Source of the DNA: a virus
IMG/VR virus record: IMGVR_UViG_3300045988_144682
Reading direction: 5' to 3' (one strand)
Length of the DNA stretch: 64,000 nt
The notes under the pieces are model-generated. The model saw only the letters and a program-made list of their open reading frames with translations, searched no databases and had not been told where the DNA came from. Position numbers and translations under genes: made by a program. This document shows, one piece after another, positions 1 to 64,000 of this stretch. Each line of letters begins with the position of its first letter. Positions within the stretch are counted from its first letter, which is position 1.

Positions 1-15
1 AAATTAGAATTTTAT
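1..15. repeat. Left arm (window-truncated) of inverted repeat flanking the radical SAM 5' segment
   Basis: AAATTAGAATTTTAT is the exact reverse complement of 190-204. True length unknown because the window starts here. Confidence 0.6.
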
Positions 16-163
16 CATAATTGTGCAAATTGTTGTAATTTTGTTCAAGAACAACGTCATTTCCTAACATTTTGTGGTATGAAGATAGCTTCATACATGC
101 TAAGTTGGGGAATCTATGGTTCTTTCGCCCTATTAAATCGGCATCAACTATCGCAATTTTCAT
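1..163 (-). CDS. Detached, inverted 5' fragment of the radical SAM gene (start + first 54 codons; runs off window edge)
   Basis: ATG at 163 (GGAGG at 180-184 rc, long 16-nt spacing). Translates MKIAIVDADLIGRKNHRFPNLACMKLSSYHKMLGNDVVLEQNYNNLHNYDKILI. The last codons (DKILI) lie in the repeat whose partner is 190-204. Confidence 0.6.
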   Translation of the reverse strand, partial: MKIAIVDADLIGRKNHRFPNLACMKLSSYHKMLGNDVVLEQNYNNLHNYDKILI

Positions 164-189
164 TGTTTTTAGGTAAAATCCTCCACTTC

Positions 190-204
190 ATAAAATTCTA
201 ATTT
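190..204. repeat. Right arm of inverted repeat flanking the radical SAM 5' segment
   Basis: ATAAAATTCTAATTT; encodes (H)KILI in the frame of the downstream ORF. Confidence 0.6.
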
Positions 205-227
205 CTAAGGTTTTTACTGATACAGTA

Positions 228-1142
228 GTGCCAGAAGAAGTTTTGAATATGAAAAATGTGGAATACGGTGGAACAGGATTCTATTATGATAAAGCTCCAA
301 AGCTGCCTGATGACATTGAGCATATTTTCCCTGATTATCATTTATATGATGATTTTGTGAAAGAGCAGATTAAGAAAGGTGTAAAGCCGAAGGATTTAAA
401 GGAATACACCGATGTAAGCGTAGGTTTTACTACAAGAGGTTGTATACGACAATGTAAGTTTTGTGTGAATCAGAATTATAAGAAAGCAAGTGTTCATAGC
501 AGGATTGAAGAATTTTATGATCCGACACGAAAGTATATTTGTTTGCTTGATGACAATATATTCGCTTGCAAAGACTGGAAGCAAGTATTTGATGAACTGA
601 TTGCTACAGGTCACAAATTTTATTTCAAGCAAGGTATGGACGAAAGACTGTTGACAGATGAGAAGTGTGAGTATCTTTTCAATAAGGCAAATTGGTATGG
701 AGATTACACATTCGCATTTGACAATATTAAGGATAGAGAAATCATAGAAAAGAAACTGCAAATGATAAGGGAGCATACGGATAAGCAGTGTAGGTTTTAT
801 GTATTTTGTGGATTTAATCATAATGATCCAGGTATTTATTCAGATGAATTTTGGAAAAATGATATTGCAGATTTGTTTGAGAGAATAAGCATTTTGATGA
901 AATATAAGTGTTTACCATATATTATGCGATACATGGATTACGAGAAATCACCATTCAGAGGAATGTACATAGACATAGCCAGATGGTGTAATCAACCAAG
1001 TTTCTTTAAAAAGAAGACATTCAGAGAATTTTGCATAACGAATGGTAAAGAGTCATCATGTATGAAATACGCAAAATATTTTGAACAGCAATGCCCCGAT
1101 ATTGCAGAGAAATATTATGATTTAAGGTTTACAAATAAATGA
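228..1142 (+). CDS. Radical SAM domain protein, 3' body (no convincing own start; frame open from 177)
   Basis: CX3CX2C cluster motif in GFTTRGCIRQCKFCV. The in-frame upstream stretch KILISKVFTDTVVPEE has no ATG or RBS. The ORF-track start at 228 is GTG. Confidence 0.8.
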   Translation: MPEEVLNMKNVEYGGTGFYYDKAPKLPDDIEHIFPDYHLYDDFVKEQIKKGVKPKDLKEYTDVSVGFTTRGCIRQCKFCVNQNYKKASVHSRIEEFYDPTRKYICLLDDNIFACKDWKQVFDELIATGHKFYFKQGMDERLLTDEKCEYLFNKANWYGDYTFAFDNIKDREIIEKKLQMIREHTDKQCRFYVFCGFNHNDPGIYSDEFWKNDIADLFERISILMKYKCLPYIMRYMDYEKSPFRGMYIDIARWCNQPSFFKKKTFREFCITNGKESSCMKYAKYFEQQCPDIAEKYYDLRFTNK

Positions 1143-1198
1143 AAAATAAATTGTTTTTGTTTTTTAATAAACAAGCGGTAATAATGGAGGAAACGCAA

Positions 1199-1378
1199 AT
1201 GGTTCAAATGACAGGTGATAGAGTCAAGCGTGTGGCTCTTGAAACTATTGAATCCGAAATACCAGATGTTGACTATGGCTGCGACTACGAAAAAGATGTT
1301 GCTTTGGCTTTTATGCATAGAGTTGGAGGTATTGTTACTTTAGCCAATAGGTTAGCGGAAGAATGTGCTGATGGATAA
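1199..1378 (+). CDS. Hypothetical small protein
   Basis: GGAGG 8 nt upstream of ATG 1199; ORF track 1139..1378 in the same frame. Confidence 0.5.
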   Translation: MVQMTGDRVKRVALETIESEIPDVDYGCDYEKDVALAFMHRVGGIVTLANRLAEECADG

Positions 1379-1380
1379 AT

Positions 1381-1869
1381 ATGAAGACAGATAAAAGAAA
1401 GGAAATTACAAAAATTCTGTCTCTATCAATTCAAAAGCACATAAATCCACGCAATGACTCTAGGATATATTGGTCAAGAGAAGTCACGTTTGACTACAGA
1501 ACCAAGAATGCCAAAAGAGTTGATTATATGAGATTTAAGCCAGTAAATAACACGGTTGGAGGAATCGAAAAGGGAGATTTTTACTGTTATGAGGTCAAGT
1601 CTTCCGTAGCAGATTTCCATTCTAAAAATGGACATAACTTCATCGGAGATTGGAATTACTACGTGATGCCAAAAGAAGTATTCGATGAGGTCAAAAAAGA
1701 GATTCCGTATGGTGTTGGTGTATTAGTTCCCAGTGGTCGTTGCCACTCCGGGAGCTGGTACGACTTGAAATCCATAAAGAAAGCTAAAAGAATGAACAGA
1801 GAAAAGCCTATTTCAGAAATGCTGCTGATGATGTTTAGGTCGGCAGCAAGGGATAGGAATGTAGAGTAG
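1381..1869 (+). CDS. PD-(D/E)xK nuclease-like protein (MmcB-like)
   Basis: VDYM...YEVKSSVADF...YYVMPKEVF resembles the D...E-x-K core of MmcB-type nucleases. Confidence 0.55.
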   Translation: MKTDKRKEITKILSLSIQKHINPRNDSRIYWSREVTFDYRTKNAKRVDYMRFKPVNNTVGGIEKGDFYCYEVKSSVADFHSKNGHNFIGDWNYYVMPKEVFDEVKKEIPYGVGVLVPSGRCHSGSWYDLKSIKKAKRMNREKPISEMLLMMFRSAARDRNVE

Positions 1870-1878
1870 GAGAAGAAA

Positions 1879-2763
1879 ATGAAGAAAAAGATGATGGTGG
1901 GAATTTTTGCCATACTTTTATGTTTTTCTTTGGTTGGTTGTAAGGCAGGAGAAAGTAAATCTAAATATCCATATGTTACAGTAAAAAGAACAATGTGGAG
2001 AAATGATAATACAGATATAGATATTGGTGGTGAATATGAGCTTAATGATTTTAATAAAGAAACCACTGAAAATGGCTGTACCGTAACACTCAATTTTGAT
2101 TTAAAGAGTAAGAAAAAGAATAAATCTACATCTGAGACAACCAAAAAAGAAAATGATACTGTGCAAAAATCCAATTCACAATTCAAATTGGATGTTGAGC
2201 CAGTTCTACAATTACCAGAACTTCCTACAGGTTGCGAAATTACTTCACTTGCGACTGTACTCAATTACTATGGATATGATATTAGTAAAACTCAGTTAGC
2301 AGATGAATACCTGGAATGTGGCGAAGTTGGAGATACAGATCCGAATGAGAAATTTATAGGATCACCATATGATATTCATTCGTGTGGTTGTTTCTCTAAT
2401 GTGATTGCAGATGCAGCGAAGAGTTTCAGTGAGAAGAACGGCTGTAATTTCAAAGTATACAATTTATACGGATTGTCATTAGATGATTTATACAAATATG
2501 TAGAAGATGGCAAGCCGGTAGTAATTTGGTCAACTATTGACCTGAAAGAAACATACAGAAATATCACATGGAACGTTGATGGTAAAGAAATAGCATGGCG
2601 TGCAAATGAACATTGTATGGTGCTAATTGGATATGACAAGGACAATAATACTTGTATTGTTTCTGATCCGTTACAAGGTATTAAGGAATATCCGAGAGAT
2701 TTATTTAATCAGAGATATGAGGAACTTGGTAAACAAGCTGTAGTAGTAGAAAAAGGTATTTAA
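1879..2763 (+). CDS. Lipoprotein with C39-like cysteine peptidase domain
   Basis: Lipobox signal MKKKMMVGIFAILLCFSLVGC; LPTGCEITSLATVLNYYGY plus downstream EHCMVLIGYD is consistent with a Cys/His papain-like C39-type fold. Confidence 0.65.
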   Translation: MKKKMMVGIFAILLCFSLVGCKAGESKSKYPYVTVKRTMWRNDNTDIDIGGEYELNDFNKETTENGCTVTLNFDLKSKKKNKSTSETTKKENDTVQKSNSQFKLDVEPVLQLPELPTGCEITSLATVLNYYGYDISKTQLADEYLECGEVGDTDPNEKFIGSPYDIHSCGCFSNVIADAAKSFSEKNGCNFKVYNLYGLSLDDLYKYVEDGKPVVIWSTIDLKETYRNITWNVDGKEIAWRANEHCMVLIGYDKDNNTCIVSDPLQGIKEYPRDLFNQRYEELGKQAVVVEKGI

Positions 2764-2764
2764 T

Positions 2765-2920
2765 ATGTGGGATTTTGAAAAAGATTCAGACAAAACATGT
2801 TTCGACCATCTGGGTGATTATATCCCAGAAAGTATTGCAAACGAAGCGAAAAGAGAACTCAGAAGACGAGGATATTCTGAAGAGAAAATCCGTGAAGAAG
2901 AGTGGAAACGGACAAAATAA
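2765..2920 (+). CDS. Hypothetical 51-aa protein
   Basis: ATG overlaps the upstream stop (TAATATG); open for 51 codons, followed by a small hairpin at 2921-2938. Confidence 0.4.
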   Translation: MWDFEKDSDKTCFDHLGDYIPESIANEAKRELRRRGYSEEKIREEEWKRTK

Positions 2921-3053
2921 CTATTTTATTTGAAATAGCTTATTTAGCCGTTTTCAGACAAAATTATGAGTAAATAATAGAAGTCTTAGTTTCTGGAATT
3001 ACCTATATTACGGTGTTCCAGTATCATAGATAAAATAGTTATTAGGAGTAGTA

Positions 3054-3806
3054 ATGGAAGTCAACGAAATATATAAAGGTGACTGCCTGGAATTGATGAA
3101 AGATATTCCAACGAATAGTGTTGATATGATTTTATGTGATCTTCCGTTTGGGCAGACTGCCCGGAATAAATGGGATTCTGTTATACCGTTTGAACCATTA
3201 TGGCAGCAGTATAACAGAATTATTAAAGATAACGGTGCAATCGTACTATTCGCAAACGGAATGTTCACGGCTGACTTAATGCAAAGTAATAGAAAAATGT
3301 GGCGGTACAATCTTGTGTGGGAGAAAACACAACCGACAGGATTTTTGAATGCTAAGAAAATGCCACTTAGGGCGCATGAGGATATTTGCGTATTTTATAA
3401 GAAATTACCTACATACAATCCTCAGAAAACGACTGGACATATAAGAAAAGTAAGCAAAGCGGAACATAAGCAGAATTGTAAAGAGACTACGGATTATGAG
3501 AAATATGGACTGACTACATATGACAGTACAGAAAGATATCCTAGATCCGTGATTAAGTTCTCAAAAGACATTCAGAAATCAGCCATTCATCCGACACAAA
3601 AACCCGTTGGATTATTGGAGTATCTTATCAAGACTTATACAAATGAAGGTGAACTGGTACTTGATAATTGTGTTGGAAGTGGTAGTACATGTGTAGCTGC
3701 ACTTAATACAAACAGGCAGTATATTGGAATTGAAATGGACGATAAATATTTTGACATTGCTCAGAATAGGATTCGTGATTTCAAAGAATGCTTAAAACAA
3801 GCATAA
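3054..3806 (+). CDS. DNA N4/N6 methyltransferase (beta-class order)
   Basis: Catalytic DLPFG (DPPY-like) lies N-terminal to HPTQKP and the SAM motif DNCVGSGST. RBS AGGAG upstream. Confidence 0.85.
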   Translation: MEVNEIYKGDCLELMKDIPTNSVDMILCDLPFGQTARNKWDSVIPFEPLWQQYNRIIKDNGAIVLFANGMFTADLMQSNRKMWRYNLVWEKTQPTGFLNAKKMPLRAHEDICVFYKKLPTYNPQKTTGHIRKVSKAEHKQNCKETTDYEKYGLTTYDSTERYPRSVIKFSKDIQKSAIHPTQKPVGLLEYLIKTYTNEGELVLDNCVGSGSTCVAALNTNRQYIGIEMDDKYFDIAQNRIRDFKECLKQA

Positions 3807-3822
3807 ATAAAGGAGAAACAAT

Positions 3823-4134
3823 ATGTATGATGATATTGTGAAGTATATTCCATATGGTAGAGAGAACGCCATTAGTAGAGATGATTTGGCAATCAAGGTT
3901 GGATGTTCTGACAGAATTATGCGAGATTTAATAAGTAAGGCAAGAAAGAAAACTGTCATCATCAATATTCAGAATGGTAGTGGATATTACAGACCAACAG
4001 AAGATGATATGGAAGATGTATTGAAATACAAGCATCAGGAAGAAAATCGTGCTACAGAGGTGTTTGGCAATCTGCAGCCGGTAAGAGAATTCATCAGGAA
4101 ATATGGTAAGGGTAAGAAAAATGCGAAAGTGTGA
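3823..4134 (+). CDS. Hypothetical protein
   Basis: AAGGAG RBS; 103-aa ORF in the operon. Confidence 0.6.
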   Translation: MYDDIVKYIPYGRENAISRDDLAIKVGCSDRIMRDLISKARKKTVIINIQNGSGYYRPTEDDMEDVLKYKHQEENRATEVFGNLQPVREFIRKYGKGKKNAKV

Positions 4135-4378
4135 TAGCTGTCTTTATGGTGAAAAACTCTACGATGGTACATTGATTTGCCAACACATCGTATCTATGCA
4201 AGGAAAAGAAACCACACAAGACTATGTGATTTGTAATAGGGTTGCTAAGTGTGATTTCTTTTTAGAAACAAATGTTAAATGTAGTGACTGCCAGGGTAGT
4301 TGCTATGCAATTCAAAGAAGACTTAATTGTAAGAAAATGGAGGTTTTGAAGAATGAAAAGAGTATTGATTGTCATTGA
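4103..4378 (+). CDS. Cys-rich hypothetical protein
   Basis: Several CxxC-like pairs; start uncertain (4103 or 4121). Confidence 0.45.
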   Translation: MVRVRKMRKCDSCLYGEKLYDGTLICQHIVSMQGKETTQDYVICNRVAKCDFFLETNVKCSDCQGSCYAIQRRLNCKKMEVLKNEKSIDCH

Positions 4379-4898
4379 TATGCAGGAGGACTTTGTGCGT
4401 GGTTCTCTGGGATCAAAAGATGCAGAAGCCATTGTAAGTAAAGTTAAAGCTAAAATTACCGAATACATGGAGCGTGGCGATAAGATCATCTTCACTAGAG
4501 ATACACACAGAGAAAATTATTTGGAAACACTGGAAGGTAAGAATCTGCCAGTTGAACATTGTATCTATGGCACAGAGGGATGGCGAATTATTCCAGAGCT
4601 AGTTGATGACTGCAAAGAATATCCAGACTGCTCATTTATTGACAAAGTAACATTTGGGTATGAGAACTGGAAAGATATTTTCGGCACTGTAGATGAATAC
4701 GGTATTGAGTTGGTGGGACTTTGCACTGATATTTGTGTAGTGTCAAATGCACTTGCATTACGAATGTTCTACCCGTCCTGGAACATTTCAGTTGATGAAA
4801 GTTGTTGTGCTGGTGTAACTACTAAGAAGCATAAAGCAGCACTTGAAGTCATGAAATCATGCCAGATTGAGGTTACAAACAGCCAGAAAACTAAATAA
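4353..4898 (+). CDS. pncA: Isochorismatase-family hydrolase, nicotinamidase-like
   Basis: VLIVIDMQEDF (Asp), TRDTHRENY (metal D/H), IDKVTF (Lys) and GLCTDICV (Cys) match the PncA-type triad and metal site. Confidence 0.7.
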   Translation: MKRVLIVIDMQEDFVRGSLGSKDAEAIVSKVKAKITEYMERGDKIIFTRDTHRENYLETLEGKNLPVEHCIYGTEGWRIIPELVDDCKEYPDCSFIDKVTFGYENWKDIFGTVDEYGIELVGLCTDICVVSNALALRMFYPSWNISVDESCCAGVTTKKHKAALEVMKSCQIEVTNSQKTK

Positions 4899-4900
4899 AA

Positions 4901-4909
4901 CTATGTTTT
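4901..4909. repeat. Left arm of short inverted repeat (C5-MTase switch)
   Basis: CTATGTTTT is the reverse complement of AAAACATAG at 5068-5076. Confidence 0.5.
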
Positions 4910-5009
4910 TATGTTGTCGGTCAAGTTCTATCGTGAAAGTCTCAAAACCCTTGATTTCAAAGGCTTTTGCGATACTACGTGTACCGCTAAATAAATCTAA
5001 ACACTTCAT
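4902..5009 (-). CDS. Detached, inverted 5' fragment of the C5 cytosine methyltransferase gene (RBS + first 36 codons)
   Basis: GAAAGGAAG RBS about 10 nt before ATG 5009. Encodes MKCLDLFSGTRSIAKAFEIKGFETFTIELDRQHKNI, i.e. SAM-binding motif I (FxGxG-like LFSGTRS). Confidence 0.7.
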
Positions 5010-5033
5010 TATAGTTTTACTTCCTTTCTCAAA

Positions 5034-5603
5034 TTGCGTATATTACGTGATTACAAACGACCAAATCAAAACATAGATTGGTATGCAGATATCATGGAAG
5101 TAACGGCAAAAGACATTATTGAGAGATTCGGTAGACCGGATGTAATCTGGGCAAGTCCACCATGTACAAGTTATTCTATCGCTGCAATATCACATCACAG
5201 AAAGAAGAATGTTGAAACCGGCAGTCTTGATCCTGTAAGTGATTTTGCAAAGCTATCTGATGAGCTTGTAAAACATACATTAGAGCTTATCAAAGAATTA
5301 AAGCCTAAGTATTGGTTCATCGAAAATCCTAGAGGTGGCATGAGAAAAATGGATTTCATGCAAGGATTGCCACGATACACAGTTACATACTGCCAGTATG
5401 GTGATACACGAATGAAACCTACGGACATATGGACTAACCACCCGAATCCTCAATTTAAGCCAATGTGCCATAATGGTGATCCATGTCATGAGAAAGCACC
5501 TAGAGGGAGTAAAACAGGCACACAAGGTTTAAAGGGTGCTGTACAGAGAAGTGTTATACCAGAGGAATTATGCTTGCATATTGCAGATATATGTAGACTG
5601 TAG
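5034..5603 (+). CDS. C5 cytosine DNA methyltransferase, 3' body lacking motif I
   Basis: WASPPCTSYS (motif IV PC), IENPRGG (motif VI ENV-like), YCQYGDTRMKPT. No FxGxG motif and no RBS; the ORF-track start is TTG. Confidence 0.75.
   Translation: MRILRDYKRPNQNIDWYADIMEVTAKDIIERFGRPDVIWASPPCTSYSIAAISHHRKKNVETGSLDPVSDFAKLSDELVKHTLELIKELKPKYWFIENPRGGMRKMDFMQGLPRYTVTYCQYGDTRMKPTDIWTNHPNPQFKPMCHNGDPCHEKAPRGSKTGTQGLKGAVQRSVIPEELCLHIADICRL
5068..5076. repeat. Right arm of short inverted repeat (C5-MTase switch)
   Basis: AAAACATAG; codons N-I-D of the plus-strand ORF. Confidence 0.5.
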
Positions 5604-5606
5604 ATT

Positions 5607-6116
5607 GTGATTGTAAATGGAAACGAGGTAATTGAGATGGACATGTTAGATATTTGTATTAAACAAGGCTATGTACCGCCAGATTGTAAATTAGATGGTG
5701 CAATAGCTTTTATGATTGTCAGAGATGGAAAAAATCCGTGTGATGGATGCCATGCTGACTGCATACATAAAAAATCGTCATATTGTAGAGAAGTTTTTTA
5801 TGATGATAAATCAAAAAGAGTACAGCGTAGAAAGAAATTGGGAACAAATTCAGAACCAACTATTTATGTAGACACGGCACGTAGTGGTACAACAATTACG
5901 GCTATTTTACCAAATTCTGAGATAGGATATATAAGGCATGTAACAGATGGGATTGAATGTACAGCAGATTATATTGAGAATATGTGCATAAAATATGGCG
6001 CAAAACAAGTTATTATTGATACAAGTGGATTTGGAATAGCTGTATGTGATTCGTTGTTTAACAAAAAATTGCCCTGGTTAGATATAGTTCCTGTTCATTG
6101 TATTTCAGATAGATAA
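5607..6116 (+). CDS. Hypothetical protein
   Basis: 169-aa ORF; start ambiguous (5607 GTG or 5637 ATG). Confidence 0.55.
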   Translation: MIVNGNEVIEMDMLDICIKQGYVPPDCKLDGAIAFMIVRDGKNPCDGCHADCIHKKSSYCREVFYDDKSKRVQRRKKLGTNSEPTIYVDTARSGTTITAILPNSEIGYIRHVTDGIECTADYIENMCIKYGAKQVIIDTSGFGIAVCDSLFNKKLPWLDIVPVHCISDR

Positions 6117-6137
6117 ATGTTTACAAAGGAGATTAAA

Positions 6138-6548
6138 ATGAAAGTATTTTTAGGTGGTACATGTGCCGGTTGGAAATGGCGAGATGAGTTGCAGCCATTG
6201 CTTAAATGCGACTATTACAATCCAATTGTGAAGAATTGGAACGAAGAAGACAGACTGAGAGAAGTCCATGAGAGAGAAACTTCTGATTATGTTTTATATG
6301 GTATTACTAACGGAATTAAAGGCGTATATTCAATTGCAGAAGTTGTTGATGATTCAAACAAACGACCAGAGAAAACAATATTCCTTAATTTATATAAAAC
6401 ATATGAGAGAAGTGGAGAATCTAAGCAGATGGCGCATAGCTTAAAAGCCGTTGAAAATATGTTGAAAGCGAATGGAGTTATAGTATTCAGTGGCGAAAAA
6501 GCACTTCTGGAAGTTGCAGATTATTTGAATAAAGCAGTTTCAATATAA
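6138..6548 (+). CDS. Nucleoside 2-deoxyribosyltransferase-like protein
   Basis: AAGGAG RBS; N-terminal KVFLGGTCAGWKWRDE and the later SIAEVV Glu resemble this Rossmann-like family. Weak assignment. Confidence 0.45.
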   Translation: MKVFLGGTCAGWKWRDELQPLLKCDYYNPIVKNWNEEDRLREVHERETSDYVLYGITNGIKGVYSIAEVVDDSNKRPEKTIFLNLYKTYERSGESKQMAHSLKAVENMLKANGVIVFSGEKALLEVADYLNKAVSI

Positions 6549-6563
6549 GGAGAATGATTACAA

Positions 6564-7322
6564 ATGGGAGAATTTGTAAAACCAAAGAGAGTCATCGTTT
6601 CCGATAAAGAATATATTCAAAAACTTGTTAATGCTAATTTGGTAAAAGACTTACATGACAATGAGGAAATCTGCCCTTATTGTCATGGCACTGGTATGGT
6701 GATAAGAGATAACCAGTATGGATTGTCTGATGATCCAGACAGAAAAGTATGGTTTCCATATAAACATCAAGCGATTACTTTTTGTCAACATTGTTTTAAT
6801 GGTGTGATTCTCAGATGTAAATTGTGTGGAGAAGTAATTCAGCGTGGATATACAAAGCATGATTGTAAACAGCAAAGAGCTATAGACGAGAAATTACGAG
6901 AACAGAAAAAGCGAGAAGAATTTGAGAAAGCACCACTTTTACCAAAGAAAAAACAGAAAGATTATGAATATTTCTTTTCAGAAGAATACACACATGATAA
7001 TGGTTATTTTAATGACTGGGAAGAGTTTTTCGATGACTGGGAAAATGAACACGAAGAGTATGGAGATGTTCGCCCGAAATATGTGTGGGTAACTGAGCCA
7101 GTAGAAATGAGTATAAATGCAGAGAGTATTGCAGAACAGGCAACCGAAGATTTATACGAAGATGCATATGATGATATCTCTGATGGAGAAATAAAAAGAT
7201 TACAGGAAATTCTTGACCACTGGGCGAAAACATGTGGTGTAAGCACAACATACTATGAGAGTCATAAATACAAAGTAAGAATACCGTGGGAAGACTACAA
7301 TAAGAGAAAGGGAAAAGAATAA
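6564..7322 (+). CDS. Zinc-finger protein with acidic C-terminal half
   Basis: CPYCHGTG (DnaJ-type CxxCxGxG), CQHC, CKLCG; D/E-rich tail. Confidence 0.6.
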   Translation: MGEFVKPKRVIVSDKEYIQKLVNANLVKDLHDNEEICPYCHGTGMVIRDNQYGLSDDPDRKVWFPYKHQAITFCQHCFNGVILRCKLCGEVIQRGYTKHDCKQQRAIDEKLREQKKREEFEKAPLLPKKKQKDYEYFFSEEYTHDNGYFNDWEEFFDDWENEHEEYGDVRPKYVWVTEPVEMSINAESIAEQATEDLYEDAYDDISDGEIKRLQEILDHWAKTCGVSTTYYESHKYKVRIPWEDYNKRKGKE

Positions 7323-7324
7323 AA

Positions 7325-7528
7325 ATGGGATTTTGTCAGAGATGTGGTGGATATTGCGCCGATAACTATACATATTGTAAGCCGTGTTACATTGCACTTG
7401 GCACACCATATGGCACATCAATTTCAAAGGGGCATCAATGCAGAAAGTGTGGAAGAATAATTTATGGTAGATACAATTATTGCCTAGATTGCGCACGAAA
7501 GAAAGGATTTTTTAAGGAGGACTATTAA
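7325..7528 (+). CDS. Small zinc-ribbon protein
   Basis: CQRCGG...CKPC...CRKCG...CLDC in 67 aa. Confidence 0.55.
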   Translation: MGFCQRCGGYCADNYTYCKPCYIALGTPYGTSISKGHQCRKCGRIIYGRYNYCLDCARKKGFFKEDY

Positions 7529-7536
7529 GCTAGATT

Positions 7537-8103
7537 ATGAGTAATTTTTACATTGCAGATTTGCATTTAGGACATGAAAATGCAATGAGAAGGTTTGACC
7601 ACAGACCTTTTGAATCATTAGAAGAACAGGACAGAGCGATTATCGCAAATATCAATAACAGAGTATCGCCACAGGATAATCTTTATTTGTTGGGTGATGT
7701 GTCATGGTATAAGCCAGATAAGACTGCAGAACTGATTAAACAGATTAAATGTAAGAACCGATATCTGATTGTTGGAAACCATGATAGTTGGATTAAAGAT
7801 GGAAAATGTAAGAAATTGTTTCAGGGAATCTATGATTTAAAAAGAATCAATGATGAAGGAAGAATTGTTGTACTTTGCCACTATCCATTAGCAGTGTGGG
7901 ATCAGTCACATAGAGGCAGCTATCATTTATACGGTCATGTACATAATAATTTGAGTGAAGACGGAAAAACGCCGACACACAATATCTTGCATAATGAAGA
8001 GATGAAGAATGCATATAATGTAGGATGTATGTTGCCATATATGATGTATACACCAAGAACACTTGATTATATTCTGAAGAAAACCGGGAGGACTTCTAAG
8101 TGA
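7537..8103 (+). CDS. Calcineurin-like metallophosphoesterase
   Basis: Motifs ADLHLGH, LGDV, GNHD, HYP, GHVH. Confidence 0.85.
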   Translation: MSNFYIADLHLGHENAMRRFDHRPFESLEEQDRAIIANINNRVSPQDNLYLLGDVSWYKPDKTAELIKQIKCKNRYLIVGNHDSWIKDGKCKKLFQGIYDLKRINDEGRIVVLCHYPLAVWDQSHRGSYHLYGHVHNNLSEDGKTPTHNILHNEEMKNAYNVGCMLPYMMYTPRTLDYILKKTGRTSK

Positions 8104-8324
8104 ATCTAGTTGAGCATTATATACGAAGAATTATCAGTGCAACGGATATCTCTGACCGATATGAAGAAGAAATGAAAAAGTATAATCCGAACTATGAGTT
8201 AAAAGAACCGATGTATGAAGTAAAACTTGAATATGATTGTTATGGTCATATAGGCGAGTGTACTGAATGGTGGAAGAAATCATACTATATTGAAGTATTG
8301 GAAAAAGGGTATTTTTTAGCATAA
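8100..8324 (+). CDS. Hypothetical protein
   Basis: 74-aa ORF overlapping the upstream stop by 4 nt. Confidence 0.5.
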   Translation: MNLVEHYIRRIISATDISDRYEEEMKKYNPNYELKEPMYEVKLEYDCYGHIGECTEWWKKSYYIEVLEKGYFLA

Positions 8325-8341
8325 ACAAACCAAAATAAATG

Positions 8342-8369
8342 TTGACATTATATAAAAATATGATATACT
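8342..8369 (+). promoter_or_regulatory. Sigma-A-type promoter (TTGACA, 16-nt spacer, TGaTATACT)
   Basis: Perfect -35 at 8342-8347 and extended -10 TGaTATACT at 8361-8369, in the gap before the RNA ligase gene. Confidence 0.65.
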
Positions 8370-8385
8370 AAGAAAGGAGTTAGCA

Positions 8386-9690
8386 ATGTTTGAATGGAAT
8401 CCAGTTTTTAATTTTGCAATGAACATCAAACATAATTATTTGAAAAAGTTCGGCAAAGTTGAATACAGAAAATATGAGATTGAAGAGAATGATACTACCA
8501 AAACGGTATCATGCTTAGAATACTGGATTAAAACACTTAACGATGAAACAGCCAAAGAAAAAATCAAATATCTTGAAATAAATCAGGAGGGGGATCTTAT
8601 CCTTATCCGATATGGTAAATTCAGTTCAGCCGGTGATGGTCAATACGAAATTACTGTTGAAGACCTCTGGAATGCAGATAATGGATTTTTCTTGGAATGC
8701 CGAAGTGTGGTAATCAATCTCAAAACAGAGGAAATTGTCATTGCACCATTTAAGAAGTTCCGAAATTTGAATGAATGTCCCGAAAATGATATAAAAGTCG
8801 TGACAGAAGAAATCAAGAATGCAAAAACTGTTGAAATCACAAATAAACTTGATGGAAGTATGCAGTGTGTACGTTGGTATAACGGCGAAATCTTCATGTC
8901 TGGCAGTCAGGCGATTAACCCTGATATGTCGTGGAGATTAGCCGATGGAATTTTACGACTAACAGACAATAATAAATGCATGGCAAAAGAAAATCCAAGT
9001 CTTACATTTATCTACGAATATATTTCATTGCCAGATGCCCACGTTGTCAAATACACGAAAGAGCAAGAAGGATTGTATCTGATTGGTATTAGAGATGTGA
9101 ATACCGGCAGACAGTATTCTTATAAAGAAGTTGCGGAGTATGCTGCTAAATATCATGTGCCGATGACAGAGATTTTTGACAAAACTTTTGATGAAGTATT
9201 GGAAGAAGTCAAGACAATCAAGTCGGATGAAATGGAAGGATTTGTAATTAACATTGATGGTCACATGATTAAAGTGAAAGGCGATGATTATACACAGATT
9301 CATAGAGTATTATCAAAAATTTCTTCAATCAATCTGATTATTCAGAGTGTGGCAGAAGATAAGGTCGATGATTTATACAGCAAAGTTCCGGCAGCATACA
9401 AACCAAGAGTACGGATAGTTGAGAAAATTGTTCGAGGATATATTTCAGACATGGAATCAGAAACTTCTAAATGGTACTCAAAAGCTCCAAAATCTGACAG
9501 AAAGACCTTTATGATTTGGGTACATGAAAATGTCCCACCGAAATTTAAGTCATATGTCAGAAACAAGTATTTTGGTATAGAAAACAATTATATCAAATAT
9601 GGAAGTGATAAATGCCCAGGTTATAGAAAACTTAACGAAATGGGTGTAACAGACTATAAGAAAATTTTTGAAGAGAGTGAGGAAGAGTAA
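8386..9690 (+). CDS. RNA ligase (T4 Rnl1-like nucleotidyltransferase)
   Basis: Motif I NKLDGS (KxDG), motif IV MEGFVIN, motif V IKVKG. Confidence 0.75.
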   Translation: MFEWNPVFNFAMNIKHNYLKKFGKVEYRKYEIEENDTTKTVSCLEYWIKTLNDETAKEKIKYLEINQEGDLILIRYGKFSSAGDGQYEITVEDLWNADNGFFLECRSVVINLKTEEIVIAPFKKFRNLNECPENDIKVVTEEIKNAKTVEITNKLDGSMQCVRWYNGEIFMSGSQAINPDMSWRLADGILRLTDNNKCMAKENPSLTFIYEYISLPDAHVVKYTKEQEGLYLIGIRDVNTGRQYSYKEVAEYAAKYHVPMTEIFDKTFDEVLEEVKTIKSDEMEGFVINIDGHMIKVKGDDYTQIHRVLSKISSINLIIQSVAEDKVDDLYSKVPAAYKPRVRIVEKIVRGYISDMESETSKWYSKAPKSDRKTFMIWVHENVPPKFKSYVRNKYFGIENNYIKYGSDKCPGYRKLNEMGVTDYKKIFEESEEE

Positions 9691-10640
9691 TGGAAAAACC
9701 AACTTTCGTGATGATGGTCGGTTTGCCTGGAAGTGGAAAATCTACTTTGGCGAAAGATATAAAGGACACGTATCATGGTACAATTTTTTCGTCAGATAGT
9801 ATCAGAGAAGAACTTACTGGTTCAGAAGAGTGTATGGATCAGGATAAAGAAGTATTTCAAACGCTTCATAGAAGAATTAAGGAATATCTGATAGAGCATC
9901 AGGGGACAGACGGTTGTGCAATTTATGATGCATGTAATATCAGTTATAAAAAGAGAATGGCATTCTTGCGTGAACTTAAAAAGATTGATTGCAGAAAAGT
10001 TTGCTATTTTGTATGGACTCCATATAAAATGTGTCTTGAACAGAACAAAAAGAGAGACAGAGTTGTACCGGAATATGCGATTGCACGAATGTACAAAAAC
10101 ATTTACATACCACAGTATTATGAAGGTTGGGATTCTATTATTTTTAATTTAAAACACGCAATAATAAATGGAAACAGCTTAACAAAATTGTTCTATGAGA
10201 TGCCAAATGGACTTTGTAGTATTGACCATGACAATCCACATCATCAGTTATCCATCGGAAATCATTGCATCGCATGTTATCTGAACGCTCTCACGATGAC
10301 AATGGATTCGCCGGATTTCAATTTATGTACGGCAGCATTGCTTCATGATATTGGAAAGTCTTTTACAAAAGGGTATAAAGACAGTAAAGGCAATTCTTGT
10401 GAATACGCACATTACTACCAGCATCACCTTGTATCTGCATATGATGCGGTTAGATATCTCAGATTTGTAGAAGAAAATGATAGGCTTGAAATTCTTGCAT
10501 TGATCCAGTGGCATATGTTCCCGTACTTCTGGGAGAAAGATAATAACACAAAGATGCAGAGCAAATACAAGAAATTATGGGGAGATGAGCTGTACGACAA
10601 AATCATGCTTCTCCATAAAGCAGATATGGAGGCACACTGA
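9690..10640 (+). CDS. P-loop polynucleotide-kinase-like domain fused to an HD phosphohydrolase domain
   Basis: Walker A GLPGSGKST; C-terminal LLHDIGK HD motif and downstream His residues. Confidence 0.8.
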   Translation: MEKPTFVMMVGLPGSGKSTLAKDIKDTYHGTIFSSDSIREELTGSEECMDQDKEVFQTLHRRIKEYLIEHQGTDGCAIYDACNISYKKRMAFLRELKKIDCRKVCYFVWTPYKMCLEQNKKRDRVVPEYAIARMYKNIYIPQYYEGWDSIIFNLKHAIINGNSLTKLFYEMPNGLCSIDHDNPHHQLSIGNHCIACYLNALTMTMDSPDFNLCTAALLHDIGKSFTKGYKDSKGNSCEYAHYYQHHLVSAYDAVRYLRFVEENDRLEILALIQWHMFPYFWEKDNNTKMQSKYKKLWGDELYDKIMLLHKADMEAH

Positions 10641-10855
10641 TGAAAAGTAAGAAACAGTTTGCCCGTGAAACAAATGGAGAAGTATACACAAGAAATGAAT
10701 TTGCGAAACTTGTAGACGCAGGAGCGTTTATTCCATATGACGGGATTGGATATTTCCATGATGGTACAAATAGAACAGATATAAGTGTATGGAATAATAG
10801 TCTTACAGCAAAAGATGTTGAAAAATACCCCTATGTATGTTGGTACAACAGATAA
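10640..10855 (+). CDS. Hypothetical protein
   Basis: 71-aa ORF; ATGA overlap with the upstream gene. Confidence 0.55.
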   Translation: MKSKKQFARETNGEVYTRNEFAKLVDAGAFIPYDGIGYFHDGTNRTDISVWNNSLTAKDVEKYPYVCWYNR

Positions 10856-11298
10856 ATAAAATTCATGTTTTGTCTATTATGAAATCCTATCCGTTGGTCG
10901 AAACTGAGTATTTGTATTCCATTTTTGAAATATTTATATCTAGTTTTTCCCTGTAAAGTATTCAGTGGTAGCAAAACTGCAAATGGTTTATTGAGATTAT
11001 ATAATCTTTCGAGAATTTGGTCTTTGATATTGAATGGTGGGTTTGAGATTATCACATCATAGTCATCAGGTTCATATAAGAAGAAATCTTTCCCTTCATC
11101 TATATGGGATCTGATGACATCAAATCCATTTTCCCTAAATGTTTGATAGAACGAAGACCATTCAGCATCAAACGGACACCATATTCTATAACTTTTCGGT
11201 ATATATTTTACGATTGGTTCAACCGCATAATATGGTGTATATAATTCCTGGTGTTCAGGCGTTTTACTACTGGTTAAATAACCAATGTTGTTTGCCAA
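10831..11298 (-). CDS. N6-adenine-type methyltransferase, flipped orientation with aberrant C-terminus
   Basis: IISNPPF catalytic motif; AAGGAG RBS plus TTG start at 11298. It is the only full-length minus-strand gene in the plus-strand arm. It ends 9 codons after crossing the repeat. Confidence 0.8.
   Translation of the reverse strand: MANNIGYLTSSKTPEHQELYTPYYAVEPIVKYIPKSYRIWCPFDAEWSSFYQTFRENGFDVIRSHIDEGKDFFLYEPDDYDVIISNPPFNIKDQILERLYNLNKPFAVLLPLNTLQGKTRYKYFKNGIQILSFDQRIGFHNRQNMNFIYLLYQHT
10860..10871. repeat. Left arm of 12-bp perfect inverted repeat (N6-MTase switch)
   Basis: AATTCATGTTTT; reverse complement of 11318-11329. Confidence 0.7.
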
Positions 11299-11317
11299 TT
11301 TATCACACTCCTTCGTT

Positions 11318-11329
11318 AAAACATGAATT
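11318..11329. repeat. Right arm of 12-bp perfect inverted repeat (N6-MTase switch)
   Basis: AAAACATGAATT. Confidence 0.7.
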
Positions 11330-11439
11330 CTACAATAGAGGGAAGTCCATTTGCAACTGCATATTTTTGTAAAGATTTTCTACCAAACGACTTAATTGTT
11401 GAGAAACTAGAAAAATATGAAAAAGGATTATTGAATTGA
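11330..11439 (+). CDS. Orphan 3' end of the N6-MTase gene (36 codons, no start of its own)
   Basis: The frame entering from the right repeat arm stays open: STIEGSPFATAYFCKDFLPNDLIVEKLEKYEKGLLN*. It stops 13 nt before the next ATG. Confidence 0.55.
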
Positions 11440-11452
11440 TTGGAGAAATTAT

Positions 11453-12094
11453 ATGAAAGTGATTTTTCTTGATGTTGACGGTGTGTTGAACTCAGAAAAA
11501 GATTTGTTAGAAGCAAAAGGAAAAAGTGAGCTGTTTGACAGACCGTTGGCATTATTAAAAGAGTTAGTCGAATCAACCAAAGCAAAAATAGTTGTATCAT
11601 CAACATGGCGAATTGGTTGTTCAAAAAGTGGTCGTAATTCGTGGTATGGAGAGGGAATCTTCAAAACACTTACAGATAGATTGGCAGAATATCAGATGGA
11701 AGTATATGATATTACACCAGTCATAAATAAGCCGGGAGTACAGCGTGGAGATGAGATAAGAGCGTGGCTTGAAAATGCAAAAGAAGAAATTGATGCATTT
11801 GTTATTTTAGATGACGATGCAGATATGTGTGAATTTACAGGAACGAATCTTGTACAGACTTCCATGAAAACTGGGCTACTGGAATATCATGTAGAAATTG
11901 CTAAAAGTATACTGAATGGCGAAAATATCACACATGATGTTGTCCTTGATGCAGTCCGTAAAGTGTGGGACAAATTACCTGAATTACGGTTTGGTCAGCT
12001 TATTGTAAATGTTTTGGGTTCAGATCCATTTTATGAATTAGACAAAAACGTAGTAACAAAAATGAGAAAATACGAAAGGAAAATAGGTGAATGA
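11453..12094 (+). CDS. HAD-superfamily phosphatase-like protein (type seen in RNA-repair loci)
   Basis: N-terminal FLDVDGVLN (DxD nucleophile motif); later ILDDD. Confidence 0.7.
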   Translation: MKVIFLDVDGVLNSEKDLLEAKGKSELFDRPLALLKELVESTKAKIVVSSTWRIGCSKSGRNSWYGEGIFKTLTDRLAEYQMEVYDITPVINKPGVQRGDEIRAWLENAKEEIDAFVILDDDADMCEFTGTNLVQTSMKTGLLEYHVEIAKSILNGENITHDVVLDAVRKVWDKLPELRFGQLIVNVLGSDPFYELDKNVVTKMRKYERKIGE

Positions 12095-12360
12095 TACAGC
12101 CAGTAATCGCACGAAAGCCTAAATTCGTGATAAATCCGCAAAGATCTCCAACATTAGGTTTTGGATTAGATACACCAGTTCATTATGCAACAAGGGTGTT
12201 TCTTCCAGGAAGTCAAAAAATAATTAACCTACCTATTTGTGGAGCAAATTGCGTATGTCCGTTATTACTTACGGACGATATTAAAAAGTGTACCTGTCAT
12301 GATTGTATTATTAAAGTAATGCAGCGAATGATAGGGATAAAACAAAAAAGGAGAAAATGA
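12091..12360 (+). CDS. Hypothetical protein
   Basis: 89-aa ORF; 4-nt overlaps on both sides. Confidence 0.5.
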   Translation: MIQPVIARKPKFVINPQRSPTLGFGLDTPVHYATRVFLPGSQKIINLPICGANCVCPLLLTDDIKKCTCHDCIIKVMQRMIGIKQKRRK

Positions 12361-13022
12361 AGATGAAGAAAAATCTGACACAGATGGTATTCGTTCTTGA
12401 TATGAGCGGATCAATGAAATGGCTTGCGCCGGAAACAATTGGTGGTTACAATACAATGCTTGCCGACCAGAAGAAAGAAGATGGCGATGCACTTGTAACT
12501 ACAGTTCTTTTCGACAATAGATATATCATGGTTCACGATGGCGTTGATATCAAAAAGGTTCAGAATTTAACTGACAAAGAATACAGACCAGAAGGTATGA
12601 CAGCCATGCTTGATGCCGTTGGAAGAACAATCAACCATGTCGGAAACAGACTTGCAGATATGCCGGAAGAAGAACGACCTGAAAAAGTTGTATTTACAAT
12701 TATCACTGATGGTTATGAGAATGCAAGCCATGAATTTGACTGGAATACAGTAAAAGAAATGATTAAGCATCAGCGTGAAAAATACAGTTGGGTATTTACA
12801 TTCTTAGGTGCGAATATTGATACCATGCAGGTTAGCAATGATCTGGGAATCAGTAGTATGTTGTCAAAAACATACAAAGCAAGTAAGAGTGGCACAGAAA
12901 AAGTATTTTCTGCAGCATCAAAATCTGTATCAGTCGCAAGAGGTGTAAGTGCCGATGCATTAAATAGTGCCCAGACTATGTGCTTCATGTCATCCGCACT
13001 GGATGAAGCGGAGGAAAAATAA
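12357..13022 (+). CDS. von Willebrand factor A (vWA) domain protein
   Basis: MIDAS motif VLDMSGSM with downstream T and D positions. Confidence 0.8.
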   Translation: MKMKKNLTQMVFVLDMSGSMKWLAPETIGGYNTMLADQKKEDGDALVTTVLFDNRYIMVHDGVDIKKVQNLTDKEYRPEGMTAMLDAVGRTINHVGNRLADMPEEERPEKVVFTIITDGYENASHEFDWNTVKEMIKHQREKYSWVFTFLGANIDTMQVSNDLGISSMLSKTYKASKSGTEKVFSAASKSVSVARGVSADALNSAQTMCFMSSALDEAEEK

Positions 13023-13888
13023 TGAAATGTTTCTATCATAACGATATGGACGGTAAGTGTGCTGGTTCAATCGTTGCAAGAGTAACAGGAAATTACAACG
13101 CAAAAGATTACATCATGTACAACTATGATGGTGAAATTCCAACAGAGCTTATTGAAGACGGTGAAACAGTCTATTTTGTAGATTTGTCATTCTCGGTAAA
13201 TACAGTAGATAAGCTGAAAGAAATCGTTGAAACAAAGCATTGTGATTTAATTTGGTGCGATCACCATTCATCAAGTATGGATATTCTTGCTAAATATCCA
13301 GAATTCAGCAGTATTAAAGGAATCCGAAAGGAAGGAATTAGCGGAGCTGGATTAACATGGATGTACCTTATGGGATGTGATTTTGATGATATCCCCCTCT
13401 TCGTAAAATATGTTAGTGATTTTGATTGCTGGCAGTTTAAATATGGAGAATCACTGTTTTTCAAGTATGCACTCGAATCTACGGATTATGATGCACTAGA
13501 TATTATCTGGAATAAACTTGTAAAAGATTCAAACAGTAAGGATAATCCTTTACTTGCTGAAATGGTACATAACGGTACTGTCATTTCTAAATATGTAGAG
13601 AAAGAGTATGAAGCATACAGAAATGCCTATGCATATGAATCAAGAATTGACGGTATTAAATGCCTGGTTGTAAATAGAAGCTGCAACAGCTTAGTATTCG
13701 GGGAAGTAATCAAAGATTATCCGATTGTTGCAATTTGGGCATTCAATGGAGAAAAATACAAATACTCCATTTATTCAGAAAAGTCGGATGTTGATTGCTC
13801 AAAAATTGCCGAAAGATATGGCGGTGGAGGTCATAAAGGTGCATCTGGTTTCGTATCAAACAAAATGATTTTAAACAAAGCGAATTAA
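13022..13888 (+). CDS. DHH/DHHA1-family phosphoesterase
   Basis: HNDMDG, CDHHSS (DHH) and GGGHKGASGF (DHHA1 GGGH). Confidence 0.85.
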   Translation: MKCFYHNDMDGKCAGSIVARVTGNYNAKDYIMYNYDGEIPTELIEDGETVYFVDLSFSVNTVDKLKEIVETKHCDLIWCDHHSSSMDILAKYPEFSSIKGIRKEGISGAGLTWMYLMGCDFDDIPLFVKYVSDFDCWQFKYGESLFFKYALESTDYDALDIIWNKLVKDSNSKDNPLLAEMVHNGTVISKYVEKEYEAYRNAYAYESRIDGIKCLVVNRSCNSLVFGEVIKDYPIVAIWAFNGEKYKYSIYSEKSDVDCSKIAERYGGGGHKGASGFVSNKMILNKAN

Positions 13889-13902
13889 GAAGGAGAAAGA
13901 TT

Positions 13903-14253
13903 ATGTGTAAATGTGAATGTAAAAAAGATGAAAATGTAGAAGTAACTGATGAAATGATGGCAGCAATGCTTGGTTGCGTATTCGGAGAAATTATTTCCGA
14001 TATTATTGATGACATTGCAGAGGAAGAAGCAGATGTTAGCATCTCTCAGAGTATCGACCTGGAAAAAGAGATTGAAAATGTCGTATTTAATGATCCAGCA
14101 ACTATCGTGTTCTGGAAAGATGGTACTAAGACAGTGACTAAATGCCATGCTGGTGATACGTTCAATAAAGAAACTGGGCTTGCAATGTGCATTATCCGTA
14201 AGCTGTGCAACAACAAGCATTTTAACAATGTGTTTGAAAAATACTGTAACTAA
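13903..14253 (+). CDS. Hypothetical protein
   Basis: AAGGAG RBS; 116 aa. Confidence 0.55.
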   Translation: MCKCECKKDENVEVTDEMMAAMLGCVFGEIISDIIDDIAEEEADVSISQSIDLEKEIENVVFNDPATIVFWKDGTKTVTKCHAGDTFNKETGLAMCIIRKLCNNKHFNNVFEKYCN

Positions 14254-14282
14254 TAACAGATAAACAAACTATAATAAATGCG

Positions 14283-14310
14283 TTGACAAATTTGGAAAAC
14301 GTGATACAAT
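14283..14310 (+). promoter_or_regulatory. Sigma-A-type promoter (TTGACA, 16-nt spacer, TGaTACAAT)
   Basis: Same architecture as the 8342 promoter; lies in an 85-bp gap. Confidence 0.6.
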
Positions 14311-14338
14311 AAACAAGAACTAAGAAAGTGAGAGAATT

Positions 14339-14830
14339 ATGTTGAGGATAATTATTGCAGGATCAAGATTTTTTGAGGATTACAATTTATTTGAATCCAC
14401 AATGTTTAAAGTGTTGTTTCATCTCAATAAAGAATATCCTCAATATAATATTCTCGTTATCAATAAAGAAGAGAGATTATTCAAAATAAACCCATGTAGT
14501 CTGGAAATTATTAGTGGAATGGCAAAAGGAGCAGATACATTGGCAGTGAGATTCACCAATAAATATAATCTTGCACTTAAAGAATTTCCGGCTGACTGGA
14601 ATAATTTGAATGTATCACCATGTAGAGTTATTACAAATTCGTATGGAAGCTATAATGCATTAGCAGGGCACAAAAGGAACAGAGACATGGCAGTATATGC
14701 TTCTTCAGACGATGCTTTTGGAGTTCTTGTTTTATTTTGGGACGGAAAAAGTAAAGGTAGTAAAAATATGAAAAGTCAAGCCGTAGCTTTTGGTCTTGAA
14801 ATTTATGAAAACATCATAAACAGACAATAA
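14339..14830 (+). CDS. SLOG/DUF2493-like Rossmann protein
   Basis: IIIAGSR...ISGMAKGADTLA...AGHKRNRDM...WDGKSKGSKNM pattern. Confidence 0.5.
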   Translation: MLRIIIAGSRFFEDYNLFESTMFKVLFHLNKEYPQYNILVINKEERLFKINPCSLEIISGMAKGADTLAVRFTNKYNLALKEFPADWNNLNVSPCRVITNSYGSYNALAGHKRNRDMAVYASSDDAFGVLVLFWDGKSKGSKNMKSQAVAFGLEIYENIINRQ

Positions 14831-14839
14831 TAAAGGAGA

Positions 14840-15073
14840 ATGATAAACATGTGTTCAATATGTTTACAGAACCCTTGCCACCCAAGATGTCCTAATGCTG
14901 TTAGGAGAGTTCGTGGAACTTGTGATGAATGCGGAGAAGAATTATACGAAGATGAGTATTATGTTACAGATGATATGAACGGAACATATTGCTCAGAAGA
15001 ATGTGCGAAAAAAGCAAACGGCATACATGAGACAGAATGGGAAGAAGAATACACTGATTGGAGAGAAGAATGA
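14840..15073 (+). CDS. Small zinc-ribbon protein
   Basis: CSICLQNPCHPRC...CDECG...CSEEC. Confidence 0.5.
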   Translation: MINMCSICLQNPCHPRCPNAVRRVRGTCDECGEELYEDEYYVTDDMNGTYCSEECAKKANGIHETEWEEEYTDWREE

Positions 15074-15315
15074 TTAACGAATTTAAAATTAGTCTTTGTA
15101 CTATAGATAGAGTTAAAGATTTCTGCCGGATTACATCTGCTATTAAGCCGGATATGGATATTATTGTTGGCAGATATATCATTGATGCAAAATCAATCAT
15201 GGGAATTTTTAGTGTTGATCTTTCAAGGGAATTAGTGCTGAAAATTTCATCAGATGATGTTGAAGAATGCAAAGAAATCAGAGAAAAACTGAAAGCGTTC
15301 ATTGTGGAGGATTAG
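15058..15315 (+). CDS. HPr-fold-like small protein (no canonical His15 motif seen)
   Basis: IIDAKSIMGIFSVDLSRELVLKISSDD resembles the HPr C-terminal half. Tentative. Confidence 0.4.
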   Translation: MERRMINEFKISLCTIDRVKDFCRITSAIKPDMDIIVGRYIIDAKSIMGIFSVDLSRELVLKISSDDVEECKEIREKLKAFIVED

Positions 15316-15316
15316 C

Positions 15317-16162
15317 ATGAACAAAGCAGATCAGTATATGGAAAGAGACATCAAGAATATCCTTGAAAATGGATATATTGATGAGAACCCACGACCTAAG
15401 TATGCAGACGGAGTACCGGCACATACATATTCAGTGAACCATGTTTGCCGAACCTACGATTTATCAAAAGGCGAATTTCCTATTTGCTCTTTAAGAAGAA
15501 TCGCATGGAAAACTGGTATCAAAGAAATTTTCACTATCTATCAAAGACCGACAAATAGCATCTCAGAAATGGAAAAAATGGGAGTTACCTGGTGGAAAGA
15601 CTGGGATATCGGAGATGGAACTATTGGGCAGAGATACGGCGCAACCGTGAAAAGATATGATTTAATCAATAAGCTCATTGATGATATCAAGAAAGATCCA
15701 TACGGCAGGAGAAAAGTCGTTTCCTTATGGCAAGAAAATGATTTAAGAGAAACAGCCGGTCTTGCACCATGCGCTTACAACACAATATGGAATGTGCGTG
15801 GCAAATATCTTGACATGGTATTGATTCAGAGAAGTGGAGATATGCTTACGGCTTCTGGTGCTGGTGGGGTTAATGAAGTTCAATATGCAGCATTACTTAT
15901 GATGATTGCACGCTATACTGGTTATAAACCAGGTGTATTCACACATTTTGTAGCAAATGAGCAGATTTATGACAGGCACATCAATCAAGCAAAAGAGATG
16001 CTTAAACGTGTAGAAAATCTGAAAAATTCTGATACTCAGAGTAAGCCAATGCTCAAACTCAATCCAGAGAAAACTAATTTCTATGATATGACAATCGAAG
16101 ATTTTTCTATGGAAAATTATGATCCGATTGTTCCTCAGTTGAAGTTAGAACTCGGAATTTAG
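15317..16162 (+). CDS. thyA: Thymidylate synthase (ThyA family, divergent active-site context)
   Basis: GRRKVVSLWQ, catalytic Cys in LAPCAY, IQRSGDM, GGVNEVQYAAL (Asn implies dUMP specificity). GGAGG RBS. Confidence 0.8.
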   Translation: MNKADQYMERDIKNILENGYIDENPRPKYADGVPAHTYSVNHVCRTYDLSKGEFPICSLRRIAWKTGIKEIFTIYQRPTNSISEMEKMGVTWWKDWDIGDGTIGQRYGATVKRYDLINKLIDDIKKDPYGRRKVVSLWQENDLRETAGLAPCAYNTIWNVRGKYLDMVLIQRSGDMLTASGAGGVNEVQYAALLMMIARYTGYKPGVFTHFVANEQIYDRHINQAKEMLKRVENLKNSDTQSKPMLKLNPEKTNFYDMTIEDFSMENYDPIVPQLKLELGI

Positions 16163-16170
16163 GTGATGAT

Positions 16171-16491
16171 ATGGCAAGAGTAAAATATGTTAAATGTGAT
16201 ATATGTGGAAGACACATAACAGAAAATTCATTTGATAGTGCTATCAGATTCTTTGCCGGAATAATTCATAAAGGCAAAATAGATATTTGCACATCATGTT
16301 TGAACAAGATAGATAAGGTTTATGAAGACATACGAACGGAAGAAGAACTTGTTGAATATGCAATGAACAGCAAAAATGCAGAAGATTTCAAAGAAAATCC
16401 AGATTTATATTCAGCTTATTTGACTGGTGTTCAAGATGCAGCAGAGTATTTAAGCCAACATCAAGTAACAAGGGTGAGATTTGAATGTTAG
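16171..16491 (+). CDS. Hypothetical protein
   Basis: 106-aa ORF with CxxC pairs. Confidence 0.55.
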   Translation: MARVKYVKCDICGRHITENSFDSAIRFFAGIIHKGKIDICTSCLNKIDKVYEDIRTEEELVEYAMNSKNAEDFKENPDLYSAYLTGVQDAAEYLSQHQVTRVRFEC

Positions 16492-16982
16492 CAGCAATAG
16501 TAGCAGTAGATGAAAACTGGGGTATTGGTAGAAACGGAGATTTGCTTATCAATATCCCAGAAGACAAAAAATTTTTCAAAGCAAAAACAAATGGTTCAAT
16601 CGTAATTATGGGAAGAAAAACATGGGATTCTCTTCCAAAAAAGCCACTACCAAATAGAAAAAACTATGTAATCAGCAAAAGCCAGAAACATGTTAATGGC
16701 GTAGATTTTATATCAATGGATTCAGCGTTAGAGCTTATCCAAAATGAAGACAGTGATATTTTCATCATTGGTGGCGGTCAAATCTATGAGAAATTGCTTC
16801 CGTATTGTGAAAAAGTATTCGTGACAAAGATTTATAAGTCTTTTGAATCTGATACGTTCTTTCCTAATATAGAGGAAGATAACACATGGAAATGTGTGGA
16901 AAGTGGTGATATTCAGTATTATCAATCTATCCCATACGAATTTCTTACATATAAGAACCGTAAAAAGCAGGAGGACTTTTAA
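16485..16982 (+). CDS. folA: Dihydrofolate reductase
   Basis: AAIVAVDENWGIGRNGDLLINIPEDKKFFK...IVIMGRKTWDSLP...IIGGGQIY. Confidence 0.85.
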   Translation: MLAAIVAVDENWGIGRNGDLLINIPEDKKFFKAKTNGSIVIMGRKTWDSLPKKPLPNRKNYVISKSQKHVNGVDFISMDSALELIQNEDSDIFIIGGGQIYEKLLPYCEKVFVTKIYKSFESDTFFPNIEEDNTWKCVESGDIQYYQSIPYEFLTYKNRKKQEDF

Positions 16983-18091
16983 TGCTTATACTTGTTGGAG
17001 GAAGTGCAAGCGGTAAGTCAACTATTGAAAAGATTTTATGCGAAAAATATGGGTACAACAAAATAGTATCTTATACCACTAGAAGCCCAAGAGAAGGAGA
17101 AATTGATGGCGTAGATTACCATTATATTTCAAAAGAAGAATTTTTGAAGAAAGCTCAAAGTGGATTTTTCGCAGAAATCGGAGTCTATAATGGTTGGTAC
17201 TATGGAAGTGCAGTAGAAGACTGTACAAACGACAAAGTAGCTGTTCTTACACCACACGGAATGAGACAGCTCAAAACGAAATCTGATATAGATGTTACAA
17301 GCATTTATATAAAAGTTCCCAGAAGAGATCGTCTGATAAAGATTCTTCAAAGAAAAGATGACATTGAAGAAGCCAAAAGAAGAGATGCTTCAGATGTCGG
17401 TCAGTTTGACGGAATCGAAGATGAGGTAACATATGTTATTGAAAACCCTGAGTATAAATTTACACCACAGGACATGGCAGAATTTGTACATCAGAAATAT
17501 ACTTCAACACGAAAAACAAGCATAAATAAATGCAAAACGATATTATGTGATGTGGACGAAGTGATAAATAACTTAGTTGAAAAGATCCTTGTCGAATATA
17601 ACAAGCAATACAATGACAGTCTCACTCTGAATGACATAACAGACTGGGAAGTTAAAAAATTCATCAAACCAGAATGTGAAAATATATTCACGGAATTTGG
17701 TACTGATGAATTCCTATCTTCTTTAGAGCTACAGCCAAAAGCAAAAGAAGTAATCGGAAAATTGATGGCAAAATACAATTTCTATTTTGTTACATCAACT
17801 TATCCTGACCATGTAAGAGTCAAAGATGAATGGCTCAAACGGAACATTCCGCAATACGATAGTGGAATGCTTGTTGTGTGCCGGGACAAACACTTGGTAC
17901 ATGGAGATATCCTTATTGATGACTGTATAGGGAATTTTACGCTGGATCATACGAAAGATTCACCAGTTAAATATAATTTCATATTTGATAAACCCTGGAA
18001 CAGATCAGTACAGGAGGACAACACAAAGAACTTTAGGGTTCATGGTTGGGATGAGATTTATGAACTTATTGATAAATTGGAGGATTTTTAA
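16982..18091 (+). CDS. Fusion: guanylate-kinase-like (d)NMP kinase + 5'(3')-deoxyribonucleotidase (HAD)
   Basis: GGSASGKST P-loop, YTTRSPREGEIDGVDYHYISKEEF; C-terminal half has CDVDEV (DxDxV). Confidence 0.7.
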   Translation: MLILVGGSASGKSTIEKILCEKYGYNKIVSYTTRSPREGEIDGVDYHYISKEEFLKKAQSGFFAEIGVYNGWYYGSAVEDCTNDKVAVLTPHGMRQLKTKSDIDVTSIYIKVPRRDRLIKILQRKDDIEEAKRRDASDVGQFDGIEDEVTYVIENPEYKFTPQDMAEFVHQKYTSTRKTSINKCKTILCDVDEVINNLVEKILVEYNKQYNDSLTLNDITDWEVKKFIKPECENIFTEFGTDEFLSSLELQPKAKEVIGKLMAKYNFYFVTSTYPDHVRVKDEWLKRNIPQYDSGMLVVCRDKHLVHGDILIDDCIGNFTLDHTKDSPVKYNFIFDKPWNRSVQEDNTKNFRVHGWDEIYELIDKLEDF

Positions 18092-20445
18092 TGGTCTACA
18101 AACGTGATGGACAGATTCAGGAATTCAGACCTGAAAAAATCGAGAATGCTGTTTTAAAGGCATTCTATGATGTTGAAAAAGAAGAAACAGAATATGCAAA
18201 ATCAAGAGCCAAAGAGATTGCAGAAAATATCAGTGCGCTTGATAAAGATATGGAAGTTGAGGAAATACAGGATATTGTAGAATCTCAGCTTGCTAAAAAA
18301 GATATGAAAGTCGCAAGAAAGTACATCATCTATAGAAATGATAGAACCAGAGACAGAAGACGCAAAAGTGAACTCATGAAACAGTTTTCAGAGAAATTGA
18401 AAGCTAAAGATGTTGAGAATCAGAATGCAAATGTTGATGAAAAATCATTTGGTGGAATGATTGGTGCTGCAAGTGATGTTATGCTGAAACAGTATGCTCT
18501 TGATGAGTGTATGTCCGAATTGGCAAGAAACAACCATATTCTTAACAGAATCTATACGCACGACTTAAATAGTTATGCGGTTGGTATGCACAATTGTCTC
18601 AGCATTCCATTTGATAAACTACTTGCAAATGGGTTTAATGTACGACAGACGGATGTTCGCCCGGCACAATCTGTCAATACAGCCGGACAATTGATTGCTG
18701 TAATATTCCAGTTACAGTCGTTGCAGCAGTTCGGTGGTGTTTCTGCAACACACATTGATTGGACACTTATGCCATATGTGCGAAAGTCATTCAGAAAACA
18801 TTATATTGTGGCATATTTAAAAAATACAGCAGCGTTCTTATACTTAGACCTTATGGGAATGCTGTTTGATAACTACGAAGACGAAATTGGCATTGTCAGA
18901 AACCGATTCGATGACTGGATTGATGAGAATAAAGAAAACTTTTACAAAGAGACAGGACTGAAAGAAGAGGACTTTTTCTTTGCAAATAAAGAAAAACTTG
19001 ATCCTATTTTCTATCAATCTGCTTTATACGATACAATCATTGAAACAAAACAGGCAATTGAAGCATTATATCACAATCTGAATACGCTTCAGTCAAGATC
19101 TGGAAATCAGTTACCATTTACCTCTATCAACTATGGTACATGTACCGAACCAGAAGGAAGAATGGTAATTAAAGCATTACTTGATGTTTCTATCGCTGGA
19201 ATCGGAAAATTACATAAGACAAGTATTTTCCCATGTGGTATTTTTCAGTTGAAGAAAGGTATCAACAGAAAGCCAGGAGAACCGAACTATGATTTATATA
19301 GATTGGCACTCCGTTCAACTGCACAGAGGCTTTACCCGAATTACGCTAACTGTGATTGGTCAGGAAATGAAGGGTATGATCCAGATGATCCGAAAACATA
19401 CTTCTCAACAATGGGCTGTAGAACAGCTAACGGTTGGGATATCAACGGATTTGGTCAGACAAAAGACGGTAGGGGTAATATTTGCCCGGTAACTATCATC
19501 ATGCCAACACTTGCTATGGAAACAAAAGTTTCACTTGAAGAGAACAATTGTTTTACTGGCGGAAAAGAATACGATGAGAAATTATTGGTTGACAGCTTCA
19601 TGGAATATCTTGATAAGAAGATTGATGAAGCTAAAGACATGCTTATCGAAAGATATTTATGGATTTGCAAACAGTCACCAGACTCAGCGAAATTCATGTA
19701 CGAAAATTTTGTAATGGAAGGTTTCGATGGAAAAAATATCGAATCTGCCATGAAACACGGAACATTAGCAGTTGGTCAGATTGGTCTTGCAGAAACTTTA
19801 CAGATTTTAGTTGGCTGTAATCATACAACTAAAAAAGGTATGGAAATCGCAAAGAGAATTGAGCAGCTTTTCAAAGATAGATGTGCCGAATACAAAAAAG
19901 AGTATAGTTTAAACTTTGGAGTATATTATACCCCAGCAGAGAACTTATGCTTTACAGCAATGTCAAAATTCAGAAATAAGTACGGAGAAATCCCGAATGT
20001 TTCTGATAAGAAATTCTTCACAAATTCAATGCACGTTCCAGTTTGGGAAGAAATGAGTCCTTTTGAAAAAATTGACATAGAGGCAGAACTTACAGGATAT
20101 AGTTCAGCCGGTTGCATTACATATGTCGAATTGCCATCAAGCGTAAAACAAAATATTGATGCGCTTGAAGAAATTGTAAACTATGCAATGGATAAGGATA
20201 TTCCTTATTTTGCAGTCAATGTACCGAATGACATGTGTACCGAATGTGGTTATACAGATGAAATCGGAGATGAATGCCCGATTTGCGGTTGTCGAAAAAT
20301 CAGAAGATTAAGACGAGTAACGGGATATCTCACTGGTGATTACATTGAAGCATTCAATGAAGGAAAACGCCAGGAAGTTGACTACCGTGTGAAACATTTT
20401 AACAATGCCTTAAAAGCCAAAACGGAGAAAAATGAATCTCATTAA
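18091..20445 (+). CDS. nrdD: Anaerobic ribonucleoside-triphosphate reductase
   Basis: N-terminal ATP-cone; C-terminal CTECG...CPICG Zn site and glycyl-radical RRVTGYL. Confidence 0.93.
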   Translation: MVYKRDGQIQEFRPEKIENAVLKAFYDVEKEETEYAKSRAKEIAENISALDKDMEVEEIQDIVESQLAKKDMKVARKYIIYRNDRTRDRRRKSELMKQFSEKLKAKDVENQNANVDEKSFGGMIGAASDVMLKQYALDECMSELARNNHILNRIYTHDLNSYAVGMHNCLSIPFDKLLANGFNVRQTDVRPAQSVNTAGQLIAVIFQLQSLQQFGGVSATHIDWTLMPYVRKSFRKHYIVAYLKNTAAFLYLDLMGMLFDNYEDEIGIVRNRFDDWIDENKENFYKETGLKEEDFFFANKEKLDPIFYQSALYDTIIETKQAIEALYHNLNTLQSRSGNQLPFTSINYGTCTEPEGRMVIKALLDVSIAGIGKLHKTSIFPCGIFQLKKGINRKPGEPNYDLYRLALRSTAQRLYPNYANCDWSGNEGYDPDDPKTYFSTMGCRTANGWDINGFGQTKDGRGNICPVTIIMPTLAMETKVSLEENNCFTGGKEYDEKLLVDSFMEYLDKKIDEAKDMLIERYLWICKQSPDSAKFMYENFVMEGFDGKNIESAMKHGTLAVGQIGLAETLQILVGCNHTTKKGMEIAKRIEQLFKDRCAEYKKEYSLNFGVYYTPAENLCFTAMSKFRNKYGEIPNVSDKKFFTNSMHVPVWEEMSPFEKIDIEAELTGYSSAGCITYVELPSSVKQNIDALEEIVNYAMDKDIPYFAVNVPNDMCTECGYTDEIGDECPICGCRKIRRLRRVTGYLTGDYIEAFNEGKRQEVDYRVKHFNNALKAKTEKNESH

Positions 20446-20971
20446 CGGCATTGAAACTGATTTCAGATTTGCCGGAATTGATAAATTCGATGTAAATAAT
20501 GGTAATGGAGTTGGAGCAACTTTGTTTGTGCAAGGTTGTTCCCACCATTGCAAAGGTTGCCACAACCAATCTACATGGGATAAGTCAAAAGGAATTCCAT
20601 TCACACAAAGCATTTATGATGAACTATTTAATGAGTTATCAAAAAAGCATATTTCTAGGCTTACTCTTTCTGGTGGTGATCCATTAGATAATATGGAACT
20701 TTCATATTTTGTAAGTAAGAATTTCAAAAACCTCCATCCAGAAAAAGAACTATGGATTTATACAGGATATAAATATGAAGAAATAATTCATCAAGAGAAG
20801 TATAGAAAACTATTGAAGTTATGTGATGTTTTAGTGGATGGAGAATTCAGAATAGAAGAAAAAGATCTTCGATTACAATTTCGTGGCAGTAGAAATCAGA
20901 GAATCATTGATGTGCAAAAAAGCATAGTGGCGAATAAAATAATACTTTGGAAAAGAAAGGAAATGTTATAA
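20432..20971 (+). CDS. nrdG: Anaerobic RNR activating radical SAM protein
   Basis: GCSHHCKGCHN cluster; adjacent to and overlapping nrdD. Confidence 0.9.
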   Translation: MNLINGIETDFRFAGIDKFDVNNGNGVGATLFVQGCSHHCKGCHNQSTWDKSKGIPFTQSIYDELFNELSKKHISRLTLSGGDPLDNMELSYFVSKNFKNLHPEKELWIYTGYKYEEIIHQEKYRKLLKLCDVLVDGEFRIEEKDLRLQFRGSRNQRIIDVQKSIVANKIILWKRKEML

Positions 20972-21486
20972 TGGCAAAAGTAGTAGCAAAATTTGAAAAG
21001 GTAAGTTATGAGCAGTTCAAGAAGGACTGGGGAGATACATTTAACGCAAGTGATGAGGAAATTATTAGAAAGATTTATGACGGAATCAAATTACCGAAAC
21101 GTGCAACGGTTGGTTCTGCCGGATATGATTTCTTCACACCAATCGGGCTGAAAATTAAACCTGGTAAAACAGTAAAAGTACCTACCGGAATCAGATGCAG
21201 AATTGACAATGACTGGGTATTGAAATGTTATCCTAGAAGTGGTCTGGGATTCAAATTCAGATTACAGCTCAATAATACAGTCGGAATCATTGACAGTGAT
21301 TACTATAATTCTGACAATGAGGGACACATTTTTGCAAAAATTACAAACGACACTAACGAAGAAAAAGTTATAGGTCTTAAATCTGGCGAAGGATTTATGC
21401 AGGGAATTTTTGTTGAATATGGCATCACAGAAGATGATGATGCAACTGGAATTAGAAATGGTGGTTTTGGAAGTACAACAGAATAA
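20971..21486 (+). CDS. dut: dUTP diphosphatase
   Basis: GSAGYDFF, GIIDSDY, C-terminal GGFGSTT. Confidence 0.85.
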   Translation: MAKVVAKFEKVSYEQFKKDWGDTFNASDEEIIRKIYDGIKLPKRATVGSAGYDFFTPIGLKIKPGKTVKVPTGIRCRIDNDWVLKCYPRSGLGFKFRLQLNNTVGIIDSDYYNSDNEGHIFAKITNDTNEEKVIGLKSGEGFMQGIFVEYGITEDDDATGIRNGGFGSTTE

Positions 21487-21501
21487 TATTAAAAAATAAA
21501 G

Positions 21502-21530
21502 TTGAAATATAATCACAAAGCAGATATAAT
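21502..21530 (+). promoter_or_regulatory. Sigma-A-type promoter (TTGAAA, 17-nt spacer, TATAAT)
   Basis: -35 at 21502-21507 and -10 at 21525-21530, directly after dut. Confidence 0.5.
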
Positions 21531-21623
21531 ATAATTGCCTTGTAATACTATATACAGAAGTAACTAGCATTTTTCTATAATTTGTAAAAACAATTATTCT
21601 GTAGCAAACCAACCAACAAAACG

Positions 21624-21660
21624 AAGCGTATTACTGGCAAAACCGGTGATACGCTTTTTT
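21624..21660 (+). terminator. Rho-independent terminator
   Basis: 11-bp stem AAGCGTATTAC/GTGATACGCTT (one G-U pair) followed by TTTTTT. Confidence 0.7.
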
Positions 21661-21672
21661 AATGGAGGCAAA

Positions 21673-21819
21673 ATGAAAAAATTTAAAGCTAAAATCTACC
21701 TAAAAAACAAAAAAGAATTAAATGAATACCTAAAAAATCTCGTAAAAATAAAGAAAAACCCTACTTTAGAAGATGTGAAATTTTCATTCAAGTGGGGAAC
21801 AATCCCTTGTGACCAATAA
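21673..21819 (+). CDS. Hypothetical 48-aa Lys-rich protein
   Basis: GGAGG 5 nt upstream of the ATG. Below the ORF-track length cutoff. Confidence 0.35.
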   Translation: MKKFKAKIYLKNKKELNEYLKNLVKIKKNPTLEDVKFSFKWGTIPCDQ

Positions 21820-21923
21820 CTACCATTTGGAAATATCAGGGAAAAAGAAGATGTGGAGGAAATATAATTATAAATAACGAAATACCTAAAACAATTCCGG
21901 TCGCAGACTATGCCGGATATATT

Positions 21924-22601
21924 ATGAAAAATTTTAAACCGGATGTCATAAAATTCAAAAAGCCTGAATCGGAATGGACAGAAGAAGAACATACAGAATA
22001 TACAAAATGGAGTCTTAAACTGTCTATGGCACATAGATTCAAGCAACAAATACAGGAGAATAAACCCTTAACAAATAGGGACAAAAGGATTATAGAGCGT
22101 TTTAGAAGTGGCGCAGATTTCTTTGGCGAAAAAATATGTGGCAAAGAAACATCAAGACTATTCGAACAACCATATACTTTTGATCTATTTAATGAGTGGC
22201 AGGAAAAGCACTTTAAAGAACACCCGGAAGACAAAGATAAAACAATCGAAGAGTTATTTGACATACGGCTTTCTGAACAGAAGCTATATCATTACAAAGA
22301 AGTAAACGGCAAATATTATGGTGCAGAAATCCCAAAAGAAATACATTACACAGAATATTTCCGATATCTATATTTCAATGTAAAGTATGAATTTAGTGAG
22401 AAAACATATTACAGATCTATCCCATATACAGACAAGGATAAGCAAGAAAGTATATGGGATAGGGAACGCTGCTTCGTTGCACAAGAGATTAGTGAATGGA
22501 GAGTGGACGAACTAGAAGATTGGCAGCGAGATCTTATCGAAAAAATAAGAGTCGGTGTTGAGCTAAAAGACGATGATATTGTTAAAGCAATGGGTTATTA
22601 A
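21924..22601 (+). CDS. Hypothetical protein
   Basis: 225-aa ORF. No recognisable RBS; the frame is open upstream to 21813. Confidence 0.55.
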   Translation: MKNFKPDVIKFKKPESEWTEEEHTEYTKWSLKLSMAHRFKQQIQENKPLTNRDKRIIERFRSGADFFGEKICGKETSRLFEQPYTFDLFNEWQEKHFKEHPEDKDKTIEELFDIRLSEQKLYHYKEVNGKYYGAEIPKEIHYTEYFRYLYFNVKYEFSEKTYYRSIPYTDKDKQESIWDRERCFVAQEISEWRVDELEDWQRDLIEKIRVGVELKDDDIVKAMGY

Positions 22602-22806
22602 AATCTAAATCATGAGCCTCTTTAATCGAGGAATTCAACGATTTATGATAGCAACAACAAGTTCCAAACTAAATAAAATTCTGATTTTATTTAGACTACT
22701 AATCGTCTGAAGCAAGCAAATATTGCTTAAAACAGAGGATAACGATTTTTACGAAAAACAGAAAAATCATGTTTGCGAAAGGATATATAGTATTTTTGTT
22801 TTACGT

Positions 22807-22937
22807 TTCTGGGAATATATCTTTTTGGGGAAAATGGCTTAAATCTCACATAATCGGCACTTTCGCCCCAATTTTCCCAAAAACAAAACACGTTTTTGGC
22901 AATTACTTCTGATTTTGGGAAATATTTTTGGGAAGGA
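22807..22937. repeat. Cluster of five TTTTGGGAA(A/T)AT-like motifs (4 direct, 1 inverted) upstream of tnsA-like gene
   Basis: Copies at 22807-22818, 22822-22835, 22871-22883 (inverted), 22911-22925 and 22925-22936. Confidence 0.6.
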
Positions 22938-22944
22938 GATTCAT

Positions 22945-23283
22945 ATGCGAAAAAAGAATTTCAAAGGGCGATGTGAAAAAATCACAGTCACAAAATCAAA
23001 ATCAATCTGTAAAACCTACGATGATCTACAAAGAAGCTATCTCGAAAAATTAGAAGCAAATTCCGACATTCAAGAAATCCGTATGAATATCGTTTTAGAC
23101 AGCTTGCCAGATTATATGTCAGACTTTGTTTGTGTTAAGAATGATGGTGGTTTAATGGTGCGAGAATGCGTATATCGGAAATTTCTCACTAAACCAATGA
23201 CAGTAAAGTTATTGGACGATTCAAGGAACTATTGGCGAAATCATGGTGTAGAAGATTGGGGGTTAGTTATAGATGCAGAATAA
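22945..23283 (+). CDS. TnsA-endonuclease-like small protein
   Basis: GGAAGGAG RBS. YMSDFVCV...VRECVYRK...SRNYWRNHGVEDWGLVIDAE resembles the TnsA N-terminal restriction-like fold. Catalytic Lys position unclear. Confidence 0.5.
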   Translation: MRKKNFKGRCEKITVTKSKSICKTYDDLQRSYLEKLEANSDIQEIRMNIVLDSLPDYMSDFVCVKNDGGLMVRECVYRKFLTKPMTVKLLDDSRNYWRNHGVEDWGLVIDAE

Positions 23284-25099
23284 TCTTATCAAAATTCAAG
23301 ATGGCACGATTTACCGTATATTACAAGAACGTGACTCAGAATGGCTTGTAATTGATTGTATTAAGCGTACTATGCCGAAATGGATAGAAAGTTTGGCTGA
23401 ATTTGAAAGCGTGCCTGAAAGCGTTTTATGGGTGACTACTGGCATTTATCCGACTGACACAAACACTTTATCAACCAAAGAGAAGAAGTATATGAATGAG
23501 CATTACAGCTTGTTTGCTAGTGTTCTGGGCGTTATTGATGATGAGAAAACGAGAAGCTATATTATCCGTGAGATTGCTGAATTATATAAAGTTACTAAGC
23601 AGACAATACGCAACAATTTATGTTTATATTTAGTTTATCAAGATATTACAGTCCTGCTGCCACACAAAAAAGAAAAACGAAACTTGACCAATGATGAAAA
23701 AAATATGAGGTGGGCATTAAACAAATATTACTACACCACAAAGAAACACAGTATTTCCGATGTTTATACAATGATGCTGAAAGAGAAATACTGTGATGAA
23801 ACTGGTCATCTCAAAGAAGATCATCCTTCTATTCATCAATTCCGCTATTACTTTCAGAAGACCAAGAAGCTGCAAAATTTATATATCAGTCGTGGCGGTT
23901 TAAAGGATTATCAGAAAAATCATAGACCGTTGCTTGGTGATGGTGTACAGGAATTTGCCCCAAATGTAGGTTTTGGCATGTTGGATTCTACAATTTGCGA
24001 TATCTACCTTGTGAATGATGCAAGGGAAGTTGTAGGAAGACCGATATTGACGGCTTGTGTAGATGGGTATAGTGGTATGTGTTTAGGTTATTCGCTTGGT
24101 TGGAAAGGTGGAATATATAGTGTTAAGGGACTAATGCTTAATATCGTTGCAGATAAAAAGGAACACTGTAAAAAATTTGGTATTGATATTGCTGATAATG
24201 TGTGGGATTGCCACCAAATGCCAGGGGTAATGATAACAGATAAAGGATCAGAATATATATCTGAAAACTTTGAACAAATCACAGAACTGGGAATAAGGTT
24301 GATTGATTTACCATCGTACCGACCAGAACTAAAAGGATCAGTCGAAAAATTCTTTGACCTTATACAGAATTCTTTCAAAACCGTGTTAAAAGGAAAAGGT
24401 GTAATAGAGCCGGATTTTCAAGAAAGGGGCGCACACGACTATCGAAAAGATGCTTGTATCACATTGGAAATATTCGAAAAAGTCTTGTTACATTGCATCA
24501 TTTATTATAATAGTGGACGCATACTGGAAAATTACCCATTCACTGAAGAGATGCTTTCCGCTAACATAAAACCATTTGCTTGTGAAGTTTGGAATTATGG
24601 CAGAAACCGTAATAATGCAAACTTGATAGATGTATCTGCAGAGCAAGTTATTATGACACTGCTGCCTAGATGCATCGGCAAATTTGCCCGAAACGGCTTA
24701 AAGGTGAACGGATTACGATATAAGCACCCTAACTATACAGAAATGTATCTGAAAGGTGGGGAGGTTACTGTTGCTTATAATCCGGATTCTGTTTCTGATG
24801 TTTGGCTTATTGATAATGGTGAATATGTAAAATTTGAACTGATTGAAAGTCGATATGAACACATGAATGTGGCGAATGTTGCCTCAATAAACGATGTGAA
24901 AAAAGAAGTTATCAAACAAGCGGAAAATGAAAACAAGCAAGCAAAAATAAATTTGCTAAAAACGATTGAAGTCATAACGGCTGGATCAGTGCCAAAATCT
25001 GTCCCTATAAAGAAAATACGTGAAAACCGTACAAAGGAAGAAACTCGTACACATATTGATTTTACGAAGGGAGTAAAGAAATATGCTACAAGAAAATAA
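23273..25099 (+). CDS. tnsB: DDE transposase, TnsB/MuA family
   Basis: rve-like core with MLDSTICDIYL (D), MITDKGSEY (D), RPELKGSVEKFF (E); long C-terminal domain. Confidence 0.8.
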   Translation: MQNNLIKIQDGTIYRILQERDSEWLVIDCIKRTMPKWIESLAEFESVPESVLWVTTGIYPTDTNTLSTKEKKYMNEHYSLFASVLGVIDDEKTRSYIIREIAELYKVTKQTIRNNLCLYLVYQDITVLLPHKKEKRNLTNDEKNMRWALNKYYYTTKKHSISDVYTMMLKEKYCDETGHLKEDHPSIHQFRYYFQKTKKLQNLYISRGGLKDYQKNHRPLLGDGVQEFAPNVGFGMLDSTICDIYLVNDAREVVGRPILTACVDGYSGMCLGYSLGWKGGIYSVKGLMLNIVADKKEHCKKFGIDIADNVWDCHQMPGVMITDKGSEYISENFEQITELGIRLIDLPSYRPELKGSVEKFFDLIQNSFKTVLKGKGVIEPDFQERGAHDYRKDACITLEIFEKVLLHCIIYYNSGRILENYPFTEEMLSANIKPFACEVWNYGRNRNNANLIDVSAEQVIMTLLPRCIGKFARNGLKVNGLRYKHPNYTEMYLKGGEVTVAYNPDSVSDVWLIDNGEYVKFELIESRYEHMNVANVASINDVKKEVIKQAENENKQAKINLLKTIEVITAGSVPKSVPIKKIRENRTKEETRTHIDFTKGVKKYATRK

Positions 25100-26333
25100 G
25101 ATTATCGAATTATTACCACAAGTGTTATCGGGAGATCGTTTAATTGAAGAACTTGGGTATCTTCCAGCGTATAATGAAACAATAATAGAACAAAGTCAGG
25201 CAAGCAGATTACTGGCATTGTCGGATATATATAGGGTGTATGTGCCATCTGAAATGAGTATTGAAATATATAATAAATTATATTTGGCACTATTACTATC
25301 TATAAAAAAGAAATTCACGGCAGCAGCAGTAAAACAAAGATATGAGAATGCAAAAATGATAAAACGAATGGATTCTGTGGGAATAATCGGTGGTTCGGAT
25401 TCATTCACTATTATTGGTTCATCTGGTATTGGAAAGAGTAGTGCTATAGAAAAATCCATTGGACTCTTAACGGAAAACGCCATTATACAGGATGATGAAC
25501 TGATAGGGAATGTTATTCCTTGCCTGGTTGTACAGTGTCCTTTTGACAGCTCAGTAAAAAGTTTGCTTCTGGAAATTCTCAGAAAAACAGATGAGGTGCT
25601 TGAAACGAATTATTATGAGTCAGCTAAAAAATCAAGATATACGACAACAGATGTTTTAATTGGTTCGGTCAGTACGATTGCATTAAATCACATAGGACTT
25701 TTGATCGTGGACGAAATACAAAATGTGGTTAATTCTAAGAATGGGAAAAGCCTCATTGGATCACTAACACAGTTAATCAATAATAGCGGTATATCTATCT
25801 GCATGGTGGGAACACCAGAAAGTGTGCCATTCTTTGAACAGGCTATGCAGTTGGCACGTAGAAGTGTAGGGTTAAGATATGAAGCAATGGAATATGGCGA
25901 TTACTTCAAATTTTTATGTCAAGTATTATGGCAGTATCAATATGTAAAAGAGTGCGTAGAACTTACAGAAGAAGTCACGTACTGGCTGTATGAGCATTGT
26001 GGGGGTGTTGTTTCTATTCTTATAACATTGCTGCATGATAGTCAGGAAATGGCAATTATGAGTGGCTATGACACCTTAGATTTGACGATATTGGAAGAAA
26101 CATATAAAAGCCGGTTATCTATGTTACACGGATATATTAAGCCAAATATGGGAGCAAAAGCCAGCCAGAAAAGAAAGAAAAGGATGCCAGAAATCAGCAG
26201 TGAAATTCTTTGCATCGAAAACGAGTCCCTAATTTCAGACCTAAGTACAATCGTAAAACAGGGGGCAATGGATATTGATGAAATGATAAATAGAATGAAT
26301 GTGGCATTTATGGTAGAGGTGATTGCATGTTAG
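25083..26333 (+). CDS. tnsC: AAA+ ATPase, TnsC/TniB family
   Basis: Walker A GSSGIGKSS and Walker B LLIVDEIQN; positioned between transposase and TniQ. Confidence 0.8.
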   Translation: MLQENKIIELLPQVLSGDRLIEELGYLPAYNETIIEQSQASRLLALSDIYRVYVPSEMSIEIYNKLYLALLLSIKKKFTAAAVKQRYENAKMIKRMDSVGIIGGSDSFTIIGSSGIGKSSAIEKSIGLLTENAIIQDDELIGNVIPCLVVQCPFDSSVKSLLLEILRKTDEVLETNYYESAKKSRYTTTDVLIGSVSTIALNHIGLLIVDEIQNVVNSKNGKSLIGSLTQLINNSGISICMVGTPESVPFFEQAMQLARRSVGLRYEAMEYGDYFKFLCQVLWQYQYVKECVELTEEVTYWLYEHCGGVVSILITLLHDSQEMAIMSGYDTLDLTILEETYKSRLSMLHGYIKPNMGAKASQKRKKRMPEISSEILCIENESLISDLSTIVKQGAMDIDEMINRMNVAFMVEVIAC

Positions 26334-27700
26334 GGATTGTACCAAAGTTATACGAAGATGAGCTTTTTTATTCATGGCTGTGCCGGTATTATGTGGCAAA
26401 AGGTTTTACGTCCAATTCTCATTTTATAGAGGAAGTAACCGGGAACAACAGATTGTATTTGAATAAAGAGTTTGTGCCACCATTCAAAGCAGAGTTTCGC
26501 CATGACATTGAAAAAATATTTGGTTTTGAGAATGTTATAAGAAATCATACTCTATACGGACAAGAAGCACGTTTCTATACTGAGGAAGAAATAAATAATG
26601 TGTGGGAGCTTTTTCAGACAGATTCCTTTGATATTAGAACATTATTTAGAATGCAGAAATCAAAAGAGGGGCATTCTCTTAGTTATTGCCCTTTGTGTGT
26701 TAAAGAAGAACGGGAATCTATCGGTGAATGCTACTGGCATAAATCCCACCAAATACAAGGTATAGATATCTGTTTGAAACACAGGTGTAAGCTAAAAGAA
26801 TCCGAAATAAGAGTTGGTTCAAAACATAATGATATGATATCTCCGGCAGAATGGTGGTGTAATGATTCGGAAATAGAAATGGTAGAAAACACGCATTGCT
26901 TGAAATATTATAATTATGTGTGGGAAATTGCCAATGCCCCTTGTAACGGGATGGATGCAAAAAAGATTATAGCTCTGTTATACAAGAAGCTGAAAGAAAA
27001 AGGCTACCGGACACTAGGACAACGGCTTTTAGGGATTATGTCAGAAGATATGGAGCAGTATTATGAGGAAATGGGCGTATCTTATGAAATGTGTTATTCA
27101 ACATTACAGACAATATTTGCAAAGTATAATTATCCGTTTATTGCCATTATCCAAACAGCGTACTTTTTAGGTGTGACAGCAGAAGAGTTACTGAATCCAG
27201 TTGTTAGTGATTTTGATATTGCAGATGAGGAATGTAGCCACTATGTCAGTGACCGTAATAATACAAATATCAATCGTGATCTGATGGATCGAAATTATCT
27301 GAAATCTGTTAAAAGAGAATGTGAGTTGATATATAGTGGTCATTATCATGCAAAAGGAAGACCGATGAAAGTGTCTGCACTTAAAGTATGCAAGAGAGTT
27401 GGAATTACACATACTTTGATTAAGTTTATGCCACTTTGCAAGGCTTGTATTGATGAATATGCAGAAACGGATGACGAATATCATGCGAGGATTATTGTGT
27501 GGGCTTATAGAAAATTGAAAGCGGAAAAAACGGACGGTGAAATAATTCGTGTGTCAGAAATTCATAAACTTACAAGTGAATGGAAGGAAAATATCATAAG
27601 AGCATTGCCATATATGGCGAAATTTGCGGATCAAGAAATGATAAATGAGATAGATGCATTAGCGAGAGAGAAGCATTGGCATAGAAATTTAGTGGACTAA
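26327..27700 (+). CDS. tniQ: TniQ/TnsD-family target selector
   Basis: N-terminal LYEDELFYSWLCRY; zinc module CPLC...HKSH...CLKHRC. Confidence 0.75.
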   Translation: MLGIVPKLYEDELFYSWLCRYYVAKGFTSNSHFIEEVTGNNRLYLNKEFVPPFKAEFRHDIEKIFGFENVIRNHTLYGQEARFYTEEEINNVWELFQTDSFDIRTLFRMQKSKEGHSLSYCPLCVKEERESIGECYWHKSHQIQGIDICLKHRCKLKESEIRVGSKHNDMISPAEWWCNDSEIEMVENTHCLKYYNYVWEIANAPCNGMDAKKIIALLYKKLKEKGYRTLGQRLLGIMSEDMEQYYEEMGVSYEMCYSTLQTIFAKYNYPFIAIIQTAYFLGVTAEELLNPVVSDFDIADEECSHYVSDRNNTNINRDLMDRNYLKSVKRECELIYSGHYHAKGRPMKVSALKVCKRVGITHTLIKFMPLCKACIDEYAETDDEYHARIIVWAYRKLKAEKTDGEIIRVSEIHKLTSEWKENIIRALPYMAKFADQEMINEIDALAREKHWHRNLVD

Positions 27701-27713
27701 AGCGTAAAAAAAT

Positions 27714-27737
27714 AGGCTGTAGAATAATCTACAGCCT
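27714..27737. terminator. Bidirectional terminator at the convergence of the two arms
   Basis: 9-bp stem AGGCTGTAG/CTACAGCCT. An A-run precedes it (T-run for the minus strand) and a weak T-rich stretch follows. Confidence 0.65.
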
Positions 27738-27765
27738 TAAAATTTATTCACAACTTTCTCTTTTA

Positions 27766-27858
27766 TTATTCCGACCAAATAGAAAAAAGTGATGGCAAAA
27801 TAATCACCAATGCAATAACCGCAACAGCTATCACATATTTCTTCTTGAACTTTTTCAT
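27766..27858 (-). CDS. 30-aa membrane peptide
   Basis: GGAG RBS; MKKFKKKYVIAVAVIALVIILPSLFSIWSE, a single TM segment. Confidence 0.4.
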   Translation of the reverse strand: MKKFKKKYVIAVAVIALVIILPSLFSIWSE

Positions 27859-27868
27859 TTACTTTCTC

Positions 27869-28324
27869 CTACTTTTCTTTGAATTGTATGATTGTACGTC
27901 CGAACAGTTTATAGTATGGTGCTGGTTCTTCATCAAAGACATAGTAGTTTATTGAATCAGCAACGATTATTGCCAAAAAAGAAAGAACTATCCATAGCAG
28001 CATAAACGGCACACAGATAATTCCTTTATAATTGAGTGGCAAATTTGAATAGTCCCACATTACAGGCAACAAATCAGTATTCAAGAAAATGTTCCCTATA
28101 ATCAATTCAAGTGCCGTAATCATTGACATGCCTATCATGCACTGTAATAGAATATCAATATCCCATGATATATGATCGTTGATTTTATCCAACACAACAA
28201 CTACTAAACCGGCACAAACACCCATGAGAGGATATGAATATCCTCTAAACAATACTTCTATAGTGATATACAGGCAGAAGCCAACAATAAATAAAATTAC
28301 ATTTTTATATACTTTTTTACTCAT
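27869..28324 (-). CDS. Multi-pass membrane protein (lysis-cassette associated)
   Basis: About 4 predicted hydrophobic helices; AAGGAG RBS. Confidence 0.65.
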   Translation of the reverse strand: MSKKVYKNVILFIVGFCLYITIEVLFRGYSYPLMGVCAGLVVVVLDKINDHISWDIDILLQCMIGMSMITALELIIGNIFLNTDLLPVMWDYSNLPLNYKGIICVPFMLLWIVLSFLAIIVADSINYYVFDEEPAPYYKLFGRTIIQFKEK

Positions 28325-28343
28325 TTATACTTCTCCTTATTAA

Positions 28344-28381
28344 GATAAAAAAATAGAGCGGATGTCAAATTTCCGCTCTAT
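28344..28381 (-). terminator. Rho-independent terminator
   Basis: 10-bp stem ATAGAGCGGA/TCCGCTCTAT followed by a T-run on the minus strand. Confidence 0.7.
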
Positions 28382-28396
28382 TAAACAGATATGCAA

Positions 28397-29020
28397 TTAA
28401 ATATTATATCCACGCACATCTTCAACAAATGAGTGATTTTTCATATGGGTTTCATAAGCATCCATAATGATATGATATGCAATATCAATCTCACCATTTG
28501 TAAGATTATTGTCTTTGATAATATCCTCATACTCTTTGTACAGCTTGAATACACGGGTAAATTCCTCTCTCGTAACAGAACTGTTTTCGTCAACAACTTT
28601 CGATGCAAAAGCAATAACAGTATTTCGCTTATTCTCTATGAGTAGAGACAGAGTATCGGCATTATTTTTATCTAGTTTCTTATCAAATTCCTTAATCCAT
28701 TTATCATTTTCTTTCAGACTCTCATTTACACTTTTAATCCAATTATCTCTCATACGAATATTATCCGTATCGTAATGAGATTTGAATTCATTGAGTGACT
28801 GCTGAACTTCCCTTAATGTTTCAGGAACTTGACGTAGGATTTCCCTTTCTTGCTTTTTGCGAGAAAAGTATTTACGAATTTTCACAAACTCAGGAACAAC
28901 CTTTCCTTGCACTTCCATCAATTCACCGACAACTTGCGTTATCAAGAACAATGCAACAATGGAGAGTGCAACCTTTGTTGGAACATTCAAATATTCTATA
29001 TATTCAATCAATTTCTTCAC
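28397..29020 (-). CDS. Membrane-anchored coiled-coil protein
   Basis: N-terminal TM segment VALSIVALFLITQVVG, then a charged helical region. Start codon uncertain. Confidence 0.6.
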   Translation of the reverse strand: MKKLIEYIEYLNVPTKVALSIVALFLITQVVGELMEVQGKVVPEFVKIRKYFSRKKQEREILRQVPETLREVQQSLNEFKSHYDTDNIRMRDNWIKSVNESLKENDKWIKEFDKKLDKNNADTLSLLIENKRNTVIAFASKVVDENSSVTREEFTRVFKLYKEYEDIIKDNNLTNGEIDIAYHIIMDAYETHMKNHSFVEDVRGYNI

Positions 29021-29065
29021 TCCATACTAGATGGTGGCAGAAAACCCACCACCATCATAGCTTTC

Positions 29066-30712
29066 TTATTGTTTTTTCAAATACTGGCTTGAAACATATC
29101 CAGTGTATGTCTTGTAGGCAACATAGTACCATTTCACACCACCAGATACATTGTAATAGCCATAGCACTTCACTGTACCACCACTAGGAATAGCAAGGAT
29201 TTTACCTTTTGAAGTTCCTGCACCAAGTCTCAGATTCAGACCATCACTTGAAGTTACTTTGTAAGTTCCGGCGATTGCTTTATTGAAGTTCTGTGCCCCC
29301 TCAACCTTTGAGCTTGATGTAGCTGGTGAACTAGCGGAAGCAGAAGTGCTTCTTACATATGAACTATGTACGAAACCATATTTTCCGTTATACTTAATAT
29401 AATACCAAGTAGATCCGTCTTTCGCTTTTACAGAATCACACACATCAACAGAAACATTCGCTTTAAGCGGACTAAATGAACATGTAGCATTTTCTGTACC
29501 AGCCCATTTTCTTACATTCAGTTCTGTGATAGTAGTACCTTTCCATTTAACTGTACTATTCAATTTTGTTGAAGTAGAAGTTGTAGGTTTGGAAGGGGTG
29601 GAAGGTGTAGACGGAGTAGAAGATGTTGCTTTTGAAGAATATTTCGGTGCGATAAAGCCACGAATATATCTCTGATTAACAACAAGGTTTCTTTTCTTTA
29701 CTGTGTTAGAATAATTTCCTTCAATTACTACAAATGAATTGCCGGAAACACTGTACACAATACCAACATGATCGGCAGAACCCATATTGTCACCAACACC
29801 ATTATCATGCCAGTCGTAGAGAATAACATCTCCGACCTTTGGAATATAGGCATCATTCTCAATCCAGATTCCGGCGTTTTTCGCTTTTGTAATCATGTTG
29901 TTACATGAGCATTCAACACATGGGAAAATACTTGTCAAACCACATGCGATAAATGCAGCAGAAACAGCAGTAGCACACCAAGCATCGTTTACTGTCATGG
30001 TATATCGTGTGCAAAGTCTACTGTTATTGAAGATAGAAAGAATTTCTCTATGTTTAGCAGAGCCTTCAGCACAACCAAGATAGCTGTCAAGCCAAGTAGC
30101 AACTTTACGTCTTAATTCGCTTTCAGTCATAGTGTTACCTCCTAATGATGATACGCCATTTATTTTGGCGTATTTATTGTAATAATTTTGTCCGTAACTA
30201 GCACGTTTCTCCTGAACAGAAGTACCCATGTTTGCTGGTACTTCAAATTTCTTCAATACAATGTCAGATGCTTCACGGACAGATTTTGCATTTTTCAAAA
30301 CGGACATTACAGATTTATAAGAACCATTCAACTCTGTTAATAAAAATTCCAAACAGTTTTCTTCGTCTGCAATGGAAACGCCTTTAGCTTTTGCGGAATC
30401 ATATAATCCGGCTTTTCTATTGGTACTTGTCCATTGAGCAATTGAATAGCCGTATACTTTGCCTGGAAGTGGATTTAAGAATTCAGCTCTGCTAATCTTT
30501 CCACTGTCAACATCAGCAGTATAAGTGGCATCCGTATAGGTTTTTCCGTTCTCTTTTAATCGCTTCAAACAAAGCATTTCTACACGATTAAAAATGAGTC
30601 CAGATTCAGCGTAGAGATTACCCATTAAACCAGCCACGCCAAATTTGTTCCCGATTTTTTCATAAAGATAATTCCATATTCTTTCCTCTACAGAATTTCC
30701 ATGTAAACTCAT
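29066..30712 (-). CDS. Multidomain endolysin (lysozyme-like N-terminus, CHAP/NlpC-P60, two SH3b-like repeats)
   Basis: GLMGNLYAESG; NDAWCATAV...ADHVGIV (Cys/His); S/T/P linker; LNVRKWAG and LNLRLGAG SH3b-type repeats. Confidence 0.85.
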   Translation of the reverse strand: MSLHGNSVEERIWNYLYEKIGNKFGVAGLMGNLYAESGLIFNRVEMLCLKRLKENGKTYTDATYTADVDSGKISRAEFLNPLPGKVYGYSIAQWTSTNRKAGLYDSAKAKGVSIADEENCLEFLLTELNGSYKSVMSVLKNAKSVREASDIVLKKFEVPANMGTSVQEKRASYGQNYYNKYAKINGVSSLGGNTMTESELRRKVATWLDSYLGCAEGSAKHREILSIFNNSRLCTRYTMTVNDAWCATAVSAAFIACGLTSIFPCVECSCNNMITKAKNAGIWIENDAYIPKVGDVILYDWHDNGVGDNMGSADHVGIVYSVSGNSFVVIEGNYSNTVKKRNLVVNQRYIRGFIAPKYSSKATSSTPSTPSTPSKPTTSTSTKLNSTVKWKGTTITELNVRKWAGTENATCSFSPLKANVSVDVCDSVKAKDGSTWYYIKYNGKYGFVHSSYVRSTSASASSPATSSSKVEGAQNFNKAIAGTYKVTSSDGLNLRLGAGTSKGKILAIPSGGTVKCYGYYNVSGGVKWYYVAYKTYTGYVSSQYLKKQ

Positions 30713-30726
30713 AATTTACTCCTTAT

Positions 30727-30755
30727 AAAAAAGAGAGTGGTTATCAGCCACCCTC
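30727..30755 (-). terminator. Rho-independent terminator upstream of endolysin
   Basis: GAGGGTGG/CCACTCTC stem (one G-U pair) plus T6 on the minus strand. Confidence 0.6.
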
Positions 30756-30767
30756 AATCAACAGTTC

Positions 30768-31157
30768 TTATTCAGTTTTAGAATCTTCTGTGTTTGTCGC
30801 AACGATTTCTCTCAATGTTTTAAGAGATTCTTTGATTTGATTATCAATCCATTCTGTCAAAGCAGTTTGATCCTTAACCTTTGAAAGAATAGGATATTTT
30901 CTATAAATCTCTTCGATAACCTGTGAACGTTTAATAGAACCAGCAGCATTCCAATCTTCCCATTCACATTCTGCATCAGAAATCATTTTCAAGATTGTTT
31001 CCTGAATCTGAGATTTTGCGATTTTTATTTTTTCGTCATCTGACTTAGAGAAAAAATCAACAGTTTTTCTCACAATTCCGGCAACACAACCAAGACAAAC
31101 AAGAATTGTAATCCAGTTGTCATTTAACAACTGCAAAAAGTTCTGTACTCCCTGCAT
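30768..31157 (-). CDS. Membrane-anchored hypothetical protein
   Basis: N-terminal TM segment WITILVCLGCVAGIV; AGGAGG RBS. Confidence 0.6.
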   Translation of the reverse strand: MQGVQNFLQLLNDNWITILVCLGCVAGIVRKTVDFFSKSDDEKIKIAKSQIQETILKMISDAECEWEDWNAAGSIKRSQVIEEIYRKYPILSKVKDQTALTEWIDNQIKESLKTLREIVATNTEDSKTE

Positions 31158-31168
31158 AACACTTCCTC

Positions 31169-31573
31169 CTAACCTTGTGCAGAACTATCAGATGCACCAG
31201 CGCCATTATTTACGTCTGATAATCCATGCTCCAACATCGCCATGTCGTATGTAATGCCACCTTTGGTATTCTGAGCTGTGGCTTTTTTTGCATATATATA
31301 ATAGGTAATTACTTGACCAGCAATATCAGTAATTAAAACACCCAGGCAAGATAAATCTGCAAAATTCCACATGCTTATCATAGAATACACAAGGATTACA
31401 TTTAATATAATGAACAGATAAATTGCGATTAACTTATCTGTTGTTGGTTTTTTTATATTGATAGACACTTTTTTCTTTTCATCTTTTAATTTGTTATATC
31501 TATCAATTGATTCATTCCTACGTTGAATCACTCTCATTTTTGAGTTAAATTCTCGTTCACTTATATATTTCAT
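31169..31573 (-). CDS. Putative holin
   Basis: Two TM segments, charged termini, and position next to the endolysin cassette. Confidence 0.5.
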   Translation of the reverse strand: MKYISEREFNSKMRVIQRRNESIDRYNKLKDEKKKVSINIKKPTTDKLIAIYLFIILNVILVYSMISMWNFADLSCLGVLITDIAGQVITYYIYAKKATAQNTKGGITYDMAMLEHGLSDVNNGAGASDSSAQG

Positions 31574-31599
31574 AACGAACACCTTGTTACTCGTTTATT

Positions 31600-32145
31600 T
31601 TAGCTTGTTTGTGCATATAATGCTTTTAATACTTCAGATTGATATTCCTCTGGTATGACCATGCCATATTCAACATTACATACGCTATTTAGATCAGTCA
31701 TACTTTGAATATAATCCCTTAAAGAATTAAAATAAGTTACTTGAAATTCTATGCAATTCTCCATTTTAGTATTGATTGTCACAATATCGTCCTTTGAATA
31801 AAATTTACAAGGTTCACCATCTGCATGATAAGGAAGAACAGTAACACCAGCATTTGCCCTATCATTAAGTTTAGAAATCTTTAATTGATCGGAAACTTCT
31901 AAACTAAAATGGTGCTTTTGATTATCAGATAGTGTTATGTCAAATCCTTGCACAATTATTTCATTACAAACAATACTCATTTCAGCAATTTTTGCTTCTT
32001 TTACAGCATCAATGTTTTCATCTGTTATTATTCCAAGTTTAATAAGTTCATTGACAACAGAACTTTTTATTTTATCAGGAACATCATCTAAATTTTTTTC
32101 TCCATTTTTAACAAGGTTAGTCCAAAAATTTGTTAATTGAATCAT
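31600..32145 (-). CDS. Tail-fibre-associated protein (DUF4376-like)
   Basis: IVQGFDITLSDNQKHHFSLEVSDQLKI pattern; position after the fibre/DGR genes. Confidence 0.5.
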   Translation of the reverse strand: MIQLTNFWTNLVKNGEKNLDDVPDKIKSSVVNELIKLGIITDENIDAVKEAKIAEMSIVCNEIIVQGFDITLSDNQKHHFSLEVSDQLKISKLNDRANAGVTVLPYHADGEPCKFYSKDDIVTINTKMENCIEFQVTYFNSLRDYIQSMTDLNSVCNVEYGMVIPEEYQSEVLKALYAQTS

Positions 32146-32155
32146 ATAATCCCTC

Positions 32156-32428
32156 CTATAATAAAGAACTCATTTCGATAATGCAGCGTTTCATTTTTTC
32201 CATTTCTGTCATTTCCCGAATGATAAATCTTGTATGACCGTCTTCTTGCCAAATATTTGTACATATCATATCGGCATAGTCAACGCCACCTATATTAACT
32301 GTTGTTAAATTGTTATCAGACAAAAGTTCCATATTAACCACATCGTCTGTTATATAATTGTTTCCATTCATTGTGGCGTGAATCTCTGTTTTGTCTGCGA
32401 GGATAATATTGTAAATAGTATTTTCCAT
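32156..32428 (-). CDS. Hypothetical protein
   Basis: GGAGG RBS; the start lies inside the last 95 nt of the RT ORF. Confidence 0.5.
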   Translation of the reverse strand: MENTIYNIILADKTEIHATMNGNNYITDDVVNMELLSDNNLTTVNIGGVDYADMICTNIWQEDGHTRFIIREMTEMEKMKRCIIEMSSLL

Positions 32429-33602
32429 CTATAAAACCTCCAAATAAATCAAAATAAAGAAGATTCAAATTATCTCGTTGTATTTTACTCATTAAATGAG
32501 CATGACCGCCCATCCATGCACGAAACATATTCTCAACTTCTTCTTGTGTACGTTCTCCACGTATAACTTTTAGACTAAGTTTCTTTAATTTTCGCCTCAT
32601 ATCAACAATTCTTCTTGGATTTATTTTTCTAATAACCCTACCAGTATCGGTAAGAGAATAGGTGATTTGCAGAAATTTATAGTAATCTGATAATTTTACG
32701 ATTCTTGTCTTTTTGCGATTGAGAGTCATACCTAATTCTTTTGCTTTTTCTGCAATTTCTATTTCAAGCTGTACTAAAAATTCTCTGTCACGGTGGATAA
32801 CATAACTGTCATCCATATACCTTCCATAAAATTTCTGACTTTTTACAATTTTTACAAAATTATCTACAGGTGTTGGATAAAAGATACCTATAATTTGAGA
32901 ACATTGATCCCCAATATTTACAGATTTGCGCATATACTTTTCGCCAGTATGAGCAGATTTAGGAATTTTCAATCTATATTCAGTTGAATTAAATGGAACA
33001 TTCATACAATTTGAAAATTCTTCATCATTCATATACGAAACATCAATTTTAAAATTATCAAAAATCTGTTGTAACAACCAAAGAGAAAATTCATCATTCA
33101 CATGCTTGGCAATTTCTCGATAAGCTATATCATGTGGAATATTATCGTAAAACTTACTATAATCCATCAATAAAATATATCCGTCATTACCATACATTCG
33201 ATAATATTTATGTAAATGTTCTTCAAAGCGTTTTCGACTAAAATCAATGCCTTTGCCCTTAAGAGAAGCACCATTATCATAGATAAGATAATCTATGAGA
33301 GATGGAGATAAAACGTTATCACAAAGAGAATGACGAATTACTCTGTCAGACATTTGTAGTCCTGTAATTGGTCGAACTTTACCACGTTCATTGATAATAA
33401 ATTCAGAAGATGGTTTTGAATGATATTCTCTATTCTTTAACAAATCCTTGGTTGATACAATATTAGGCAAAAAGTCAATTCCATACTTTTGTACTTGTGG
33501 TTTCCAATCAGAATCTTTCTTGGCTGCGAGAAATGCAGAATATAATGAGTTCAAATCATATACAATATTATCTACATTGTCTTGAGCATTTTCTTTATTC
33601 AT
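32334..33602 (-). CDS. DGR reverse transcriptase
   Basis: LLMDYSKFYDNI, DGR-type IGDQCSQ motif and catalytic YMDD; lies immediately 3' of the template repeat. Confidence 0.9.
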   Translation of the reverse strand: MNKENAQDNVDNIVYDLNSLYSAFLAAKKDSDWKPQVQKYGIDFLPNIVSTKDLLKNREYHSKPSSEFIINERGKVRPITGLQMSDRVIRHSLCDNVLSPSLIDYLIYDNGASLKGKGIDFSRKRFEEHLHKYYRMYGNDGYILLMDYSKFYDNIPHDIAYREIAKHVNDEFSLWLLQQIFDNFKIDVSYMNDEEFSNCMNVPFNSTEYRLKIPKSAHTGEKYMRKSVNIGDQCSQIIGIFYPTPVDNFVKIVKSQKFYGRYMDDSYVIHRDREFLVQLEIEIAEKAKELGMTLNRKKTRIVKLSDYYKFLQITYSLTDTGRVIRKINPRRIVDMRRKLKKLSLKVIRGERTQEEVENMFRAWMGGHAHLMSKIQRDNLNLLYFDLFGGFIDGKYYLQYYPRRQNRDSRHNEWKQLYNRRCG

Positions 33603-33778
33603 TTCATAATCTTTTCTTTCATAATCATATTTATTTATATTTGACGTATATAGCAATCAGTCGTAACGAATTGCATCGTCTTTATCTTTTTGCGTATTAT
33701 ATAACACACGCAAGGACAACTTCTCCTTTCTTCGTTTCCTGTATCTGCATATAGCATAGTTAAACAGGCAGAAGAAAT

Positions 33779-33891
33779 CGGGCGAACACCATTAGAATTA
33801 GAGGCGTTGTTGTTGTTCGCATTACCGTTGTTGTTCACATTAGCGAAGTTAGTCGCACTCCTCACACCACGAAGCCAATAGTTGAAGCGAC
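33779..33891 (-). repeat. DGR template repeat (TR)
   Basis: 113 nt, 99/113 identical to 34671-34783. Asn(AAC)-rich when translated. The ORF-track entry 33635..33865 is just its translation. Confidence 0.9.
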
Positions 33892-33935
33892 AAAACAGTA
33901 CATAAACATGTAGAAGTAGCCCTAATAAAACAGAA

Positions 33936-34565
33936 TTATGAGGTTGATAAATCAGGTGTTATGATAGTCACCCATAATTCTTTTAACAAATTATAAGATT
34001 TACGCAACTTACTTTCAGTAAGCTGCCCAGTTAATTCTTTCTCAAGAATCTTCTTACGAACCTTATTATCAGATTTACGCCATCCTTTAATAAGTTGTTG
34101 TTCATGAACAATCATTTTTGTGATTGTCTCATATTTTTCTATATTTACATGAAGAGTAGTAATAACATACTGCAATTCCTGGATCAAATTTTCACAATAT
34201 CCAATTGCTAAATCTTGGTGAAGTCTACGTTCATCGCATTCACAAAGATGTTGCGGATATATTTCATTTGCAAGAAATATTTCATGAATCATATTTCTGC
34301 ACAAATTTAATATTGATTTTTGTTCATCTGGTATGAACCATTCAATGAACGCTTCATAGCGTTCCTTATTCTTTGCTACAGATTTATCATAACCATCCTT
34401 TTGTTGTTGACTCCATTTACTGTATGTTTCTGGTTTAGGCTTTTCAACGTATTCTTTTAATCCAAATTTACGAAGTGCTAAATCAGTTATTACAGTTCTA
34501 ATTTTATATGCATAATGTTCAACTTCAAAAGGAGAGGGCTTTTGATTAGCTTTTAGTACAGACAT
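33936..34565 (-). CDS. avd: Accessory variability determinant (Avd)-like helical protein
   Basis: Position between target gene and TR; basic, helical, 209 aa (longer than BPP-1 Avd). Confidence 0.55.
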   Translation of the reverse strand: MSVLKANQKPSPFEVEHYAYKIRTVITDLALRKFGLKEYVEKPKPETYSKWSQQQKDGYDKSVAKNKERYEAFIEWFIPDEQKSILNLCRNMIHEIFLANEIYPQHLCECDERRLHQDLAIGYCENLIQELQYVITTLHVNIEKYETITKMIVHEQQLIKGWRKSDNKVRKKILEKELTGQLTESKLRKSYNLLKELWVTIITPDLSTS

Positions 34566-34595
34566 TTTAATCTCCTTCGATTTGTAGCTGTAACA

Positions 34596-34617
34596 CCACC
34601 CACCTAAAGGTGGATGG
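34596..34617 (-). promoter_or_regulatory. Hairpin downstream of VR (DGR target-recognition-type stem-loop)
   Basis: 9-bp GC-rich stem (one G-T pair) with a 4-nt loop, 36 nt after the target-gene stop. Confidence 0.45.
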
Positions 34618-34652
34618 GATTACAGATATTGTTTTATATTTCCGTCAACATC

Positions 34653-35585
34653 TTAATTAACGAAGAAGAGCGGGCGAACACCAAAAGAATGAGAGGCGTA
34701 GCTGTCGTCCGCATCACCGTCGCTGTTCACATCAGCGAAGGCAGTCGCACTCCCCACACCACGAAGCCAATAGTTGAAGCGACGGTGAATGTATTCTGGT
34801 GCTAATGCAAACAATGGAAGCTGAGAGTTGATACATCCAACTTCATAGCCACTATCAGCCCATACTTTAGTTCCATATACCATTACTTCTGACATCAGTT
34901 CAACTTTGCAGTCATACCACGCCCAACCCGAAGATTGTCCGTCAGCAGTAGCATTCGGTAAAATATCTCTGTATGATATAACATGAGAAGATCCAAAATC
35001 ATTTACAATTTTCTGAGTAGCTTGTGCAAGGTTAGATGTTCTCATATCTGAGTTTGCATATGCACCAGTTGTATTATTTGCTGTGCTTCCAGATTCATAC
35101 TGTCCGCTATCTGTATTATGCATTTGTGCGTTATATAAAGCAGAATCAGGAACAAGGCACATATTATTACCAATTGACACATTATCACCACAGTTTTTAA
35201 TAATGTTAAAACCAGCAATTCGGTAAACAGTACCATTGATCGTCAGATAATCTCCAACATATAAATCATCAAAAGTTCCATCTTGAATAGCTTTTGACAT
35301 AGCTGAAGTATAAGAAGTCCCAAGATTCTTGCCTCTAAAAATAGAGTTGTGACCAGCAGCACTGTTTCTTACAGAACTTTTATAAAGTTCATTGACAGCC
35401 GTTGGTAACGTTTTTGTACCTTGATCGAGTCCATAAGTTTTTGAAGATAATTTGTTTAAAATTGTTGTTGCGAGATTCGCCAAAGTGATACCTTTAGTTC
35501 CGTTTGCGCCATCGACAGCAATGACATCAGAATCGGAAGGAGTGGTAACACTAGAAAGATCTTTTATTCGAGTCGTATTTGCCAT
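34653..35585 (-). CDS. DGR target: tail-fibre/receptor-binding protein with C-terminal variable region
   Basis: C-terminus YWLRGVGSATAFADVNSDGDADDSYASHSFGVRP carries the VR; the N-terminus is fibre-like. Confidence 0.85.
   Translation of the reverse strand: MANTTRIKDLSSVTTPSDSDVIAVDGANGTKGITLANLATTILNKLSSKTYGLDQGTKTLPTAVNELYKSSVRNSAAGHNSIFRGKNLGTSYTSAMSKAIQDGTFDDLYVGDYLTINGTVYRIAGFNIIKNCGDNVSIGNNMCLVPDSALYNAQMHNTDSGQYESGSTANNTTGAYANSDMRTSNLAQATQKIVNDFGSSHVISYRDILPNATADGQSSGWAWYDCKVELMSEVMVYGTKVWADSGYEVGCINSQLPLFALAPEYIHRRFNYWLRGVGSATAFADVNSDGDADDSYASHSFGVRPLFFVN
34671..34783 (-). repeat. DGR variable repeat (VR)
   Basis: The 3' end of the target ORF. All 14 differences from the TR fall at TR adenines (T on the + strand). 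Confidence 0.9.
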
Positions 35586-35603
35586 AGTATATTTCCTCCA
35601 TTT

Positions 35604-37520
35604 TTATATACCAAGTATCTTTTCGATATTTTTTAAGCGTTCATCATACGCTTGCAATTTCATCTCATCGTAAAGCAATCTGACAATTAAAAAATGAGTA
35701 TACTCAATACAGTAATACTCATCTTCATCATCAGGATTAAGTTTTCTTGTATCTAACATAAGTAACTTATCGGCTACTCCATGTTTTTGAAATGATCGTT
35801 GTAGATCTTGTGCCAAAATACCGACATAAAGTACCTCATGGTCATAATCTGGTGCAGACATTCTAAATTGTTTGAACGGCACTTCTCCTACTGCGTCTAT
35901 GATATTTTGTACAATTGGTTCAATATCACGTTTCATTCTTCTATCTGAAAGTGAACCACTCCATGTTCCATCAAGAAATCCCTTTCCATTTTCTGCTTTG
36001 ATATGTATACCATCAGAATTTGCGTAGATACGCCCACGTTTTCCTTGAGTTCCATTATTATTATAGTACCAATCAGACCATCCATATCCACCGGGTGTAT
36101 TTTCATTCATTAGATTTACACCTTTAAAAATACGCATCAGCATAGCACAATCAAAACCAGAGCGATTAGCGGTTTTTCCAAACGCAATACCATCACCACC
36201 AGCTTTATAATCCATAGTTGCGAAGCCGTTTGATAATGTCATTGTGGCTGTGGCTTCACGACCTGCTTTATCTCGAATGACAATTCTGATATCGTATGCT
36301 TCAGTGTCCGAAACAGCGATAACACGAATATCATTAAGAGATAAGGAACTTGTACTGATATCTAGGTTTGTCCAAGCGGATTGCCCTGCAATTCTGTATT
36401 GTAGGACAGGAGTGAGCGTGTTGCCGGATATACTGCTTACAGAACCTTTGGCAACGATTTTAGCATGATCTCCAGTATCGTCTGATACGAAATTACTGGT
36501 AGTTGTTCCAGTACCACGAGATGCTGTGATAGAAGCGGATGGGAGACTATAATCAACTACCGTAACATCTAATGCAACAAATGCAGAACGACCTCTACTA
36601 TCGGTAGCAGATACTTTGACAACTTTTGTTCCTGTCTTTGTAAACGCATCGAATGTATATTCCGTTCCGCTTGATGCTGTTTTATCTGACATATCAGTAA
36701 CGGATATCTTCAGTGTTTTTATGGATGACCCGTACACACCAGAAGCAGTAGGTTTTACCTTAACTCCAGAAAGCAACTTCGCATAACATCCAAACGTATT
36801 ATTCGTATTGGAAAGCGATGCAATATTGCATGTAGGAACTACGGATGCCGGGAGATAAGCAGTAACTGACACAGTTTTCGTACCAATCTTTGTGCTTCCA
36901 TTCATCGTATCAACAGTGAATGTTAATGTTCCGCTTGTCGCATTCGGTATCTGACCAGCATATTTTGCTATCGTAAATCCATTCCATACGACATTATCCA
37001 CACAAGAGTTCGTTACTACTTCTGACTTATTTCCGAATGTAGCTGTTACCTTATGTGTAAAGTTCGCTTTCTTGTTCATATGTATGGTTATTTGATCGCC
37101 AATGTTTACCGAAGATACGCTTGAAGGCCAGTTGTTTACAGAGGGCTGCGATGCTCTTGGTATGGTGTCAAGAGACCAGCTACCACTTCCGTTTCCAGTA
37201 CCATCTGCGTAATAGTAAATAGCACTAGAAATACTTGCTGAAAAAGATTGCGTACCATTACTGTTATGACTAACAGTAACAGATCCACTACACAGCTTTC
37301 CTTTATATTGTTTCCATCGACCAGTGTTGTTATAAACTATGTTCCCGGCAACAACTACCTTACATGGTCCAGTCATATACCATCCAGCACTACCTCCTAT
37401 AGCTTCGACAGTATAAGAGATTGTAGATGTATTTGCGCCAACATTTTGTGAAGCAGTCCAGCTGAATTTCCAGCATCTTCCTTCGTATCCACTGGTCGTA
37501 AAACTTCCGCTTAAAGCCAT
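35604..37520 (-). CDS. Tail fibre protein with C-terminal S74-type intramolecular chaperone domain
   Basis: LSDRRMKRDIEPI...GILAQDLQ pattern at the C-terminus; N-terminal siphovirus fibre-like region. Confidence 0.75.
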   Translation of the reverse strand: MALSGSFTTSGYEGRCWKFSWTASQNVGANTSTISYTVEAIGGSAGWYMTGPCKVVVAGNIVYNNTGRWKQYKGKLCSGSVTVSHNSNGTQSFSASISSAIYYYADGTGNGSGSWSLDTIPRASQPSVNNWPSSVSSVNIGDQITIHMNKKANFTHKVTATFGNKSEVVTNSCVDNVVWNGFTIAKYAGQIPNATSGTLTFTVDTMNGSTKIGTKTVSVTAYLPASVVPTCNIASLSNTNNTFGCYAKLLSGVKVKPTASGVYGSSIKTLKISVTDMSDKTASSGTEYTFDAFTKTGTKVVKVSATDSRGRSAFVALDVTVVDYSLPSASITASRGTGTTTSNFVSDDTGDHAKIVAKGSVSSISGNTLTPVLQYRIAGQSAWTNLDISTSSLSLNDIRVIAVSDTEAYDIRIVIRDKAGREATATMTLSNGFATMDYKAGGDGIAFGKTANRSGFDCAMLMRIFKGVNLMNENTPGGYGWSDWYYNNNGTQGKRGRIYANSDGIHIKAENGKGFLDGTWSGSLSDRRMKRDIEPIVQNIIDAVGEVPFKQFRMSAPDYDHEVLYVGILAQDLQRSFQKHGVADKLLMLDTRKLNPDDEDEYYCIEYTHFLIVRLLYDEMKLQAYDERLKNIEKILGI

Positions 37521-37541
37521 ACAATACCACCTCCTTTATGG

Positions 37542-40500
37542 CTAAGAATTTATTGCCCCCCCCAAGTACCTAAATGACAGGTTGCCATTTGAACGTGGGA
37601 TAAAAGCAAATTTTCCAAGTTGCAATCTATCTAAGATTTCAGCATCCGTTACATACAGCTTATTGTTACTGAAATAAGCAACTTCATCTGTTCCTTGGTA
37701 GAAACTTAACTTTTGCTCGCTCAACAGCATTGATAACTGCATAGACGGATCTTGGCTAGAAATCTTTCTTGTAATACGCAGTCCGGCATCTTCCATAGAG
37801 AAACATTCAGTCGTTTGCTCTATACTTTCAACTCTTCCGTTTATGGCATCAACACGAACAATGTATGTATTGACATCAGTTTGTACCTTATCAACTTGTT
37901 GTTGTGTCGTGACATTACTTTTCCGGATTTCTTCTATACGCCCATCTTCGCCGACCAAATCATCAAAGTCTTTTCTATTTGAAACAACATCATTGATTAC
38001 ATCAGAGATAATCTTCTTCAATTCGTCAGACATATCACCAGTAATCTTATCTGCGTAATCTGTTAAATCCTCTGGAGCAGGGTAGTAGTCTGTAGGACGG
38101 TTTCCTTTTTCCAACTGGATATAATCAATTGCATAATAGTCATTACTGTTCATGTTATCTGTAATTCTAAGCACATTTGATGTCACCCCAACATTGCCAG
38201 TAGAAATCAACTGACCTGAAGATGTAACAAACATGTCACGATTGTCAGATACAATATCAAACTCTGTATCTTCTAAAGTCAGGACGGTGTAAACCTTGTT
38301 CCATCCAGATGTAAGCTGTATCTGTTGCATATCAGTTGTCTGCATTACACCATTCGTATTTGCAAGGCAAACATTGAGTGTCATATTTTGACGAGAATAT
38401 ACATTCATTGATACCGTCAGTTTCGTTCCAAGTTCCGTAGCAACCAAATTGTCCGTATATACTTCGTAGTACACAGCCTTGGCAGCATTTGAGCCAGTTC
38501 CAGGCTGTACCTTGATTACACGCTTTGCATCAATTTCAGCTTCAGAAATAGAATATACTTTGTCAGTTCCATAATAATGACAACCTTCAAGCTGGTTCGA
38601 TTTCTTCAACAGGTTTCTTGCTCCGATAAGCATGTTTGAACTATCAACTAAGATAGGAACTGTCTGAATATCAAGTAGATTATCTTCAGTTGGAATTTGA
38701 TTAGCTTTGTGCATTTCTATAGTGTAAAAAGCTGGCATGTTAGCCTCACCATAAATAGTAAATATTTGTTCGGAAATATTATTTGATGAACTTATAATTT
38801 CTTCTGTACGATTATCACTATAAGTTTTTGATATAATAAAACGGCATGGGTAAACAACTCGATCACCATCCCCATCTCTATAATATCCTTTTGCTTTTAT
38901 CGTATCTGGTGTGATAATATTATTTCCGTCAATTTTTACAGCACTTGTATCAAGTTCTAAGAAATAAGTTCTTCCGGCATCACCAACATCACCTTGTTTT
39001 GCATTAGTATATGAGACAGTAGAGTTGCCATCTGAATATTGAACGGTTGTTCTTGTCCAAAGGTACATGCCATCTACTAAATCAGGGATTTCATCTGACC
39101 ATTTATTCGTTACGAATAAATTAGAAGAATTATCAATCAATGATTTTCCATCATTTGTAACAAGCTCAACTGATTCTGGAGGAACAGAAGAATTTTCTGT
39201 TGTGGTGATATATTCTACTTTAGTAGAAGTGATAGTAACATCATCACCCTTGATTTTTGACCAAGTGTAATCTGTGGGATTTTTACTATCTGTCTCAATA
39301 TTGTCAGTATATTGTCCGATATATTTTTTATTTGTTCCATTAACTGTATCAAAACCAGTTTTACCGTCAGAGGAATCGGCATAAGCTATATGAATATATC
39401 CGTTTTCACCAGGAACGCCATTTTCACCTACATATTTAGACCACTTATATTCGCTTGATTTTGTTGGTGCGATTGAAGTGGTAGTTGATGCTATACCAAC
39501 ATATTTTGTCGTTGATGATGGAGTTGCAGTCATTCCAGTACCATTTGCATCAGTAGCATAACGTACCCAAAGGTAAGAAGATGTACCATCGAAATAATCT
39601 ACACCCTTAATAGGTGTCTTTCCGTCCGTTCCTTTAATTAAAGTCCACGTATATTTTGTCGAATCATCACTATCGGCTTCAATATTATCGGTATATTGAC
39701 CAATGTATTTTTTACCCATTCCAACTGTTTTACTAAATCCAGTTTTGCCATCGGCAGAGTCAGCATAAGCAATATGAACATATCCATTCTTTCCAGGAGT
39801 TCCGTTTTCGCCTACATATTTCGACCATTTATAATTGCTTATTGTAGTTGGCGCAGTGTTTGTTGTGGTAGTCGCAGTACCTATATATTTTGTATCTGCA
39901 CTTGGAGTCGTAGTCATACCACTTCCATCAGAATTAGCGGAGTAACGAATCCATAAATATGAAGATGTACCGTCAAAATAGTCAACACCTTTTACTGGTG
40001 TTTTACCATCATCACCCTTGATTTTTGACCAAGTGTAATCCTTATAATTTCCACTGTCTGCTTGTGTATTGTCGGAATATACTCCAATATAAATTGCACC
40101 AGTAAATTCGGATTTAGAGAATCCTTCCTTACCATCAGCACTCATGGCGTAAGCAAAATGGACATAACCATTTTTACCTGGAATACCATCTTCACCATCT
40201 TTACCAGCGAACTTAGACCATACATAAGAATTTGCAGAGTCAGGATCTTTTATTACATCGTTGACACAAATACCTATATAATCAGAAGGAATTTCTGAAA
40301 TTTGGTCATCTGTAGGATTTGGATAAGCAGAATATTTTATATGGACATAATTACTTGAACCATCTCTACCATCACGTCCATTGATACCGTCTTTACCGTC
40401 AGTTCCATCAATACCTTGTCTCGATACACTGTATGTGACGGTCGAATTTCCGTCTGAATAATTTACAGTAGTTCTCGTCCAAAGATAAGAACCTTCAATT

Positions 40501-43500
40501 ACATATGGAATAGAAGATAACCATTTATTCGTTGCAATTTCATTTCCATTACTATCAACAATATTTTTGCCATCACTGGTAGCAAGAGAATTTGCTTGCG
40601 GTGGTGTAATTCCGTTATCGCTAGGAATATATACAACTTCCGTAGAAGTAATATATATACTATCTCCGTCTTTACCATCATCGCCCTTAAATTTTGACCA
40701 TGCATATTTTTTATAATCTGTACTGTCTGCTTTGATATTGTCAGTATATACGCCTATATAGGTTGCACCTTCATACTCACAAACGTTAAAGTTTACACTT
40801 CCATCGGCAGATTGAGCATATGCGAAATGCACAAAAGAATCTTCACCATCTTTTCCATCTAAACCAGGTGTTCCATCAGCACCGTCCTTACCTGAAAAAC
40901 GACTCCAAGTATAAGAACTTGCAGTAATAGGATCGTTTAAATTTGTATCAACACAAATACCAATGTACGCAGCCGGAACTTCTGTCAACATATCATCAGT
41001 AGGATTTGCTACAGAACTATATTTAATATGAATATAAGTGCTAATACCATCCTTACCATCTTTTCCTGGAATACCTTGTATTCCTTGTCCACCAGTTGCA
41101 CCAGCTTTAAGTTTTGCAATACGCAGCTTTTTACTTATGGCAATTTTACCCATATAAATGAGATCAAATACTACTTCTCCACGGTCGGTAGACAGTCCCT
41201 TTAAGGTGTAGCGATATTTAGTTTTATCCCATTCACCAGTAACACCACTTGTTGCAGTGATTGTCCAAGATAAGTCTGATGACTTTGTGATATCAGTGCT
41301 TCCAGAAAATACAGTTACATTTGTATAGCAATCCGTAAAATTACCACCATTACCATTGGAATCAGTCGTAATGCCTATATATTCATTGTCAAGTTGAACC
41401 ACAAGAGCAGATGCTTCTTGCTTGATTGTTTTATCAATATAAGAGCCAAGATCATCACTGGTTGTCATCTGAATATGTTTGCCGTTAATTTTGATATTTC
41501 CATCATCATCGACATATACATATTTAGTGTAAGATCCATCTTCGTTCTTTCGTTGCAAAGTAAACAAATCTTTATTTGTATCGTTTGCGTCCGAAGTAAC
41601 AGTAAAACCATTTTCGTCAATTTTTACTGAACCAGAAGTGTTATAGATTCCAACTTTATTTCCGAGAATAATGTTACCGACAATTTTATGAGCGATAATT
41701 CCATAGTCCTCTTTGTATGTACCAGATTCAGGATCAAAGTAAATATACTTACCAAGTCCAGTTTGAACAGTCTTCCAACCATCGTTTGTATAGTAAAAGC
41801 CATGATTGATTATTTTTGTTTGCTCAGAACTGTAATCATCACCAAACTCATTTTTTTCACGCATGAGCAAACCAGTCTCATCCACAACCATATTTTGATT
41901 GTCTGCAGCATTTACAATTTTCTTGTTAGTAAGGTTTAATCCATTTTCAACCATATCCATGATTTGTTTGTTGGCATTATTACCCTTATTCGCTTGATGC
42001 TGCACCATTGAATATGATGTTGACATAGACTGAGCTTGTGATAAGATACTCTGGATATCAGAAGCAGAATTTAATCCATAGGTTACATCAGAAAATTCTA
42101 CATTCAAAGAATCAAGATTATCATAATCAATCTTATATGAAGTCAAACGCAATTTATAAATTGTTTCATCAATCTCTATACGAACCCAATTACCAACATC
42201 AAAATTTACTAAGAGTGGAGAAAATGTTGCATCACCTTTCACGAAATATAATTGATCGTGTGACACAATATTTACACCAGCCAAAGTAACAATTGGAACA
42301 GGAGATGATTCAACATCTTGTTCTTTTACGAGTAAAAAGTTACTCAAATTACAACTAATGGTGTGTTGCAAAGTAGCAGATTTTACAATTTCACGTTCCG
42401 CATTTTTGATAAATTCTTTGGCTTGCATAATAAGTTCTTTGTCTGACAATCCATCAGAAATGAAATTATCATTCTTATATGTGTCATCACGTCTAAATGA
42501 ACAAAACTCAGTCCAAAGTGAATTCCCAAGATAAGTATGCAAATCCAAATTATTCGCAATAACCTGACGCTGCTTTTCGATATAATCAAGAACACCTTCT
42601 GGATTACTTTTAGAACCACGCAATTTCAGAATTTCAGATTCACGTTCCCTCAACTCATCTTCAATCCATATGCTTTTACTGTAATATGGATAATACATTG
42701 ATTCATACATATCATTTTCTGGATCAGCAATACCTTGTTGAATTAGAATGTCTAAACAACCTCTTACAATACTTGCAAGAATATTCAAATTATCGACACT
42801 ATAAAAGGACAAAGCCTTTTTGAATTCAGCCTCGTCCTTTTTAAATAAAGCAACTGTTCCAGTAGCATCAACATCATTTTTTTTCATTGCTTTTTCAAGC
42901 TGACATTTAATAAAATCCGATGTAGCATCTGATACATATATTGTTATAATTGATGTGGTTGCCTTATCATTCTCATCTGCATAACTTGATAGAGTGATAG
43001 TTCCTTTCCAAACATTCCCACTGTATGAATCATTTGTTGCTGTAATTCTATACAATGATGTGTCTACAAAAACTTTCGCATAATTTTGTAGAGCCAAAGT
43101 AACCGTAGATACAGACGCTTTATTGGCATTTTGAATACCAAGAGGTGAAAGCGTATTGGTAGTCAATTTCTTGATTTCTTGTGCAGCCGTTGTTTTCGTC
43201 CCACGTTCTGAGACTGGTGCAAGAGTAGTTTTTAATAAACTGTAAAAATTTAAAGCAGAATAATATAAATCTGTTAAAGAAGAATACCCTACAATTGGAT
43301 ATTTCACATTCATTAAAGAACTATCGTACAACTTATATTTATTGATTAGTGTATTGTAATCACTAATAACAGTAGATGGAATATCAATTTTTTTATCTGA
43401 TGAATATGAAGCATATTCTTTTTCGTAAGTAGATAATTTGTCACGTAATGTTTTTGACATATCGGCACGAACAGAATCACTAAAATACCAAATATATTGA

Positions 43501-44420
43501 CTTCCGCTTGGATTTATATTTCTAATTGTGGCTGTCATTAAATCATCACCAGCGACCAAACGAAAACAGTTTTTTACTTCATCCTTATTTGAAGAATACG
43601 AAATATTTCCGGCGAAATTTTCATGGCTTAAAAAGATACCACTATCTGAACCATATCCAAATTTAATATTAGCAGAGTTACATTTGGTACACATTTTGTT
43701 TGTGAATGTTCCACGTTCTCCACATTCCATACAAACATCGTTTAAATCATAAACAGAAATTGTCCTGTGGATTTTTCCATCATTATTGACAGATTCGCCA
43801 TAAACAAACAAACATTCTACTTCATTTGCGATATCATCAAATGCGCCTTTTATAGTAGAACCATCCCATGAAAATGTTCTTTGCAAATTAGCGATAGAGG
43901 AATCTACATGAACAATTGTATAATGGGATGCTTTATCTTTTAAAATTCTATCTAATGCAGATCCTTCTGGATTAGTTGGATCATATATAATAGTAGGGGT
44001 GTAATCGTCCCTTGCAATATCATCCTCTGTGTTGATTTCAATATCATTTAAACTAAGCTGTCCAAGTTCAGCTTCTTGTAAATGAACACCTTGACAGTGT
44101 TTTATAGTAGCATCATCCTCATCTGTTTCAACGGAAAGTTCATACCACGGATTAAAAGATGCTGTGTCAAGATGTGGGATATAGATCAATCTAAAGTCTC
44201 TAATGTCGTTCCATAATTCACATGTAACATTATCAACCTTTTTATAAACATCAAAAGTAATTTCAGCAGCTTGTGCAAGATCATTTTTATTGGTAAGTGA
44301 TTGAACATTATGAATAATTCCTTGTTTTGTCCCACCACGATAAGCCAATACGAGATCAGGTGCAATAGGCTGTCCATCTGGACTTATTTCTATAAGACCA
44401 CCATATAAAGAAGTATTCAT
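37542..44420 (-). CDS. Giant tail-tip/minor structural protein (2292 aa) with collagen-like triplets and repeated modules
   Basis: Follows the Dit-like gene; GIQGIPGKDGKDG triplets; about 6 YVHFAYA..ADG...YIG.Y.DN..ADS...Y.WSK.KG modules. Confidence 0.8.
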   Translation of the reverse strand: MNTSLYGGLIEISPDGQPIAPDLVLAYRGGTKQGIIHNVQSLTNKNDLAQAAEITFDVYKKVDNVTCELWNDIRDFRLIYIPHLDTASFNPWYELSVETDEDDATIKHCQGVHLQEAELGQLSLNDIEINTEDDIARDDYTPTIIYDPTNPEGSALDRILKDKASHYTIVHVDSSIANLQRTFSWDGSTIKGAFDDIANEVECLFVYGESVNNDGKIHRTISVYDLNDVCMECGERGTFTNKMCTKCNSANIKFGYGSDSGIFLSHENFAGNISYSSNKDEVKNCFRLVAGDDLMTATIRNINPSGSQYIWYFSDSVRADMSKTLRDKLSTYEKEYASYSSDKKIDIPSTVISDYNTLINKYKLYDSSLMNVKYPIVGYSSLTDLYYSALNFYSLLKTTLAPVSERGTKTTAAQEIKKLTTNTLSPLGIQNANKASVSTVTLALQNYAKVFVDTSLYRITATNDSYSGNVWKGTITLSSYADENDKATTSIITIYVSDATSDFIKCQLEKAMKKNDVDATGTVALFKKDEAEFKKALSFYSVDNLNILASIVRGCLDILIQQGIADPENDMYESMYYPYYSKSIWIEDELRERESEILKLRGSKSNPEGVLDYIEKQRQVIANNLDLHTYLGNSLWTEFCSFRRDDTYKNDNFISDGLSDKELIMQAKEFIKNAEREIVKSATLQHTISCNLSNFLLVKEQDVESSPVPIVTLAGVNIVSHDQLYFVKGDATFSPLLVNFDVGNWVRIEIDETIYKLRLTSYKIDYDNLDSLNVEFSDVTYGLNSASDIQSILSQAQSMSTSYSMVQHQANKGNNANKQIMDMVENGLNLTNKKIVNAADNQNMVVDETGLLMREKNEFGDDYSSEQTKIINHGFYYTNDGWKTVQTGLGKYIYFDPESGTYKEDYGIIAHKIVGNIILGNKVGIYNTSGSVKIDENGFTVTSDANDTNKDLFTLQRKNEDGSYTKYVYVDDDGNIKINGKHIQMTTSDDLGSYIDKTIKQEASALVVQLDNEYIGITTDSNGNGGNFTDCYTNVTVFSGSTDITKSSDLSWTITATSGVTGEWDKTKYRYTLKGLSTDRGEVVFDLIYMGKIAISKKLRIAKLKAGATGGQGIQGIPGKDGKDGISTYIHIKYSSVANPTDDMLTEVPAAYIGICVDTNLNDPITASSYTWSRFSGKDGADGTPGLDGKDGEDSFVHFAYAQSADGSVNFNVCEYEGATYIGVYTDNIKADSTDYKKYAWSKFKGDDGKDGDSIYITSTEVVYIPSDNGITPPQANSLATSDGKNIVDSNGNEIATNKWLSSIPYVIEGSYLWTRTTVNYSDGNSTVTYSVSRQGIDGTDGKDGINGRDGRDGSSNYVHIKYSAYPNPTDDQISEIPSDYIGICVNDVIKDPDSANSYVWSKFAGKDGEDGIPGKNGYVHFAYAMSADGKEGFSKSEFTGAIYIGVYSDNTQADSGNYKDYTWSKIKGDDGKTPVKGVDYFDGTSSYLWIRYSANSDGSGMTTTPSADTKYIGTATTTTNTAPTTISNYKWSKYVGENGTPGKNGYVHIAYADSADGKTGFSKTVGMGKKYIGQYTDNIEADSDDSTKYTWTLIKGTDGKTPIKGVDYFDGTSSYLWVRYATDANGTGMTATPSSTTKYVGIASTTTSIAPTKSSEYKWSKYVGENGVPGENGYIHIAYADSSDGKTGFDTVNGTNKKYIGQYTDNIETDSKNPTDYTWSKIKGDDVTITSTKVEYITTTENSSVPPESVELVTNDGKSLIDNSSNLFVTNKWSDEIPDLVDGMYLWTRTTVQYSDGNSTVSYTNAKQGDVGDAGRTYFLELDTSAVKIDGNNIITPDTIKAKGYYRDGDGDRVVYPCRFIISKTYSDNRTEEIISSSNNISEQIFTIYGEANMPAFYTIEMHKANQIPTEDNLLDIQTVPILVDSSNMLIGARNLLKKSNQLEGCHYYGTDKVYSISEAEIDAKRVIKVQPGTGSNAAKAVYYEVYTDNLVATELGTKLTVSMNVYSRQNMTLNVCLANTNGVMQTTDMQQIQLTSGWNKVYTVLTLEDTEFDIVSDNRDMFVTSSGQLISTGNVGVTSNVLRITDNMNSNDYYAIDYIQLEKGNRPTDYYPAPEDLTDYADKITGDMSDELKKIISDVINDVVSNRKDFDDLVGEDGRIEEIRKSNVTTQQQVDKVQTDVNTYIVRVDAINGRVESIEQTTECFSMEDAGLRITRKISSQDPSMQLSMLLSEQKLSFYQGTDEVAYFSNNKLYVTDAEILDRLQLGKFAFIPRSNGNLSFRYLGGAINS

Positions 44421-45220
44421 TATGCAATCACCACCTTCGCTATTGGGTTATATGAAATTGAGTATGTACAAGGTAAGTTAAATGTCAGTTTATTAACTGT
44501 TTTGCCATACTCATTGTTAATTCGTATAAACTTATAATTAAAATCATCACCCAACTCATGAGAATTATTACTTGACATAATTTGCAAAAGATGAGTGAAA
44601 GTCAAAGTTTCACCAGATGAGCAACCACGCACAACAGTTGTCCGTTTATCGTACTCATTAGTGATTTTTAAATCACCAGCAGATTTAAGCGTTATTGTAA
44701 TATCAGGATACAGATAACCTTCTTCATCGCTTGTGTCATTGATACTAATTGATCCGTCCTTGTCAACAGATCCACTAAAATTCAATTTATCCTTATAGCC
44801 GAACGGGGCAGTGGCAGTAAATGTTAGATGAAAGCCTATACAGCCAAAAGCATAATGAATTTCTTCTATATTAAATGTACCATTCCAAAAGTAACCATCA
44901 TATTCATCACTACATAACCGCAGCTCAGATGCATTTGGAGATCCAAGCCATCTTTTTATAACTGCACATTCAGTTGGAGAAATTAAATTTTTATTGTTTT
45001 TATCGCCTATTTTACATATTGAGAATTCCATAACTAATTGGCTGTTATATGTATAATATAAAATAGGAAAATATTTACTTCCAAACATTGAAATAGAAGT
45101 AAAATCTCTTTGAGAGTCAGTAGTCGCAGTATTTGCAGACGAAGCATCATCAAAATCGCATACCATATATCCATGACTACTTAATTTTTCATCACGAAAA
45201 ATAAAATCATAACCATACAT
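44420..45220 (-). CDS. Distal tail protein (Dit)-like
   Basis: Position between the tape-measure region and the tail-tip protein; size 266 aa. Confidence 0.55.
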   Translation of the reverse strand: MYGYDFIFRDEKLSSHGYMVCDFDDASSANTATTDSQRDFTSISMFGSKYFPILYYTYNSQLVMEFSICKIGDKNNKNLISPTECAVIKRWLGSPNASELRLCSDEYDGYFWNGTFNIEEIHYAFGCIGFHLTFTATAPFGYKDKLNFSGSVDKDGSISINDTSDEEGYLYPDITITLKSAGDLKITNEYDKRTTVVRGCSSGETLTFTHLLQIMSSNNSHELGDDFNYKFIRINNEYGKTVNKLTFNLPCTYSISYNPIAKVVIA

Positions 45221-45258
45221 AATAATTCCTCCATTAGTTTATTGTGAAAAATAACTGT

Positions 45259-45561
45259 TTACTTTTGACGTTTCATATTTTTTACTAAGTCATCCATTTC
45301 TTTTTTATATTTTTTCTTCATAGAATTAACAGACATAATTGCCTGAGAATATTTTTCTTTTAGTTCCTTTATATCCGCTATACCGTCACGATAGATTTGC
45401 TCGGATTCTTGTATGTCAGATATAACTTTTTCAAGAGAGGATATCTTCTGTTTCAATATAGTATTTTCTTCGATAAGTTCTTTATTTTTGAGTATTAAAG
45501 AATCATTCGATTTCAGAAGTCGTTGAATTTTTCTTTTTTGCATTTCTTTTTCTAAAATCAT
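45259..45561 (-). CDS. Coiled-coil hypothetical protein
   Basis: Heptad-rich 100-aa ORF with an RBS. Confidence 0.55.
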   Translation of the reverse strand: MILEKEMQKRKIQRLLKSNDSLILKNKELIEENTILKQKISSLEKVISDIQESEQIYRDGIADIKELKEKYSQAIMSVNSMKKKYKKEMDDLVKNMKRQK

Positions 45562-45605
45562 GTTTTACTCCTAATAAAAATGAAGGGCGTATTACAGCCC
45601 CTCAT

Positions 45606-48600
45606 TTACCACTTATATTTATTTTTGGCTAATGTGCTTTTACCAGCAACAACACCAATCGTCATAGCTTGAATCATATCTTCAAACTTTTCATCCTTTT
45701 TTGCACGATTCATAAATTCCTCATAGTTTGTTACATTTGGCAGATTAAATGTAACTTCACCTATGCTGTTATTATTTACACGCATATAAGGTTCAAGACC
45801 AGAAAGAATACCATTATTAAACAAGTTCCCACTAATAAATCCAGACGGATCGCTTGCCATATCCCATATGTTTCGTGTGGCATCGGCGGTAAGCACACTG
45901 TCACCTTTTGCGATATGAGTTACAATAGCGTTCTCAGATGGCTTGACAATAGATTCACTACCAAGCTCATTTACCCACGCATTTTCAGCTTTCGGAGCAT
46001 TTTTCAGACCGACAGCATATTTATTGTAATGATATGGTGAAAGATCACGGATTCCCTGGTATCTACCAACCCACGCACCAGAACGTACATAACCTTCTCT
46101 GCCCATCTGATTTACGATACTTTGAACTCTATTGGCATCAAAACCTTTAGCTTGCAAACGGCTAACTCTGGTATTTCCAGTTCCCCAACCATAGTTACCG
46201 TTCCAAATAGCAAGAGCAACACCATAGTAATCCTTATCGGTTCGTGCCGGTTTTAATGGTGTAGAAGGAGTATTGTTTGACGGTTTTGAAGGTTGACTTG
46301 CTGGTTTACTTGCTTCCGTCTGTTTCTTTGTGGCTTCCGCTTTAGCTTTCGCCTCTGCATCTGCCTTTGCAATCAAAGCATCAGTATAAGCCTTAATACC
46401 AAGAATCGCATTCAATGTAGAAGTATTCTGTGTTAAGAACTGATCGCCATATTTAGAAATAACAGTGAAAGCACCACCATCATTCGTCCAGATAGAATTC
46501 ATGGTTTCTGACAATGTATAGCCAACATTTGCACATTCTTGTTGAATTGTATCGCTAATAGAAGATGAATTTGCATTGATTGAATCAATCATGTCAGATA
46601 AAAAAGCATCAACGTTATCCAATCTTGCATTAAGAGATAACTCATATTCATTATACAAATCATCTAATAATTTTTTCTGGTCTGTGATGTATCTGTCATA
46701 CTCTGTTTCTTGCAATTCTTCCATAGCTTTTGATAAATCAACCTGAATTTTCTGAATTGTAGCTTTAGTTTCCTCTGAATTATCTCCGGCATAAGCTGAT
46801 AACTGTTTCTGCAAAGAAGCAATTTCATCAGATTGTTCTTTTACCTTTTTCTGATAATCATAGAGGTCTTTTGCACTATCCAATGAATCTGTATAAGCAT
46901 CTATCAAATCTTTGAGAGAATCAAGCTGCGCTTCAATTCCGTCTTTTACCAAATCAATCATAGCCTGTTTTTCATCTTCGGCAGCAAGAATAGATTTTCT
47001 CTGTAATTCGAGAAGTTCCTGTCTACGTTCAATGAGGTCAGTGTTATATGGATCTTTAGCAATTTCCGCATTTAACTCTTTGATAGCTTTGGCATATTGG
47101 TCAGCTTGTGCCATATCGACATTGTAATTCTGTCCATGTAATCCCATAGTTGCCATGCCGGTATCTGTCATTTGACCTTTATCATCAAATAACTTTCCAT
47201 TTGCCATTAAGTCAATGAGAAAATCTGCTTCATCGGTAATATTTGATATACGGTCTTCCATATAATCAAAATATTCCCAATCAAGCTCACGCATTGTTTT
47301 CTGATATTCAAGCAGCGAGAGATTAGATTCATCAATTGCCTCTTTGACATCATTGATGCTTTTCTGCATCTCATACCATTGCTCAGAACCCTTTTCGATT
47401 TCACCAGAAGCCATTGCCTGATTGAAAGATTCCGTTAAATCAACTAATTCTTTTTGGAGAATTGCCTGATTTTCTTTTTCAGCTTTTTGGAGAGCTTGAT
47501 AATAAACCTTGCTTCCTTTTAAGCCTTTTGCTTCCAGTGTATCAAGCCCAGTGTTATATGTATCAGTCAAATGTTGTACAAGAGCTAACTGGTTATCAAA
47601 ATCAGTGGAAATGTTACTGAATCTGTCAGCATATAACTGGGCGATTTCTTCATGCAAATCGGCTACAGCGTCTTTTGCTTCAATCGCTTTTTCATAAAAG
47701 TCTTGAAAATCCTTAATCTTATCAGACAAGTCTTCATCAGTAATCGTGGATATATCAATCGTGCCATTCTTTACCTTGTCCATCCAGTCAGATGATAAAC
47801 CGACAGAATTAGCCTGTTGCATATATCTGGTGTATGCTTGATTCTGAGTATTGATTTGCTGAGTGATTAAAGAGATTTCATCGGCAGCAGTACTATTACG
47901 TTTTACCAACGTTTTGAATGCACTTTCTGCTTTTACTTTTACTCTGTCAATCGCTTCACTGATTCGATTTATGGCAATTTCAATCCAGTCAAATGTTTCT
48001 TCAAAATCTTTTTCTGTTGAAGAACTGCTTGAACTAGAACTTGATTTACTAGAAGAAGATGATCTTCCACTAGAACCGCTTGATTTTCCAGAAGACTTAC
48101 TACTTGATTTTCCAGAAGACTTACTACTTGATTTTGATGAAGAACCGCCACTTGTAGAAGGAAACCTCCAACCACTAGCATAAGCAGTACCACCAAGATA
48201 AGAACGTCCCCTAGAGTTAATCTTGCCACTTGATAAAAGTTGGCGTGATTGCTCTGCATCGAATACAATAGAACCTTCTGGAATATGGGCAAATTCAGCA
48301 CCACGATCTCCGACAGTCCACCATTGATTACCATTGACAACAATTTCTTGTCCTTTTTCACCGGTTAAAGCATCTTCAGATACTTTTGTCTTCCAACTGT
48401 CTTTAAGCCAACTTGTATCAAACAATGTTCCAGAAGCTCTTGCCGTACCACCATAACGAGCAGTACCAAGTAATTTACCCTTTCCAGTAGAAGAATATGT
48501 ATCTATATGATGCGTATAGATATACATATTTGAGGTTTTGCCATTTACACCATTCAAAGCAGAAGCAGCACTACTAGCAACAGAAGTTGCATTTTCTGTA

Positions 48601-51341
48601 GCTGTAATATTTGCCTTTGGTGATAATTTCGGTTGCAAAGAATTTAAAGCATTGTCTACAGTCTGGATTTCGCCAGTTGCAGTATCAGTAATGGAAATTT
48701 CACCATTCAAATATGCTTCTTTTTGTTCTGGTGTAAGAGAATTCCAAGTATTGATAACCCATGTTGCTTGATCTTCGGCAGACAATGATGCAAATTTTGG
48801 ATTTGCACTTGCATCATTCCATAACTGAATCAACTGAGTTGCATAATCTTCTGAGTATAAAGCACAAGTTTTAGAAATTAACTCACGTTTATTAACATCC
48901 TCGATTACAGGTGTTGCTTGATCTTCCGCAAGAATATTAAATGTGAGTGTATTATCTTCACCTTGTAAAACCTCTATTTTTTTCTGAACACCATCAATTT
49001 CGGCGGTATAAGTAATCGTACCGTCTTGATTTTTAAGAGCCTTTACTTCATCCTCAATGCCATCGCCATCAACGTCAGCATTAAATGTAATAGAACTTCC
49101 AGAAGCAAGTTGCTCAAGTTGTGATTGAATTTCATCAGTTGAAAGTTCCGCATTAACATGAAGCTCTTGAGGTTTGCTAAAGAAATCTTCCCATGCACTT
49201 TGTACTTCTTCTATAGAACTGTCAGTATTGATTTCTGGGTGAGTTTCAGAAAAAGCATTGAGTATGGATTTTTGTAATTCTTGAGTATTCTGGATTTTCG
49301 CTTGAATCTCAATAAATTTATTACTACCATATTCCTCTTTTGAAAGCTGGTCGTATAAGTCATTGATTGTATTTTCATTGACTTTTATCTTAGCTTGTAC
49401 TTCTGCAGAAACATTATCAACTTGTAAACCTTGTTTGGCAGTAGTGAGATATTTTTGATTGGCAGCCAATACCTCTGCATTCGTATCTGCATTTTTACCA
49501 CCTTGTCCAGATTGTTTTGCTGTCAGTTCATCAATCTGAGCCTGAATAGTAGAAAGGTCATATACAAATTCGATATGTACAATCTGGTCTTCCGTGAGTT
49601 CTGTCATATCATCTTGATATTTTTGATACTCGTCATCCCAGTTTTCAATAAGACTTCCAAGATGTTTTTTAAGCTGTCCGTCTTCCATATCTTTGTAAAC
49701 AGAATGAATTCCATCAAGTGCAGTCTTATATCTGTTTAATCCTTCAGCACTGAATACAACATCGTCAAATTCAGCACCATAAGATTCAAGACTATGCATA
49801 AGAGACTCAGTAGCCTCAACACTAATTCCAAGTTCTTTAGCAGCAGCAGCACTATTCTTGAATTTCTTTGTCCAAGAAAATTCGCCATTATCTTTTGTGG
49901 CAAATCCGCTCTTAACCAAATCATCGGCAAAATTAGTTACACTCTGAAGTGGGTTATCACTATCAAAGTATCGTTTTATTTTCTGCTGTGCTTTCTCCCA
50001 ATATTCAACATAAGCATCAGCATCATATTTATAATCATCTGGATTTATTTTTCCATATGTCATAAATTGGGCAGCAGTTTGGAAATCATCTGTGCCAACT
50101 TTGCCTTTCTTGTAAAGCTCTTGTGCTTTACTCAAAGCATCTGCCATATCAGTCCAATCTTGATCCTTATTTTTAGAATCCATTGCAGCTTTTACGCCAG
50201 CGATAGAACCATCTACACCAATAATTGCTTCTGAAGCTTCATCGGCACTTGCAGCTAAATCATTGAAATACTTCGCAATATCGGAAGCGTCCACACCATC
50301 AATGGCAATTCCCATACGCTTAATATCATCCGCTGTAAGTTCTGCCTGTTTTGCAGCTTCAAGGAGATTATCTTTAATGAAGTTTTTGCCGGTACTTCCA
50401 TCAAAGAAAGAATTGATTTTATTTAATTTCTTCTCTGCTTCTGATAAATCAACATTATTGTAAGCATCAAATAAATCATTTATACGATTTACAGTGTCTT
50501 CATATCCTGGAAGTACACTACCGTCTGTAGAGAAAAGAGAAGAGTAGTTTGAGTTAATTGTCTCAACATCTTCACTAACTTCTTTTTCCAAGTCACTAAC
50601 ATCTGATTTGAGATTTTTAAGCTGCTTTGTCTTCTGCTCATACTCAGTATCAGCTTGCCAGAAATGCTTATGATATTCCGGCTCCATGTTAGCAATTTCT
50701 TCTTCAAGTTTTACTTGCTCTGCTTTCTTCTCATTAAGTTTTTCTTGTTTAGATGTAGCACGATCAATGATATCACCAGACATATATTCCATGATTGGCA
50801 TACCATTGGTATCAGTCATCATATATCCATTTTTATCTTTAAGGAAATCGCCAGTTTGCCATGTTAAATCTTTCGTCAAAACATGGTTCGCATCTTCGGC
50901 AGCTACACCTTGTTGATAATTAGCAAGTTTCTGTTTGATTGCTAACTGTCTTTCAAGCTGGTCGTTTTCAGCCTGTAACTTTTGTAATTCAGCCTCTTCG
51001 GTTATGGTAAGAGAATCCATAGAGTTTAACTCATTGATTCTGTCCTTTACCTCTGAAAGCCGAGACTCTAAAGATTCTACTTCACTTGCTGTCTGTTCAT
51101 AAGCACTACGAGACTTATCGGCTTTTTCTACGGCTTCATCAAATGATTCTGTGACAAGATCGACTATGGCAACAACAGCAACGATGCCAGCAGCAATAGC
51201 AAGAAAGCCACCTAAAGCAGCAGTAGATATACCTATCGCACTAGCAAGACCTTCAAAACCTAATGATGCTGCAGCAGCAACATCACCTAAAGAAGTTAAG
51301 CCACCAGCAGCGGACATAGCACCAATAAGATCTTTTATCGC
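45606..51341 (-). CDS. Tape measure protein, downstream part (proposed exon 2)
   Basis: Gly/Ala hydrophobic segment, long coiled coils, Ser/Lys tract, Cpl-7-like repeat. No RBS or start. The ORF-track extension 51342-51488 is antisense to another gene. Confidence 0.7.
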   Translation of the reverse strand, partial: AIKDLIGAMSAAGGLTSLGDVAAAASLGFEGLASAIGISTAALGGFLAIAAGIVAVVAIVDLVTESFDEAVEKADKSRSAYEQTASEVESLESRLSEVKDRINELNSMDSLTITEEAELQKLQAENDQLERQLAIKQKLANYQQGVAAEDANHVLTKDLTWQTGDFLKDKNGYMMTDTNGMPIMEYMSGDIIDRATSKQEKLNEKKAEQVKLEEEIANMEPEYHKHFWQADTEYEQKTKQLKNLKSDVSDLEKEVSEDVETINSNYSSLFSTDGSVLPGYEDTVNRINDLFDAYNNVDLSEAEKKLNKINSFFDGSTGKNFIKDNLLEAAKQAELTADDIKRMGIAIDGVDASDIAKYFNDLAASADEASEAIIGVDGSIAGVKAAMDSKNKDQDWTDMADALSKAQELYKKGKVGTDDFQTAAQFMTYGKINPDDYKYDADAYVEYWEKAQQKIKRYFDSDNPLQSVTNFADDLVKSGFATKDNGEFSWTKKFKNSAAAAKELGISVEATESLMHSLESYGAEFDDVVFSAEGLNRYKTALDGIHSVYKDMEDGQLKKHLGSLIENWDDEYQKYQDDMTELTEDQIVHIEFVYDLSTIQAQIDELTAKQSGQGGKNADTNAEVLAANQKYLTTAKQGLQVDNVSAEVQAKIKVNENTINDLYDQLSKEEYGSNKFIEIQAKIQNTQELQKSILNAFSETHPEINTDSSIEEVQSAWEDFFSKPQELHVNAELSTDEIQSQLEQLASGSSITFNADVDGDGIEDEVKALKNQDGTITYTAEIDGVQKKIEVLQGEDNTLTFNILAEDQATPVIEDVNKRELISKTCALYSEDYATQLIQLWNDASANPKFASLSAEDQATWVINTWNSLTPEQKEAYLNGEISITDTATGEIQTVDNALNSLQPKLSPKANITATENATSVASSAASALNGVNGKTSNMYIYTHHIDTYSSTGKGKLLGTARYGGTARASGTLFDTSWLKDSWKTKVSEDALTGEKGQEIVVNGNQWWTVGDRGAEFAHIPEGSIVFDAEQSRQLLSSGKINSRGRSYLGGTAYASGWRFPSTSGGSSSKSSSKSSGKSSSKSSGKSSGSSGRSSSSSKSSSSSSSSSTEKDFEETFDWIEIAINRISEAIDRVKVKAESAFKTLVKRNSTAADEISLITQQINTQNQAYTRYMQQANSVGLSSDWMDKVKNGTIDISTITDEDLSDKIKDFQDFYEKAIEAKDAVADLHEEIAQLYADRFSNISTDFDNQLALVQHLTDTYNTGLDTLEAKGLKGSKVYYQALQKAEKENQAILQKELVDLTESFNQAMASGEIEKGSEQWYEMQKSINDVKEAIDESNLSLLEYQKTMRELDWEYFDYMEDRISNITDEADFLIDLMANGKLFDDKGQMTDTGMATMGLHGQNYNVDMAQADQYAKAIKELNAEIAKDPYNTDLIERRQELLELQRKSILAAEDEKQAMIDLVKDGIEAQLDSLKDLIDAYTDSLDSAKDLYDYQKKVKEQSDEIASLQKQLSAYAGDNSEETKATIQKIQVDLSKAMEELQETEYDRYITDQKKLLDDLYNEYELSLNARLDNVDAFLSDMIDSINANSSSISDTIQQECANVGYTLSETMNSIWTNDGGAFTVISKYGDQFLTQNTSTLNAILGIKAYTDALIAKADAEAKAKAEATKKQTEASKPASQPSKPSNNTPSTPLKPARTDKDYYGVALAIWNGNYGWGTGNTRVSRLQAKGFDANRVQSIVNQMGREGYVRSGAWVGRYQGIRDLSPYHYNKYAVGLKNAPKAENAWVNELGSESIVKPSENAIVTHIAKGDSVLTADATRNIWDMASDPSGFISGNLFNNGILSGLEPYMRVNNNSIGEVTFNLPNVTNYEEFMNRAKKDEKFEDMIQAMTIGVVAGKSTLAKNKYKW

Positions 51342-51347
51342 CAATAA

Positions 51348-51375
51348 TAATCTTGCAAATAATAATAGTAATAAA
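51348..51375. repeat. 28-bp inverted repeat, left arm
   Basis: TAATCTTGCAAATAATAATAGTAATAAA; 26/28 complementary to 51961-51988. Confidence 0.85.
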
Positions 51376-51385
51376 CAGATTTTTG

Positions 51386-51394
51386 TGATATAAT
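51386..51394 (+). promoter_or_regulatory. Extended -10 promoter element (TGaTATAAT) for the antisense ORF
   Basis: Same TGa-TAnAAT form as the promoters at 8361 and 14302; about 30 nt before the RBS AAGGAG (51415-51420). Confidence 0.4.
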
Positions 51395-51426
51395 TATAAA
51401 TAATATCAAACAATAAGGAGAAAAAT

Positions 51427-51960
51427 ATGGCACTTATTAAATGTCCTGAGTGCGGAAAAGAAATTTCCGACAAATCAAAACATTGCATTCATTGTGGATA
51501 TCCACTTGATGAATTAAAAATAAATAATACCAACCAACTCTACAAAATTGTATTAACAGATCATGGCAAAAACAAAGTTCAAACAATTGCCAAAATCCGT
51601 GAATTTACCGGCATGGGATTAGCCGAAGCAAAGAAATTTTCTGAATCTTTACCACAAGTAATTCAATCTGGTATCAACATGGATGAATGTAATTTGATAC
51701 AGTCACACTTTTTATCAGTCGGTGCAACCGTAGAAATTCAGCCAGATAATGAATCTGTTTCAAAAAACACAGTTTTAGAGAATAAACCAATAGCAAAAGC
51801 TATAGTTAAAGACAAAAATGTAATTACTTGTCCGAAATGTGGATCTACTGCTATCGTAACCACAAATAGAGGATTCTCTATAATGACTGGATTTATTGGC
51901 TCTGGCAGTCCACGTAATGTATGTCAAAATTGTGGATTCAAATGGAAACCAAGAGCATAA
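51427..51960 (+). CDS. Zinc-ribbon / ribosomal L7/L12 C-terminal-domain-like / zinc-ribbon protein
   Basis: CPECG...CIHCG; AKIREFTGMGLAEAKKFSESLP resembles the L7/L12 CTD; CPKCG...CQNCG. It is the only convincing plus-strand gene in the late arm. Confidence 0.75.
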   Translation: MALIKCPECGKEISDKSKHCIHCGYPLDELKINNTNQLYKIVLTDHGKNKVQTIAKIREFTGMGLAEAKKFSESLPQVIQSGINMDECNLIQSHFLSVGATVEIQPDNESVSKNTVLENKPIAKAIVKDKNVITCPKCGSTAIVTTNRGFSIMTGFIGSGSPRNVCQNCGFKWKPRA

Positions 51961-51988
51961 ATTATTACCATTATTATTTGCAAGATTA
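51961..51988. repeat. 28-bp inverted repeat, right arm
   Basis: ATTATTACCATTATTATTTGCAAGATTA, starting right after the stop of the 51427 ORF. Confidence 0.85.
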
Positions 51989-52363
51989 GATATGCTACTT
52001 CGTGTATTGGACTACAATGACAGTTTGGTTACTGACGAGCATATCAACATGACTATGATATAATCATGTTTTATCCGACTGTCTATCACACTTGCCTATG
52101 GCAAGCGAACTCCCTTACAGTCTGTGAACCTTCCCGTTTATCACAAATTCCAACGTGATACAAACCTATAAAATAGGAGAGGGGATTGGATGCTGACTAT
52201 CCATTGTCCTATACAGTATACTTAGCATTATTTTTTAGCATATATACATTTTGACGTATAGTGTAAATTCAAACTTTTTTCTGCATTTCTGCGACTATCA
52301 CGCCTATCCGTTAGGATTACGTTGTAGCGTTGAATTGTTAGGATTTCCCAGCAGTTTGAAAGT

Positions 52364-54541
52364 TTATGCATCTATGGACTCGCACCCATAGAGGGCAAAT
52401 TCTTTACCAAAATTTTTAATTAGTGCTACGATTCCAACACCAGCACCTATTGTTCCCAAAGTACCAATGTGGTCGATTACTGTAGTAATTGCTTCCGCAA
52501 TTTCTGTCAGACCAGAAACTACGCCTTTTACGAAACCAGAATCTAAGAAAGAATTTGAAAGTCCTTCCCATGCAGCTTTGAGCTGATTTACTCTTGCTTC
52601 GATAGAATCCATGTATTTTTCGTGTTCTTGCATTGCAGAACCTTCAGAATTCATGGATACATCAAGGGCTTGTCTTGCAATATCAAAGTTCTCCATAAGA
52701 GATGCCATTACATTACCTTGATGTTTTCCGGCAAGCAATTCAGTAATACTTGCCTGTTGAATATCCGTTAAGTCTTTCCATTTCTGAGATAACTCGTCCA
52801 TGATTTGATATGTAGACTTAAAGGTATTTTTATCAAGCATAATATCTACACCTGATAATGCTTTTATTTCTGCTTGAAGTTTAGCGGTAGATTCTGCCAT
52901 ACCATCTGTTTCTAAACCAGCTTCTTCAAGCTCAGTTGTTGCGCCACGTATACGCATTGAGATCGTCTTAAACGCATTACCGACTCTTGGAGCATCCTGA
53001 ACTACTGTATTAGCAGCAGTAATTAACGCTATGGTTTCATCAAGAGTATTATTTGCAGCAGCCATTGAAGATGCGGATCTTGTTAAGGCATCACCAATAC
53101 CGCCGGAACTGATAGCAAATCTGTTACCTACTTCATTGAATTTATCAACAATAGAAATAGCATCATTGGCTTGTATACCGAATGCTTGCATTGTTGAAAT
53201 TACACTGGAACTTGCTTCATCAATGCCAGAAATTTCGTCACCAACAACACTATAGATATTGGCAACTTCTGAAAGCTGTGTAGCGTCAGCCATTGAGTAA
53301 CCAAGTCGTGCAAAGTTAGCTGTTGAATTTACATAGTCGGTAATAGTCGTGCCAAGTTCTACAGAACGCTTTGAAGCATTTGTAAGAAAGCTAGAATAAG
53401 CGGAGTCCGTTTCATCTGTAACTTTCTTCAATTCTGTCATGGCACTATCAATATTTACTACATTTGAATACATATCTTTCAATCCACGAATGGCGGTGTT
53501 AATCATAGCCCCCATACCAAACAAAGGACTAAGACTTGTCATATTGTCTTTTAATGTAGCAAATACGCCCTTGCCGAGACTTCCAGACGCAGCAGCAGTA
53601 GTTTTTAATTCTGTAAATTGTCTATTTACATCTTTAAGTGCGCTACCAGTAGTGGCATTAGCCAAAGCTGTTTGTATATCTTTCAGTTCATTCTTGTACT
53701 TTCTAGCAGCTATCGTATTTTTGTTCATCCAGGTTTCAATTTGATTACCCAAAACTGTTCTCTGAGATAACAATTGCTGTGATGCTGCAAGAGAATCATT
53801 TTCTGCCTTTGCTTCTTTATAAGCAAGTTTAAGTTTTCCAACTTCTTGTGTTATTCTGTCAAATTCAGCTTGTTGTTTATCTAGTCCAGATATATTACCA
53901 ATACCAGCTAATTCAGATTTTAATTTTGACAGTTCTGCAGAATAACTATTTGTATCACCTTTCAGCTTTACAAACCCAGCATTAAGTGATGCAATATCGG
54001 AGTTTAATTTTGACACATCCGCACCAGTAAACATCTGCCTAAAAGATTCACGTACTCTGGAAGACGTATTTATCAAATCACCAGTTTGTGCGCTGAATGA
54101 TTGCATAGCTGTTACTGCACGACCTAAATCATCCACACCAGTTACAGTAACATTTAAGCGATCACCGTTTAATTCGTGACTTATGCCAGTTACAGTAACT
54201 TTTAAATTATCCAATTCCTTTGTAATATTGGATATGGAACTTTTATTAAAACCAAAATTCTGCAATGAATTTTGTAGATTTTTTATTTCTGTTTTCGTTC
54301 TACTTAAATCAATACTGTTTAAAGACGCATTAGCATTTCTGGCGAAATTATTGCCAGCAACATTACCAGCCTGACCAAATTGTGATTTTATCTGATTCAA
54401 ATAGCCGTTTATATTTCCATTTTTGGACACCAAATTTACATCAACATCAATTTTGTGCTTTGCATTTGTGAAAGCATTCATTTGTTGCTGTGCCTTGGCG
54501 GTATCAAGCTCCGCTATAACGTGAGCAATAAAATCTGACAT
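52364..54541 (-). CDS. Tape measure protein, upstream part (proposed exon 1; stop lies in the intron)
   Basis: TP901-type TMP core (ELKKVTDETDSAYSSFL...ANFARLGYS...); strong RBS GGGGAGG. Confidence 0.85.
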   Translation of the reverse strand: MSDFIAHVIAELDTAKAQQQMNAFTNAKHKIDVDVNLVSKNGNINGYLNQIKSQFGQAGNVAGNNFARNANASLNSIDLSRTKTEIKNLQNSLQNFGFNKSSISNITKELDNLKVTVTGISHELNGDRLNVTVTGVDDLGRAVTAMQSFSAQTGDLINTSSRVRESFRQMFTGADVSKLNSDIASLNAGFVKLKGDTNSYSAELSKLKSELAGIGNISGLDKQQAEFDRITQEVGKLKLAYKEAKAENDSLAASQQLLSQRTVLGNQIETWMNKNTIAARKYKNELKDIQTALANATTGSALKDVNRQFTELKTTAAASGSLGKGVFATLKDNMTSLSPLFGMGAMINTAIRGLKDMYSNVVNIDSAMTELKKVTDETDSAYSSFLTNASKRSVELGTTITDYVNSTANFARLGYSMADATQLSEVANIYSVVGDEISGIDEASSSVISTMQAFGIQANDAISIVDKFNEVGNRFAISSGGIGDALTRSASSMAAANNTLDETIALITAANTVVQDAPRVGNAFKTISMRIRGATTELEEAGLETDGMAESTAKLQAEIKALSGVDIMLDKNTFKSTYQIMDELSQKWKDLTDIQQASITELLAGKHQGNVMASLMENFDIARQALDVSMNSEGSAMQEHEKYMDSIEARVNQLKAAWEGLSNSFLDSGFVKGVVSGLTEIAEAITTVIDHIGTLGTIGAGVGIVALIKNFGKEFALYGCESIDA

Positions 54542-54555
54542 AACTTCACCTCCCC

Positions 54556-54984
54556 TTATCTAAAGAAACTACTAAATGTACTGTCTAAGTCAGATTGAAT
54601 TTTCTGTTCTGATCTTGCCCAGAAACCAGAACGACCTTTGATATTTGCTGTACCAGCTTCGGCAGCATCAAATACCATAGGGGTTGAAAAATAACTTGAA
54701 AATCCTTTTTCTATAAAGTCTGGATTTGGAACTACATAACTGTAAGTTCTATCCAACCAAATATAGAAATGAACATTTTTTCCGTATTTAGAAACACCAT
54801 AGTTCCTAACACTTTTTCCAAGTTTTCCAGTTCTTTTATAAATACTAGGAGAACCCTGCGAATAGAAAGACTGGACTTCGTTCTCTGTATCTTTGAGAGA
54901 TTTTGAATGTACAACCGTCATGGCTTTTTGCATCTCATTCAAGATCAACTGTTCAAGTTCTGCCATGCTATTTGCTTTTTTCAT
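54556..54984 (-). CDS. Tail-associated hypothetical protein
   Basis: AAAGGAGG RBS; immediately upstream of the TMP. Confidence 0.55.
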   Translation of the reverse strand: MKKANSMAELEQLILNEMQKAMTVVHSKSLKDTENEVQSFYSQGSPSIYKRTGKLGKSVRNYGVSKYGKNVHFYIWLDRTYSYVVPNPDFIEKGFSSYFSTPMVFDAAEAGTANIKGRSGFWARSEQKIQSDLDSTFSSFFR

Positions 54985-55010
54985 GGTAGTCCTCCTTTAT
55001 TATTGCTTAT

Positions 55011-56045
55011 TTATAGATCACTTAAAGACGAACTCTTACCTTCCACAATTCCATCTTTTGTGAAATACTTACTGAATTCTTCGGAAACCTCACTATCGTT
55101 GTAGAGATTAACCATGTCCGAACTACTCCATCCGAAAAATTCCTGAACAACATTTGCCGGGATATTCAGCTTCAATAATTTTGTGTTGAGATAATGTCTC
55201 ATGCAGTGCCAGTAAAAATCCACACCTAATTCATTTGAGAAGATGTTCGCCCAACTATCAAGAGTACTGACTTTCATTTGTGCATAAGAACCATCACCAC
55301 ATCTATGTACAAAAAGCCATTCGCTCTCAATGCCTTGTTTCTTACGTTGTTCCATCCATAAATCAAGGTATTTCTTAAACTCATAAAGCACATATTTATT
55401 GAGCTGTTTACCTGTTTTACCAGCTCCCTTAGTTTTGATCTTAGGAGTCTTATATAAACCACCATAAACAATATTGTTCTCATCGAAGTATTCAACTTTG
55501 AATCTCAACAATTCTGATTTTCTAGCACCACTCATTGCAGCCAAAGCAAAAGCACATGCCTGTTGGTATCGTTCTTCACTAACCAATTTATCTAAGAATT
55601 TATCTACGTCATCATCTGGGATAATGGTTTTCTCACGAACAGCTTCGTTCTTCGGGGATTCAATCTTTCCAATAATGGATCGGAAATTCTCAAAATCTTC
55701 GTCTTCGTCCTGTAAAATATTTTCAATATAATTTGACATGCTACTGATAGCAGATTTTACCCTACGAATTCTTTTCGGACTCCAACCCCATTCATTGATT
55801 GCATATCCCTGGAATCGTGCAAGCTCACGTTTCTTGATATCAACAAAAAATTTATTGTTGTTGTACTCTAAGTTCCAGCAGAAGAAAATTTCTAGGTCGT
55901 TTCTGTACCCGTTAATTGTAGAAGGGGCACGATCAATAGACGCAAGATATTCAAGAAAATCTTCACAAAGTTGTTTATTGTTTGGATTGATTTTCTTGAT
56001 AGATTCTTCGTTTGTAATTTTGTTATAAATTGTTGTTCTACCCAT
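55011..56045 (-). CDS. Tyrosine recombinase (phage integrase family)
   Basis: N-terminal SAM-like core-binding domain; SGARKSEL (Arg), HCMRHY (HxxR), NLYND (Tyr). Confidence 0.85.
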   Translation of the reverse strand: MGRTTIYNKITNEESIKKINPNNKQLCEDFLEYLASIDRAPSTINGYRNDLEIFFCWNLEYNNNKFFVDIKKRELARFQGYAINEWGWSPKRIRRVKSAISSMSNYIENILQDEDEDFENFRSIIGKIESPKNEAVREKTIIPDDDVDKFLDKLVSEERYQQACAFALAAMSGARKSELLRFKVEYFDENNIVYGGLYKTPKIKTKGAGKTGKQLNKYVLYEFKKYLDLWMEQRKKQGIESEWLFVHRCGDGSYAQMKVSTLDSWANIFSNELGVDFYWHCMRHYLNTKLLKLNIPANVVQEFFGWSSSDMVNLYNDSEVSEEFSKYFTKDGIVEGKSSSLSDL

Positions 56046-56072
56046 GTTACTAACCCTCTTTCTTAAAAGCGT

Positions 56073-56103
56073 AAAAAATAGAAGAGGGGAGTAACCCTCT
56101 TCT
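56073..56103 (-). terminator. Rho-independent terminator preceding the recombinase gene
   Basis: 9-bp stem AGAAGAGGG/CCCTCTTCT plus a T-run on the minus strand. Confidence 0.65.
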
Positions 56104-56657
56104 TATTCGACTTTAGTATTGTCTTGTTCTTTTTGAGAATTCTCATACGCTAAAATTCCACGAACTACATCATCTTGTGGCATTTTTGCAAGCTCTGCTA
56201 CATTCTGTAGTTTATTCATGAAATCATCAGTGTTTAAATTCTCTAATGTGGAAGAATATTTATTGGCGATAGAAATTAACACCTCAAATAATTCGTCCAG
56301 TTTTGATGTATTGACAAGTTTGCTCCGCTCAAAATCAATTTTTCTTTCAGCAGCATCAATAACATCTTTTATATTAACTGTTTCTTTGATAACCTGTCCA
56401 ATGCGTGTTTTCTCGATGAAATCCGCACTTTCAGTAAAAGACTCTGGCAATGCAATATCAGTCAGATTATTTACAAGAGAAACAGCTACAAAATAATCAA
56501 ACAGAATAGGCTCATACCCTACGGTATCATTGATAACACCGTGAACGATATCATCAACAATGTCCATTTTCTGTGAAAGAGTAGGAGAGGACACATATCT
56601 AAAAACTATGTGTTTTCCGTTTAATTCAAATGTTGATTCATCAGTATATTTTCTCAT
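56103..56657 (-). CDS. Hypothetical protein (tail-assembly-chaperone position)
   Basis: 184 aa, acidic; between the major tail region and the TMP. Confidence 0.5.
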   Translation of the reverse strand: MRKYTDESTFELNGKHIVFRYVSSPTLSQKMDIVDDIVHGVINDTVGYEPILFDYFVAVSLVNNLTDIALPESFTESADFIEKTRIGQVIKETVNIKDVIDAAERKIDFERSKLVNTSKLDELFEVLISIANKYSSTLENLNTDDFMNKLQNVAELAKMPQDDVVRGILAYENSQKEQDNTKVE

Positions 56658-56660
56658 AAA

Positions 56661-56957
56661 TTACACCTCTGTACTTTCTTTAGCAAACTGTGAATAGTTG
56701 TTTTCCAGGAATCTACGGCTCTTATCGGAAAGAGTTTTAGAAACACTATAAATTTCTTTGTTTTCTTTCTTGCCAATAGTATATGTACATGTAGGACACG
56801 CACAAATATTCGTACCCTCTACCCAGTTCATCGGCTGTTTACATTTCGGGCACATCAGGATTTTTTCCATGATTTCTTTAGCCTTACGTTTATTCTTCAT
56901 TGCTCTACTTTTCTCTGTATTCACATTGAACATTTTTGCTACTTCTTTAATAGTCAT
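56661..56957 (-). CDS. Zinc-ribbon hypothetical protein
   Basis: CPKCKQ...CPTC; AAGGAG RBS. Confidence 0.55.
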   Translation of the reverse strand: MTIKEVAKMFNVNTEKSRAMKNKRKAKEIMEKILMCPKCKQPMNWVEGTNICACPTCTYTIGKKENKEIYSVSKTLSDKSRRFLENNYSQFAKESTEV

Positions 56958-57122
56958 AATTTAGATCTCCTTTTGTAAACGAACTTTTTAATAATTATGG
57001 TGGATAAACATTTGTATAATTTGCGATAAAAAATGATACCCATTAAAAAAGCCAAAACAGTTTTTAACCTCTTTAATAGGTATCATACACAAGTGCAGTG
57101 CTTAATAAAAACACCACACTTG

Positions 57123-57305
57123 CTAACAATCCTCGTAATATTTACAATGCATTTTATCTTGATTATGTGGGATATAACAAGATTTGTCTTTACAATATCT
57201 TTGGCAGATACATAAACCTTCTGAGTTTATCTTCACACCACCAGAACAATAAATCATATTCTGCTTAGTTTTTTCATTAAGCTGAATGTATGCATATTTA
57301 CACAT
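57123..57305 (-). CDS. Cys-rich 60-aa protein
   Basis: TAATG coupling to the upstream gene; 8 Cys. Confidence 0.4.
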   Translation of the reverse strand: MCKYAYIQLNEKTKQNMIYCSGGVKINSEGLCICQRYCKDKSCYIPHNQDKMHCKYYEDC

Positions 57306-57574
57306 TATTTCTTCTCAACTTTAAAATTCGGAGAATGAATATCTCCCGAATATTTGACAGAAATTTTATTACCAGGATTTTTTGATATACCAGTTAATTC
57401 ATACCCGAAACCATCAAAAGAAATGATAGCGGTATTAGTACGCTCATTGTATACTAATACGTCACACTCTTTGGTAAGAGATGCTTTTCGTTTCGGTGTA
57501 CTTGATTTTGTTTCAACTTTATTTTTTCCTTTATCTTGAACAATCTCAGTTGTATTTTCTTTTACATCTGTCAT
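57305..57574 (-). CDS. Hypothetical protein
   Basis: AAGGAG RBS; 89 aa. Confidence 0.5.
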   Translation of the reverse strand: MTDVKENTTEIVQDKGKNKVETKSSTPKRKASLTKECDVLVYNERTNTAIISFDGFGYELTGISKNPGNKISVKYSGDIHSPNFKVEKK

Positions 57575-57594
57575 AATCTCAGCTCCTTCTTCCT

Positions 57595-57629
57595 AATAAA
57601 AATGTAGGCAGGTATAAACCCACCTACAT
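57595..57629 (-). terminator. Terminator after the major tail gene
   Basis: Imperfect stem TGTAGG..CCTACA followed by a T-run on the minus strand. Confidence 0.5.
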
Positions 57630-57642
57630 ATAGTTACTGAAA

Positions 57643-58668
57643 TTATTTTGTTACAGTGATCTCAATTGTATCTTCGAGTCCATTGTAAACGGCTTTGACT
57701 GTTGCTGTACCAGATGCAGTTGCACCACTCACAACACCCGTTTTTACACCTACAGTCAATGCAGTGTTTCCGGCATCTACGATTGAGAATGTACAATCCT
57801 TTGGATCAAGCTCTGTAGGTTTATACATAACTCCGATAATACCAAGAACTGAAAGTGTCATGTTTGCACCAGTCTTAATTGTTGTAGCCGGTGCAGAGAT
57901 AGCGATTTCAGAAACAGCCATATCTGTATTATCATCATCAATTTCAGAGATGTATGCATATACGGCACTACCATCTTCACAAGCGTCACCTTCGACAGCA
58001 AGGGCACTACCAGATAACTTTGTACTTACTACACCATCAGGTGTGAATGAGATATCAAAGTTACCGTCAAGTGAGTAAGACGGAATTACGATTTCAACGA
58101 CACCAACTTTACCTTTCTTACTGTTATGCTTGTCTGCCTGAAGAACAAGTTTTCCAATGTAAGGTGTTGATTCCGCATCAATAGTAATACGTTTTGAAAT
58201 AGCATTGTACTGATATGTACATTTTACTTTTTCAGTTGTAAGACCATATGATGTCAAGTCAATTGAAGTACCATCGGCAGTAACTTCTACGAATGTACCG
58301 TTTGGAAGTTCTACACCAACTTTTGCACCAGTCAGAGGTGTATGGTCAATTGTACCTTTTCCAGCTACAAGTGTTACGCACTCATTAAGACTATATGAAT
58401 CTTTGAGTCCTTTAGAAATTTGAGAACCAGCCTGTAAAGCAATGTACTCAAGTTTCCAGTCAGCAGCTTCAAGTTCTGCTGTAAGTTCTCTACCATATTT
58501 GTATGAGAATACTTTCTTATTACCTTTACCAGCATTTACAGCCTGTTCCTGCATAGATACAGAAATAGAAGAACTAAGGTTAGTCACTCCTGTACAAGCT
58601 AATACACCATTGATGTAAAATGCAAAGTCGGCAACTGAAACAACGAATTCTTTTCCCTTTGTATTCAT
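57643..58668 (-). CDS. Major tail protein with C-terminal Ig-like (Big_2-type) domain
   Basis: AGGAGG RBS; C-terminal ISAPATTIKTGANMTLSV...TVKAVYNGLEDTIEITV; terminator after the gene. Confidence 0.65.
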   Translation of the reverse strand: MNTKGKEFVVSVADFAFYINGVLACTGVTNLSSSISVSMQEQAVNAGKGNKKVFSYKYGRELTAELEAADWKLEYIALQAGSQISKGLKDSYSLNECVTLVAGKGTIDHTPLTGAKVGVELPNGTFVEVTADGTSIDLTSYGLTTEKVKCTYQYNAISKRITIDAESTPYIGKLVLQADKHNSKKGKVGVVEIVIPSYSLDGNFDISFTPDGVVSTKLSGSALAVEGDACEDGSAVYAYISEIDDDNTDMAVSEIAISAPATTIKTGANMTLSVLGIIGVMYKPTELDPKDCTFSIVDAGNTALTVGVKTGVVSGATASGTATVKAVYNGLEDTIEITVTK

Positions 58669-58695
58669 TGCAAATTCCTCCTGATTTATAAATCA

Positions 58696-59463
58696 TCAGC
58701 CACTAATCATTTTCTTTAATGACATGGCATCTGTTTTCACATCTTTGAACTTATCGCTCTCATCAAGTTCAGTCATCCAATACTGGACGGGTTCTTTGAA
58801 TTTTACAAATCCCGTACTTTCAGCAGATTTCATAACATTGAAAATATCACGCTTATTTATTCGTTTAACATATCGCCAGAACTTACGAATAGTTAGCCCC
58901 TTAACTTTTTCTTCAGTTAAGTCCATTCCAACACAAACAGAATCAATATAATCTTCAAGAGAGGCTTTATCTTTGCCAGATATAGCATCCTGGGCTTTCT
59001 TTAATTCCTGTTCAGTGTCGTAGTGAATGAATTCATCAATGTCAAAATCAATACCATTTTGTAGGATAATAATTCTCCGAATATCATCGAACTGATCGGC
59101 GGTTATAACATTGCCATTTATTCTGAATCCCCCTTGTGTAGAACTAGCCAATACCTCTTGATCCTTAAATACAAGCTGTAAAAGACGAAGTGCAAAAGAA
59201 TAGTAGTAAGGGAGAAATGGCATGTTAAATTCTTTTGCTAATTCTACGTTGTTATGACAGTAAAATAAAAAATCAAGATATGGCATCTTGATGATTTTCT
59301 TTACTGGAAATATACTGTTTTTGCGAACAATAATACTTGACTTATATAAATTGAAATCAAGCACATTACCCATTTTTACAGGGTATAAAACTAAATCTTC
59401 GGTATAATAAATTGGTGAGCTATATATAAGGTACTGATATAAAGATTCGTTACTGATGTCCAT
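58696..59463 (-). CDS. Hypothetical structural protein
   Basis: Start chosen at MDISNES (GAAGGA RBS). The ORF track extends to 59541, overlapping the upstream gene. Confidence 0.5.
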   Translation of the reverse strand: MDISNESLYQYLIYSSPIYYTEDLVLYPVKMGNVLDFNLYKSSIIVRKNSIFPVKKIIKMPYLDFLFYCHNNVELAKEFNMPFLPYYYSFALRLLQLVFKDQEVLASSTQGGFRINGNVITADQFDDIRRIIILQNGIDFDIDEFIHYDTEQELKKAQDAISGKDKASLEDYIDSVCVGMDLTEEKVKGLTIRKFWRYVKRINKRDIFNVMKSAESTGFVKFKEPVQYWMTELDESDKFKDVKTDAMSLKKMISG

Positions 59464-59935
59464 ATGATTCCTTCTTTGCAGTAAACGTAAGTATTCTGCA
59501 TGGGTATTCATAGTACAATACTTCCTCAGTATTGCTTGCACATGTCAATTCACCAATCCAATTTGTTTCCATTCCAGATAAAGTTTTTTTCAATTCTTCA
59601 CCCAAAATATCAATAACTGTACCCGATAGATATTCCTTTGTTTTATAGCTCTGCACTCTTTGTGCCATTGCCTTTTCATGGCAGACAATATATATGACCA
59701 CTTTTATCTCTTCCAAAAAATATTGTTGGTTTCTCACATGATCGACCTTGAAACAGATGAATGGAGAGGTTTTCTCAATGGTCTTTGGATTCTGCAAATA
59801 AGGGAAAATTTTCTTATAAAGCAGACCACCACCGGCATCTATATATTCCTTATCGAGATTAAAAATAATCTCGTTATTTTCGACAATTGTATTTATTACC
59901 GCAGATTTAAAAGAGTTAATGTCAAAATCTTCCAT
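59450..59935 (-). CDS. Hypothetical structural protein (neck/tail completion position)
   Basis: GAGG RBS before MEDFDIN. Confidence 0.5.
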   Translation of the reverse strand: MEDFDINSFKSAVINTIVENNEIIFNLDKEYIDAGGGLLYKKIFPYLQNPKTIEKTSPFICFKVDHVRNQQYFLEEIKVVIYIVCHEKAMAQRVQSYKTKEYLSGTVIDILGEELKKTLSGMETNWIGELTCASNTEEVLYYEYPCRILTFTAKKESYGHQ

Positions 59936-59947
59936 AATAAACCTCAT

Positions 59948-60979
59948 TTACCATAAAGCGGTAATCGTAATAACAACAGATGCCAATATTGTATCTACCG
60001 ATGAAAGAACATTTAAGTGGAATTGCTTTCCAACCAAATCACGATTGTTTTTTACAGTAACTTTTACAAAATTGTCACCAGTAGTTAATACCAAATCTTT
60101 CTCATCGAAATCATTATCAGAAATTCCCCAATGATATTCGATATCATCTACCACATTATGTTCATTGTCATAAAATGTAGCAGAGTATTTTTCAAACGAT
60201 GATAAACTGATAGTGTCAGCTTTATATGTAAGTTCGCAAGTATAACCGTACTTTTCAGTAGGCTCAACATTATTTTGTTTATAATCTGCAAGCATCATAT
60301 CAACACTGTCTGTATTTTCATCGTATACAGTTTGAGTCAATGACAAATTTAACAACTTTACATTTTTATTGTTGTTTGTTAAACCATTGAATTTTGTGAG
60401 TTTATATACCAACGGTACATCGTTGGACATTTCCAACATAAATCGCATACCGTCATGAAGCCTTCTTGTATTTTTATCCATTGGCAGTAAAAGGCTATAC
60501 TGCTTATCATAAGTGATAACAATATTTCCTTTGAAGACACCAGAACTATACCGTGTCACATCTTCACACCAATACCAATATTCAAATATTTTCTTGGTTT
60601 CTGGATCTTGCCATCGTAACTGATTGTGACAAACTTTAAGAACTGCCTTTTCATAAAATTTATTATTACTTGGTTCAGAAGCAATAATCCAAATTTCATC
60701 TTCAAAACGAATGTAAGAGTATGTTTGTAAAGTTCCAATCGGCACTAAAATTTGTCTGTCTTCAGCTTTCAATTGTGTGTCTGGCGTAACACTCTGTATA
60801 ATTGCCTTGCCGGGAGTAATAACAGAAAAATCACTGTTTATAAACTCAACATTATCGCACAACATAGTGGTATCAAGCATTTCCTTAAAACCATCTTGTG
60901 CATAAGCGAAAAATTCTTCGCCCTCAAAACCACCATTATAAATAGGTGGTTGATCCATTAAATACCAATCCACAGCCAT
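59948..60979 (-). CDS. Hypothetical structural protein
   Basis: 343 aa; start ATG 60979 (GTG 60988 also possible). Confidence 0.55.
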   Translation of the reverse strand: MAVDWYLMDQPPIYNGGFEGEEFFAYAQDGFKEMLDTTMLCDNVEFINSDFSVITPGKAIIQSVTPDTQLKAEDRQILVPIGTLQTYSYIRFEDEIWIIASEPSNNKFYEKAVLKVCHNQLRWQDPETKKIFEYWYWCEDVTRYSSGVFKGNIVITYDKQYSLLLPMDKNTRRLHDGMRFMLEMSNDVPLVYKLTKFNGLTNNNKNVKLLNLSLTQTVYDENTDSVDMMLADYKQNNVEPTEKYGYTCELTYKADTISLSSFEKYSATFYDNEHNVVDDIEYHWGISDNDFDEKDLVLTTGDNFVKVTVKNNRDLVGKQFHLNVLSSVDTILASVVITITALW

Positions 60980-60991
60980 AAATATCACCGC

Positions 60992-61414
60992 CTATGTATA
61001 AGCTGGACATTTTTGCTTTGTGTAAAGGTCTGCAATTTTTGAATCTATTGCATCAGCTTCCGCTCTTGTGTATTTCTTTGTATCACCAGTTCCGTTAAGA
61101 CTGATATCTTTACCGATGATATTATTTAACTGATTTACACGCCTTACCTCTTGTTGCATATAGTAAGACTTCATAATCTCAGCTAGACTCAAAATGACAT
61201 AGTTTTTCAAATCACCATTATCATCGAAAGAATCTGAATCAGAAGAGGGTGGGGTAAATACTAAATCTTGTTTATCGAATCCTAAAGAATCAATATTTAG
61301 TTCATATTCACCTAATGCATTCAAGAACCATTGACGAACTAATCCGTCTGCAAGTACATACTTACATTTAATGATTGATTCAAATGCAGATACAACGTCT
61401 GTATATGATGTCAT
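60992..61414 (-). CDS. Hypothetical head-tail joining protein
   Basis: GGAGGTG RBS before MTSYTD. Confidence 0.5.
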   Translation of the reverse strand: MTSYTDVVSAFESIIKCKYVLADGLVRQWFLNALGEYELNIDSLGFDKQDLVFTPPSSDSDSFDDNGDLKNYVILSLAEIMKSYYMQQEVRRVNQLNNIIGKDISLNGTGDTKKYTRAEADAIDSKIADLYTKQKCPAYT

Positions 61415-61435
61415 TGAATGCACCTCCAATTATTT

Positions 61436-62011
61436 TTAATCGAGATTTAATCCACTGACTGCCTCAATTTCAGCAAGCATATAAGACGGAACTTCATCAG
61501 TGTTGACAGAAGGGTATAAGTCCTTATCTGAACACATAATTGCAATCATTTTCTTTTCTGATTCTGTTACAACCAAAGAAGAAAGTTTATCATGGAATTC
61601 TTTCTTACTCTTAGATGCGAACAAATCATTCACTGCATCCACTGTTAATTGAACCGGCGAAATATCTTCTCCGAAAACATATTCTCTTACGAGTGGATCA
61701 TTGATTTTAAAAGCAGCATGAGAGCCAAGTCCATCAACTCCGCAAAATGCAACATTTCCGACTTTAACTTGTGAATCAATCTCAGCAAGTGTTAATCTTT
61801 TATAATCTTTGATGTTCGGATCAATCTGAATTGATTTTCCATTTTCCTCAGAAACAAATCCGATAGTCCATCCACAAAGATTGTCAATAGAAACTCTATC
61901 GCTTAAAGAGAGATTGTCTACTGTACGTGTCTTTGCTTTTGTACGTGGTGTTTTTGCTTTCGTTGTCTTAGTTACAACATTTTCGCTTTTTTCAATAACT
62001 TTTTCGTCCAT
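61436..62011 (-). CDS. Hypothetical protein
   Basis: AAGGAG RBS before MDEKVIEK; the ORF-track upstream extension lacks an RBS. Confidence 0.55.
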   Translation of the reverse strand: MDEKVIEKSENVVTKTTKAKTPRTKAKTRTVDNLSLSDRVSIDNLCGWTIGFVSEENGKSIQIDPNIKDYKRLTLAEIDSQVKVGNVAFCGVDGLGSHAAFKINDPLVREYVFGEDISPVQLTVDAVNDLFASKSKKEFHDKLSSLVVTESEKKMIAIMCSDKDLYPSVNTDEVPSYMLAEIEAVSGLNLD

Positions 62012-62088
62012 TGATGTATAACTCCTTTTATAATAAAAGCATGGAGAAAAACAGATTTCCCCATGCTTATACATTTATTTTCGTTTAA

Positions 62089-63201
62089 TTAAGACTGTTT
62101 AGCAAGTAAACCAATCTCAAATTCACGACCTTTTACAACGTCAGCACCAAGTTCAACATCAAAACGAGTTTTGATTGTACCTGTTTCAACGTCTGTACCG
62201 CTCATTGTTGTGATACCACCACGTCTGAAGATATTCAGCGGAGATTTATTACCAGCAGCAGTAAAGTACAGCTCATCATCTGCGTAATAAGTCTCGAATC
62301 CAGACTTGTCAGCAAGCGGTTTTGTATAGTTGAACGGATTTTCAAGTTCTACAAGTGTGCTTCCTTTATAGAATCCGTTTACACCAGCTTTGGCGATTTC
62401 ATCTACCTGTGATGGGCTATAGAATGGAATCTTAGTATCACCAACAGTTTTATATCCGTTCCATCCACTGATTTCCTGGATTAAGCTGTAGTCACCTAAG
62501 ATAGCAACTTTACCCATTTTACGAGTAAATGCAACTCTCTTAGCAACGTCTGCCTCTGTAGGGAGATCACCTGTATATGTGCTATAGTTCTTCACATATT
62601 TAGTGTTGTTTGCAAGAGATTTCTTCAGAACACCAAGAACGTATGCTACACCTTTGTTGTTCATATCAACCTGAACCTGAGCCATTTCCTCTGCAATTGT
62701 TCCATCGAAGTTACCAGAAGCAAGTTCACGGTAATCAATAGCCATACCAGCAGAAATGGTTCTTGTAGCAACAGGATATTCCATCCAGTTTCTTCCAGCA
62801 AAACTTACATCAGAATTTGCAGCTTGCATACGAGCGTCAATTCCTTCGTAGTTGTAAGTTTTAACCTTCGGCTGTTCATGATAAGCAAGTTCATGATAGT
62901 TTCCTAAGAAATCATAAATCTTCATAGCCTCAAGCAGTTTCGGCTCAATAATGAACTTAACGATTGTATTGATTTCAGCTCTAGCTTTGAAATCGCCCAT
63001 AGCTGCAGCTTCTCCAAGTGCAGAAAGTTTCTTTGCTACAGCATCTTTCTGTGTTCCATATTTACCGGCATCTGTACCAGTGAACAGGGCAGAACAGATT
63101 TCAACCATCTGTTTGAATTTAGCCTGATCCTTGATAGTTACATCATCTTTTACTGGATTTGCTAATTCAAAAGAAGTATTTAATTCAACGATATTTCTCA
63201 T
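62089..63201 (-). CDS. Major capsid protein (by position and size)
   Basis: 370 aa, GGAGG RBS. Order scaffold-like / 154-aa protein / this gene mirrors lambda Nu3-D-E. Confidence 0.65.
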   Translation of the reverse strand: MRNIVELNTSFELANPVKDDVTIKDQAKFKQMVEICSALFTGTDAGKYGTQKDAVAKKLSALGEAAAMGDFKARAEINTIVKFIIEPKLLEAMKIYDFLGNYHELAYHEQPKVKTYNYEGIDARMQAANSDVSFAGRNWMEYPVATRTISAGMAIDYRELASGNFDGTIAEEMAQVQVDMNNKGVAYVLGVLKKSLANNTKYVKNYSTYTGDLPTEADVAKRVAFTRKMGKVAILGDYSLIQEISGWNGYKTVGDTKIPFYSPSQVDEIAKAGVNGFYKGSTLVELENPFNYTKPLADKSGFETYYADDELYFTAAGNKSPLNIFRRGGITTMSGTDVETGTIKTRFDVELGADVVKGREFEIGLLAKQS

Positions 63202-63236
63202 TGTTTCGTTCCTCCAATTAGTGTATTAAGTTACAA

Positions 63237-63701
63237 TTAGGCAATAACAACCTCAACAGCAAGTCCTTCACCGTTGAAACTTGTTTTCTCGCTTACTACA
63301 AAATATTCTTTGTAGTCAGCTACTCCTGTGGCTTTCTTTACAGCTTTCAGTTTTCCACTGGCTTCTGCAACAAGGAAATCGCCAACAGCAATATCTGCGT
63401 ATGTGCCATCTACCTGATCCATATCCATGTCAATAATTCTTCCTTTCAGTGAAGTAAGAACAAATAAACGTGGATTCTCACCAACTTCGATTACATAATC
63501 GTTTGGTGTAAGAGTCTCAGGTTTGTCGATAGTGTTCATAACAATTGCAAGCCCTGTTTCTTTTCCATCAGTAGGAACAGCAGCTTTCTTTGTAGCTTTA
63601 TCGAAAGTTACAACATTACCGTTATGCAGCTCAACGTCTGCTGTGCAGTAACCAACATTAACGGCATTTTTGTATGTACCAATTTCTCTAAATTTTAACA
63701 T
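63237..63701 (-). CDS. Head decoration-like protein (by position)
   Basis: GGAGG 9 nt before ATG 63701; between the scaffold-like and capsid genes. Confidence 0.45.
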   Translation of the reverse strand: MLKFREIGTYKNAVNVGYCTADVELHNGNVVTFDKATKKAAVPTDGKETGLAIVMNTIDKPETLTPNDYVIEVGENPRLFVLTSLKGRIIDMDMDQVDGTYADIAVGDFLVAEASGKLKAVKKATGVADYKEYFVVSEKTSFNGEGLAVEVVIA

Positions 63702-63730
63702 GGTCACGTTCCTCCATTATTTTTGTTTGA

Positions 63731-64000
63731 TTAAGCAAAACAATCAAAATCGTCAACGGAATTATCATCTTTGACGATAGGATCAATTGCTGACATAATG
63801 CCATCAAATTCGTCTTTCATTGAGTTCATTTCAAGAGATTTCTTTGCATTTTCCTCACGAATTTTCTTATATGCAGTTGCATCAATCTTTGTTACGATTG
63901 AATTGATCTCTACAGAGAACGGATCAGCATTGAATGCTTCGATTTCTTCTTTGGCAAAATCTTTCTGCTCATCTGTATAGTCTGCAAGGGCACTATTTAA
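63731..64000 (-). CDS. Partial CDS, scaffold-like acidic helical protein (5' end outside the window)
   Basis: The minus strand is open for all 89 codons to stop 63731-63733 (...KDEFDGIMSAIDPIVKDDNSVDDFDCFA*). Not in the ORF track because no start lies in the window. Confidence 0.5.
   Translation of the reverse strand, partial: LNSALADYTDEQKDFAKEEIEAFNADPFSVEINSIVTKIDATAYKKIREENAKKSLEMNSMKDEFDGIMSAIDPIVKDDNSVDDFDCFA

Follow-up and report, generated by a model that had tools for sequence, protein, structure and literature searches.

An orphan N6-adenine methyltransferase gene of a gut phage is most likely toggled by a programmed inverton, a DNA inversion switch which is used recurrently. The locus was analysed in a window of 64,000 nucleotides, i.e. 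the whole stretch of DNA considered here (Table 1). A cassette of 470 bp with 12-bp arms carries the ribosome binding site (RBS), the start codon and codons 1-146, the last 36 codons being fixed outside. In the ON orientation, the gene is whole and colinear with the plus-strand operon; in the OFF orientation, which is the one in the window, the 5' module faces away from the 3' module and runs antisense to the operon. According to the proposed mechanism, strand exchange would take place within the repeat and would be catalysed by a site-specific recombinase supplied in trans. The carrier is a ~160-164-kb SPbeta-like phage of human-gut Lachnospiraceae, its host is probably Fusicatenibacter saccharivorans, and hundreds to thousands of public-assembly blocks contain its structural genes.

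Table 1. Position of the switch, its neighbours and further features in the window.
Feature	Position	Strand	Remarks
Upstream gene, 71 aa	10640-10855	+	phrog_14149, function unassigned; stop codon 10853-10855; outside the switch
OFF-state ORF, 155 aa	10831-11298	-	methyltransferase residues 1-146 and 9 out-of-context codons
Start codon TTG of the OFF-state ORF	11296-11298	-	
RBS AAGGAG of the OFF-state ORF	11308-11313	-	CTCCTT on the plus strand
Cassette including both arms, 470 bp	10860-11329		
Left inverted-repeat arm AATTCATGTTTT	10860-10871		in the spacer between the upstream stop and the ON-state methyltransferase RBS
Invertible segment between the arms, 446 bp	10872-11317		OFF orientation in the window
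Right inverted-repeat arm AAAACATGAATT	11318-11329		in the ON state codes for Q-N-M-N(S), methyltransferase codons ~143-147
Fixed 3' module of the methyltransferase gene	11330-11439	+	36 codons and stop, STIEGSPFATAYFCKDFLPNDLIVEKLEKYEKGLLN
Stop codon of the restored 182-aa ORF	11437-11439	+	
Downstream HAD_SAK_2-family gene	11453-12094	+	outside the switch; plus-strand operon continues
Transposase module	23273-27700	+	TnsB-like transposase, TniB-like ATPase, TniQ-like protein
Reverse transcriptase	32334-33656	-	RVT_1, phrog_1423
27-bp inverted repeat	51348-51374 / 51962-51988		96% complementary
Gene between the 27-bp repeats	51427-51960	+	zinc-ribbon protein with ribosomal L7/L12 C-terminal domain
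Xer-like tyrosine recombinase	55011-56045	-	PF00589, 64 bits; candidate invertase in trans

The right arm is the exact reverse complement of the left arm, and the match extends to 15 nt if one mismatch is allowed. A preliminary description had reported perfect 12-bp inverted repeats with a spacing of 446 bp and had placed the RBS, the TTG start and about 146 codons of a methyltransferase inside the segment. Repeat positions and spacing were confirmed to the base, and 146 codons were counted within the segment, followed by 9 as assembled. These 9 codons lie beyond ...QNMN and end the ORF with ...QNMNFIYLLYQHT and a stop, within the described 25-nt overlap with the convergent 71-aa gene, which is read in antisense there. 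The ORF contains motif I (WCPFD) and motif IV (NPPF) and is the sole convincing minus-strand gene within the plus-strand arm. Inversion of the cassette in silico gave a plus-strand ORF of 182 aa ending with ...QNMNSTIEGSPFATAYFCKDFLPNDLIVEKLEKYEKGLLN and a stop; the 36 further codons and the distance of 13 nt between the stop and the next ATG were thereby reproduced. The locus had also been termed an "intragenic inverton". The word inverton is supported, but not the adjective in its strict sense: one arm is located in the spacer that precedes the RBS, so that the locus is a "partial intergenic" inverton in current terminology. The 71-aa gene is strain-variable and was absent in loci L003, L004 and L291-L295; due to its presence or absence, the length of the OFF read-through ORF varies between 155, 174, 180 and 222 aa.

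The repeat by itself proves nothing. The window is AT-rich and contains 44 inverted pairs of perfect 12-mers at distances of 100-3000 bp compared to ~25 in shuffled sequences, and the arm motif has 4 matches with at most one mismatch (2.8 expected, no enrichment), so that neither the pair nor its motif is remarkable. The case for an inverton therefore rests on the continuity of the reading frame and on the comparison with other genomes. In the latter, the cassette was the sole stretch of the window aligning to the opposite strand of related contigs, and other perfect 12-13-bp inverted pairs overlapping the locus (10096/12004 and 10906/13755) were never found inverted. No extra copies of the arm site were present near the recombinase gene or elsewhere within the window. 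A promoter and terminator scan of the locus yielded nothing beyond chance (6 promoter-like sites, 8.1 expected). A second candidate inverton, at the 27-bp inverted repeat, was rejected, since three related loci (L007, L008 and L283) keep the orientation of the window. The gene enclosed by this repeat is the sole plus-strand gene in the minus-strand structural arm.

Numerous independent assemblies of this phage and of two diverged relatives have the cassette in the alternate orientation. In L001, L002 and L029, exactly 10857-11332 is inverted with respect to the window, whereas L003, L004, L015, L016, L018, L020 and L021 have the window's orientation. Searches blind to the state of the switch retrieved 45 contigs, 27 OFF and 18 ON, which form two clades with 99% (clade A) and 78-80% (clade B) protein identity to the methyltransferase of the window. 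Both states are present in both clades, irrespective of the source: clade A comprises 5 OFF and 2 ON contigs in IMG/VR and 10 OFF and 2 ON metagenome contigs, clade B comprises 5 OFF and 8 ON contigs in IMG/VR and 7 OFF and 6 ON metagenome contigs. A third lineage (C, represented by L139) is OFF and has a different gene neighbourhood. The breakpoints lie within the repeat in every case. Two further loci, both retrieved via a gene 10 kb away, were OFF (L301) and ON (L302).

The same picture was obtained at the protein level. The homologue P0001 (99% identical, full coverage) has the colinear form, and P0006, P0016, P0010, P0066 and P0118 share one junction, ...NM(N/D) followed by F..., after which their tails are unrelated. 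In the index of public assemblies, 169 blocks contain the exact OFF protein of the window and 453 the exact ON protein; the latter is P0121, identical to WP_118174816.1, and is named from Fusicatenibacter saccharivorans and Ruminococcus sp. Samples with the phage include ERR13989931, DRR875484, SRR35107732 and ERR15662103, in which the assembly is ON, and ERR3502012, SRR29665798, SRR27943988 and SRR25701110, in which it is OFF. The 25 matches of a pattern scan for the junction in metagenome contigs all stem from different assemblies. No sample was listed for both the exact ON and the exact OFF protein, and a 579-bp low-coverage contig considered as an instance of coexistence in one sample turned out to be merely an OFF junction with a chimeric end. 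With 9000-13000 as megablast query, no match was obtained in the GenBank phage collection. The ON contig L017/L148 (IMGVR_UViG_2149837021_000104, 13,443 bp) ends at the last base of the right arm, as expected of an assembly-graph branch in a sample with both orientations. Besides the lack of decay in OFF copies (see below), this contig end is the only, and indirect, hint at both orientations within one population. On a 13.5-kb Logan contig (P0091), a chimeric ORF runs from the antisense of the downstream HAD gene into the methyltransferase at residue ~25. This is an OFF-state deletion derivative without right arm and 3' module, locked and decayed.

ON and OFF genomes can be virtually identical. 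L026 (OFF) and L122 (ON) do not differ at all over 2701 nt of flanking sequence and throughout the 449-nt segment, and L014 (ON) and L026 (OFF) differ in 3 of 5449 nt. In neighbour-joining trees of the 2.5-kb flanks, ON and OFF loci are interleaved. When the complete OFF loci of clades A and B were flipped, an ORF of 181 or 182 aa was obtained for 45 of 46 and one of 193 aa for the remaining locus; identical reconstructed proteins are present in both the ON and the OFF set. The flips are recent and repeated, and the OFF copies show no decay.

The two arms covary. In clade A, the upstream arm is AATTCATGTTTT and the gene arm is AAAACATGAATT. Taking these as reference, clade B has AAATTCATATTT and AAATATGAATTT, the change in the gene being synonymous (AAC to AAT), and lineage C has AAATCCATATTT and AAATATGGATTT, with AAT changed to GAT (Asn to Asp). 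As each of the three variants is perfectly complementary, two compensatory double changes must be assumed. Perfect arms were present in all of the 85 inverton loci examined, and the upstream arm forms a conserved island in an otherwise diverged spacer. The complementarity of the repeat is thus maintained by selection. The repeat is also necessary, since more distant loci have neither arm pair nor inversion: at 59 IMG/VR loci with homologues of 63-68% identity, the upstream arm was absent, none was inverted and the longest arm match was 4-7 nt (10 nt at one locus), which is no better than elsewhere in the gene. Likewise, loci with homologues of ≤ 58% identity had no upstream arm and none was inverted, and the species-representative genomes searched contained only distant homologues without the repeat. 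A 10-nt inverted match (CATATGTTCT, at position -92 upstream and in the ...HMD... codons) is present in L218 (IMGVR_UViG_3300006147_000478, 63% identity) and may be due to chance or may be the independent start of a similar repeat.

Concerning the enzyme which catalyses the inversion, the Xer-like tyrosine recombinase is the sole site-specific recombinase among the precomputed Pfam annotations of the window and its flanks of 10 kb each (84 kb of the ~164-kb genome). Its catalytic residues R174, H279, R282, W305 and Y314 are invariant, and homologues are encoded on contigs of clade A (100% identity) and clade B (78%). The gene is 44 kb away from the switch, and no invertase gene adjoins the switch. 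The best curated matches, XerA, XerC and XerD, are far below their cut-offs, and the score against the FimB/E-type model is 23 bits with a cut-off of 221. The recombinase has 344 relatives in IMG/VR and belongs to the core genes of a very large family of phages. Since its protein family occurs in hundreds of related phages, the recombinase is unlikely to be dedicated to the switch and probably has another primary role. We therefore regard it as a doubtful candidate for the invertase; the inversion may equally well be catalysed by a recombinase from another part of the phage genome or from the host. The gene is located between tail-tube/chaperone genes and the tape-measure gene, an unusual position which is conserved in 100-190-kb gut phages.

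The two arms have dissimilar flanks and share only 12-15 bp, which is shorter than most characterised recombinase sites. Such short arms without similarity around them, the lack of a dedicated invertase near the switch and the efficient recombination in large phages would also suit an inversion independent of any recombinase, in which the repeats are a hotspot for template switching at the fork or for general recombination of the phage, and selection then maintains both states in the population. Against this, the window contains ~30 further perfect inverted pairs (≥ 12 bp, members within 3 kb of each other), including two that overlap the locus, and none was inverted in related contigs. In addition, three lineages use the same site, with the upstream arm conserved through exact compensatory changes, and the flips between otherwise identical genomes imply a rate far above the one usual for homology of 12 bp. 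A recombinase-independent origin is, thus, considered rather unlikely, although it is the strongest competitor of the programmed inverton.

The segment had been described as an "OFF (or alternative C-terminus) state", and the two parts of this claim fared differently in the protein analysis. Among 5.8 billion proteins searched, the reconstructed protein has 701 homologues, most of them ~181 aa long with 99-100% query coverage; the typical homologue is colinear and has the C-terminus ...EGSPFATAYFC..LP.DLI.E.L. The 36-codon continuation is therefore the C-terminus of the family, and homologues match the 182-aa form over its full length, in agreement with the earlier proposal that the flip restores the gene. 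PHROG 799 ("DNA methyltransferase") was matched with E = 8.5e-37; its score increased from 119.8 bits for the assembled form to 128.4 bits for the reconstructed form, and the end of the alignment moved from residue 146 to residue 163. In an alignment of 29 homologues (65-91% identity), NPPF (residues 86-89) and WCPFD (residues 40-44) are invariant, as are 10 columns within the last 36 residues (G151, P153, F154, A155, Y158, F159, C160, L168, E171 and L180), including the block G-PFA--YFC. In the AlphaFold model of P0002, an ON homologue with 91% identity (pLDDT 80, pTM 0.79), core β-strands 156-161 and 168-171 fall in the 3' module, which contributes a core strand modelled with confidence. Since this module stays outside the cassette, an OFF product, if made, would lack a core β-strand. 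The flipped, colinear gene is accordingly the functional form.

A second functional protein with an alternative C-terminus might be made from the inverted state, as the OFF ORF retains RBS and start codon, continues for 4-76 codons past the junction and has a weak promoter-like site on the minus strand (11356-11327). However, promoter-like sites are not above chance at this locus, and the tails are unrelated between lineages (FIYLLYQHT-stop, FIYQ-stop, FIYQWASL..., FVYIQLFQCP..., FIKFLAIF...), being lineage-specific antisense read-through of the neighbouring gene. The differences between the tails leave no conserved alternative product, and the module lost has 10 invariant residues and a core strand. 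A recoding inverton is consequently very unlikely; the OFF part of the claim was upheld and the alternative C-terminus was not.

In the window alone, the gene looks simply broken, as it would after a one-off mutational inversion which was inherited by a sub-lineage and does not constitute a switch. This explanation is extremely improbable considering that each of two clades contains ON and OFF loci, which are interleaved on the flank trees, that near-identical ON/OFF pairs exist, that the OFF copies show no decay and that the repeat is kept by covariation. Assemblers can in general be confused by inverted repeats, but chimeric reads or false joining at the repeat are practically excluded as the cause, since the 12-bp repeat is shorter than any k-mer of the assemblers used (SPAdes, MEGAHIT and Logan) and both orientations were found in dozens of independent samples on contigs of up to 226 kb.

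Judged by its motifs and fold, the enzyme is a minimal class I SAM-dependent N6-adenine methyltransferase of the gamma-like type. The closest folds to the AlphaFold model are M.TaqI, a gamma-class N6-adenine DNA methyltransferase, and CamA (TM ~0.55). Both DNA and rRNA methyltransferases are among the fold neighbours, and some family members are named "tRNA (adenine-N(6)-)-methyltransferase" at NCBI; DNA is the likely substrate. Pfam matches (EcoRI_methylase, MTS and Eco57I) were all below the gathering cut-off, and the search of PDB sequences with the methyltransferase gave no meaningful match. No restriction partner was found within 10 kb of the gene.

Several known inversion systems resemble the proposed switch in part. 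In the G segment of phage Mu and the C segment of phage P1, the adjacent genes for the serine invertases Gin and Cin act on 26-34-bp sites, and the C-termini of tail fibres are swapped, which changes the host range. As in these systems, the segment is phage-borne, one boundary is within a gene and two heritable types of phage result. In contrast, the target is a DNA-modification enzyme and the sites are unlike gix and hix. The precomputed Pfam annotations of the 84 kb include no serine recombinase of the resolvase family, and the locus differs from the Gin/Cin/Hin class in having no small serine recombinase nearby and arms sharing just 12-15 bp, as opposed to 26-bp dyad sites. The fim switch of E. 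coli, where the tyrosine recombinases FimB and FimE flip a promoter between 9-bp inverted repeats, is a closer analogue in mechanism. The tyrosine recombinase RecV of C. difficile acts in trans on several invertons (PMC5386303). The very short repeats and dissimilar flanks are shared with fim and the RecV invertons, whose tyrosine recombinases can act from a distance or on more than one site and which we propose as the mechanistic model; they flip promoters, whereas here the 5' part of a coding sequence is flipped.

Phase-variable methyltransferases driven by inversion are known from the Type I hsdS "epigenetic invertons" (PMC7672463) and from epigenetic phase variation in the gut (PMC11741434). 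There, as in the phage, inversion changes the methyltransferase genotype heritably and presumably reversibly. For the most part, these systems rearrange the specificity domains of restriction-modification systems in cells, in contrast to the split catalytic core of a solitary phage methyltransferase. The locus also differs from shufflons and other module-swapping systems, as the OFF sequences after the junction are unrelated between lineages and antisense to the neighbours. For gut bacteria, partial-intergenic invertons and invertons causing premature stops were surveyed with PhaVa/PhaseFinder (10.1101/2023.03.11.532203), and gene-altering programmed inversions were described (PMC9881135). These have in common with the phage locus a short repeat pair with one arm in the coding sequence, an altered product and the occurrence of both orientations in natural gut populations. 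Unlike them, the present inverton is on a phage genome, has arms of just 12 bp and lacks an adjacent recombinase gene; it also has no alternative module to bring in, which makes it a pure ON/OFF switch. A full-text literature search, incomplete in its coverage, found no description of an inverton in a phage methyltransferase, which is absence of evidence only.

The benefit of the programmed inverton may be bet-hedging. Methylated progeny would escape cognate restriction, unmethylated progeny would escape methylation-dependent restriction, and in a lysogen the switch could change the methylation of the host. The phage has at least four other methyltransferase genes, which points to strong restriction pressure by the host. 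Inversion phase variation is a bacterial strategy, often directed against phages, and is known in phages for tail fibres. New is that a widespread gut phage appears to use it on its own DNA modification. Provided that it is real and reversible, the switch would make phage populations epigenetically heterogeneous by design, with a bearing on host range, on the escape from restriction and methylation-dependent defence and on the methylomes of lysogenic hosts. More speculatively, and with less in its favour than against it, the locus could be a virus-borne "phasevarion", in which mixed progeny or lysogens with and without one N6-adenine modification arise through flipping by the tail-module recombinase at a fim-like site; this would make it the first phage for which a programmed epigenetic switch for bet-hedging is described. 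For annotation, it is of practical importance that gene callers turn the OFF state into a truncated or chimeric ORF with a length of 150-231 aa, and that clustering splits one methyltransferase gene into several protein "families". The locus offers a clean system: the cassette measures 470 bp and its sites 12 bp, variants of the sites occur naturally, and many public samples exist for either state.

Some further observations concern other genes of this phage and its relatives. Related phages have several C5 DNA methyltransferase genes (L139, 17957-19738; L301, 1-1134), and one C5 methyltransferase (593 aa, L139) is interrupted by an intein (Hint_2, Intein_splicing). The transposase module of the window, whose TnsB-like transposase carries HTH_TnsB and Mu-transpos_C (phrog_310), may represent either an element of the Tn7/Tn5053 type or a module for replication and integration like that of Mu. 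Numerous related contigs stop ~10.1 kb downstream of the methyltransferase, near 21.6 kb of the window, which may be the boundary of an element or a genome end. Finally, the reverse transcriptase adjoins tail-fibre genes and is probably part of a diversity-generating retroelement.

Follow-up and report, generated by a model that had tools for sequence, protein, structure and literature searches.

A Tn7-like module as the probable lysogenic integration system of a large temperate gut phage

The Tn7-like module and the integrase slot

The window analysed here, a 64,000-nucleotide stretch of viral DNA (IMG/VR record IMGVR_UViG_3300045988_144682), carries four Tn7-like transposition genes and, immediately upstream, a short element that we call mini-transposon A. 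The features of the locus, in window positions, are as follows.

21502-21530, + strand: promoter-like site TTGAAA-17-TATAAT, called on an 11/12 consensus match alone, just outside the R tip and reading into A in the phage form
21551-22785, + strand: mini-transposon A, 1,235 bp, delimited by homology limits at lysogen loci, solo copies with target-site duplications (TSDs) and empty sites
21551-21602, + strand: R tip, the rsfS-proximal end of A; 5′-TATACAG in the window, TGTACAG in most strains
21569-21602, + strand: conserved 34-nt block of the R tip, candidate TnsB site
21673-21819, + strand: 48-aa gene, cargo of A (gene calls)
21924-22601, + strand: p225, an ORFan, cargo of A (family searches)
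22734-22785, − strand: L tip, ending ...GCGAAAGGATA-3′; reverse complement 5′-TATCC...
22734-22767, − strand: conserved 34-nt block of the L tip, in register with the R tip
22786-22944, + strand: region from the L tip to the small ORF, with donor flank TATAGT... and clustered TTTTTGGGRAA motifs of either orientation (22822-22935), presumably serving the module as promoter/operator
22945-23283, + strand: small, weakly TnsA-like ORF, 112 aa from ATG, 122 aa from TTG at 22915
23273-25099, + strand: tnsB, DDE transposase (PF09299, phrog_310, PF27135, Tn7 TnsB 7pik)
25083-26333, + strand: tnsC/TniB, AAA+ ATPase (PF05621)
26327-27700, + strand: tniQ/TnsD-type target selector (PF06527, Tn7 TnsD 8glu), predicted target the rsfS 3′ end
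27715-27737, + strand: hairpin terminator after tniQ

An ORF check found the four genes overlapping and co-oriented, as the initial annotation had described, and profile searches bore out its family labels for the three larger products. TnsB matched the Pfam profile PF09299 (Mu-transpos_C, 1.6e-6) and the PHROG transposase family phrog_310 (7e-38), carries PF27135 (HTH_TnsB) in precomputed annotation, and has Tn7 TnsB (7pik, E 1.2e-38) as its closest PDB relative, with the D/D/E residues aligned. TnsC matched PF05621 (TniB, 2.7e-13) and AAA_22. TniQ matched PF06527 (4e-18), and its closest PDB relative is Tn7 TnsD (8glu, E 2e-8), the Cys/His module included.

For the first gene the label ‘TnsA-like’ is plausible but weak. 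The 112-aa protein itself gave no profile match, while 17 of 34 homologues matched PF08722 (TnsA-like_N) weakly, with a best E of 0.002. Its AF2 model (pLDDT 60) has the topology alpha-beta-beta-beta-alpha-beta, and a Foldseek search with this model returned TnsA (1f1z) at rank 26 with an E of 0.057; hhalign against an approximate Tn7 TnsA sequence gave an E of 0.045 over 26 columns. Residues E44, D60 and E74 are conserved among homologues. When compared by eye with that approximate Tn7 sequence, D60 corresponds to D114 and a valine stands at the position of K132, and the C-terminal domain of TnsA is absent. The protein may have a minimal TnsA-N-like PD-(D/E)xK fold. It may also be an active nuclease, and such activity would favour cut-and-paste transposition, which cannot integrate a phage from a monomeric circle.

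The ORF check revealed no cargo separating tniQ from the late arm, and profile and homology searches found no resolvase in or adjoining the module, unlike the TniR/res arrangement of the Tn5053/Tn402 family. An 855-bp strain polymorphism, an indel of late-arm genes, begins at 27752/27753, after the tniQ terminator; the sequence ‘TGTGAATAA’ at 27752, considered as a left end, is the edge of this indel and was rejected. By DNA, a search of GenBank phages returned nothing similar; by protein, TnsB had only distant Acinetobacter tniA matches among them and TniQ had none.

In sister phages whose NrdD is 82% identical, a 613-aa Resolvase+Recombinase protein lies exactly at the module position, the junction of the early and late arms (contigs L019-L031), and no homologue of this serine recombinase was found in the window. 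From this comparison of gene order, the Tn7-like module replaces the serine integrase in this phage. The tyrosine recombinase encoded at 55011-56045 was weighed as a possible true integrase and set aside, being 78% conserved in the serine-integrase sisters too. Other gut phage contigs of 100-220 kb carry the module at the same place, and the position is conserved in phage lineages whose TnsB proteins are only 45-55% identical. The TniQ proteins of the other phage lineages are more divergent still, at only 23-33% identity.

Mini-transposon A and its tips

The ends that belong to the module do not flank it. Between 22400 and 28000 a search for inverted repeats flanking the module yielded chance-level pairs only, and both tips, here and in relatives, lie upstream of the transposition genes, at 21551 and 22785. 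The two tips form an in-register imperfect inverted repeat with 34 matches over 60 positions (shuffle mean 17.7, sd 3.3), a score reached by 0 of 20,000 shuffles, and a position weight matrix of the tips found strong matches in the 64 kb at these two sites alone. Their invariant positions are common to the tips of elements with TnsB 57-60% identical. One conserved 34-nt block was found at each end; Tn7 has 3-4 TnsB sites per end. In most strains the R tip begins TGT, but this window has TAT there; the L tip likewise reads TAT, ending TA-3′, whereas the ends used by Mu/Tn7-type transposases are usually CA-3′.

The two genes between the tips matched no known family: the 48-aa product gave no Pfam match and p225 no Pfam, PHROG or NCBIfam match. 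An exhaustive search of 1.84 billion proteins found only 20 representatives of p225, and its AF2 model is unusable (pLDDT 45); families, exhaustive search and AF2 suggested no function for it. Of the six matches to TTTTTGGGRAA in the window, five fall downstream of A, within 22822-22935, and in relatives the small ORF is preceded by the same motif arrays. These repeats lie outside the element and were rejected as TnsB sites or ends.

The arrangement recurs in related elements. In four of four other phage lineages examined, an inverted-repeat mini-element of 310-460 bp precedes the module, and chromosomal elements that target guaA likewise have a short mini-element with inverted repeats ahead of the module. 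In L007 the mini-element lies at 7420-9495, with TGAAA as the 5 nt directly 5′ of its R tip. On the downstream side of the guaA-type modules, no second copy was found within the 10 kb examined.

The prophage at rsfS

A occurs once in the phage form, as two direct repeats at the ends of the prophage, and alone at rsfS in many genomes. In large bacterial contigs a prophage of about 176 kb lies directly downstream of rsfS. On the rsfS side, the host operon rplU...obg-yhbY-nadD-yqeK-rsfS is followed by TGTACAG..., which corresponds to the window from 21551 onward, and then by the module; on the far side, the early arm and the dUTPase gene lead into A, which continues up to window position 22785 and gives way to host DNA, in at least three contexts. 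Three contigs contain both junctions, with the order host-TSD-A-module-late arm...early arm-A-TSD-host, and their inserts, derived from coordinates, measure 176,079, 176,725 and 176,594 bp. Across 10 lysogen loci homology to the window begins at 21551/3 beside rsfS, and in 10 loci it ends at 22785-9 beside host DNA. The length of A differs by strain (1,134, 1,234 and 1,613 bp), and the two copies of each lysogen have 0 differences. The rsfS site also anchors two deleted remnants of the prophage (L100 and L115), which have unique deletion junctions. Proteins of the phage occur in 5,874-8,096 index blocks, making it very abundant in public data.

Insertion duplicated 5 bp. The three two-junction lysogens are bounded by AATTC, TATTC and GTTAG, and solo copies of A by AGAAT, TTAGG, ATTTT, TATTC, ATTCA and TTATT. 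Matching pentamers were present at the three lysogens, at one remnant (L100) and at nine of ten solo loci (six distinct pentamers; L119 is off by 1 nt), and the pentamer is single at about 80 empty rsfS sites. Where a mini-A and an A stand in tandem, AAAGA occupies both outer flanks and AAGA lies between the copies (AAAGA when the last A of the L tip is counted). Because the TSDs are variable and 5 bp long, site-specific recombination is excluded as the entry step.

Both position and orientation are fixed. In all 21 loci, with 16 distinct flanks, the R tip faces rsfS and stands 36-37 nt from the TGGAGnGAnGG motif of the gene, whatever the position of the stop codon. The conserved rsfS block, TTCTATGATCT..TGGAGAGAYGG, is a candidate TniQ target.

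These results alter the outline of the locus given by the initial annotation. Its repeat-bearing non-coding leader (22602-22944) is real. Both ends exist upstream of the four genes, where it had seen no identifiable second end, and the gene that it took for a glmS-like attachment side (21924-22601) is the cargo gene p225 inside A, the attachment gene being host rsfS. Among the origins that it proposed, the third, a phage itself mobilised by Tn7-like machinery, comes closest: the phage is apparently moved in this way and the assembly represents the joined form, but the two ends do not both lie in the 22.6-22.9 kb leader, one being at 22785 and the other 1.2 kb upstream, at 21551. The ends of IMG/VR contigs at 21605 are neither physical genome termini nor an insertion boundary; assembly breaks there, 55 nt into the repeat A.

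Proposed integration by replicon fusion, its alternatives and its relatives

We propose, with a probability of roughly 60%, that the four genes serve an SPbeta-like temperate phage of about 175 kb from gut Lachnospiraceae as its lysogenic integration module, acting through a replicative cointegrate at rsfS. TniQ/TnsD would recognise the conserved sequence in the 3′ end of rsfS, and TnsC would bridge it to TnsB bound at both tips of A, directly upstream of the module in the phage circle. Strand transfer with a 5-bp stagger and without double-strand excision, followed by replication, would then fuse the circle into the chromosome as a cointegrate of the form rsfS-TSD-A-module-late arm...early arm-A-TSD. 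Recombination between the two copies of A would free the phage circle, the form found in the window, and leave a solo A at rsfS. The catalytic roles of TnsB, TnsC and TniQ, the replicative pathway and this exit route are what we infer from the structure of the loci, which is what replicative Tn7-like transposition would be expected to yield when the donor is a circular phage. The TA-3′ end of the L tip, the TAT of the R tip in the window and the single 34-nt block found per end speak against the model, as would nuclease activity of the small protein.

Sequence alone fits the replicative pathway equally as well as two others. In one, which we consider possible but decidedly less probable, the module would only plant A at rsfS, and phages would come and go through recombination, homologous or resolvase-mediated, of their own A with the resident solo A, a Campbell-type exchange on a 1.2-kb landing pad. 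Solo A is common, with positions and TSDs as in lysogens (L123 and L099/L110, for instance, both have TATTC), non-autonomous deletion derivatives and the tandem insertion show A moving by itself, and Tn7-type target immunity would block re-transposition beside a resident A. However, both copies in each lysogen share the strain-specific indel variant without a difference, as expected of duplication at integration and less so of a resident copy acquired independently, an identity that gene conversion or collapse during assembly could also imitate; and two-step entry leaves unexplained why the tips lie outside the module in every lineage. Conservative cut-and-paste from a concatemer or dimer, in which the TnsA-like protein and TnsB would cut at the R tip of one A and at the L tip of the following A, a genome length further on, and paste the excised A-phage-A as a simple insertion, would give a product identical to that observed. 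Phage replication yields concatemers, IS elements are known to give conservative ‘cointegrates’ when the donor is dimeric, and the small protein keeps E44, D60 and E74 of the PD-(D/E)xK core. We nevertheless hold this route to be improbable, as the catalytic lysine position is a valine, the TnsA C-terminal domain is absent and synapsis of tips 175 kb apart must outcompete that of tips 1.2 kb apart.

The two remaining explanations would deny the module any part in lysogeny or the phage any integration at all. A is an exact 1.2-kb repeat, through which short-read assemblers could mis-pair a solo A and a free circle as a lysogen, and the identity of its two copies could be an assembly effect. On this reading the hosts would bear solo A only, the phage would never be integrated and the lysogen contigs would be mis-joined: the de Bruijn graphs of the two states are identical, and the breaks 55 nt into A show that assemblers struggle there. 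This is very unlikely, since the same structure appears in many independent assemblies from different assemblers with an insert consistently of 176 kb; moreover, the remnants L100 and L115, non-viable and lying between rsfS and the host flank with their own deletion junctions, establish that integration is real. Least likely of all, and contradicted by the present data, is a passenger Tn7-like transposon or decayed remnant unrelated to lysogeny, under which we group the minimal cargo-less element and the domesticated module that the initial annotation had entertained. Mobile DNA is targeted by Tn7-like elements and the region between tniQ and the late arm holds no cargo, but the four genes are unflanked by ends, the only end-like sites in 64 kb are the tips of A, the module occupies the integrase slot, its place is conserved in lineages with TnsB only 45-55% identical, and the prophage boundaries fall exactly at these tips with 5-bp TSDs.

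The proposed replicative system resembles Tn7 in its DDE TnsB, AAA+ TnsC and zinc-finger TnsD/TniQ, for which the Tn7 proteins are the nearest solved relatives, and in orientation-specific insertion at a fixed distance from the 3′ end of a conserved gene with a 5-bp TSD. Tn7 (TnsABC+D) inserts at attTn7 downstream of glmS; here, in contrast, the target is rsfS, the genes lie outside ends only 1.2 kb apart, TnsA is represented by a 112-aa stub with neither the lysine nor the C-terminal domain, the L tip has a terminal TA and a whole 175-kb phage is integrated. TnsA-deficient Tn7 elements, type V-K CASTs and the Tn5053 family are replicative Tn7-like elements that form cointegrates. The predicted chemistry, with 3′ nicks only and a cointegrate that holds two copies of the element and one TSD, fits the structure seen here, and tnsA-less clades are predicted to follow the cointegrate pathway (Benler 2021, PMC8649781). 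For those elements a cointegrate is a step on the way or a by-product, whereas in this phage it would be lysogeny itself, the functional end state; the module also has no adjacent resolvase gene and targets a gene end instead of res sites or a site set by a guide RNA.

Among viruses, the transposable phages Mu, B3 and D3112 likewise encode a DDE transposase and AAA+ partner of the same superfamily for chromosome entry. In Mu the ends coincide with the termini of the genome, target choice is near-random, replication proceeds by transposition and host flanks are packaged, whereas here the tips bound 1.2 kb, a single site would be chosen by TniQ and contigs run across both tips into phage DNA. 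SPbeta-type prophages, which use the large serine integrase SprA, share the YomU, YomX and YonB Pfam families, NrdD/NrdG, nucleotide-metabolism genes and convergent arms; they differ in having an integrase where this phage has a Tn7-like module and mini-transposon, and the sister lineage keeps a serine recombinase in that slot. Replicon fusion through Tn3 or IS cointegrates is similar in that a small element on one circular replicon fuses it into another between two direct copies, but here the fusion is site-specific, is encoded beside the element instead of inside it and is used by a virus.

We found no prior description of such a phage integration system. If our reading is true, it would constitute a third route to the prophage state, beside site-specific recombinases and Mu-type random transposition: protein-targeted, Tn7-like and with a cargo of about 175 kb. 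The architecture is a natural one in which the transposase genes lie outside very short ends and cointegrates, usually deemed a defect of TnsA-less systems, are the useful outcome, with a bearing on the engineering of large-payload, site-specific insertion. It also accounts for the wrong limits that such elements would be given by standard Tn7 boundary finders and prophage callers. More broadly, and here we see the odds as about even, a whole group of temperate gut phages of 100-220 kb and plasmid-like guaA elements may use a Tn7-derived replicon-fusion machine instead of an integrase, with the tips externalised as a tiny mini-transposon beside the tns genes, lysogeny as a cointegrate left unresolved at the site that a rapidly diversifying TniQ selects, and induction as cointegrate resolution that leaves a solo scar. 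In this phage the two-gene scar, a solo A, could then act as a landing pad or in target immunity. The proposal predicts that heritable solo A ‘scars’ record past lysogeny in common gut Lachnospiraceae.

A phage with a four-gene Tn7-like module

The window is a phage whose plus-strand early arm, carrying nucleotide-metabolism genes (NrdD, NrdG, dUTPase and others), and minus-strand late arm, with endolysin, tape measure, DGR-type reverse transcriptase and giant proteins, converge at ~27.7 kb. Four overlapping ORFs close the early arm, and the repeat that we call mini-transposon A lies upstream of them.

Components of the Tn7-like system in the window
21551-22785: A, 1,235 bp, direct repeat at both prophage ends
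22945-23283, plus strand: small TnsA-like ORF (112-aa protein)
23273-25099, plus strand: tnsB
25083-26333, plus strand: tnsC
26327-27700, plus strand: tniQ

The initial annotation had named these four genes a Tn7-like module, and profile searches and solved relatives confirmed this for TnsB, TnsC/TniB and TniQ. TnsB matched PF09299, phrog_310 (7e-38) and PF27135 HTH_TnsB, TnsC/TniB matched PF05621 (2.7e-13), and TniQ matched PF06527 (4e-18). The closest solved structures were Tn7 TnsB for TnsB (7pik, E 1.2e-38; D, D and E aligned) and Tn7 TnsD for TniQ (8glu, E 2e-8). The label ‘TnsA-like’ is plausible but less secure: half of the sampled members of the tightly conserved 112-aa family (1,639 hits) touched PF08722 TnsA-like_N (best E 0.002), but the protein itself had no match in profile searches, and its TnsA signals from Foldseek and hhalign were weak. 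Its AF2 model (pLDDT 60) has the order alpha-beta-beta-beta-alpha-beta, as in the PD-(D/E)xK core, and the family keeps E44, D60 and E74 with little or no variation. A comparison by eye puts Val where TnsA has K132, and, unlike Tn7 TnsA, the protein lacks the C-terminal domain.

Elsewhere in the late arm, two giant minus-strand ORFs (37542-44420 and 45606-51488) encode 2,292 and 1,960 aa, and contig 3300045988_150085 has different sequence in place of window 31.6-45.4 kb. An RVT_1 reverse transcriptase gene (32334-33656, minus strand; counterpart at 16677-17945 of the compared stretch L002) lies among tail-fibre-like genes and is probably a diversity-generating retroelement; some strains have a second reverse transcriptase beside a DUF4376 protein. 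At a hypervariable spot (27752/27753 and 28319-28389), near-identical strains carry an extra 855 bp comprising two small minus-strand ORFs, and also a ~5.4-kb block holding a second reverse transcriptase and, on the side of another compared stretch, L036, a 2,562-aa DUF6273 protein.

Ends of mini-transposon A

An inverted-repeat search around the module found no ends flanking it. The ends were located instead through other assemblies, since both the dUTPase and the 112-aa protein are encoded in thousands of public ones, some of them bacterial contigs of 200-740 kb. On the module side of every large contig, rplU-prp-rpmA-obg-yhbY-nadD-yqeK-rsfS is followed by 5'-TGTACAGAAGTAAC..., which is the window from 21551 onward, and then by a 48-aa gene, p225 (the ORF at 21924-22601), the leader, the small ORF, tnsB, tnsC, tniQ and the late arm. 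At the opposite end, the early arm continues into the dUTPase gene, then the 48-aa gene and p225, and stops at window 22785 (...GCGAAAGGATA); what follows is host DNA, in no fewer than three gene contexts. A is thus present at both ends of the prophage as a direct repeat. Both tips lie upstream of the module, for which the initial annotation had seen no identifiable second end; its suggestion that both ends lie in the leader was right for one tip, but the other is 1.2 kb upstream.

The tips form an in-register imperfect inverted repeat that matches at 34 of 60 positions; shuffled sequences averaged 17.7 (sd 3.3), and none of 20,000 reached 34. Positions 19-52 are a conserved block, found once per end, and its weight matrix hits two sites in the whole window, the A tips only. 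T1, T3, A12, T21, T23, C25, A36-37, A46 and C49 are invariant and recur in the tips of the chromosomal relatives used for comparison (TnsB 57-60% identical). The L tip ends in TA and those of relatives in CA-3', and the R tip in this window, proximal to rsfS, reads TAT, not TGT. A prophage remnant, L100, has TAT in both A copies, so this variant has been integrated. In all relatives, the stretch from the L tip to the small ORF holds TTTTTGGGRAA arrays, possibly an operator or enhancer. A near-consensus sigma-70-like promoter is predicted at 21502-21530, 21 nt outside the R tip, and its transcripts would enter A in just two settings, the phage form and the right-hand prophage copy, so expression may differ between the A copies within a lysogen.

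The cargo gene p225 is an ORFan, with 20 representatives in a set of 1.84 billion proteins; structure prediction gave no usable model. A measures 1,134, 1,234 or 1,613 bp by strain, with 0 differences between the two copies inside each lysogen, to which assembly repeat collapse could contribute. Strain-specific indels within A (window 22607-22666) add 77 bp or a further ~310 bp, the latter carrying a 115-aa minus-strand ORF; elsewhere in A, a 188-bp deletion makes one ORF of 255-256 aa out of the 48-aa gene and p225, and some solo copies have another small gene in p225's place.

A TnsB-alignment scan found 48 viral loci, including many 100-220-kb contigs with the same four genes in the same place (TnsB 45-55% identical, TniQ only 23-33%). 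For each of the four phage lineages examined, the best-scoring inverted repeat ahead of the small ORF is a pair of tips separated by 310-460 bp and placed about 200-270 nt before that ORF. Chromosomal relatives in Lachnospiraceae lie 6 nt after the guaA stop with plasmid-like cargo (Rep3, relaxase, ArdC), and both of their tips, canonical TGT...ACA, are within 200-450 bp upstream of the module; in Roseburia hominis CP159990 (L007 7740-9212), an IS (DDE_Tnp_1) lies between the two tips of the mini-element. Tips in this position in the phage lineages and the guaA relatives alike argue that externalised tips are a family trait.

Insertion behind rsfS

In the three contigs with both junctions, the 5 bases before the left A equal the 5 after the right A (AATTC, TATTC and GTTAG; inserts of 176,079, 176,725 and 176,594 bp). 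Scanning metagenomes for the reconstructed empty site gave 94 stretches, and the pentamer occurs once in the 80 loci read, for example CTGTAG TATTTATTC TATGATTAAGG. At all 21 loci (16 distinct flanks), insertion is 36-37 nt after the rsfS block TGGAGnGAnGG and the TGT tip of A faces rsfS. The point shifts by about a base between events, and the spacing is constant whether it falls 5-10 nt beyond the stop codon or within the last codons, much as TnsD sets the position of Tn7 at glmS. Read together, these sites point to transposition at rsfS.

Solo A lies between rsfS and the downstream host gene in many genomes. Each of the 10 places returned for p225 was a solo copy, and together they span at least five host contexts; 9 had a perfect 5-bp duplication (six distinct pentamers), the flanks of the tenth, L119, being off by 1 nt. 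Eubacterium ramulus strain 21 is one of the GTDB representatives that have solo A or a deletion derivative; others are MAGs of Mediterraneibacter, Fusicatenibacter and further Lachnospiraceae. In one Mediterraneibacter MAG (CAKRDI010000001.1; L224 857-3202), rsfS is followed by a tandem of a mini-A of 0.73 kb and an A of 1.6 kb. The outer flank on either side reads AAAGA and the junction between the two reads AAGA, as would be expected from a second hit on one target pentamer; this indicates that one target was hit more than once and that target immunity is incomplete. Heavily deleted, non-viable prophage remnants, L100 (3420-11900), which lost the tns module and kept both A copies, and L115 (8524-20339), remain between rsfS and the host flank, showing that integration is real.

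Three large IMG/VR contigs (3300045988_138132, _139784 and _147397; L090, L093 and L095) end exactly 55 nt into A, at window 21605. We rejected a genome terminus there in favour of an assembly break at the 1.2-kb repeat, which fits k=55; these ‘complete’ viral genomes thereby lack their integration module.

Proposed routes of integration

Sister phages (NrdD 82% identical) encode a 613-aa Resolvase+Recombinase protein, an SPbeta-type integrase, between the same dUTPase gene and the convergent late gene; the window holds no homologue of it. A tyrosine recombinase (phrog_1; 55011-56045, minus strand) lies in the late arm next to the tape measure gene. Since it is conserved in both kinds of phage (78% in the serine-integrase sisters, 55-57% in more distant phages), we rejected it as the swapped integrase; it may serve to resolve dimers or cointegrates.

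The arrangement host-TSD-A-(rest of replicon)-A-TSD-host, where TSD is the target-site duplication, is the textbook product when a small element transposes replicatively from a circular donor, a cointegrate, and in Tn7 loss of TnsA catalysis leads to this outcome. Clades of Tn7-like elements without tnsA are predicted to form cointegrates (PMC8649781), and reconstitution of Tn6022 gave 39% cointegrates (PMC10293859). On these precedents and the duplicated A, we propose a replicative model in which rsfS-bound TniQ would recruit TnsC, TnsB on the tips of A in the phage circle would perform strand transfer, replication would fuse the phage into the chromosome, establishing lysogeny, and recombination between the A copies would free the circle, the form in this window, leaving a solo A behind. 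Two less likely variants would fit the sequences as well: cut-and-paste from a concatemer, in which the R tip of one A is paired with the next A's L tip, and a two-step route in which A is planted first and Campbell-type recombination with the resident A follows. The initial annotation's interpretation is partly supported, its scenario of a phage itself moved by Tn7-like machinery coming closest; a cargo-less element embedded in the phage is contradicted, as no ends flank the module and the prophage ends are the tips of A.

Full-text literature searches (Tn7-like/TniQ/TnsB with rsfS, prophage, lysogeny, SPbeta, Lachnospiraceae or transposable phage), incomplete in coverage, found no prior description of Tn7-like phage integration at rsfS, and term searches of two broad surveys of Tn7-like elements (PMC8649781, PMC10293859) gave none either. 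Allowing for possible prior work, the feature appears to be a new form of Tn7-like system and of phage integration. Whether by replicative transposition, cut-and-paste from a concatemer or the two-step route, the module would be the phage's integration system.

Follow-up and report, generated by a model that had tools for sequence, protein, structure and literature searches.

A diversity-generating retroelement, almost certainly intact and complete, in a large phage of gut Bacillota

Positions 32334-35585 of the window (the whole 64-kb stretch of phage DNA analyzed here) hold a reverse transcriptase (RT) gene close to a long direct repeat, raising the question of whether these elements make up a diversity-generating retroelement (DGR) or whether a diverged duplication merely lies next to an RT of another kind. 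As described below, the region is almost certainly an intact and complete DGR, carried by a large phage of gut Bacillota. It is an ordinary, textbook member of a well-known system and not a new kind, and it is apparently active, as read from its intact parts and from the differences among closely related contigs. The cassette, all on the minus strand, consists of a 310-aa target gene, a 209-aa Avd-like gene, the TR, a structured spacer of 176 nt, and a 422-aa RT. The initial annotation had proposed a complete DGR in the order target-avd-TR-RT, and the proposal passed all the tests that could be run.

A direct-repeat search recovered one 113-nt repeat, 88% identical, at positions 33779-33891 (TR) and 34671-34783 (VR), and no second VR-like copy was found within the 64-kb window. 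On the minus strand, the two copies differ at 14 positions, and the TR base is A at all 14 (9 A>G, 3 A>T, and 2 A>C); the computed alignment contains no substitution at a non-adenine TR position. Given 30 adenines among the 113 TR bases, the chance of such an outcome is 5.3e-10 (hypergeometric). Recomputing the repeat and its alignment therefore confirmed the coordinates, length, and adenine-only mismatches annotated previously, and the quoted TR and VR translations matched the computed ones. The TR is noncoding and lies near the RT, 176 nt upstream of its start, whereas the VR forms the last ~40 codons of the target, with 15 nt left between it and the stop codon; GGTGTTCGCCCG is the terminal sequence of both repeats. 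In the target frame, the 30 TR adenines are all at first or second codon positions (13 AAY and 4 single-A codons), and no A-substitution in the TR can reach a stop codon. The TR can encode ~3.7e17 possible protein variants, the upper limit on the variants of what would be a ligand-binding surface, with host-receptor adaptation as the presumed outcome.

The RT gene (32334-33602, minus strand) most likely starts at the ATG at 33602, giving 422 aa; a TTG at 33656 was set aside in favor of this ATG. The ORF includes VNIGDQCSQIIG and GRYMDDSY, and both the DGR-type IGDQCSQ motif and the YMDD assigned to it earlier are present. It matches RVT_1 (E = 2.6e-14) and PHROG 1423 (E = 4.9e-58), and its best match among solved structures is the BPP-1 DGR RT (8ub7_A; E = 1.8e-9, in two aligned blocks), compared with 9e-4 for a group II maturase. 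The NCBIfam group II and retron models scored the RT far under their cutoffs, and an Rfam scan of the whole window returned no family at its gathering score. Judged by its sequence, the RT is of the DGR type, closer to DGR RTs than to those of group II introns or retrons. The accessory gene (33936-34565, minus strand) matches PHROG 3206, "Avd protein of DGR" (E = 1e-7), and gave no match in a Pfam scan; residues 1 to 173 of its product align with the ~162-aa gene found at the equivalent position in relatives (E = 5e-55). Its AF2 model is helical (pLDDT 87), with 2rld, 2gsc, 4dwl (BPP-1 Avd), and 8ube_D as Foldseek neighbors, at weak E-values of 0.1 to 1.3 and probabilities of 0.8 to 1.0. The top structural neighbors are PF05635-type bundles and BPP-1 Avd, and the product is an Avd-like four-helix protein.

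The target gene (34653-35585, minus strand) is a separate 310-aa ORF located directly downstream of a DUF859 and Peptidase_S74 tail protein and ahead of the lysis genes. The VR had been placed in a tail-fiber C terminus. It does lie at the C terminus of the target, but neither the target nor its family matched a tail-fiber or receptor-binding protein family in Pfam, PHROG, or PDB, and it is the gene position that suggests a tail-module protein, possibly a tail fiber. The protein has 1801 homologs, and its C-terminal scaffold reads YWLRGVxSATxFAxVxxxGxAxxxxASxSxGVRPLFFVN. A C-terminal match to DUF6273 (PF19789; E = 0.0058, 16.9 bits, under the Pfam cutoff of 23.5) covers the last 44 of its profile positions (127-170 of 172). 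The same domain is matched by 25 of 42 target homologs at E<=0.01 (best, 1.2e-5), and some homologs carry a precomputed PF19789 match. The AF2 model of the target has an overall pLDDT of 58, which falls below 50 in residues 231 to 305, including the VR region; Foldseek with this low-confidence model gave no match, nor did a PDB profile search with the target. A C-type-lectin fold is expected by analogy with published models of other DUF6273 proteins.

Diversification was compared across samples and contigs. In public metagenomes, the same phage shows a VR whose hypervariability coincides exactly with the adenine-templated codons; the TR, avd, and the remainder of the target are nearly constant. 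The 90%-identity cluster containing the window's target protein comprises 2,783 distinct sequences. In 15 of its members, the columns that vary from residue 268 onward are exactly the 17 A-containing TR codons, with none of the other 26 codons varying, and entropy reaches 2.47 bits at A-containing codons versus 0.24 bits elsewhere. Two of the target proteins (P0014 and P0147) show no differences in residues 1 to 270 and 11 in residues 271 to 310. An independent contig, 98.7% identical to the window, has an identical TR and 61 differences, 20 of them in the VR and 19 of those at TR adenines; its divergence outside the VR is 0.84%. Avd homologs from many contigs are 97 to 100% identical. The VR differences of this contig, together with the 2,783-sequence cluster, point to recent and repeated diversification in the window's lineage, and other readings are hard to reconcile with them. 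Beyond this lineage, adenine-specific TR/VR pairs were found in 45 of 55 genome loci and 65 of 80 viral loci, some 110 related loci in all, comprising Lachnospiraceae/Clostridia prophages and gut viral contigs with the same cassette; in the viral set, 1001 of 1027 mismatches fall at A.

Around the TR, the predicted RNA is organized into a long-range duplex and four spacer helices. The upstream duplex strand, GGGCTACTTCT (33912-33922, minus strand), lies between avd and the TR, 14 nt from the avd stop codon and 20 nt from the TR, and pairs with AGAAGTTGTCC (33714-33724), which may be cPRT-Stop-like by analogy to the BPP-1 avd:Sp duplex. These 11 bp bracket the TR; among 62 sequences, 96.8% of the cells are paired, both sides have changed in 7 of the 11 pairs, none of 500 shuffles matches on all five measures, and the unconstrained MFE fold recovers the duplex. 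Helix P1 (33727-33777) pairs TTTCTTC (33777-33771) with GAAGAAA (33733-33727), and a hairpin specific to the subgroup is inserted in its loop (CCTGT, 33768-33764, with ACAGG, 33742-33738). P1 is best read as the analogue of a template:primer duplex because its position relative to the TR and the long-range duplex matches that of the BPP-1 TR:Sp duplex (PMC6182149). Helix P2 with an A-rich stretch follows (33681-33713; TTGCGT, 33713-33708, with ACGCAA, 33695-33690; A-rich, 33689-33681), with its three aligned pairs all changed on both sides and 100% paired. Helices P3 (GACG/CGTC) and P4 (GCAAT/ATTGC, with an inner 2-bp stem and a TACG loop) occupy 33643-33680 and, like P1, show covariation. In neutral alignments, the four spacer helices are 96.8% paired with 12 pairs changed on both sides, and the window's MFE fold recovers them. 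Their order agrees with that reported for the BPP-1 DGR RNA (10.1101/2023.10.23.563531), and the same architecture, with a different duplex core sequence, is present in Acutalibacter phage Fontainebleau, whose RT is 40% identical.

Could these observations be explained otherwise? An ordinary diverged duplication beside an unrelated RT (of a retron, a group II intron, or a defense system such as DRT/Abi) might be suspected from the top NCBIfam match of the RT, a group II RT/maturase model, although its 56 bits are far under the cutoff of 300, and from the weak PADLOC matches to generic RT/DRT. Such an origin would leave unexplained the adenine-only mismatches (P = 5e-10), the IGxxxSQ motif in an RT whose best structural relative is that of the BPP-1 DGR, the presence of an Avd-like gene, the Rfam result (no group II intron or retron RNA), and the equally adenine-specific pairs at ~110 homologous loci; it is effectively refuted, with a probability that we regard as negligible. 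A complete DGR may also have become inactive in the window's genome, leaving the contig VR differences as historical traces. The window copy differs at 14 of the 30 TR adenines, a search of the contig index did not recover its exact protein, and the case for activity is built on intact parts and on differences between contigs. Nevertheless, the RT, avd, the TR, and every RNA helix are intact, and the size of the 90% cluster and the 20 VR differences opposite an identical TR in so close a contig speak against it, making inactivity very unlikely.

Two parts of the reading are less firm, namely, the hairpin after the VR and the pairing of the VR flank. The annotated 9-bp stem with a 4-nt loop at 34596-34617 is present as CCATCCACC-TTTA-GGTGGGTGG (34609-34617 with 34596-34604), with the corrections that one of the nine pairs is a T.G wobble beside eight standard pairs and that an outer 6-bp stem extends the hairpin to 34588-34625 (minus strand). 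Folded as DNA, it has a dG of -10.3 kcal/mol (z = -4.5), and none of 200 shuffles folds as well. In phage DGRs, the hairpin or cruciform after the VR has a GC-rich stem of 7 to 10 bp and a 4-nt GRNA loop, 4 to 34 bp from the VR (Guo et al. 2011, PMC3240598). The window's hairpin is atypical in its TTTA loop and in its distance of 53 nt, which places it in the target-avd intergenic region, and a simple scan found no comparable hairpin in about half of the relatives; a transcript-level element (terminator, attenuator, or mRNA stabilizer) could account for this. However, no T-tract accompanies it and no intrinsic terminator was called on its strand, and GC-rich hairpins of differing sequence recur just past the VR in about half of the relatives and in Fontainebleau, which is the pattern of conserved structure and free sequence described by Guo et al. 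We consider a transcript element possible but rather unlikely, and lean toward a DNA structure with a putative role in target recognition. Regarding the flanks, the shared GGTGTTCGCCCG had been annotated as GC-rich and IMH-like; it is indeed common to both repeat ends, but its closer counterpart is the (GC)14 element of BPP-1, and the IMH-like, VR-specific element is the adjoining CTCTTCTTCGTT (34670-34659, minus strand). The VR and TR flanks diverge immediately past GGTGTTCGCCCG, so that the 3' flanks are asymmetric (IMH at the VR and IMH* at the TR), with a putative role in directionality. CTCTTCTTCGTT is unlike the TR flank and shows complementarity to the RNA strand adjoining the predicted priming site, its TTCTTCGTT (34667-34659) being an exact, AT-rich 9-nt complement of RNA 33736-33728 (shuffle P = 0.009). 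The primer strand forms 11 bp with the VR flank (-11.2 kcal/mol) versus 9 bp with the TR flank (-7.9), agreeing with the better VR pairing proposed by Naorem et al. (2017) (PMC5703328). This complementarity may instead be a by-product, for instance of shared IMH/IMH* ancestry and P1 self-complementarity or of the constraint that coding places on the final codons of the target, without being a functional guide. In the window's subgroup, most of the match (TTCTTC) comes from the VR flank directly resembling the P1 5' arm, with three nucleotides extra; the flank is protein coding; and two robust covariation measures of the pairing were not significant (32/500 and 145/500). On the other hand, exact complements in the larger family (up to 13 nt, mean 8.6) reach into the P1 loop, a segment without a direct-repeat counterpart, and pairs drawn from one locus outperform those drawn from different loci in 5000 of 5000 permutations. 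In 41 of 41 unique loci of relatives, the VR flank pairs better, over 13.7 bp versus 6.7 bp for the TR flank, and it is likewise favored in 4 of 4 further unique loci. A functional guide is thus slightly favored, with the by-product a serious contender at just under even chances.

Priming, cDNA arrest, and integration can be sketched by analogy with BPP-1. A transcript spanning ~33925-33640 would bind RT-Avd, and the 3' arm of P1 would serve as the primer strand. The predicted priming adenosine, near 33727, is paired to T33777, and therefore copying would begin at the TR 3' end. The RT would misincorporate opposite the 30 TR adenines, the long-range duplex would halt cDNA synthesis, and the RNA-linked cDNA would replace the VR. 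Directionality would stem from the primer strand pairing better with the IMH-like VR flank (34659-34670) than with the TR flank, perhaps assisted by the hairpin downstream. The numerous relatives of this DGR offer useful comparative support on DGR priming and target finding.

The BPP-1 DGR (mtd-avd-TR-brt) shares with the window the order target-avd-TR-RT, a VR at the target 3' end, the adenine-only signature, an RT with IGxxxSQ and YMDD, a helical Avd-like protein, a primer strand more complementary to the VR flank, and a post-VR hairpin. In the RNA, an avd:Sp-like duplex, a TR:Sp-like P1, and a short stem-loop with adenosines occur in the same order. Nevertheless, the two RTs are distantly related (E = 1.8e-9), BPP-1 Avd has ~128 aa in contrast to the 209 aa of the window Avd, which Pfam does not recognize, and no similarity in sequence between the window target and Mtd could be detected. 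In BPP-1, the upstream duplex strand lies inside avd, and in the window it lies past the avd stop codon; TR/VR similarity runs through the 21-bp IMH in BPP-1 and ends at the GC-rich block in the window. The window hairpin also differs in its TTTA loop and 53-nt spacing, and the host belongs to an AT-rich gut Bacillota lineage.

DGRs with DUF6273 (C-type-lectin-like) targets have been described in phages of gut Bacillota, among them nd4/nd12, Faecalibacterium phages Lelie, Roos, and Pioen, and Toutatisvirus (PMC10743442, PMC11792537, and 10.1101/2024.10.15.618418). As in the window, their target is small, a DUF6273-like region carries the VR at its C-terminal end, and the cassette sits in the tail/accessory module of a temperate gut phage; their RTs are 27 to 33% identical to that of the window. 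The window differs in its weak DUF6273 match, limited to the last 44 profile positions, and in having neither a second target nor a tentaclin/Ig-domain target; beyond the VR scaffold, its family profile does not significantly resemble nd12 proteins. Fontainebleau (ON453893.1), which is inducible and resides as a prophage in Acutalibacter muris, shares both cassette and flanks with the window: its tail genes are followed by a 311-aa target (full-length identity, 39%), an Avd-like protein of 184 aa (32%), a TR, an RT (40%), a small-ORF homolog downstream of the RT, and then holin and lysin, and 16 of the 19 mismatches of its 94-nt TR/VR pair fall at A. However, it is a GC-rich phage of 39 kb, whereas the window is part of a larger genome. 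Its GenBank record annotates the RT alone, and a DGR goes unmentioned in the paper that gave the phage its name.

The Lachnospiraceae/Clostridia prophage DGRs (among them those of Hungatella hathewayi DSM 13479, [Ruminococcus] torques ATCC 27756, and Enterocloster lavalensis) have RTs 50 to 58% identical to that of the window, homologous Avd proteins, a similar target C terminus (GVRP...), adenine-specific TR/VR pairs, and a homologous spacer RNA. They differ in an Avd of ~162 aa that lacks the window's 15-aa insertion, a spacer of ~110 nt whose P1 loop has no inserted hairpin, and a GC hairpin with a 5-nt CTTGT loop located 21 to 28 nt from the VR. In most relatives, a ~102-aa ORF also separates the target from avd; its homolog in the window follows the RT, as a conserved 90-aa ORF (32156-32428, minus strand) that matches the ~102-aa ORF profile at E = 3e-14. 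This small ORF shares 95 nt with the 3' end of the RT gene and is probably a phage tail-module gene and not part of the DGR.

A repeat search of the window returned a single 113-nt direct repeat, at 33779 to 33891 and 34671 to 34783, with 88% identity between copies, exactly the template region (TR) and variable region (VR) that the initial annotation had assigned to a diversity-generating retroelement (DGR). The minus strand is the coding strand for every gene of the DGR region, and on this strand the copies differ at 14 positions, all 14 of which are, as had been claimed, adenines in the TR, the downstream copy (from TR to VR, 9 A>G, 3 A>T, and 2 A>C). Given 30 adenines among the 113 TR bases, the probability that all 14 mismatches fall on adenine is 5.3e-10. 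Read in the target frame, moreover, all 30 TR adenines are first or second bases of codons [(2/3)^30, or ~5e-6], making up 13 AAY codons and 4 single-A codons; randomizing them all would give 1.15e18 DNA variants and 3.7e17 protein variants, with a stop codon never possible. The TR and VR translations quoted earlier, the motifs IGDQCSQ and YMDD in the reverse transcriptase (RT) open reading frame (ORF), and the GC-rich 3' block common to TR and VR (GGTGTTCGCCCG) were likewise recovered, and a search for the A-to-N pattern found no further VR in the 64-kb window. The element is a real, complete DGR, in which each of the DGR-defining features testable in the window was found wholly or in part.

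The RT gene (32334 to 33602, minus strand; 422 aa counted from the ATG) matches RVT_1 (E = 2.6e-14) and PHROG 1423, "reverse transcriptase" (E = 4.9e-58). Its best relative of solved structure is 8ub7_A (E = 1.8e-9; the alignment falls into two blocks, with IGSLTSQ/IGDQCSQ and YMDD among the aligned residues), listed in the fold search as a DGR ribonucleoprotein reverse transcriptase; the match to a group II maturase reached E = 9e-4. NCBIfam and PADLOC gave weak generic RT matches, and both are without a DGR-specific model and do not discriminate DGR RTs. At its 3' end, the RT ORF shares 95 nt (32334 to 32428, minus strand) with the start of a conserved 90-aa ORF read in another frame (32156 to 32428, minus strand). 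Since relatives at 50 to 58% identity align only up to query residues 383 to 392 of 421, the C-terminal tail of the RT may be specific to the window's subgroup.

The avd gene (33936 to 34565, minus strand; 209 aa) matches PHROG 3206, "Avd protein of DGR," over residues 84 to 185 (E = 1e-7), and a Pfam search of the 209-aa protein gave no match. Residues 1 to 173 align (E = 5e-55) with the ~162-aa gene that occupies the corresponding position in relatives, compared to which the window Avd has an extra 15 aa inserted and a 36-aa C-terminal tail. AF2 predicted an all-helical structure with high confidence (pLDDT 87), whose top Foldseek neighbors were 2rld, 2gsc, the Avd of Bordetella phage BPP-1 (4dwl), which carries the prototype DGR, and the Avd chains of the DGR ribonucleoprotein, with weak E-values (0.1 to 1.3) and probabilities of 0.8 to 1.0. 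A fusion of Avd with the ~102-aa ORF of the relatives was considered and rejected, as the small-ORF profile scored E = 0.11 against Avd and this ORF sits elsewhere in the window.

The target gene (34653 to 35585, minus strand; 310 aa) carries the VR at its 3' end. The protein matched DUF6273 weakly, scoring 16.9 bits where the cutoff is 23.5 and aligning only with the final 44 positions of the profile; 25 of 42 target homologs matched this domain at E <= 0.01. An AF2 model built with the 42 homologs had a pLDDT of 58, falling below 50 across the VR, and a Foldseek search with it was empty and uninformative; PDB sequence and profile searches with the target found nothing. The C-type-lectin fold that had been expected for the target C-terminus was not confirmed by this model or these searches. 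The initial annotation had named the target a tail fibre, which agrees with its place in the tail module, as the genes preceding it encode a host-specificity protein of 2,292 aa and a tail protein with DUF859 and Peptidase_S74, and the lysis genes come after it. Homology does not bear the name out: neither the target nor its protein family matched any annotated tail-fibre family, including those of PHROG, and we therefore infer the label from gene position only. A route through phage nd12 to published C-lec models was also rejected, the 296-aa nd12 protein considered as its "target2" being unrelated to the window target; the nd12 tentaclin, in the nd12 stretch compared, matches the target family across the VR scaffold only. 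The 2,292-aa protein itself (37542 to 44420, minus strand), two genes upstream of the target, has many internal repeats, eight stretches matching PHROG 10693, "host range and adsorption protein," and collagen-like GxxGxDG runs.

Database searches with the target gave 1801 homologs; at 90% identity, the cluster that includes the window's exact protein comprises 2,783 distinct sequences. Among 15 cluster members, the variable columns from residue 268 onward (271, 272, 278, 279, 281, 282, 285, 287-289, 291, 293-296, 299, and 301) are exactly the 17 codons with A in the TR, and none of the other 26 codons varies. In 63 full-length sequences (62 homologs of 310 aa and the window's protein), codons containing A had an entropy of 2.47 bits, compared with 0.24 for the remaining VR codons and 0.57 for the protein outside the VR. 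Two of the homologs, P0014 and P0147, are identical over residues 1 to 270 and differ at 11 of the last 40. Moreover, the related viral contig L001 has a TR identical to that of the window and 98.7% overall identity across 4,982 nt; 20 of the 61 differences lie inside the 113-nt VR, 19 of them at TR adenines. In contrast to the VR, Avd homologs from dozens of contigs are 97 to 100% identical. A contig lookup for the exact target protein had nothing on record. These differences among related contigs indicate that the window DGR diversifies in nature.

The window DGR belongs to a family abundant in gut Bacillota phages and prophages. RT relatives were found at 54 genome loci, mostly in Lachnospiraceae and other Clostridia (e.g., Hungatella hathewayi DSM 13479 and [Ruminococcus] torques ATCC 27756), the closest being 82% identical in a Ruminococcus metagenome-assembled genome (MAG), and at least 169 viral-contig stretches encode one. 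Adenine-specific TR/VR pairs were present in 45 of 55 fetched genome loci and 65 of 80 fetched viral loci, with 1001 of 1027 mismatches at A across the viral set. Five genome contigs with RT relatives of 48 to 57% identity (L012, L034, L039, L040, and L054) bear labels outside Bacillota (Parabacteroides distasonis, Fermentimonas, Succinivibrionaceae, and Bacteroides), a pattern that could come from phage contigs mis-binned into MAGs or from a wider range of hosts. The usual order in relatives is target, ~102-aa ORF, ~162-aa avd, TR, ~110-nt spacer, and RT; in the window and four relatives at 81 to 82% identity it is target, avd, TR, spacer (roughly 150 to 190 nt; 176 nt in the window), RT, and the small-ORF homolog, which in the window is the 90-aa ORF after the RT (E = 3e-14 to the relatives' small-ORF profile).

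No deposited phage matched the cassette at the DNA level by megablast. The closest deposited RT, 40% identical, is that of Acutalibacter phage Fontainebleau (L136; ON453893.1), which has the exact gene arrangement of the window and a complete DGR at 2713 to 5535 with homologs of target (39% identity), Avd (32%), and RT, and of the small ORF (45%). Its TR/VR pair is 94 nt long, with 16 of 19 mismatches at A. The RT is the sole DGR part annotated in the GenBank record, and the paper naming the phage makes no mention of a DGR; Fontainebleau appears to be previously undescribed as a DGR host. It is a cultured, inducible prophage present in the OMM12 mouse consortium.

Compared with the flanking coding sequence, conservation between the window and the relatives at 82% identity is much higher in the TR and the ~145 nt downstream of it. 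No Rfam family was found anywhere in the window at gathering thresholds. RNAalifold, applied to 52 unique spacers in a neutral MAFFT alignment, predicted 23 pairs, 13 of them with compensatory changes. The cleaned structure of four helices, P1 to P4, was paired in 96.8% of cells, against 37 to 61% when partners were slid, and had changes on both sides in 12 pairs (0 to 3 when slid); 0 of 500 shuffles matched it on four of five measures. In addition, a long-range duplex of 11 bp joins a strand 20 nt upstream of the TR (33912 to 33922, minus strand; GGGCTACTTCT) to one in the spacer just after P1 (33714 to 33724, minus strand; AGAAGTTGTCC). In a 62-sequence alignment of the whole region, this duplex was 96.8% paired (48 to 58% when slid) and had both-side changes in 7 of 11 pairs (84 cells), and no shuffle of 500 matched it on any of the five measures, including two found robust to relatedness. 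The duplex is also present in Fontainebleau, where its core differs in sequence (GGGTGACTCTT / AAGAGTCATCC), and an unconstrained minimum free energy fold of the window RNA recovered P1 to P4 and the long-range duplex alike.

Along the window RNA, the elements follow one another as upstream strand, TR, P1, GG, downstream strand, short stem-loop P2, A-rich stretch, and terminal stem-loops. This order agrees with that of the BPP-1 DGR RNA seen by cryo-EM, with its TR:Sp template:primer duplex, G57 C58, avd:Sp "cPRT Stop" duplex, short stem-loop, A-minor adenosines, and further protein-binding elements (10.1101/2023.10.23.563531; PMC6182149). Since the authors of that work had also predicted such elements in 207 DGRs, Bacillota among them (10.1101/2023.10.23.563531; PMC6182149), the architecture is already known, and what is new here is the support from covariation. 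We rejected P1 (33777 to 33771 paired with 33733 to 33727) as an "Avd-binding stem-loop," because its position fits the template:primer duplex (10.1101/2023.10.23.563531; PMC6182149). By analogy, P1 would be that duplex, the priming adenosine would lie at or next to 33727, and copying of the TR would start at 33778/33779. The window and its 81 to 82% relatives have a 26-nt RNA insertion that forms an extra hairpin in the P1 loop (33738 to 33768) and is missing from the larger family, that is, the relatives outside this subgroup; the hairpin occupies the site where BPP-1 has its Avd-binding stem-loop. Neither the Avd insertion (residues about 60 to 75, in the 81 to 82% subgroup) nor the window's tail at residues 174 to 209 occurs in the larger family, and the hairpin and these protein additions may reflect RNA-protein co-evolution.

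Direct similarity between TR and VR stops at the GC-rich block, beyond which the flanks agree weakly, at 5 to 12 of 24 positions. This block, which resembles the (GC)14 element of BPP-1, had been described as IMH-like, the IMH being the VR-side 3' element; it is indeed shared by TR and VR, and the IMH-like part is instead the VR-specific CTCTTCTTCGTT. The DNA immediately beyond the 3' end of the VR is reverse-complementary to an RNA strand composed of the P1 3' arm together with the 3' portion of the P1 loop. In the larger family, exact complements between this primer strand and the VR flank are 5 to 13 nt long (mean, 8.6) and lie 8 to 16 nt after the VR, and the flanks change together with their complements (e.g., CCTAACCAACAG/CTGTTGGTTAGG, TTTAACCGAT/ATCGGTTAAA, and ACTTAACCAATGA/TCATTGGTTAAGT). 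The complementarity score was 9.74 within loci and 8.57 +/- 0.21 across loci, a value of 9.74 being reached in 0 of 5000 permutations; shuffled guides scored 4.6 and the direct orientation 3.9. We take the complementarity as established. Covariation between the two strands is suggestive: in a crude alignment 74% of cells pair (37 to 58% when slid) and the covariation score exceeds all 500 shuffles, but two robust measures fail to beat the shuffles (32/500 and 145/500). Pairing of the primer strand is more extensive to the VR flank than to the TR flank at all 41 unique loci of the larger family (13.7 versus 6.7 bp) and at all 4 of the window subgroup, or 45 of 45 unique loci overall. The window has an exact match of 9 nt, RNA AACGAAGAA (33736 to 33728) with TTCTTCGTT (34667 to 34659; shuffle P = 0.009), and its duplexes are 11 bp with the VR flank (-11.2 kcal/mol) and 9 bp with the TR flank (-7.9); taken alone it is weak evidence for pairing, because the match arises mostly from the VR flank resembling the P1 5' arm.

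Naorem et al. (2017) proposed the same RNA-DNA pairing for BPP-1 from a single sequence; the idea of pairing between primer and IMH is not new, and its comparative support is. Tentatively, and with a little less than even confidence, we propose that in this family the pairing sets target choice and directionality, the primer strand annealing to the VR 3' flank and so aligning the RNA-linked cDNA. In the window, RNA AACGAAGAA, just 5' of the putative priming adenosine, would anneal to the sense-strand DNA TTCTTCGTT 3' of the VR, and the RNA-linked cDNA would be aligned as a single continuous antisense strand over the VR boundary. In a more radical variant, homing may rewrite the VR flank itself from the RNA primer strand, from which a locus-specific match would arise too. 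If the annealing model is true, the present family would be the first comparative evidence for the idea of Naorem et al. (2017).

A hairpin with a 9-bp stem and 4-nt loop had also been noted downstream of the VR at 34596 to 34617. It is present, with an inner stem of 9 pairs (one a T.G wobble), and is larger than described, a 6-bp outer stem extending it to 34588 to 34625. As DNA it folds with a dG of -10.3 kcal/mol (z = -4.5; 0 of 200 shuffles folded as well). Compared with the GC-rich stems of 7 to 10 bp with 4-nt GRNA loops, 4 to 34 bp after the VR, described by Guo et al. (2011; PMC3240598), stem length and loop size agree, whereas the TTTA loop and the distance of 53 nt from the VR do not. 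A GC-rich hairpin also follows the VR in about half of the relatives, at a distance of 21 to 28 nt and with CTTGT as its 5-nt loop; in Fontainebleau, a hairpin of this kind lies at about 26 nt. An action of the window hairpin in homing is plausible; a role at the transcript level is also conceivable for this hairpin, which has no T-tract and was not called in terminator prediction.

Tens of thousands of DGRs have been catalogued, and gut Bacillota phages with DUF6273-type DGR targets are already described, so that the window adds little as a DGR as such. Its value is that of a clean, complete, naturally diversifying DGR with a large set of relatives, in which covariation confirms that the BPP-1 RNA architecture is conserved in a distant AT-rich phage lineage. 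The preference of the primer strand for the VR flank bears on how DGR cDNA finds the VR and why transfer is one-way, and the support for the primer-IMH pairing hypothesis comes from a distant lineage having a cultured relative. The predictions are testable because this relative, the inducible Fontainebleau, has the same cassette.

The window is phage DNA throughout, at about 35% GC, and no tRNA genes were found in it. The identical target protein occurs on contigs of up to 172 to 174 kb, suggesting that the phage genome is much longer than 64 kb. Structural and lysis genes make up the minus-strand half, among them those for a two-piece tape measure, tail proteins, and an endolysin, along with the DGR. 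The half on the plus strand (1 to 28000) encodes radical SAM, RNA ligase, PNK-like, and DHH phosphoesterase proteins, a guanylate-kinase fusion, and the anaerobic ribonucleotide reductase NrdD, an auxiliary gene set typical of large phages. Adjoining the lysis end of the structural module, three plus-strand genes (23273 to 27700) form a Tn5053/Tn7-like tniABQ transposition set, with a 608-aa transposase bearing a Mu-transposase C-terminal domain (PHROG 310), TniB (PF05621, 2.7e-13), and TniQ (PF06527, 4e-18). A tyrosine integrase (55011 to 56045, minus strand; Phage_integrase, 1.8e-17) lies midway among the tail and structural genes, not at a genome end. The tape-measure gene appears to be split into two minus-strand pieces, at 52364 to 54541 (PHROG 4211 positions 223 to 948) and 45606 to 51488 (positions 974 to 2384), and the ~870-nt gap holds, on the opposite strand, a 177-aa ORF (51427 to 51960, plus strand) whose product combines a zinc ribbon at the N terminus with the C-terminal domain of ribosomal protein L7/L12 (PF00542, 2.4e-17).
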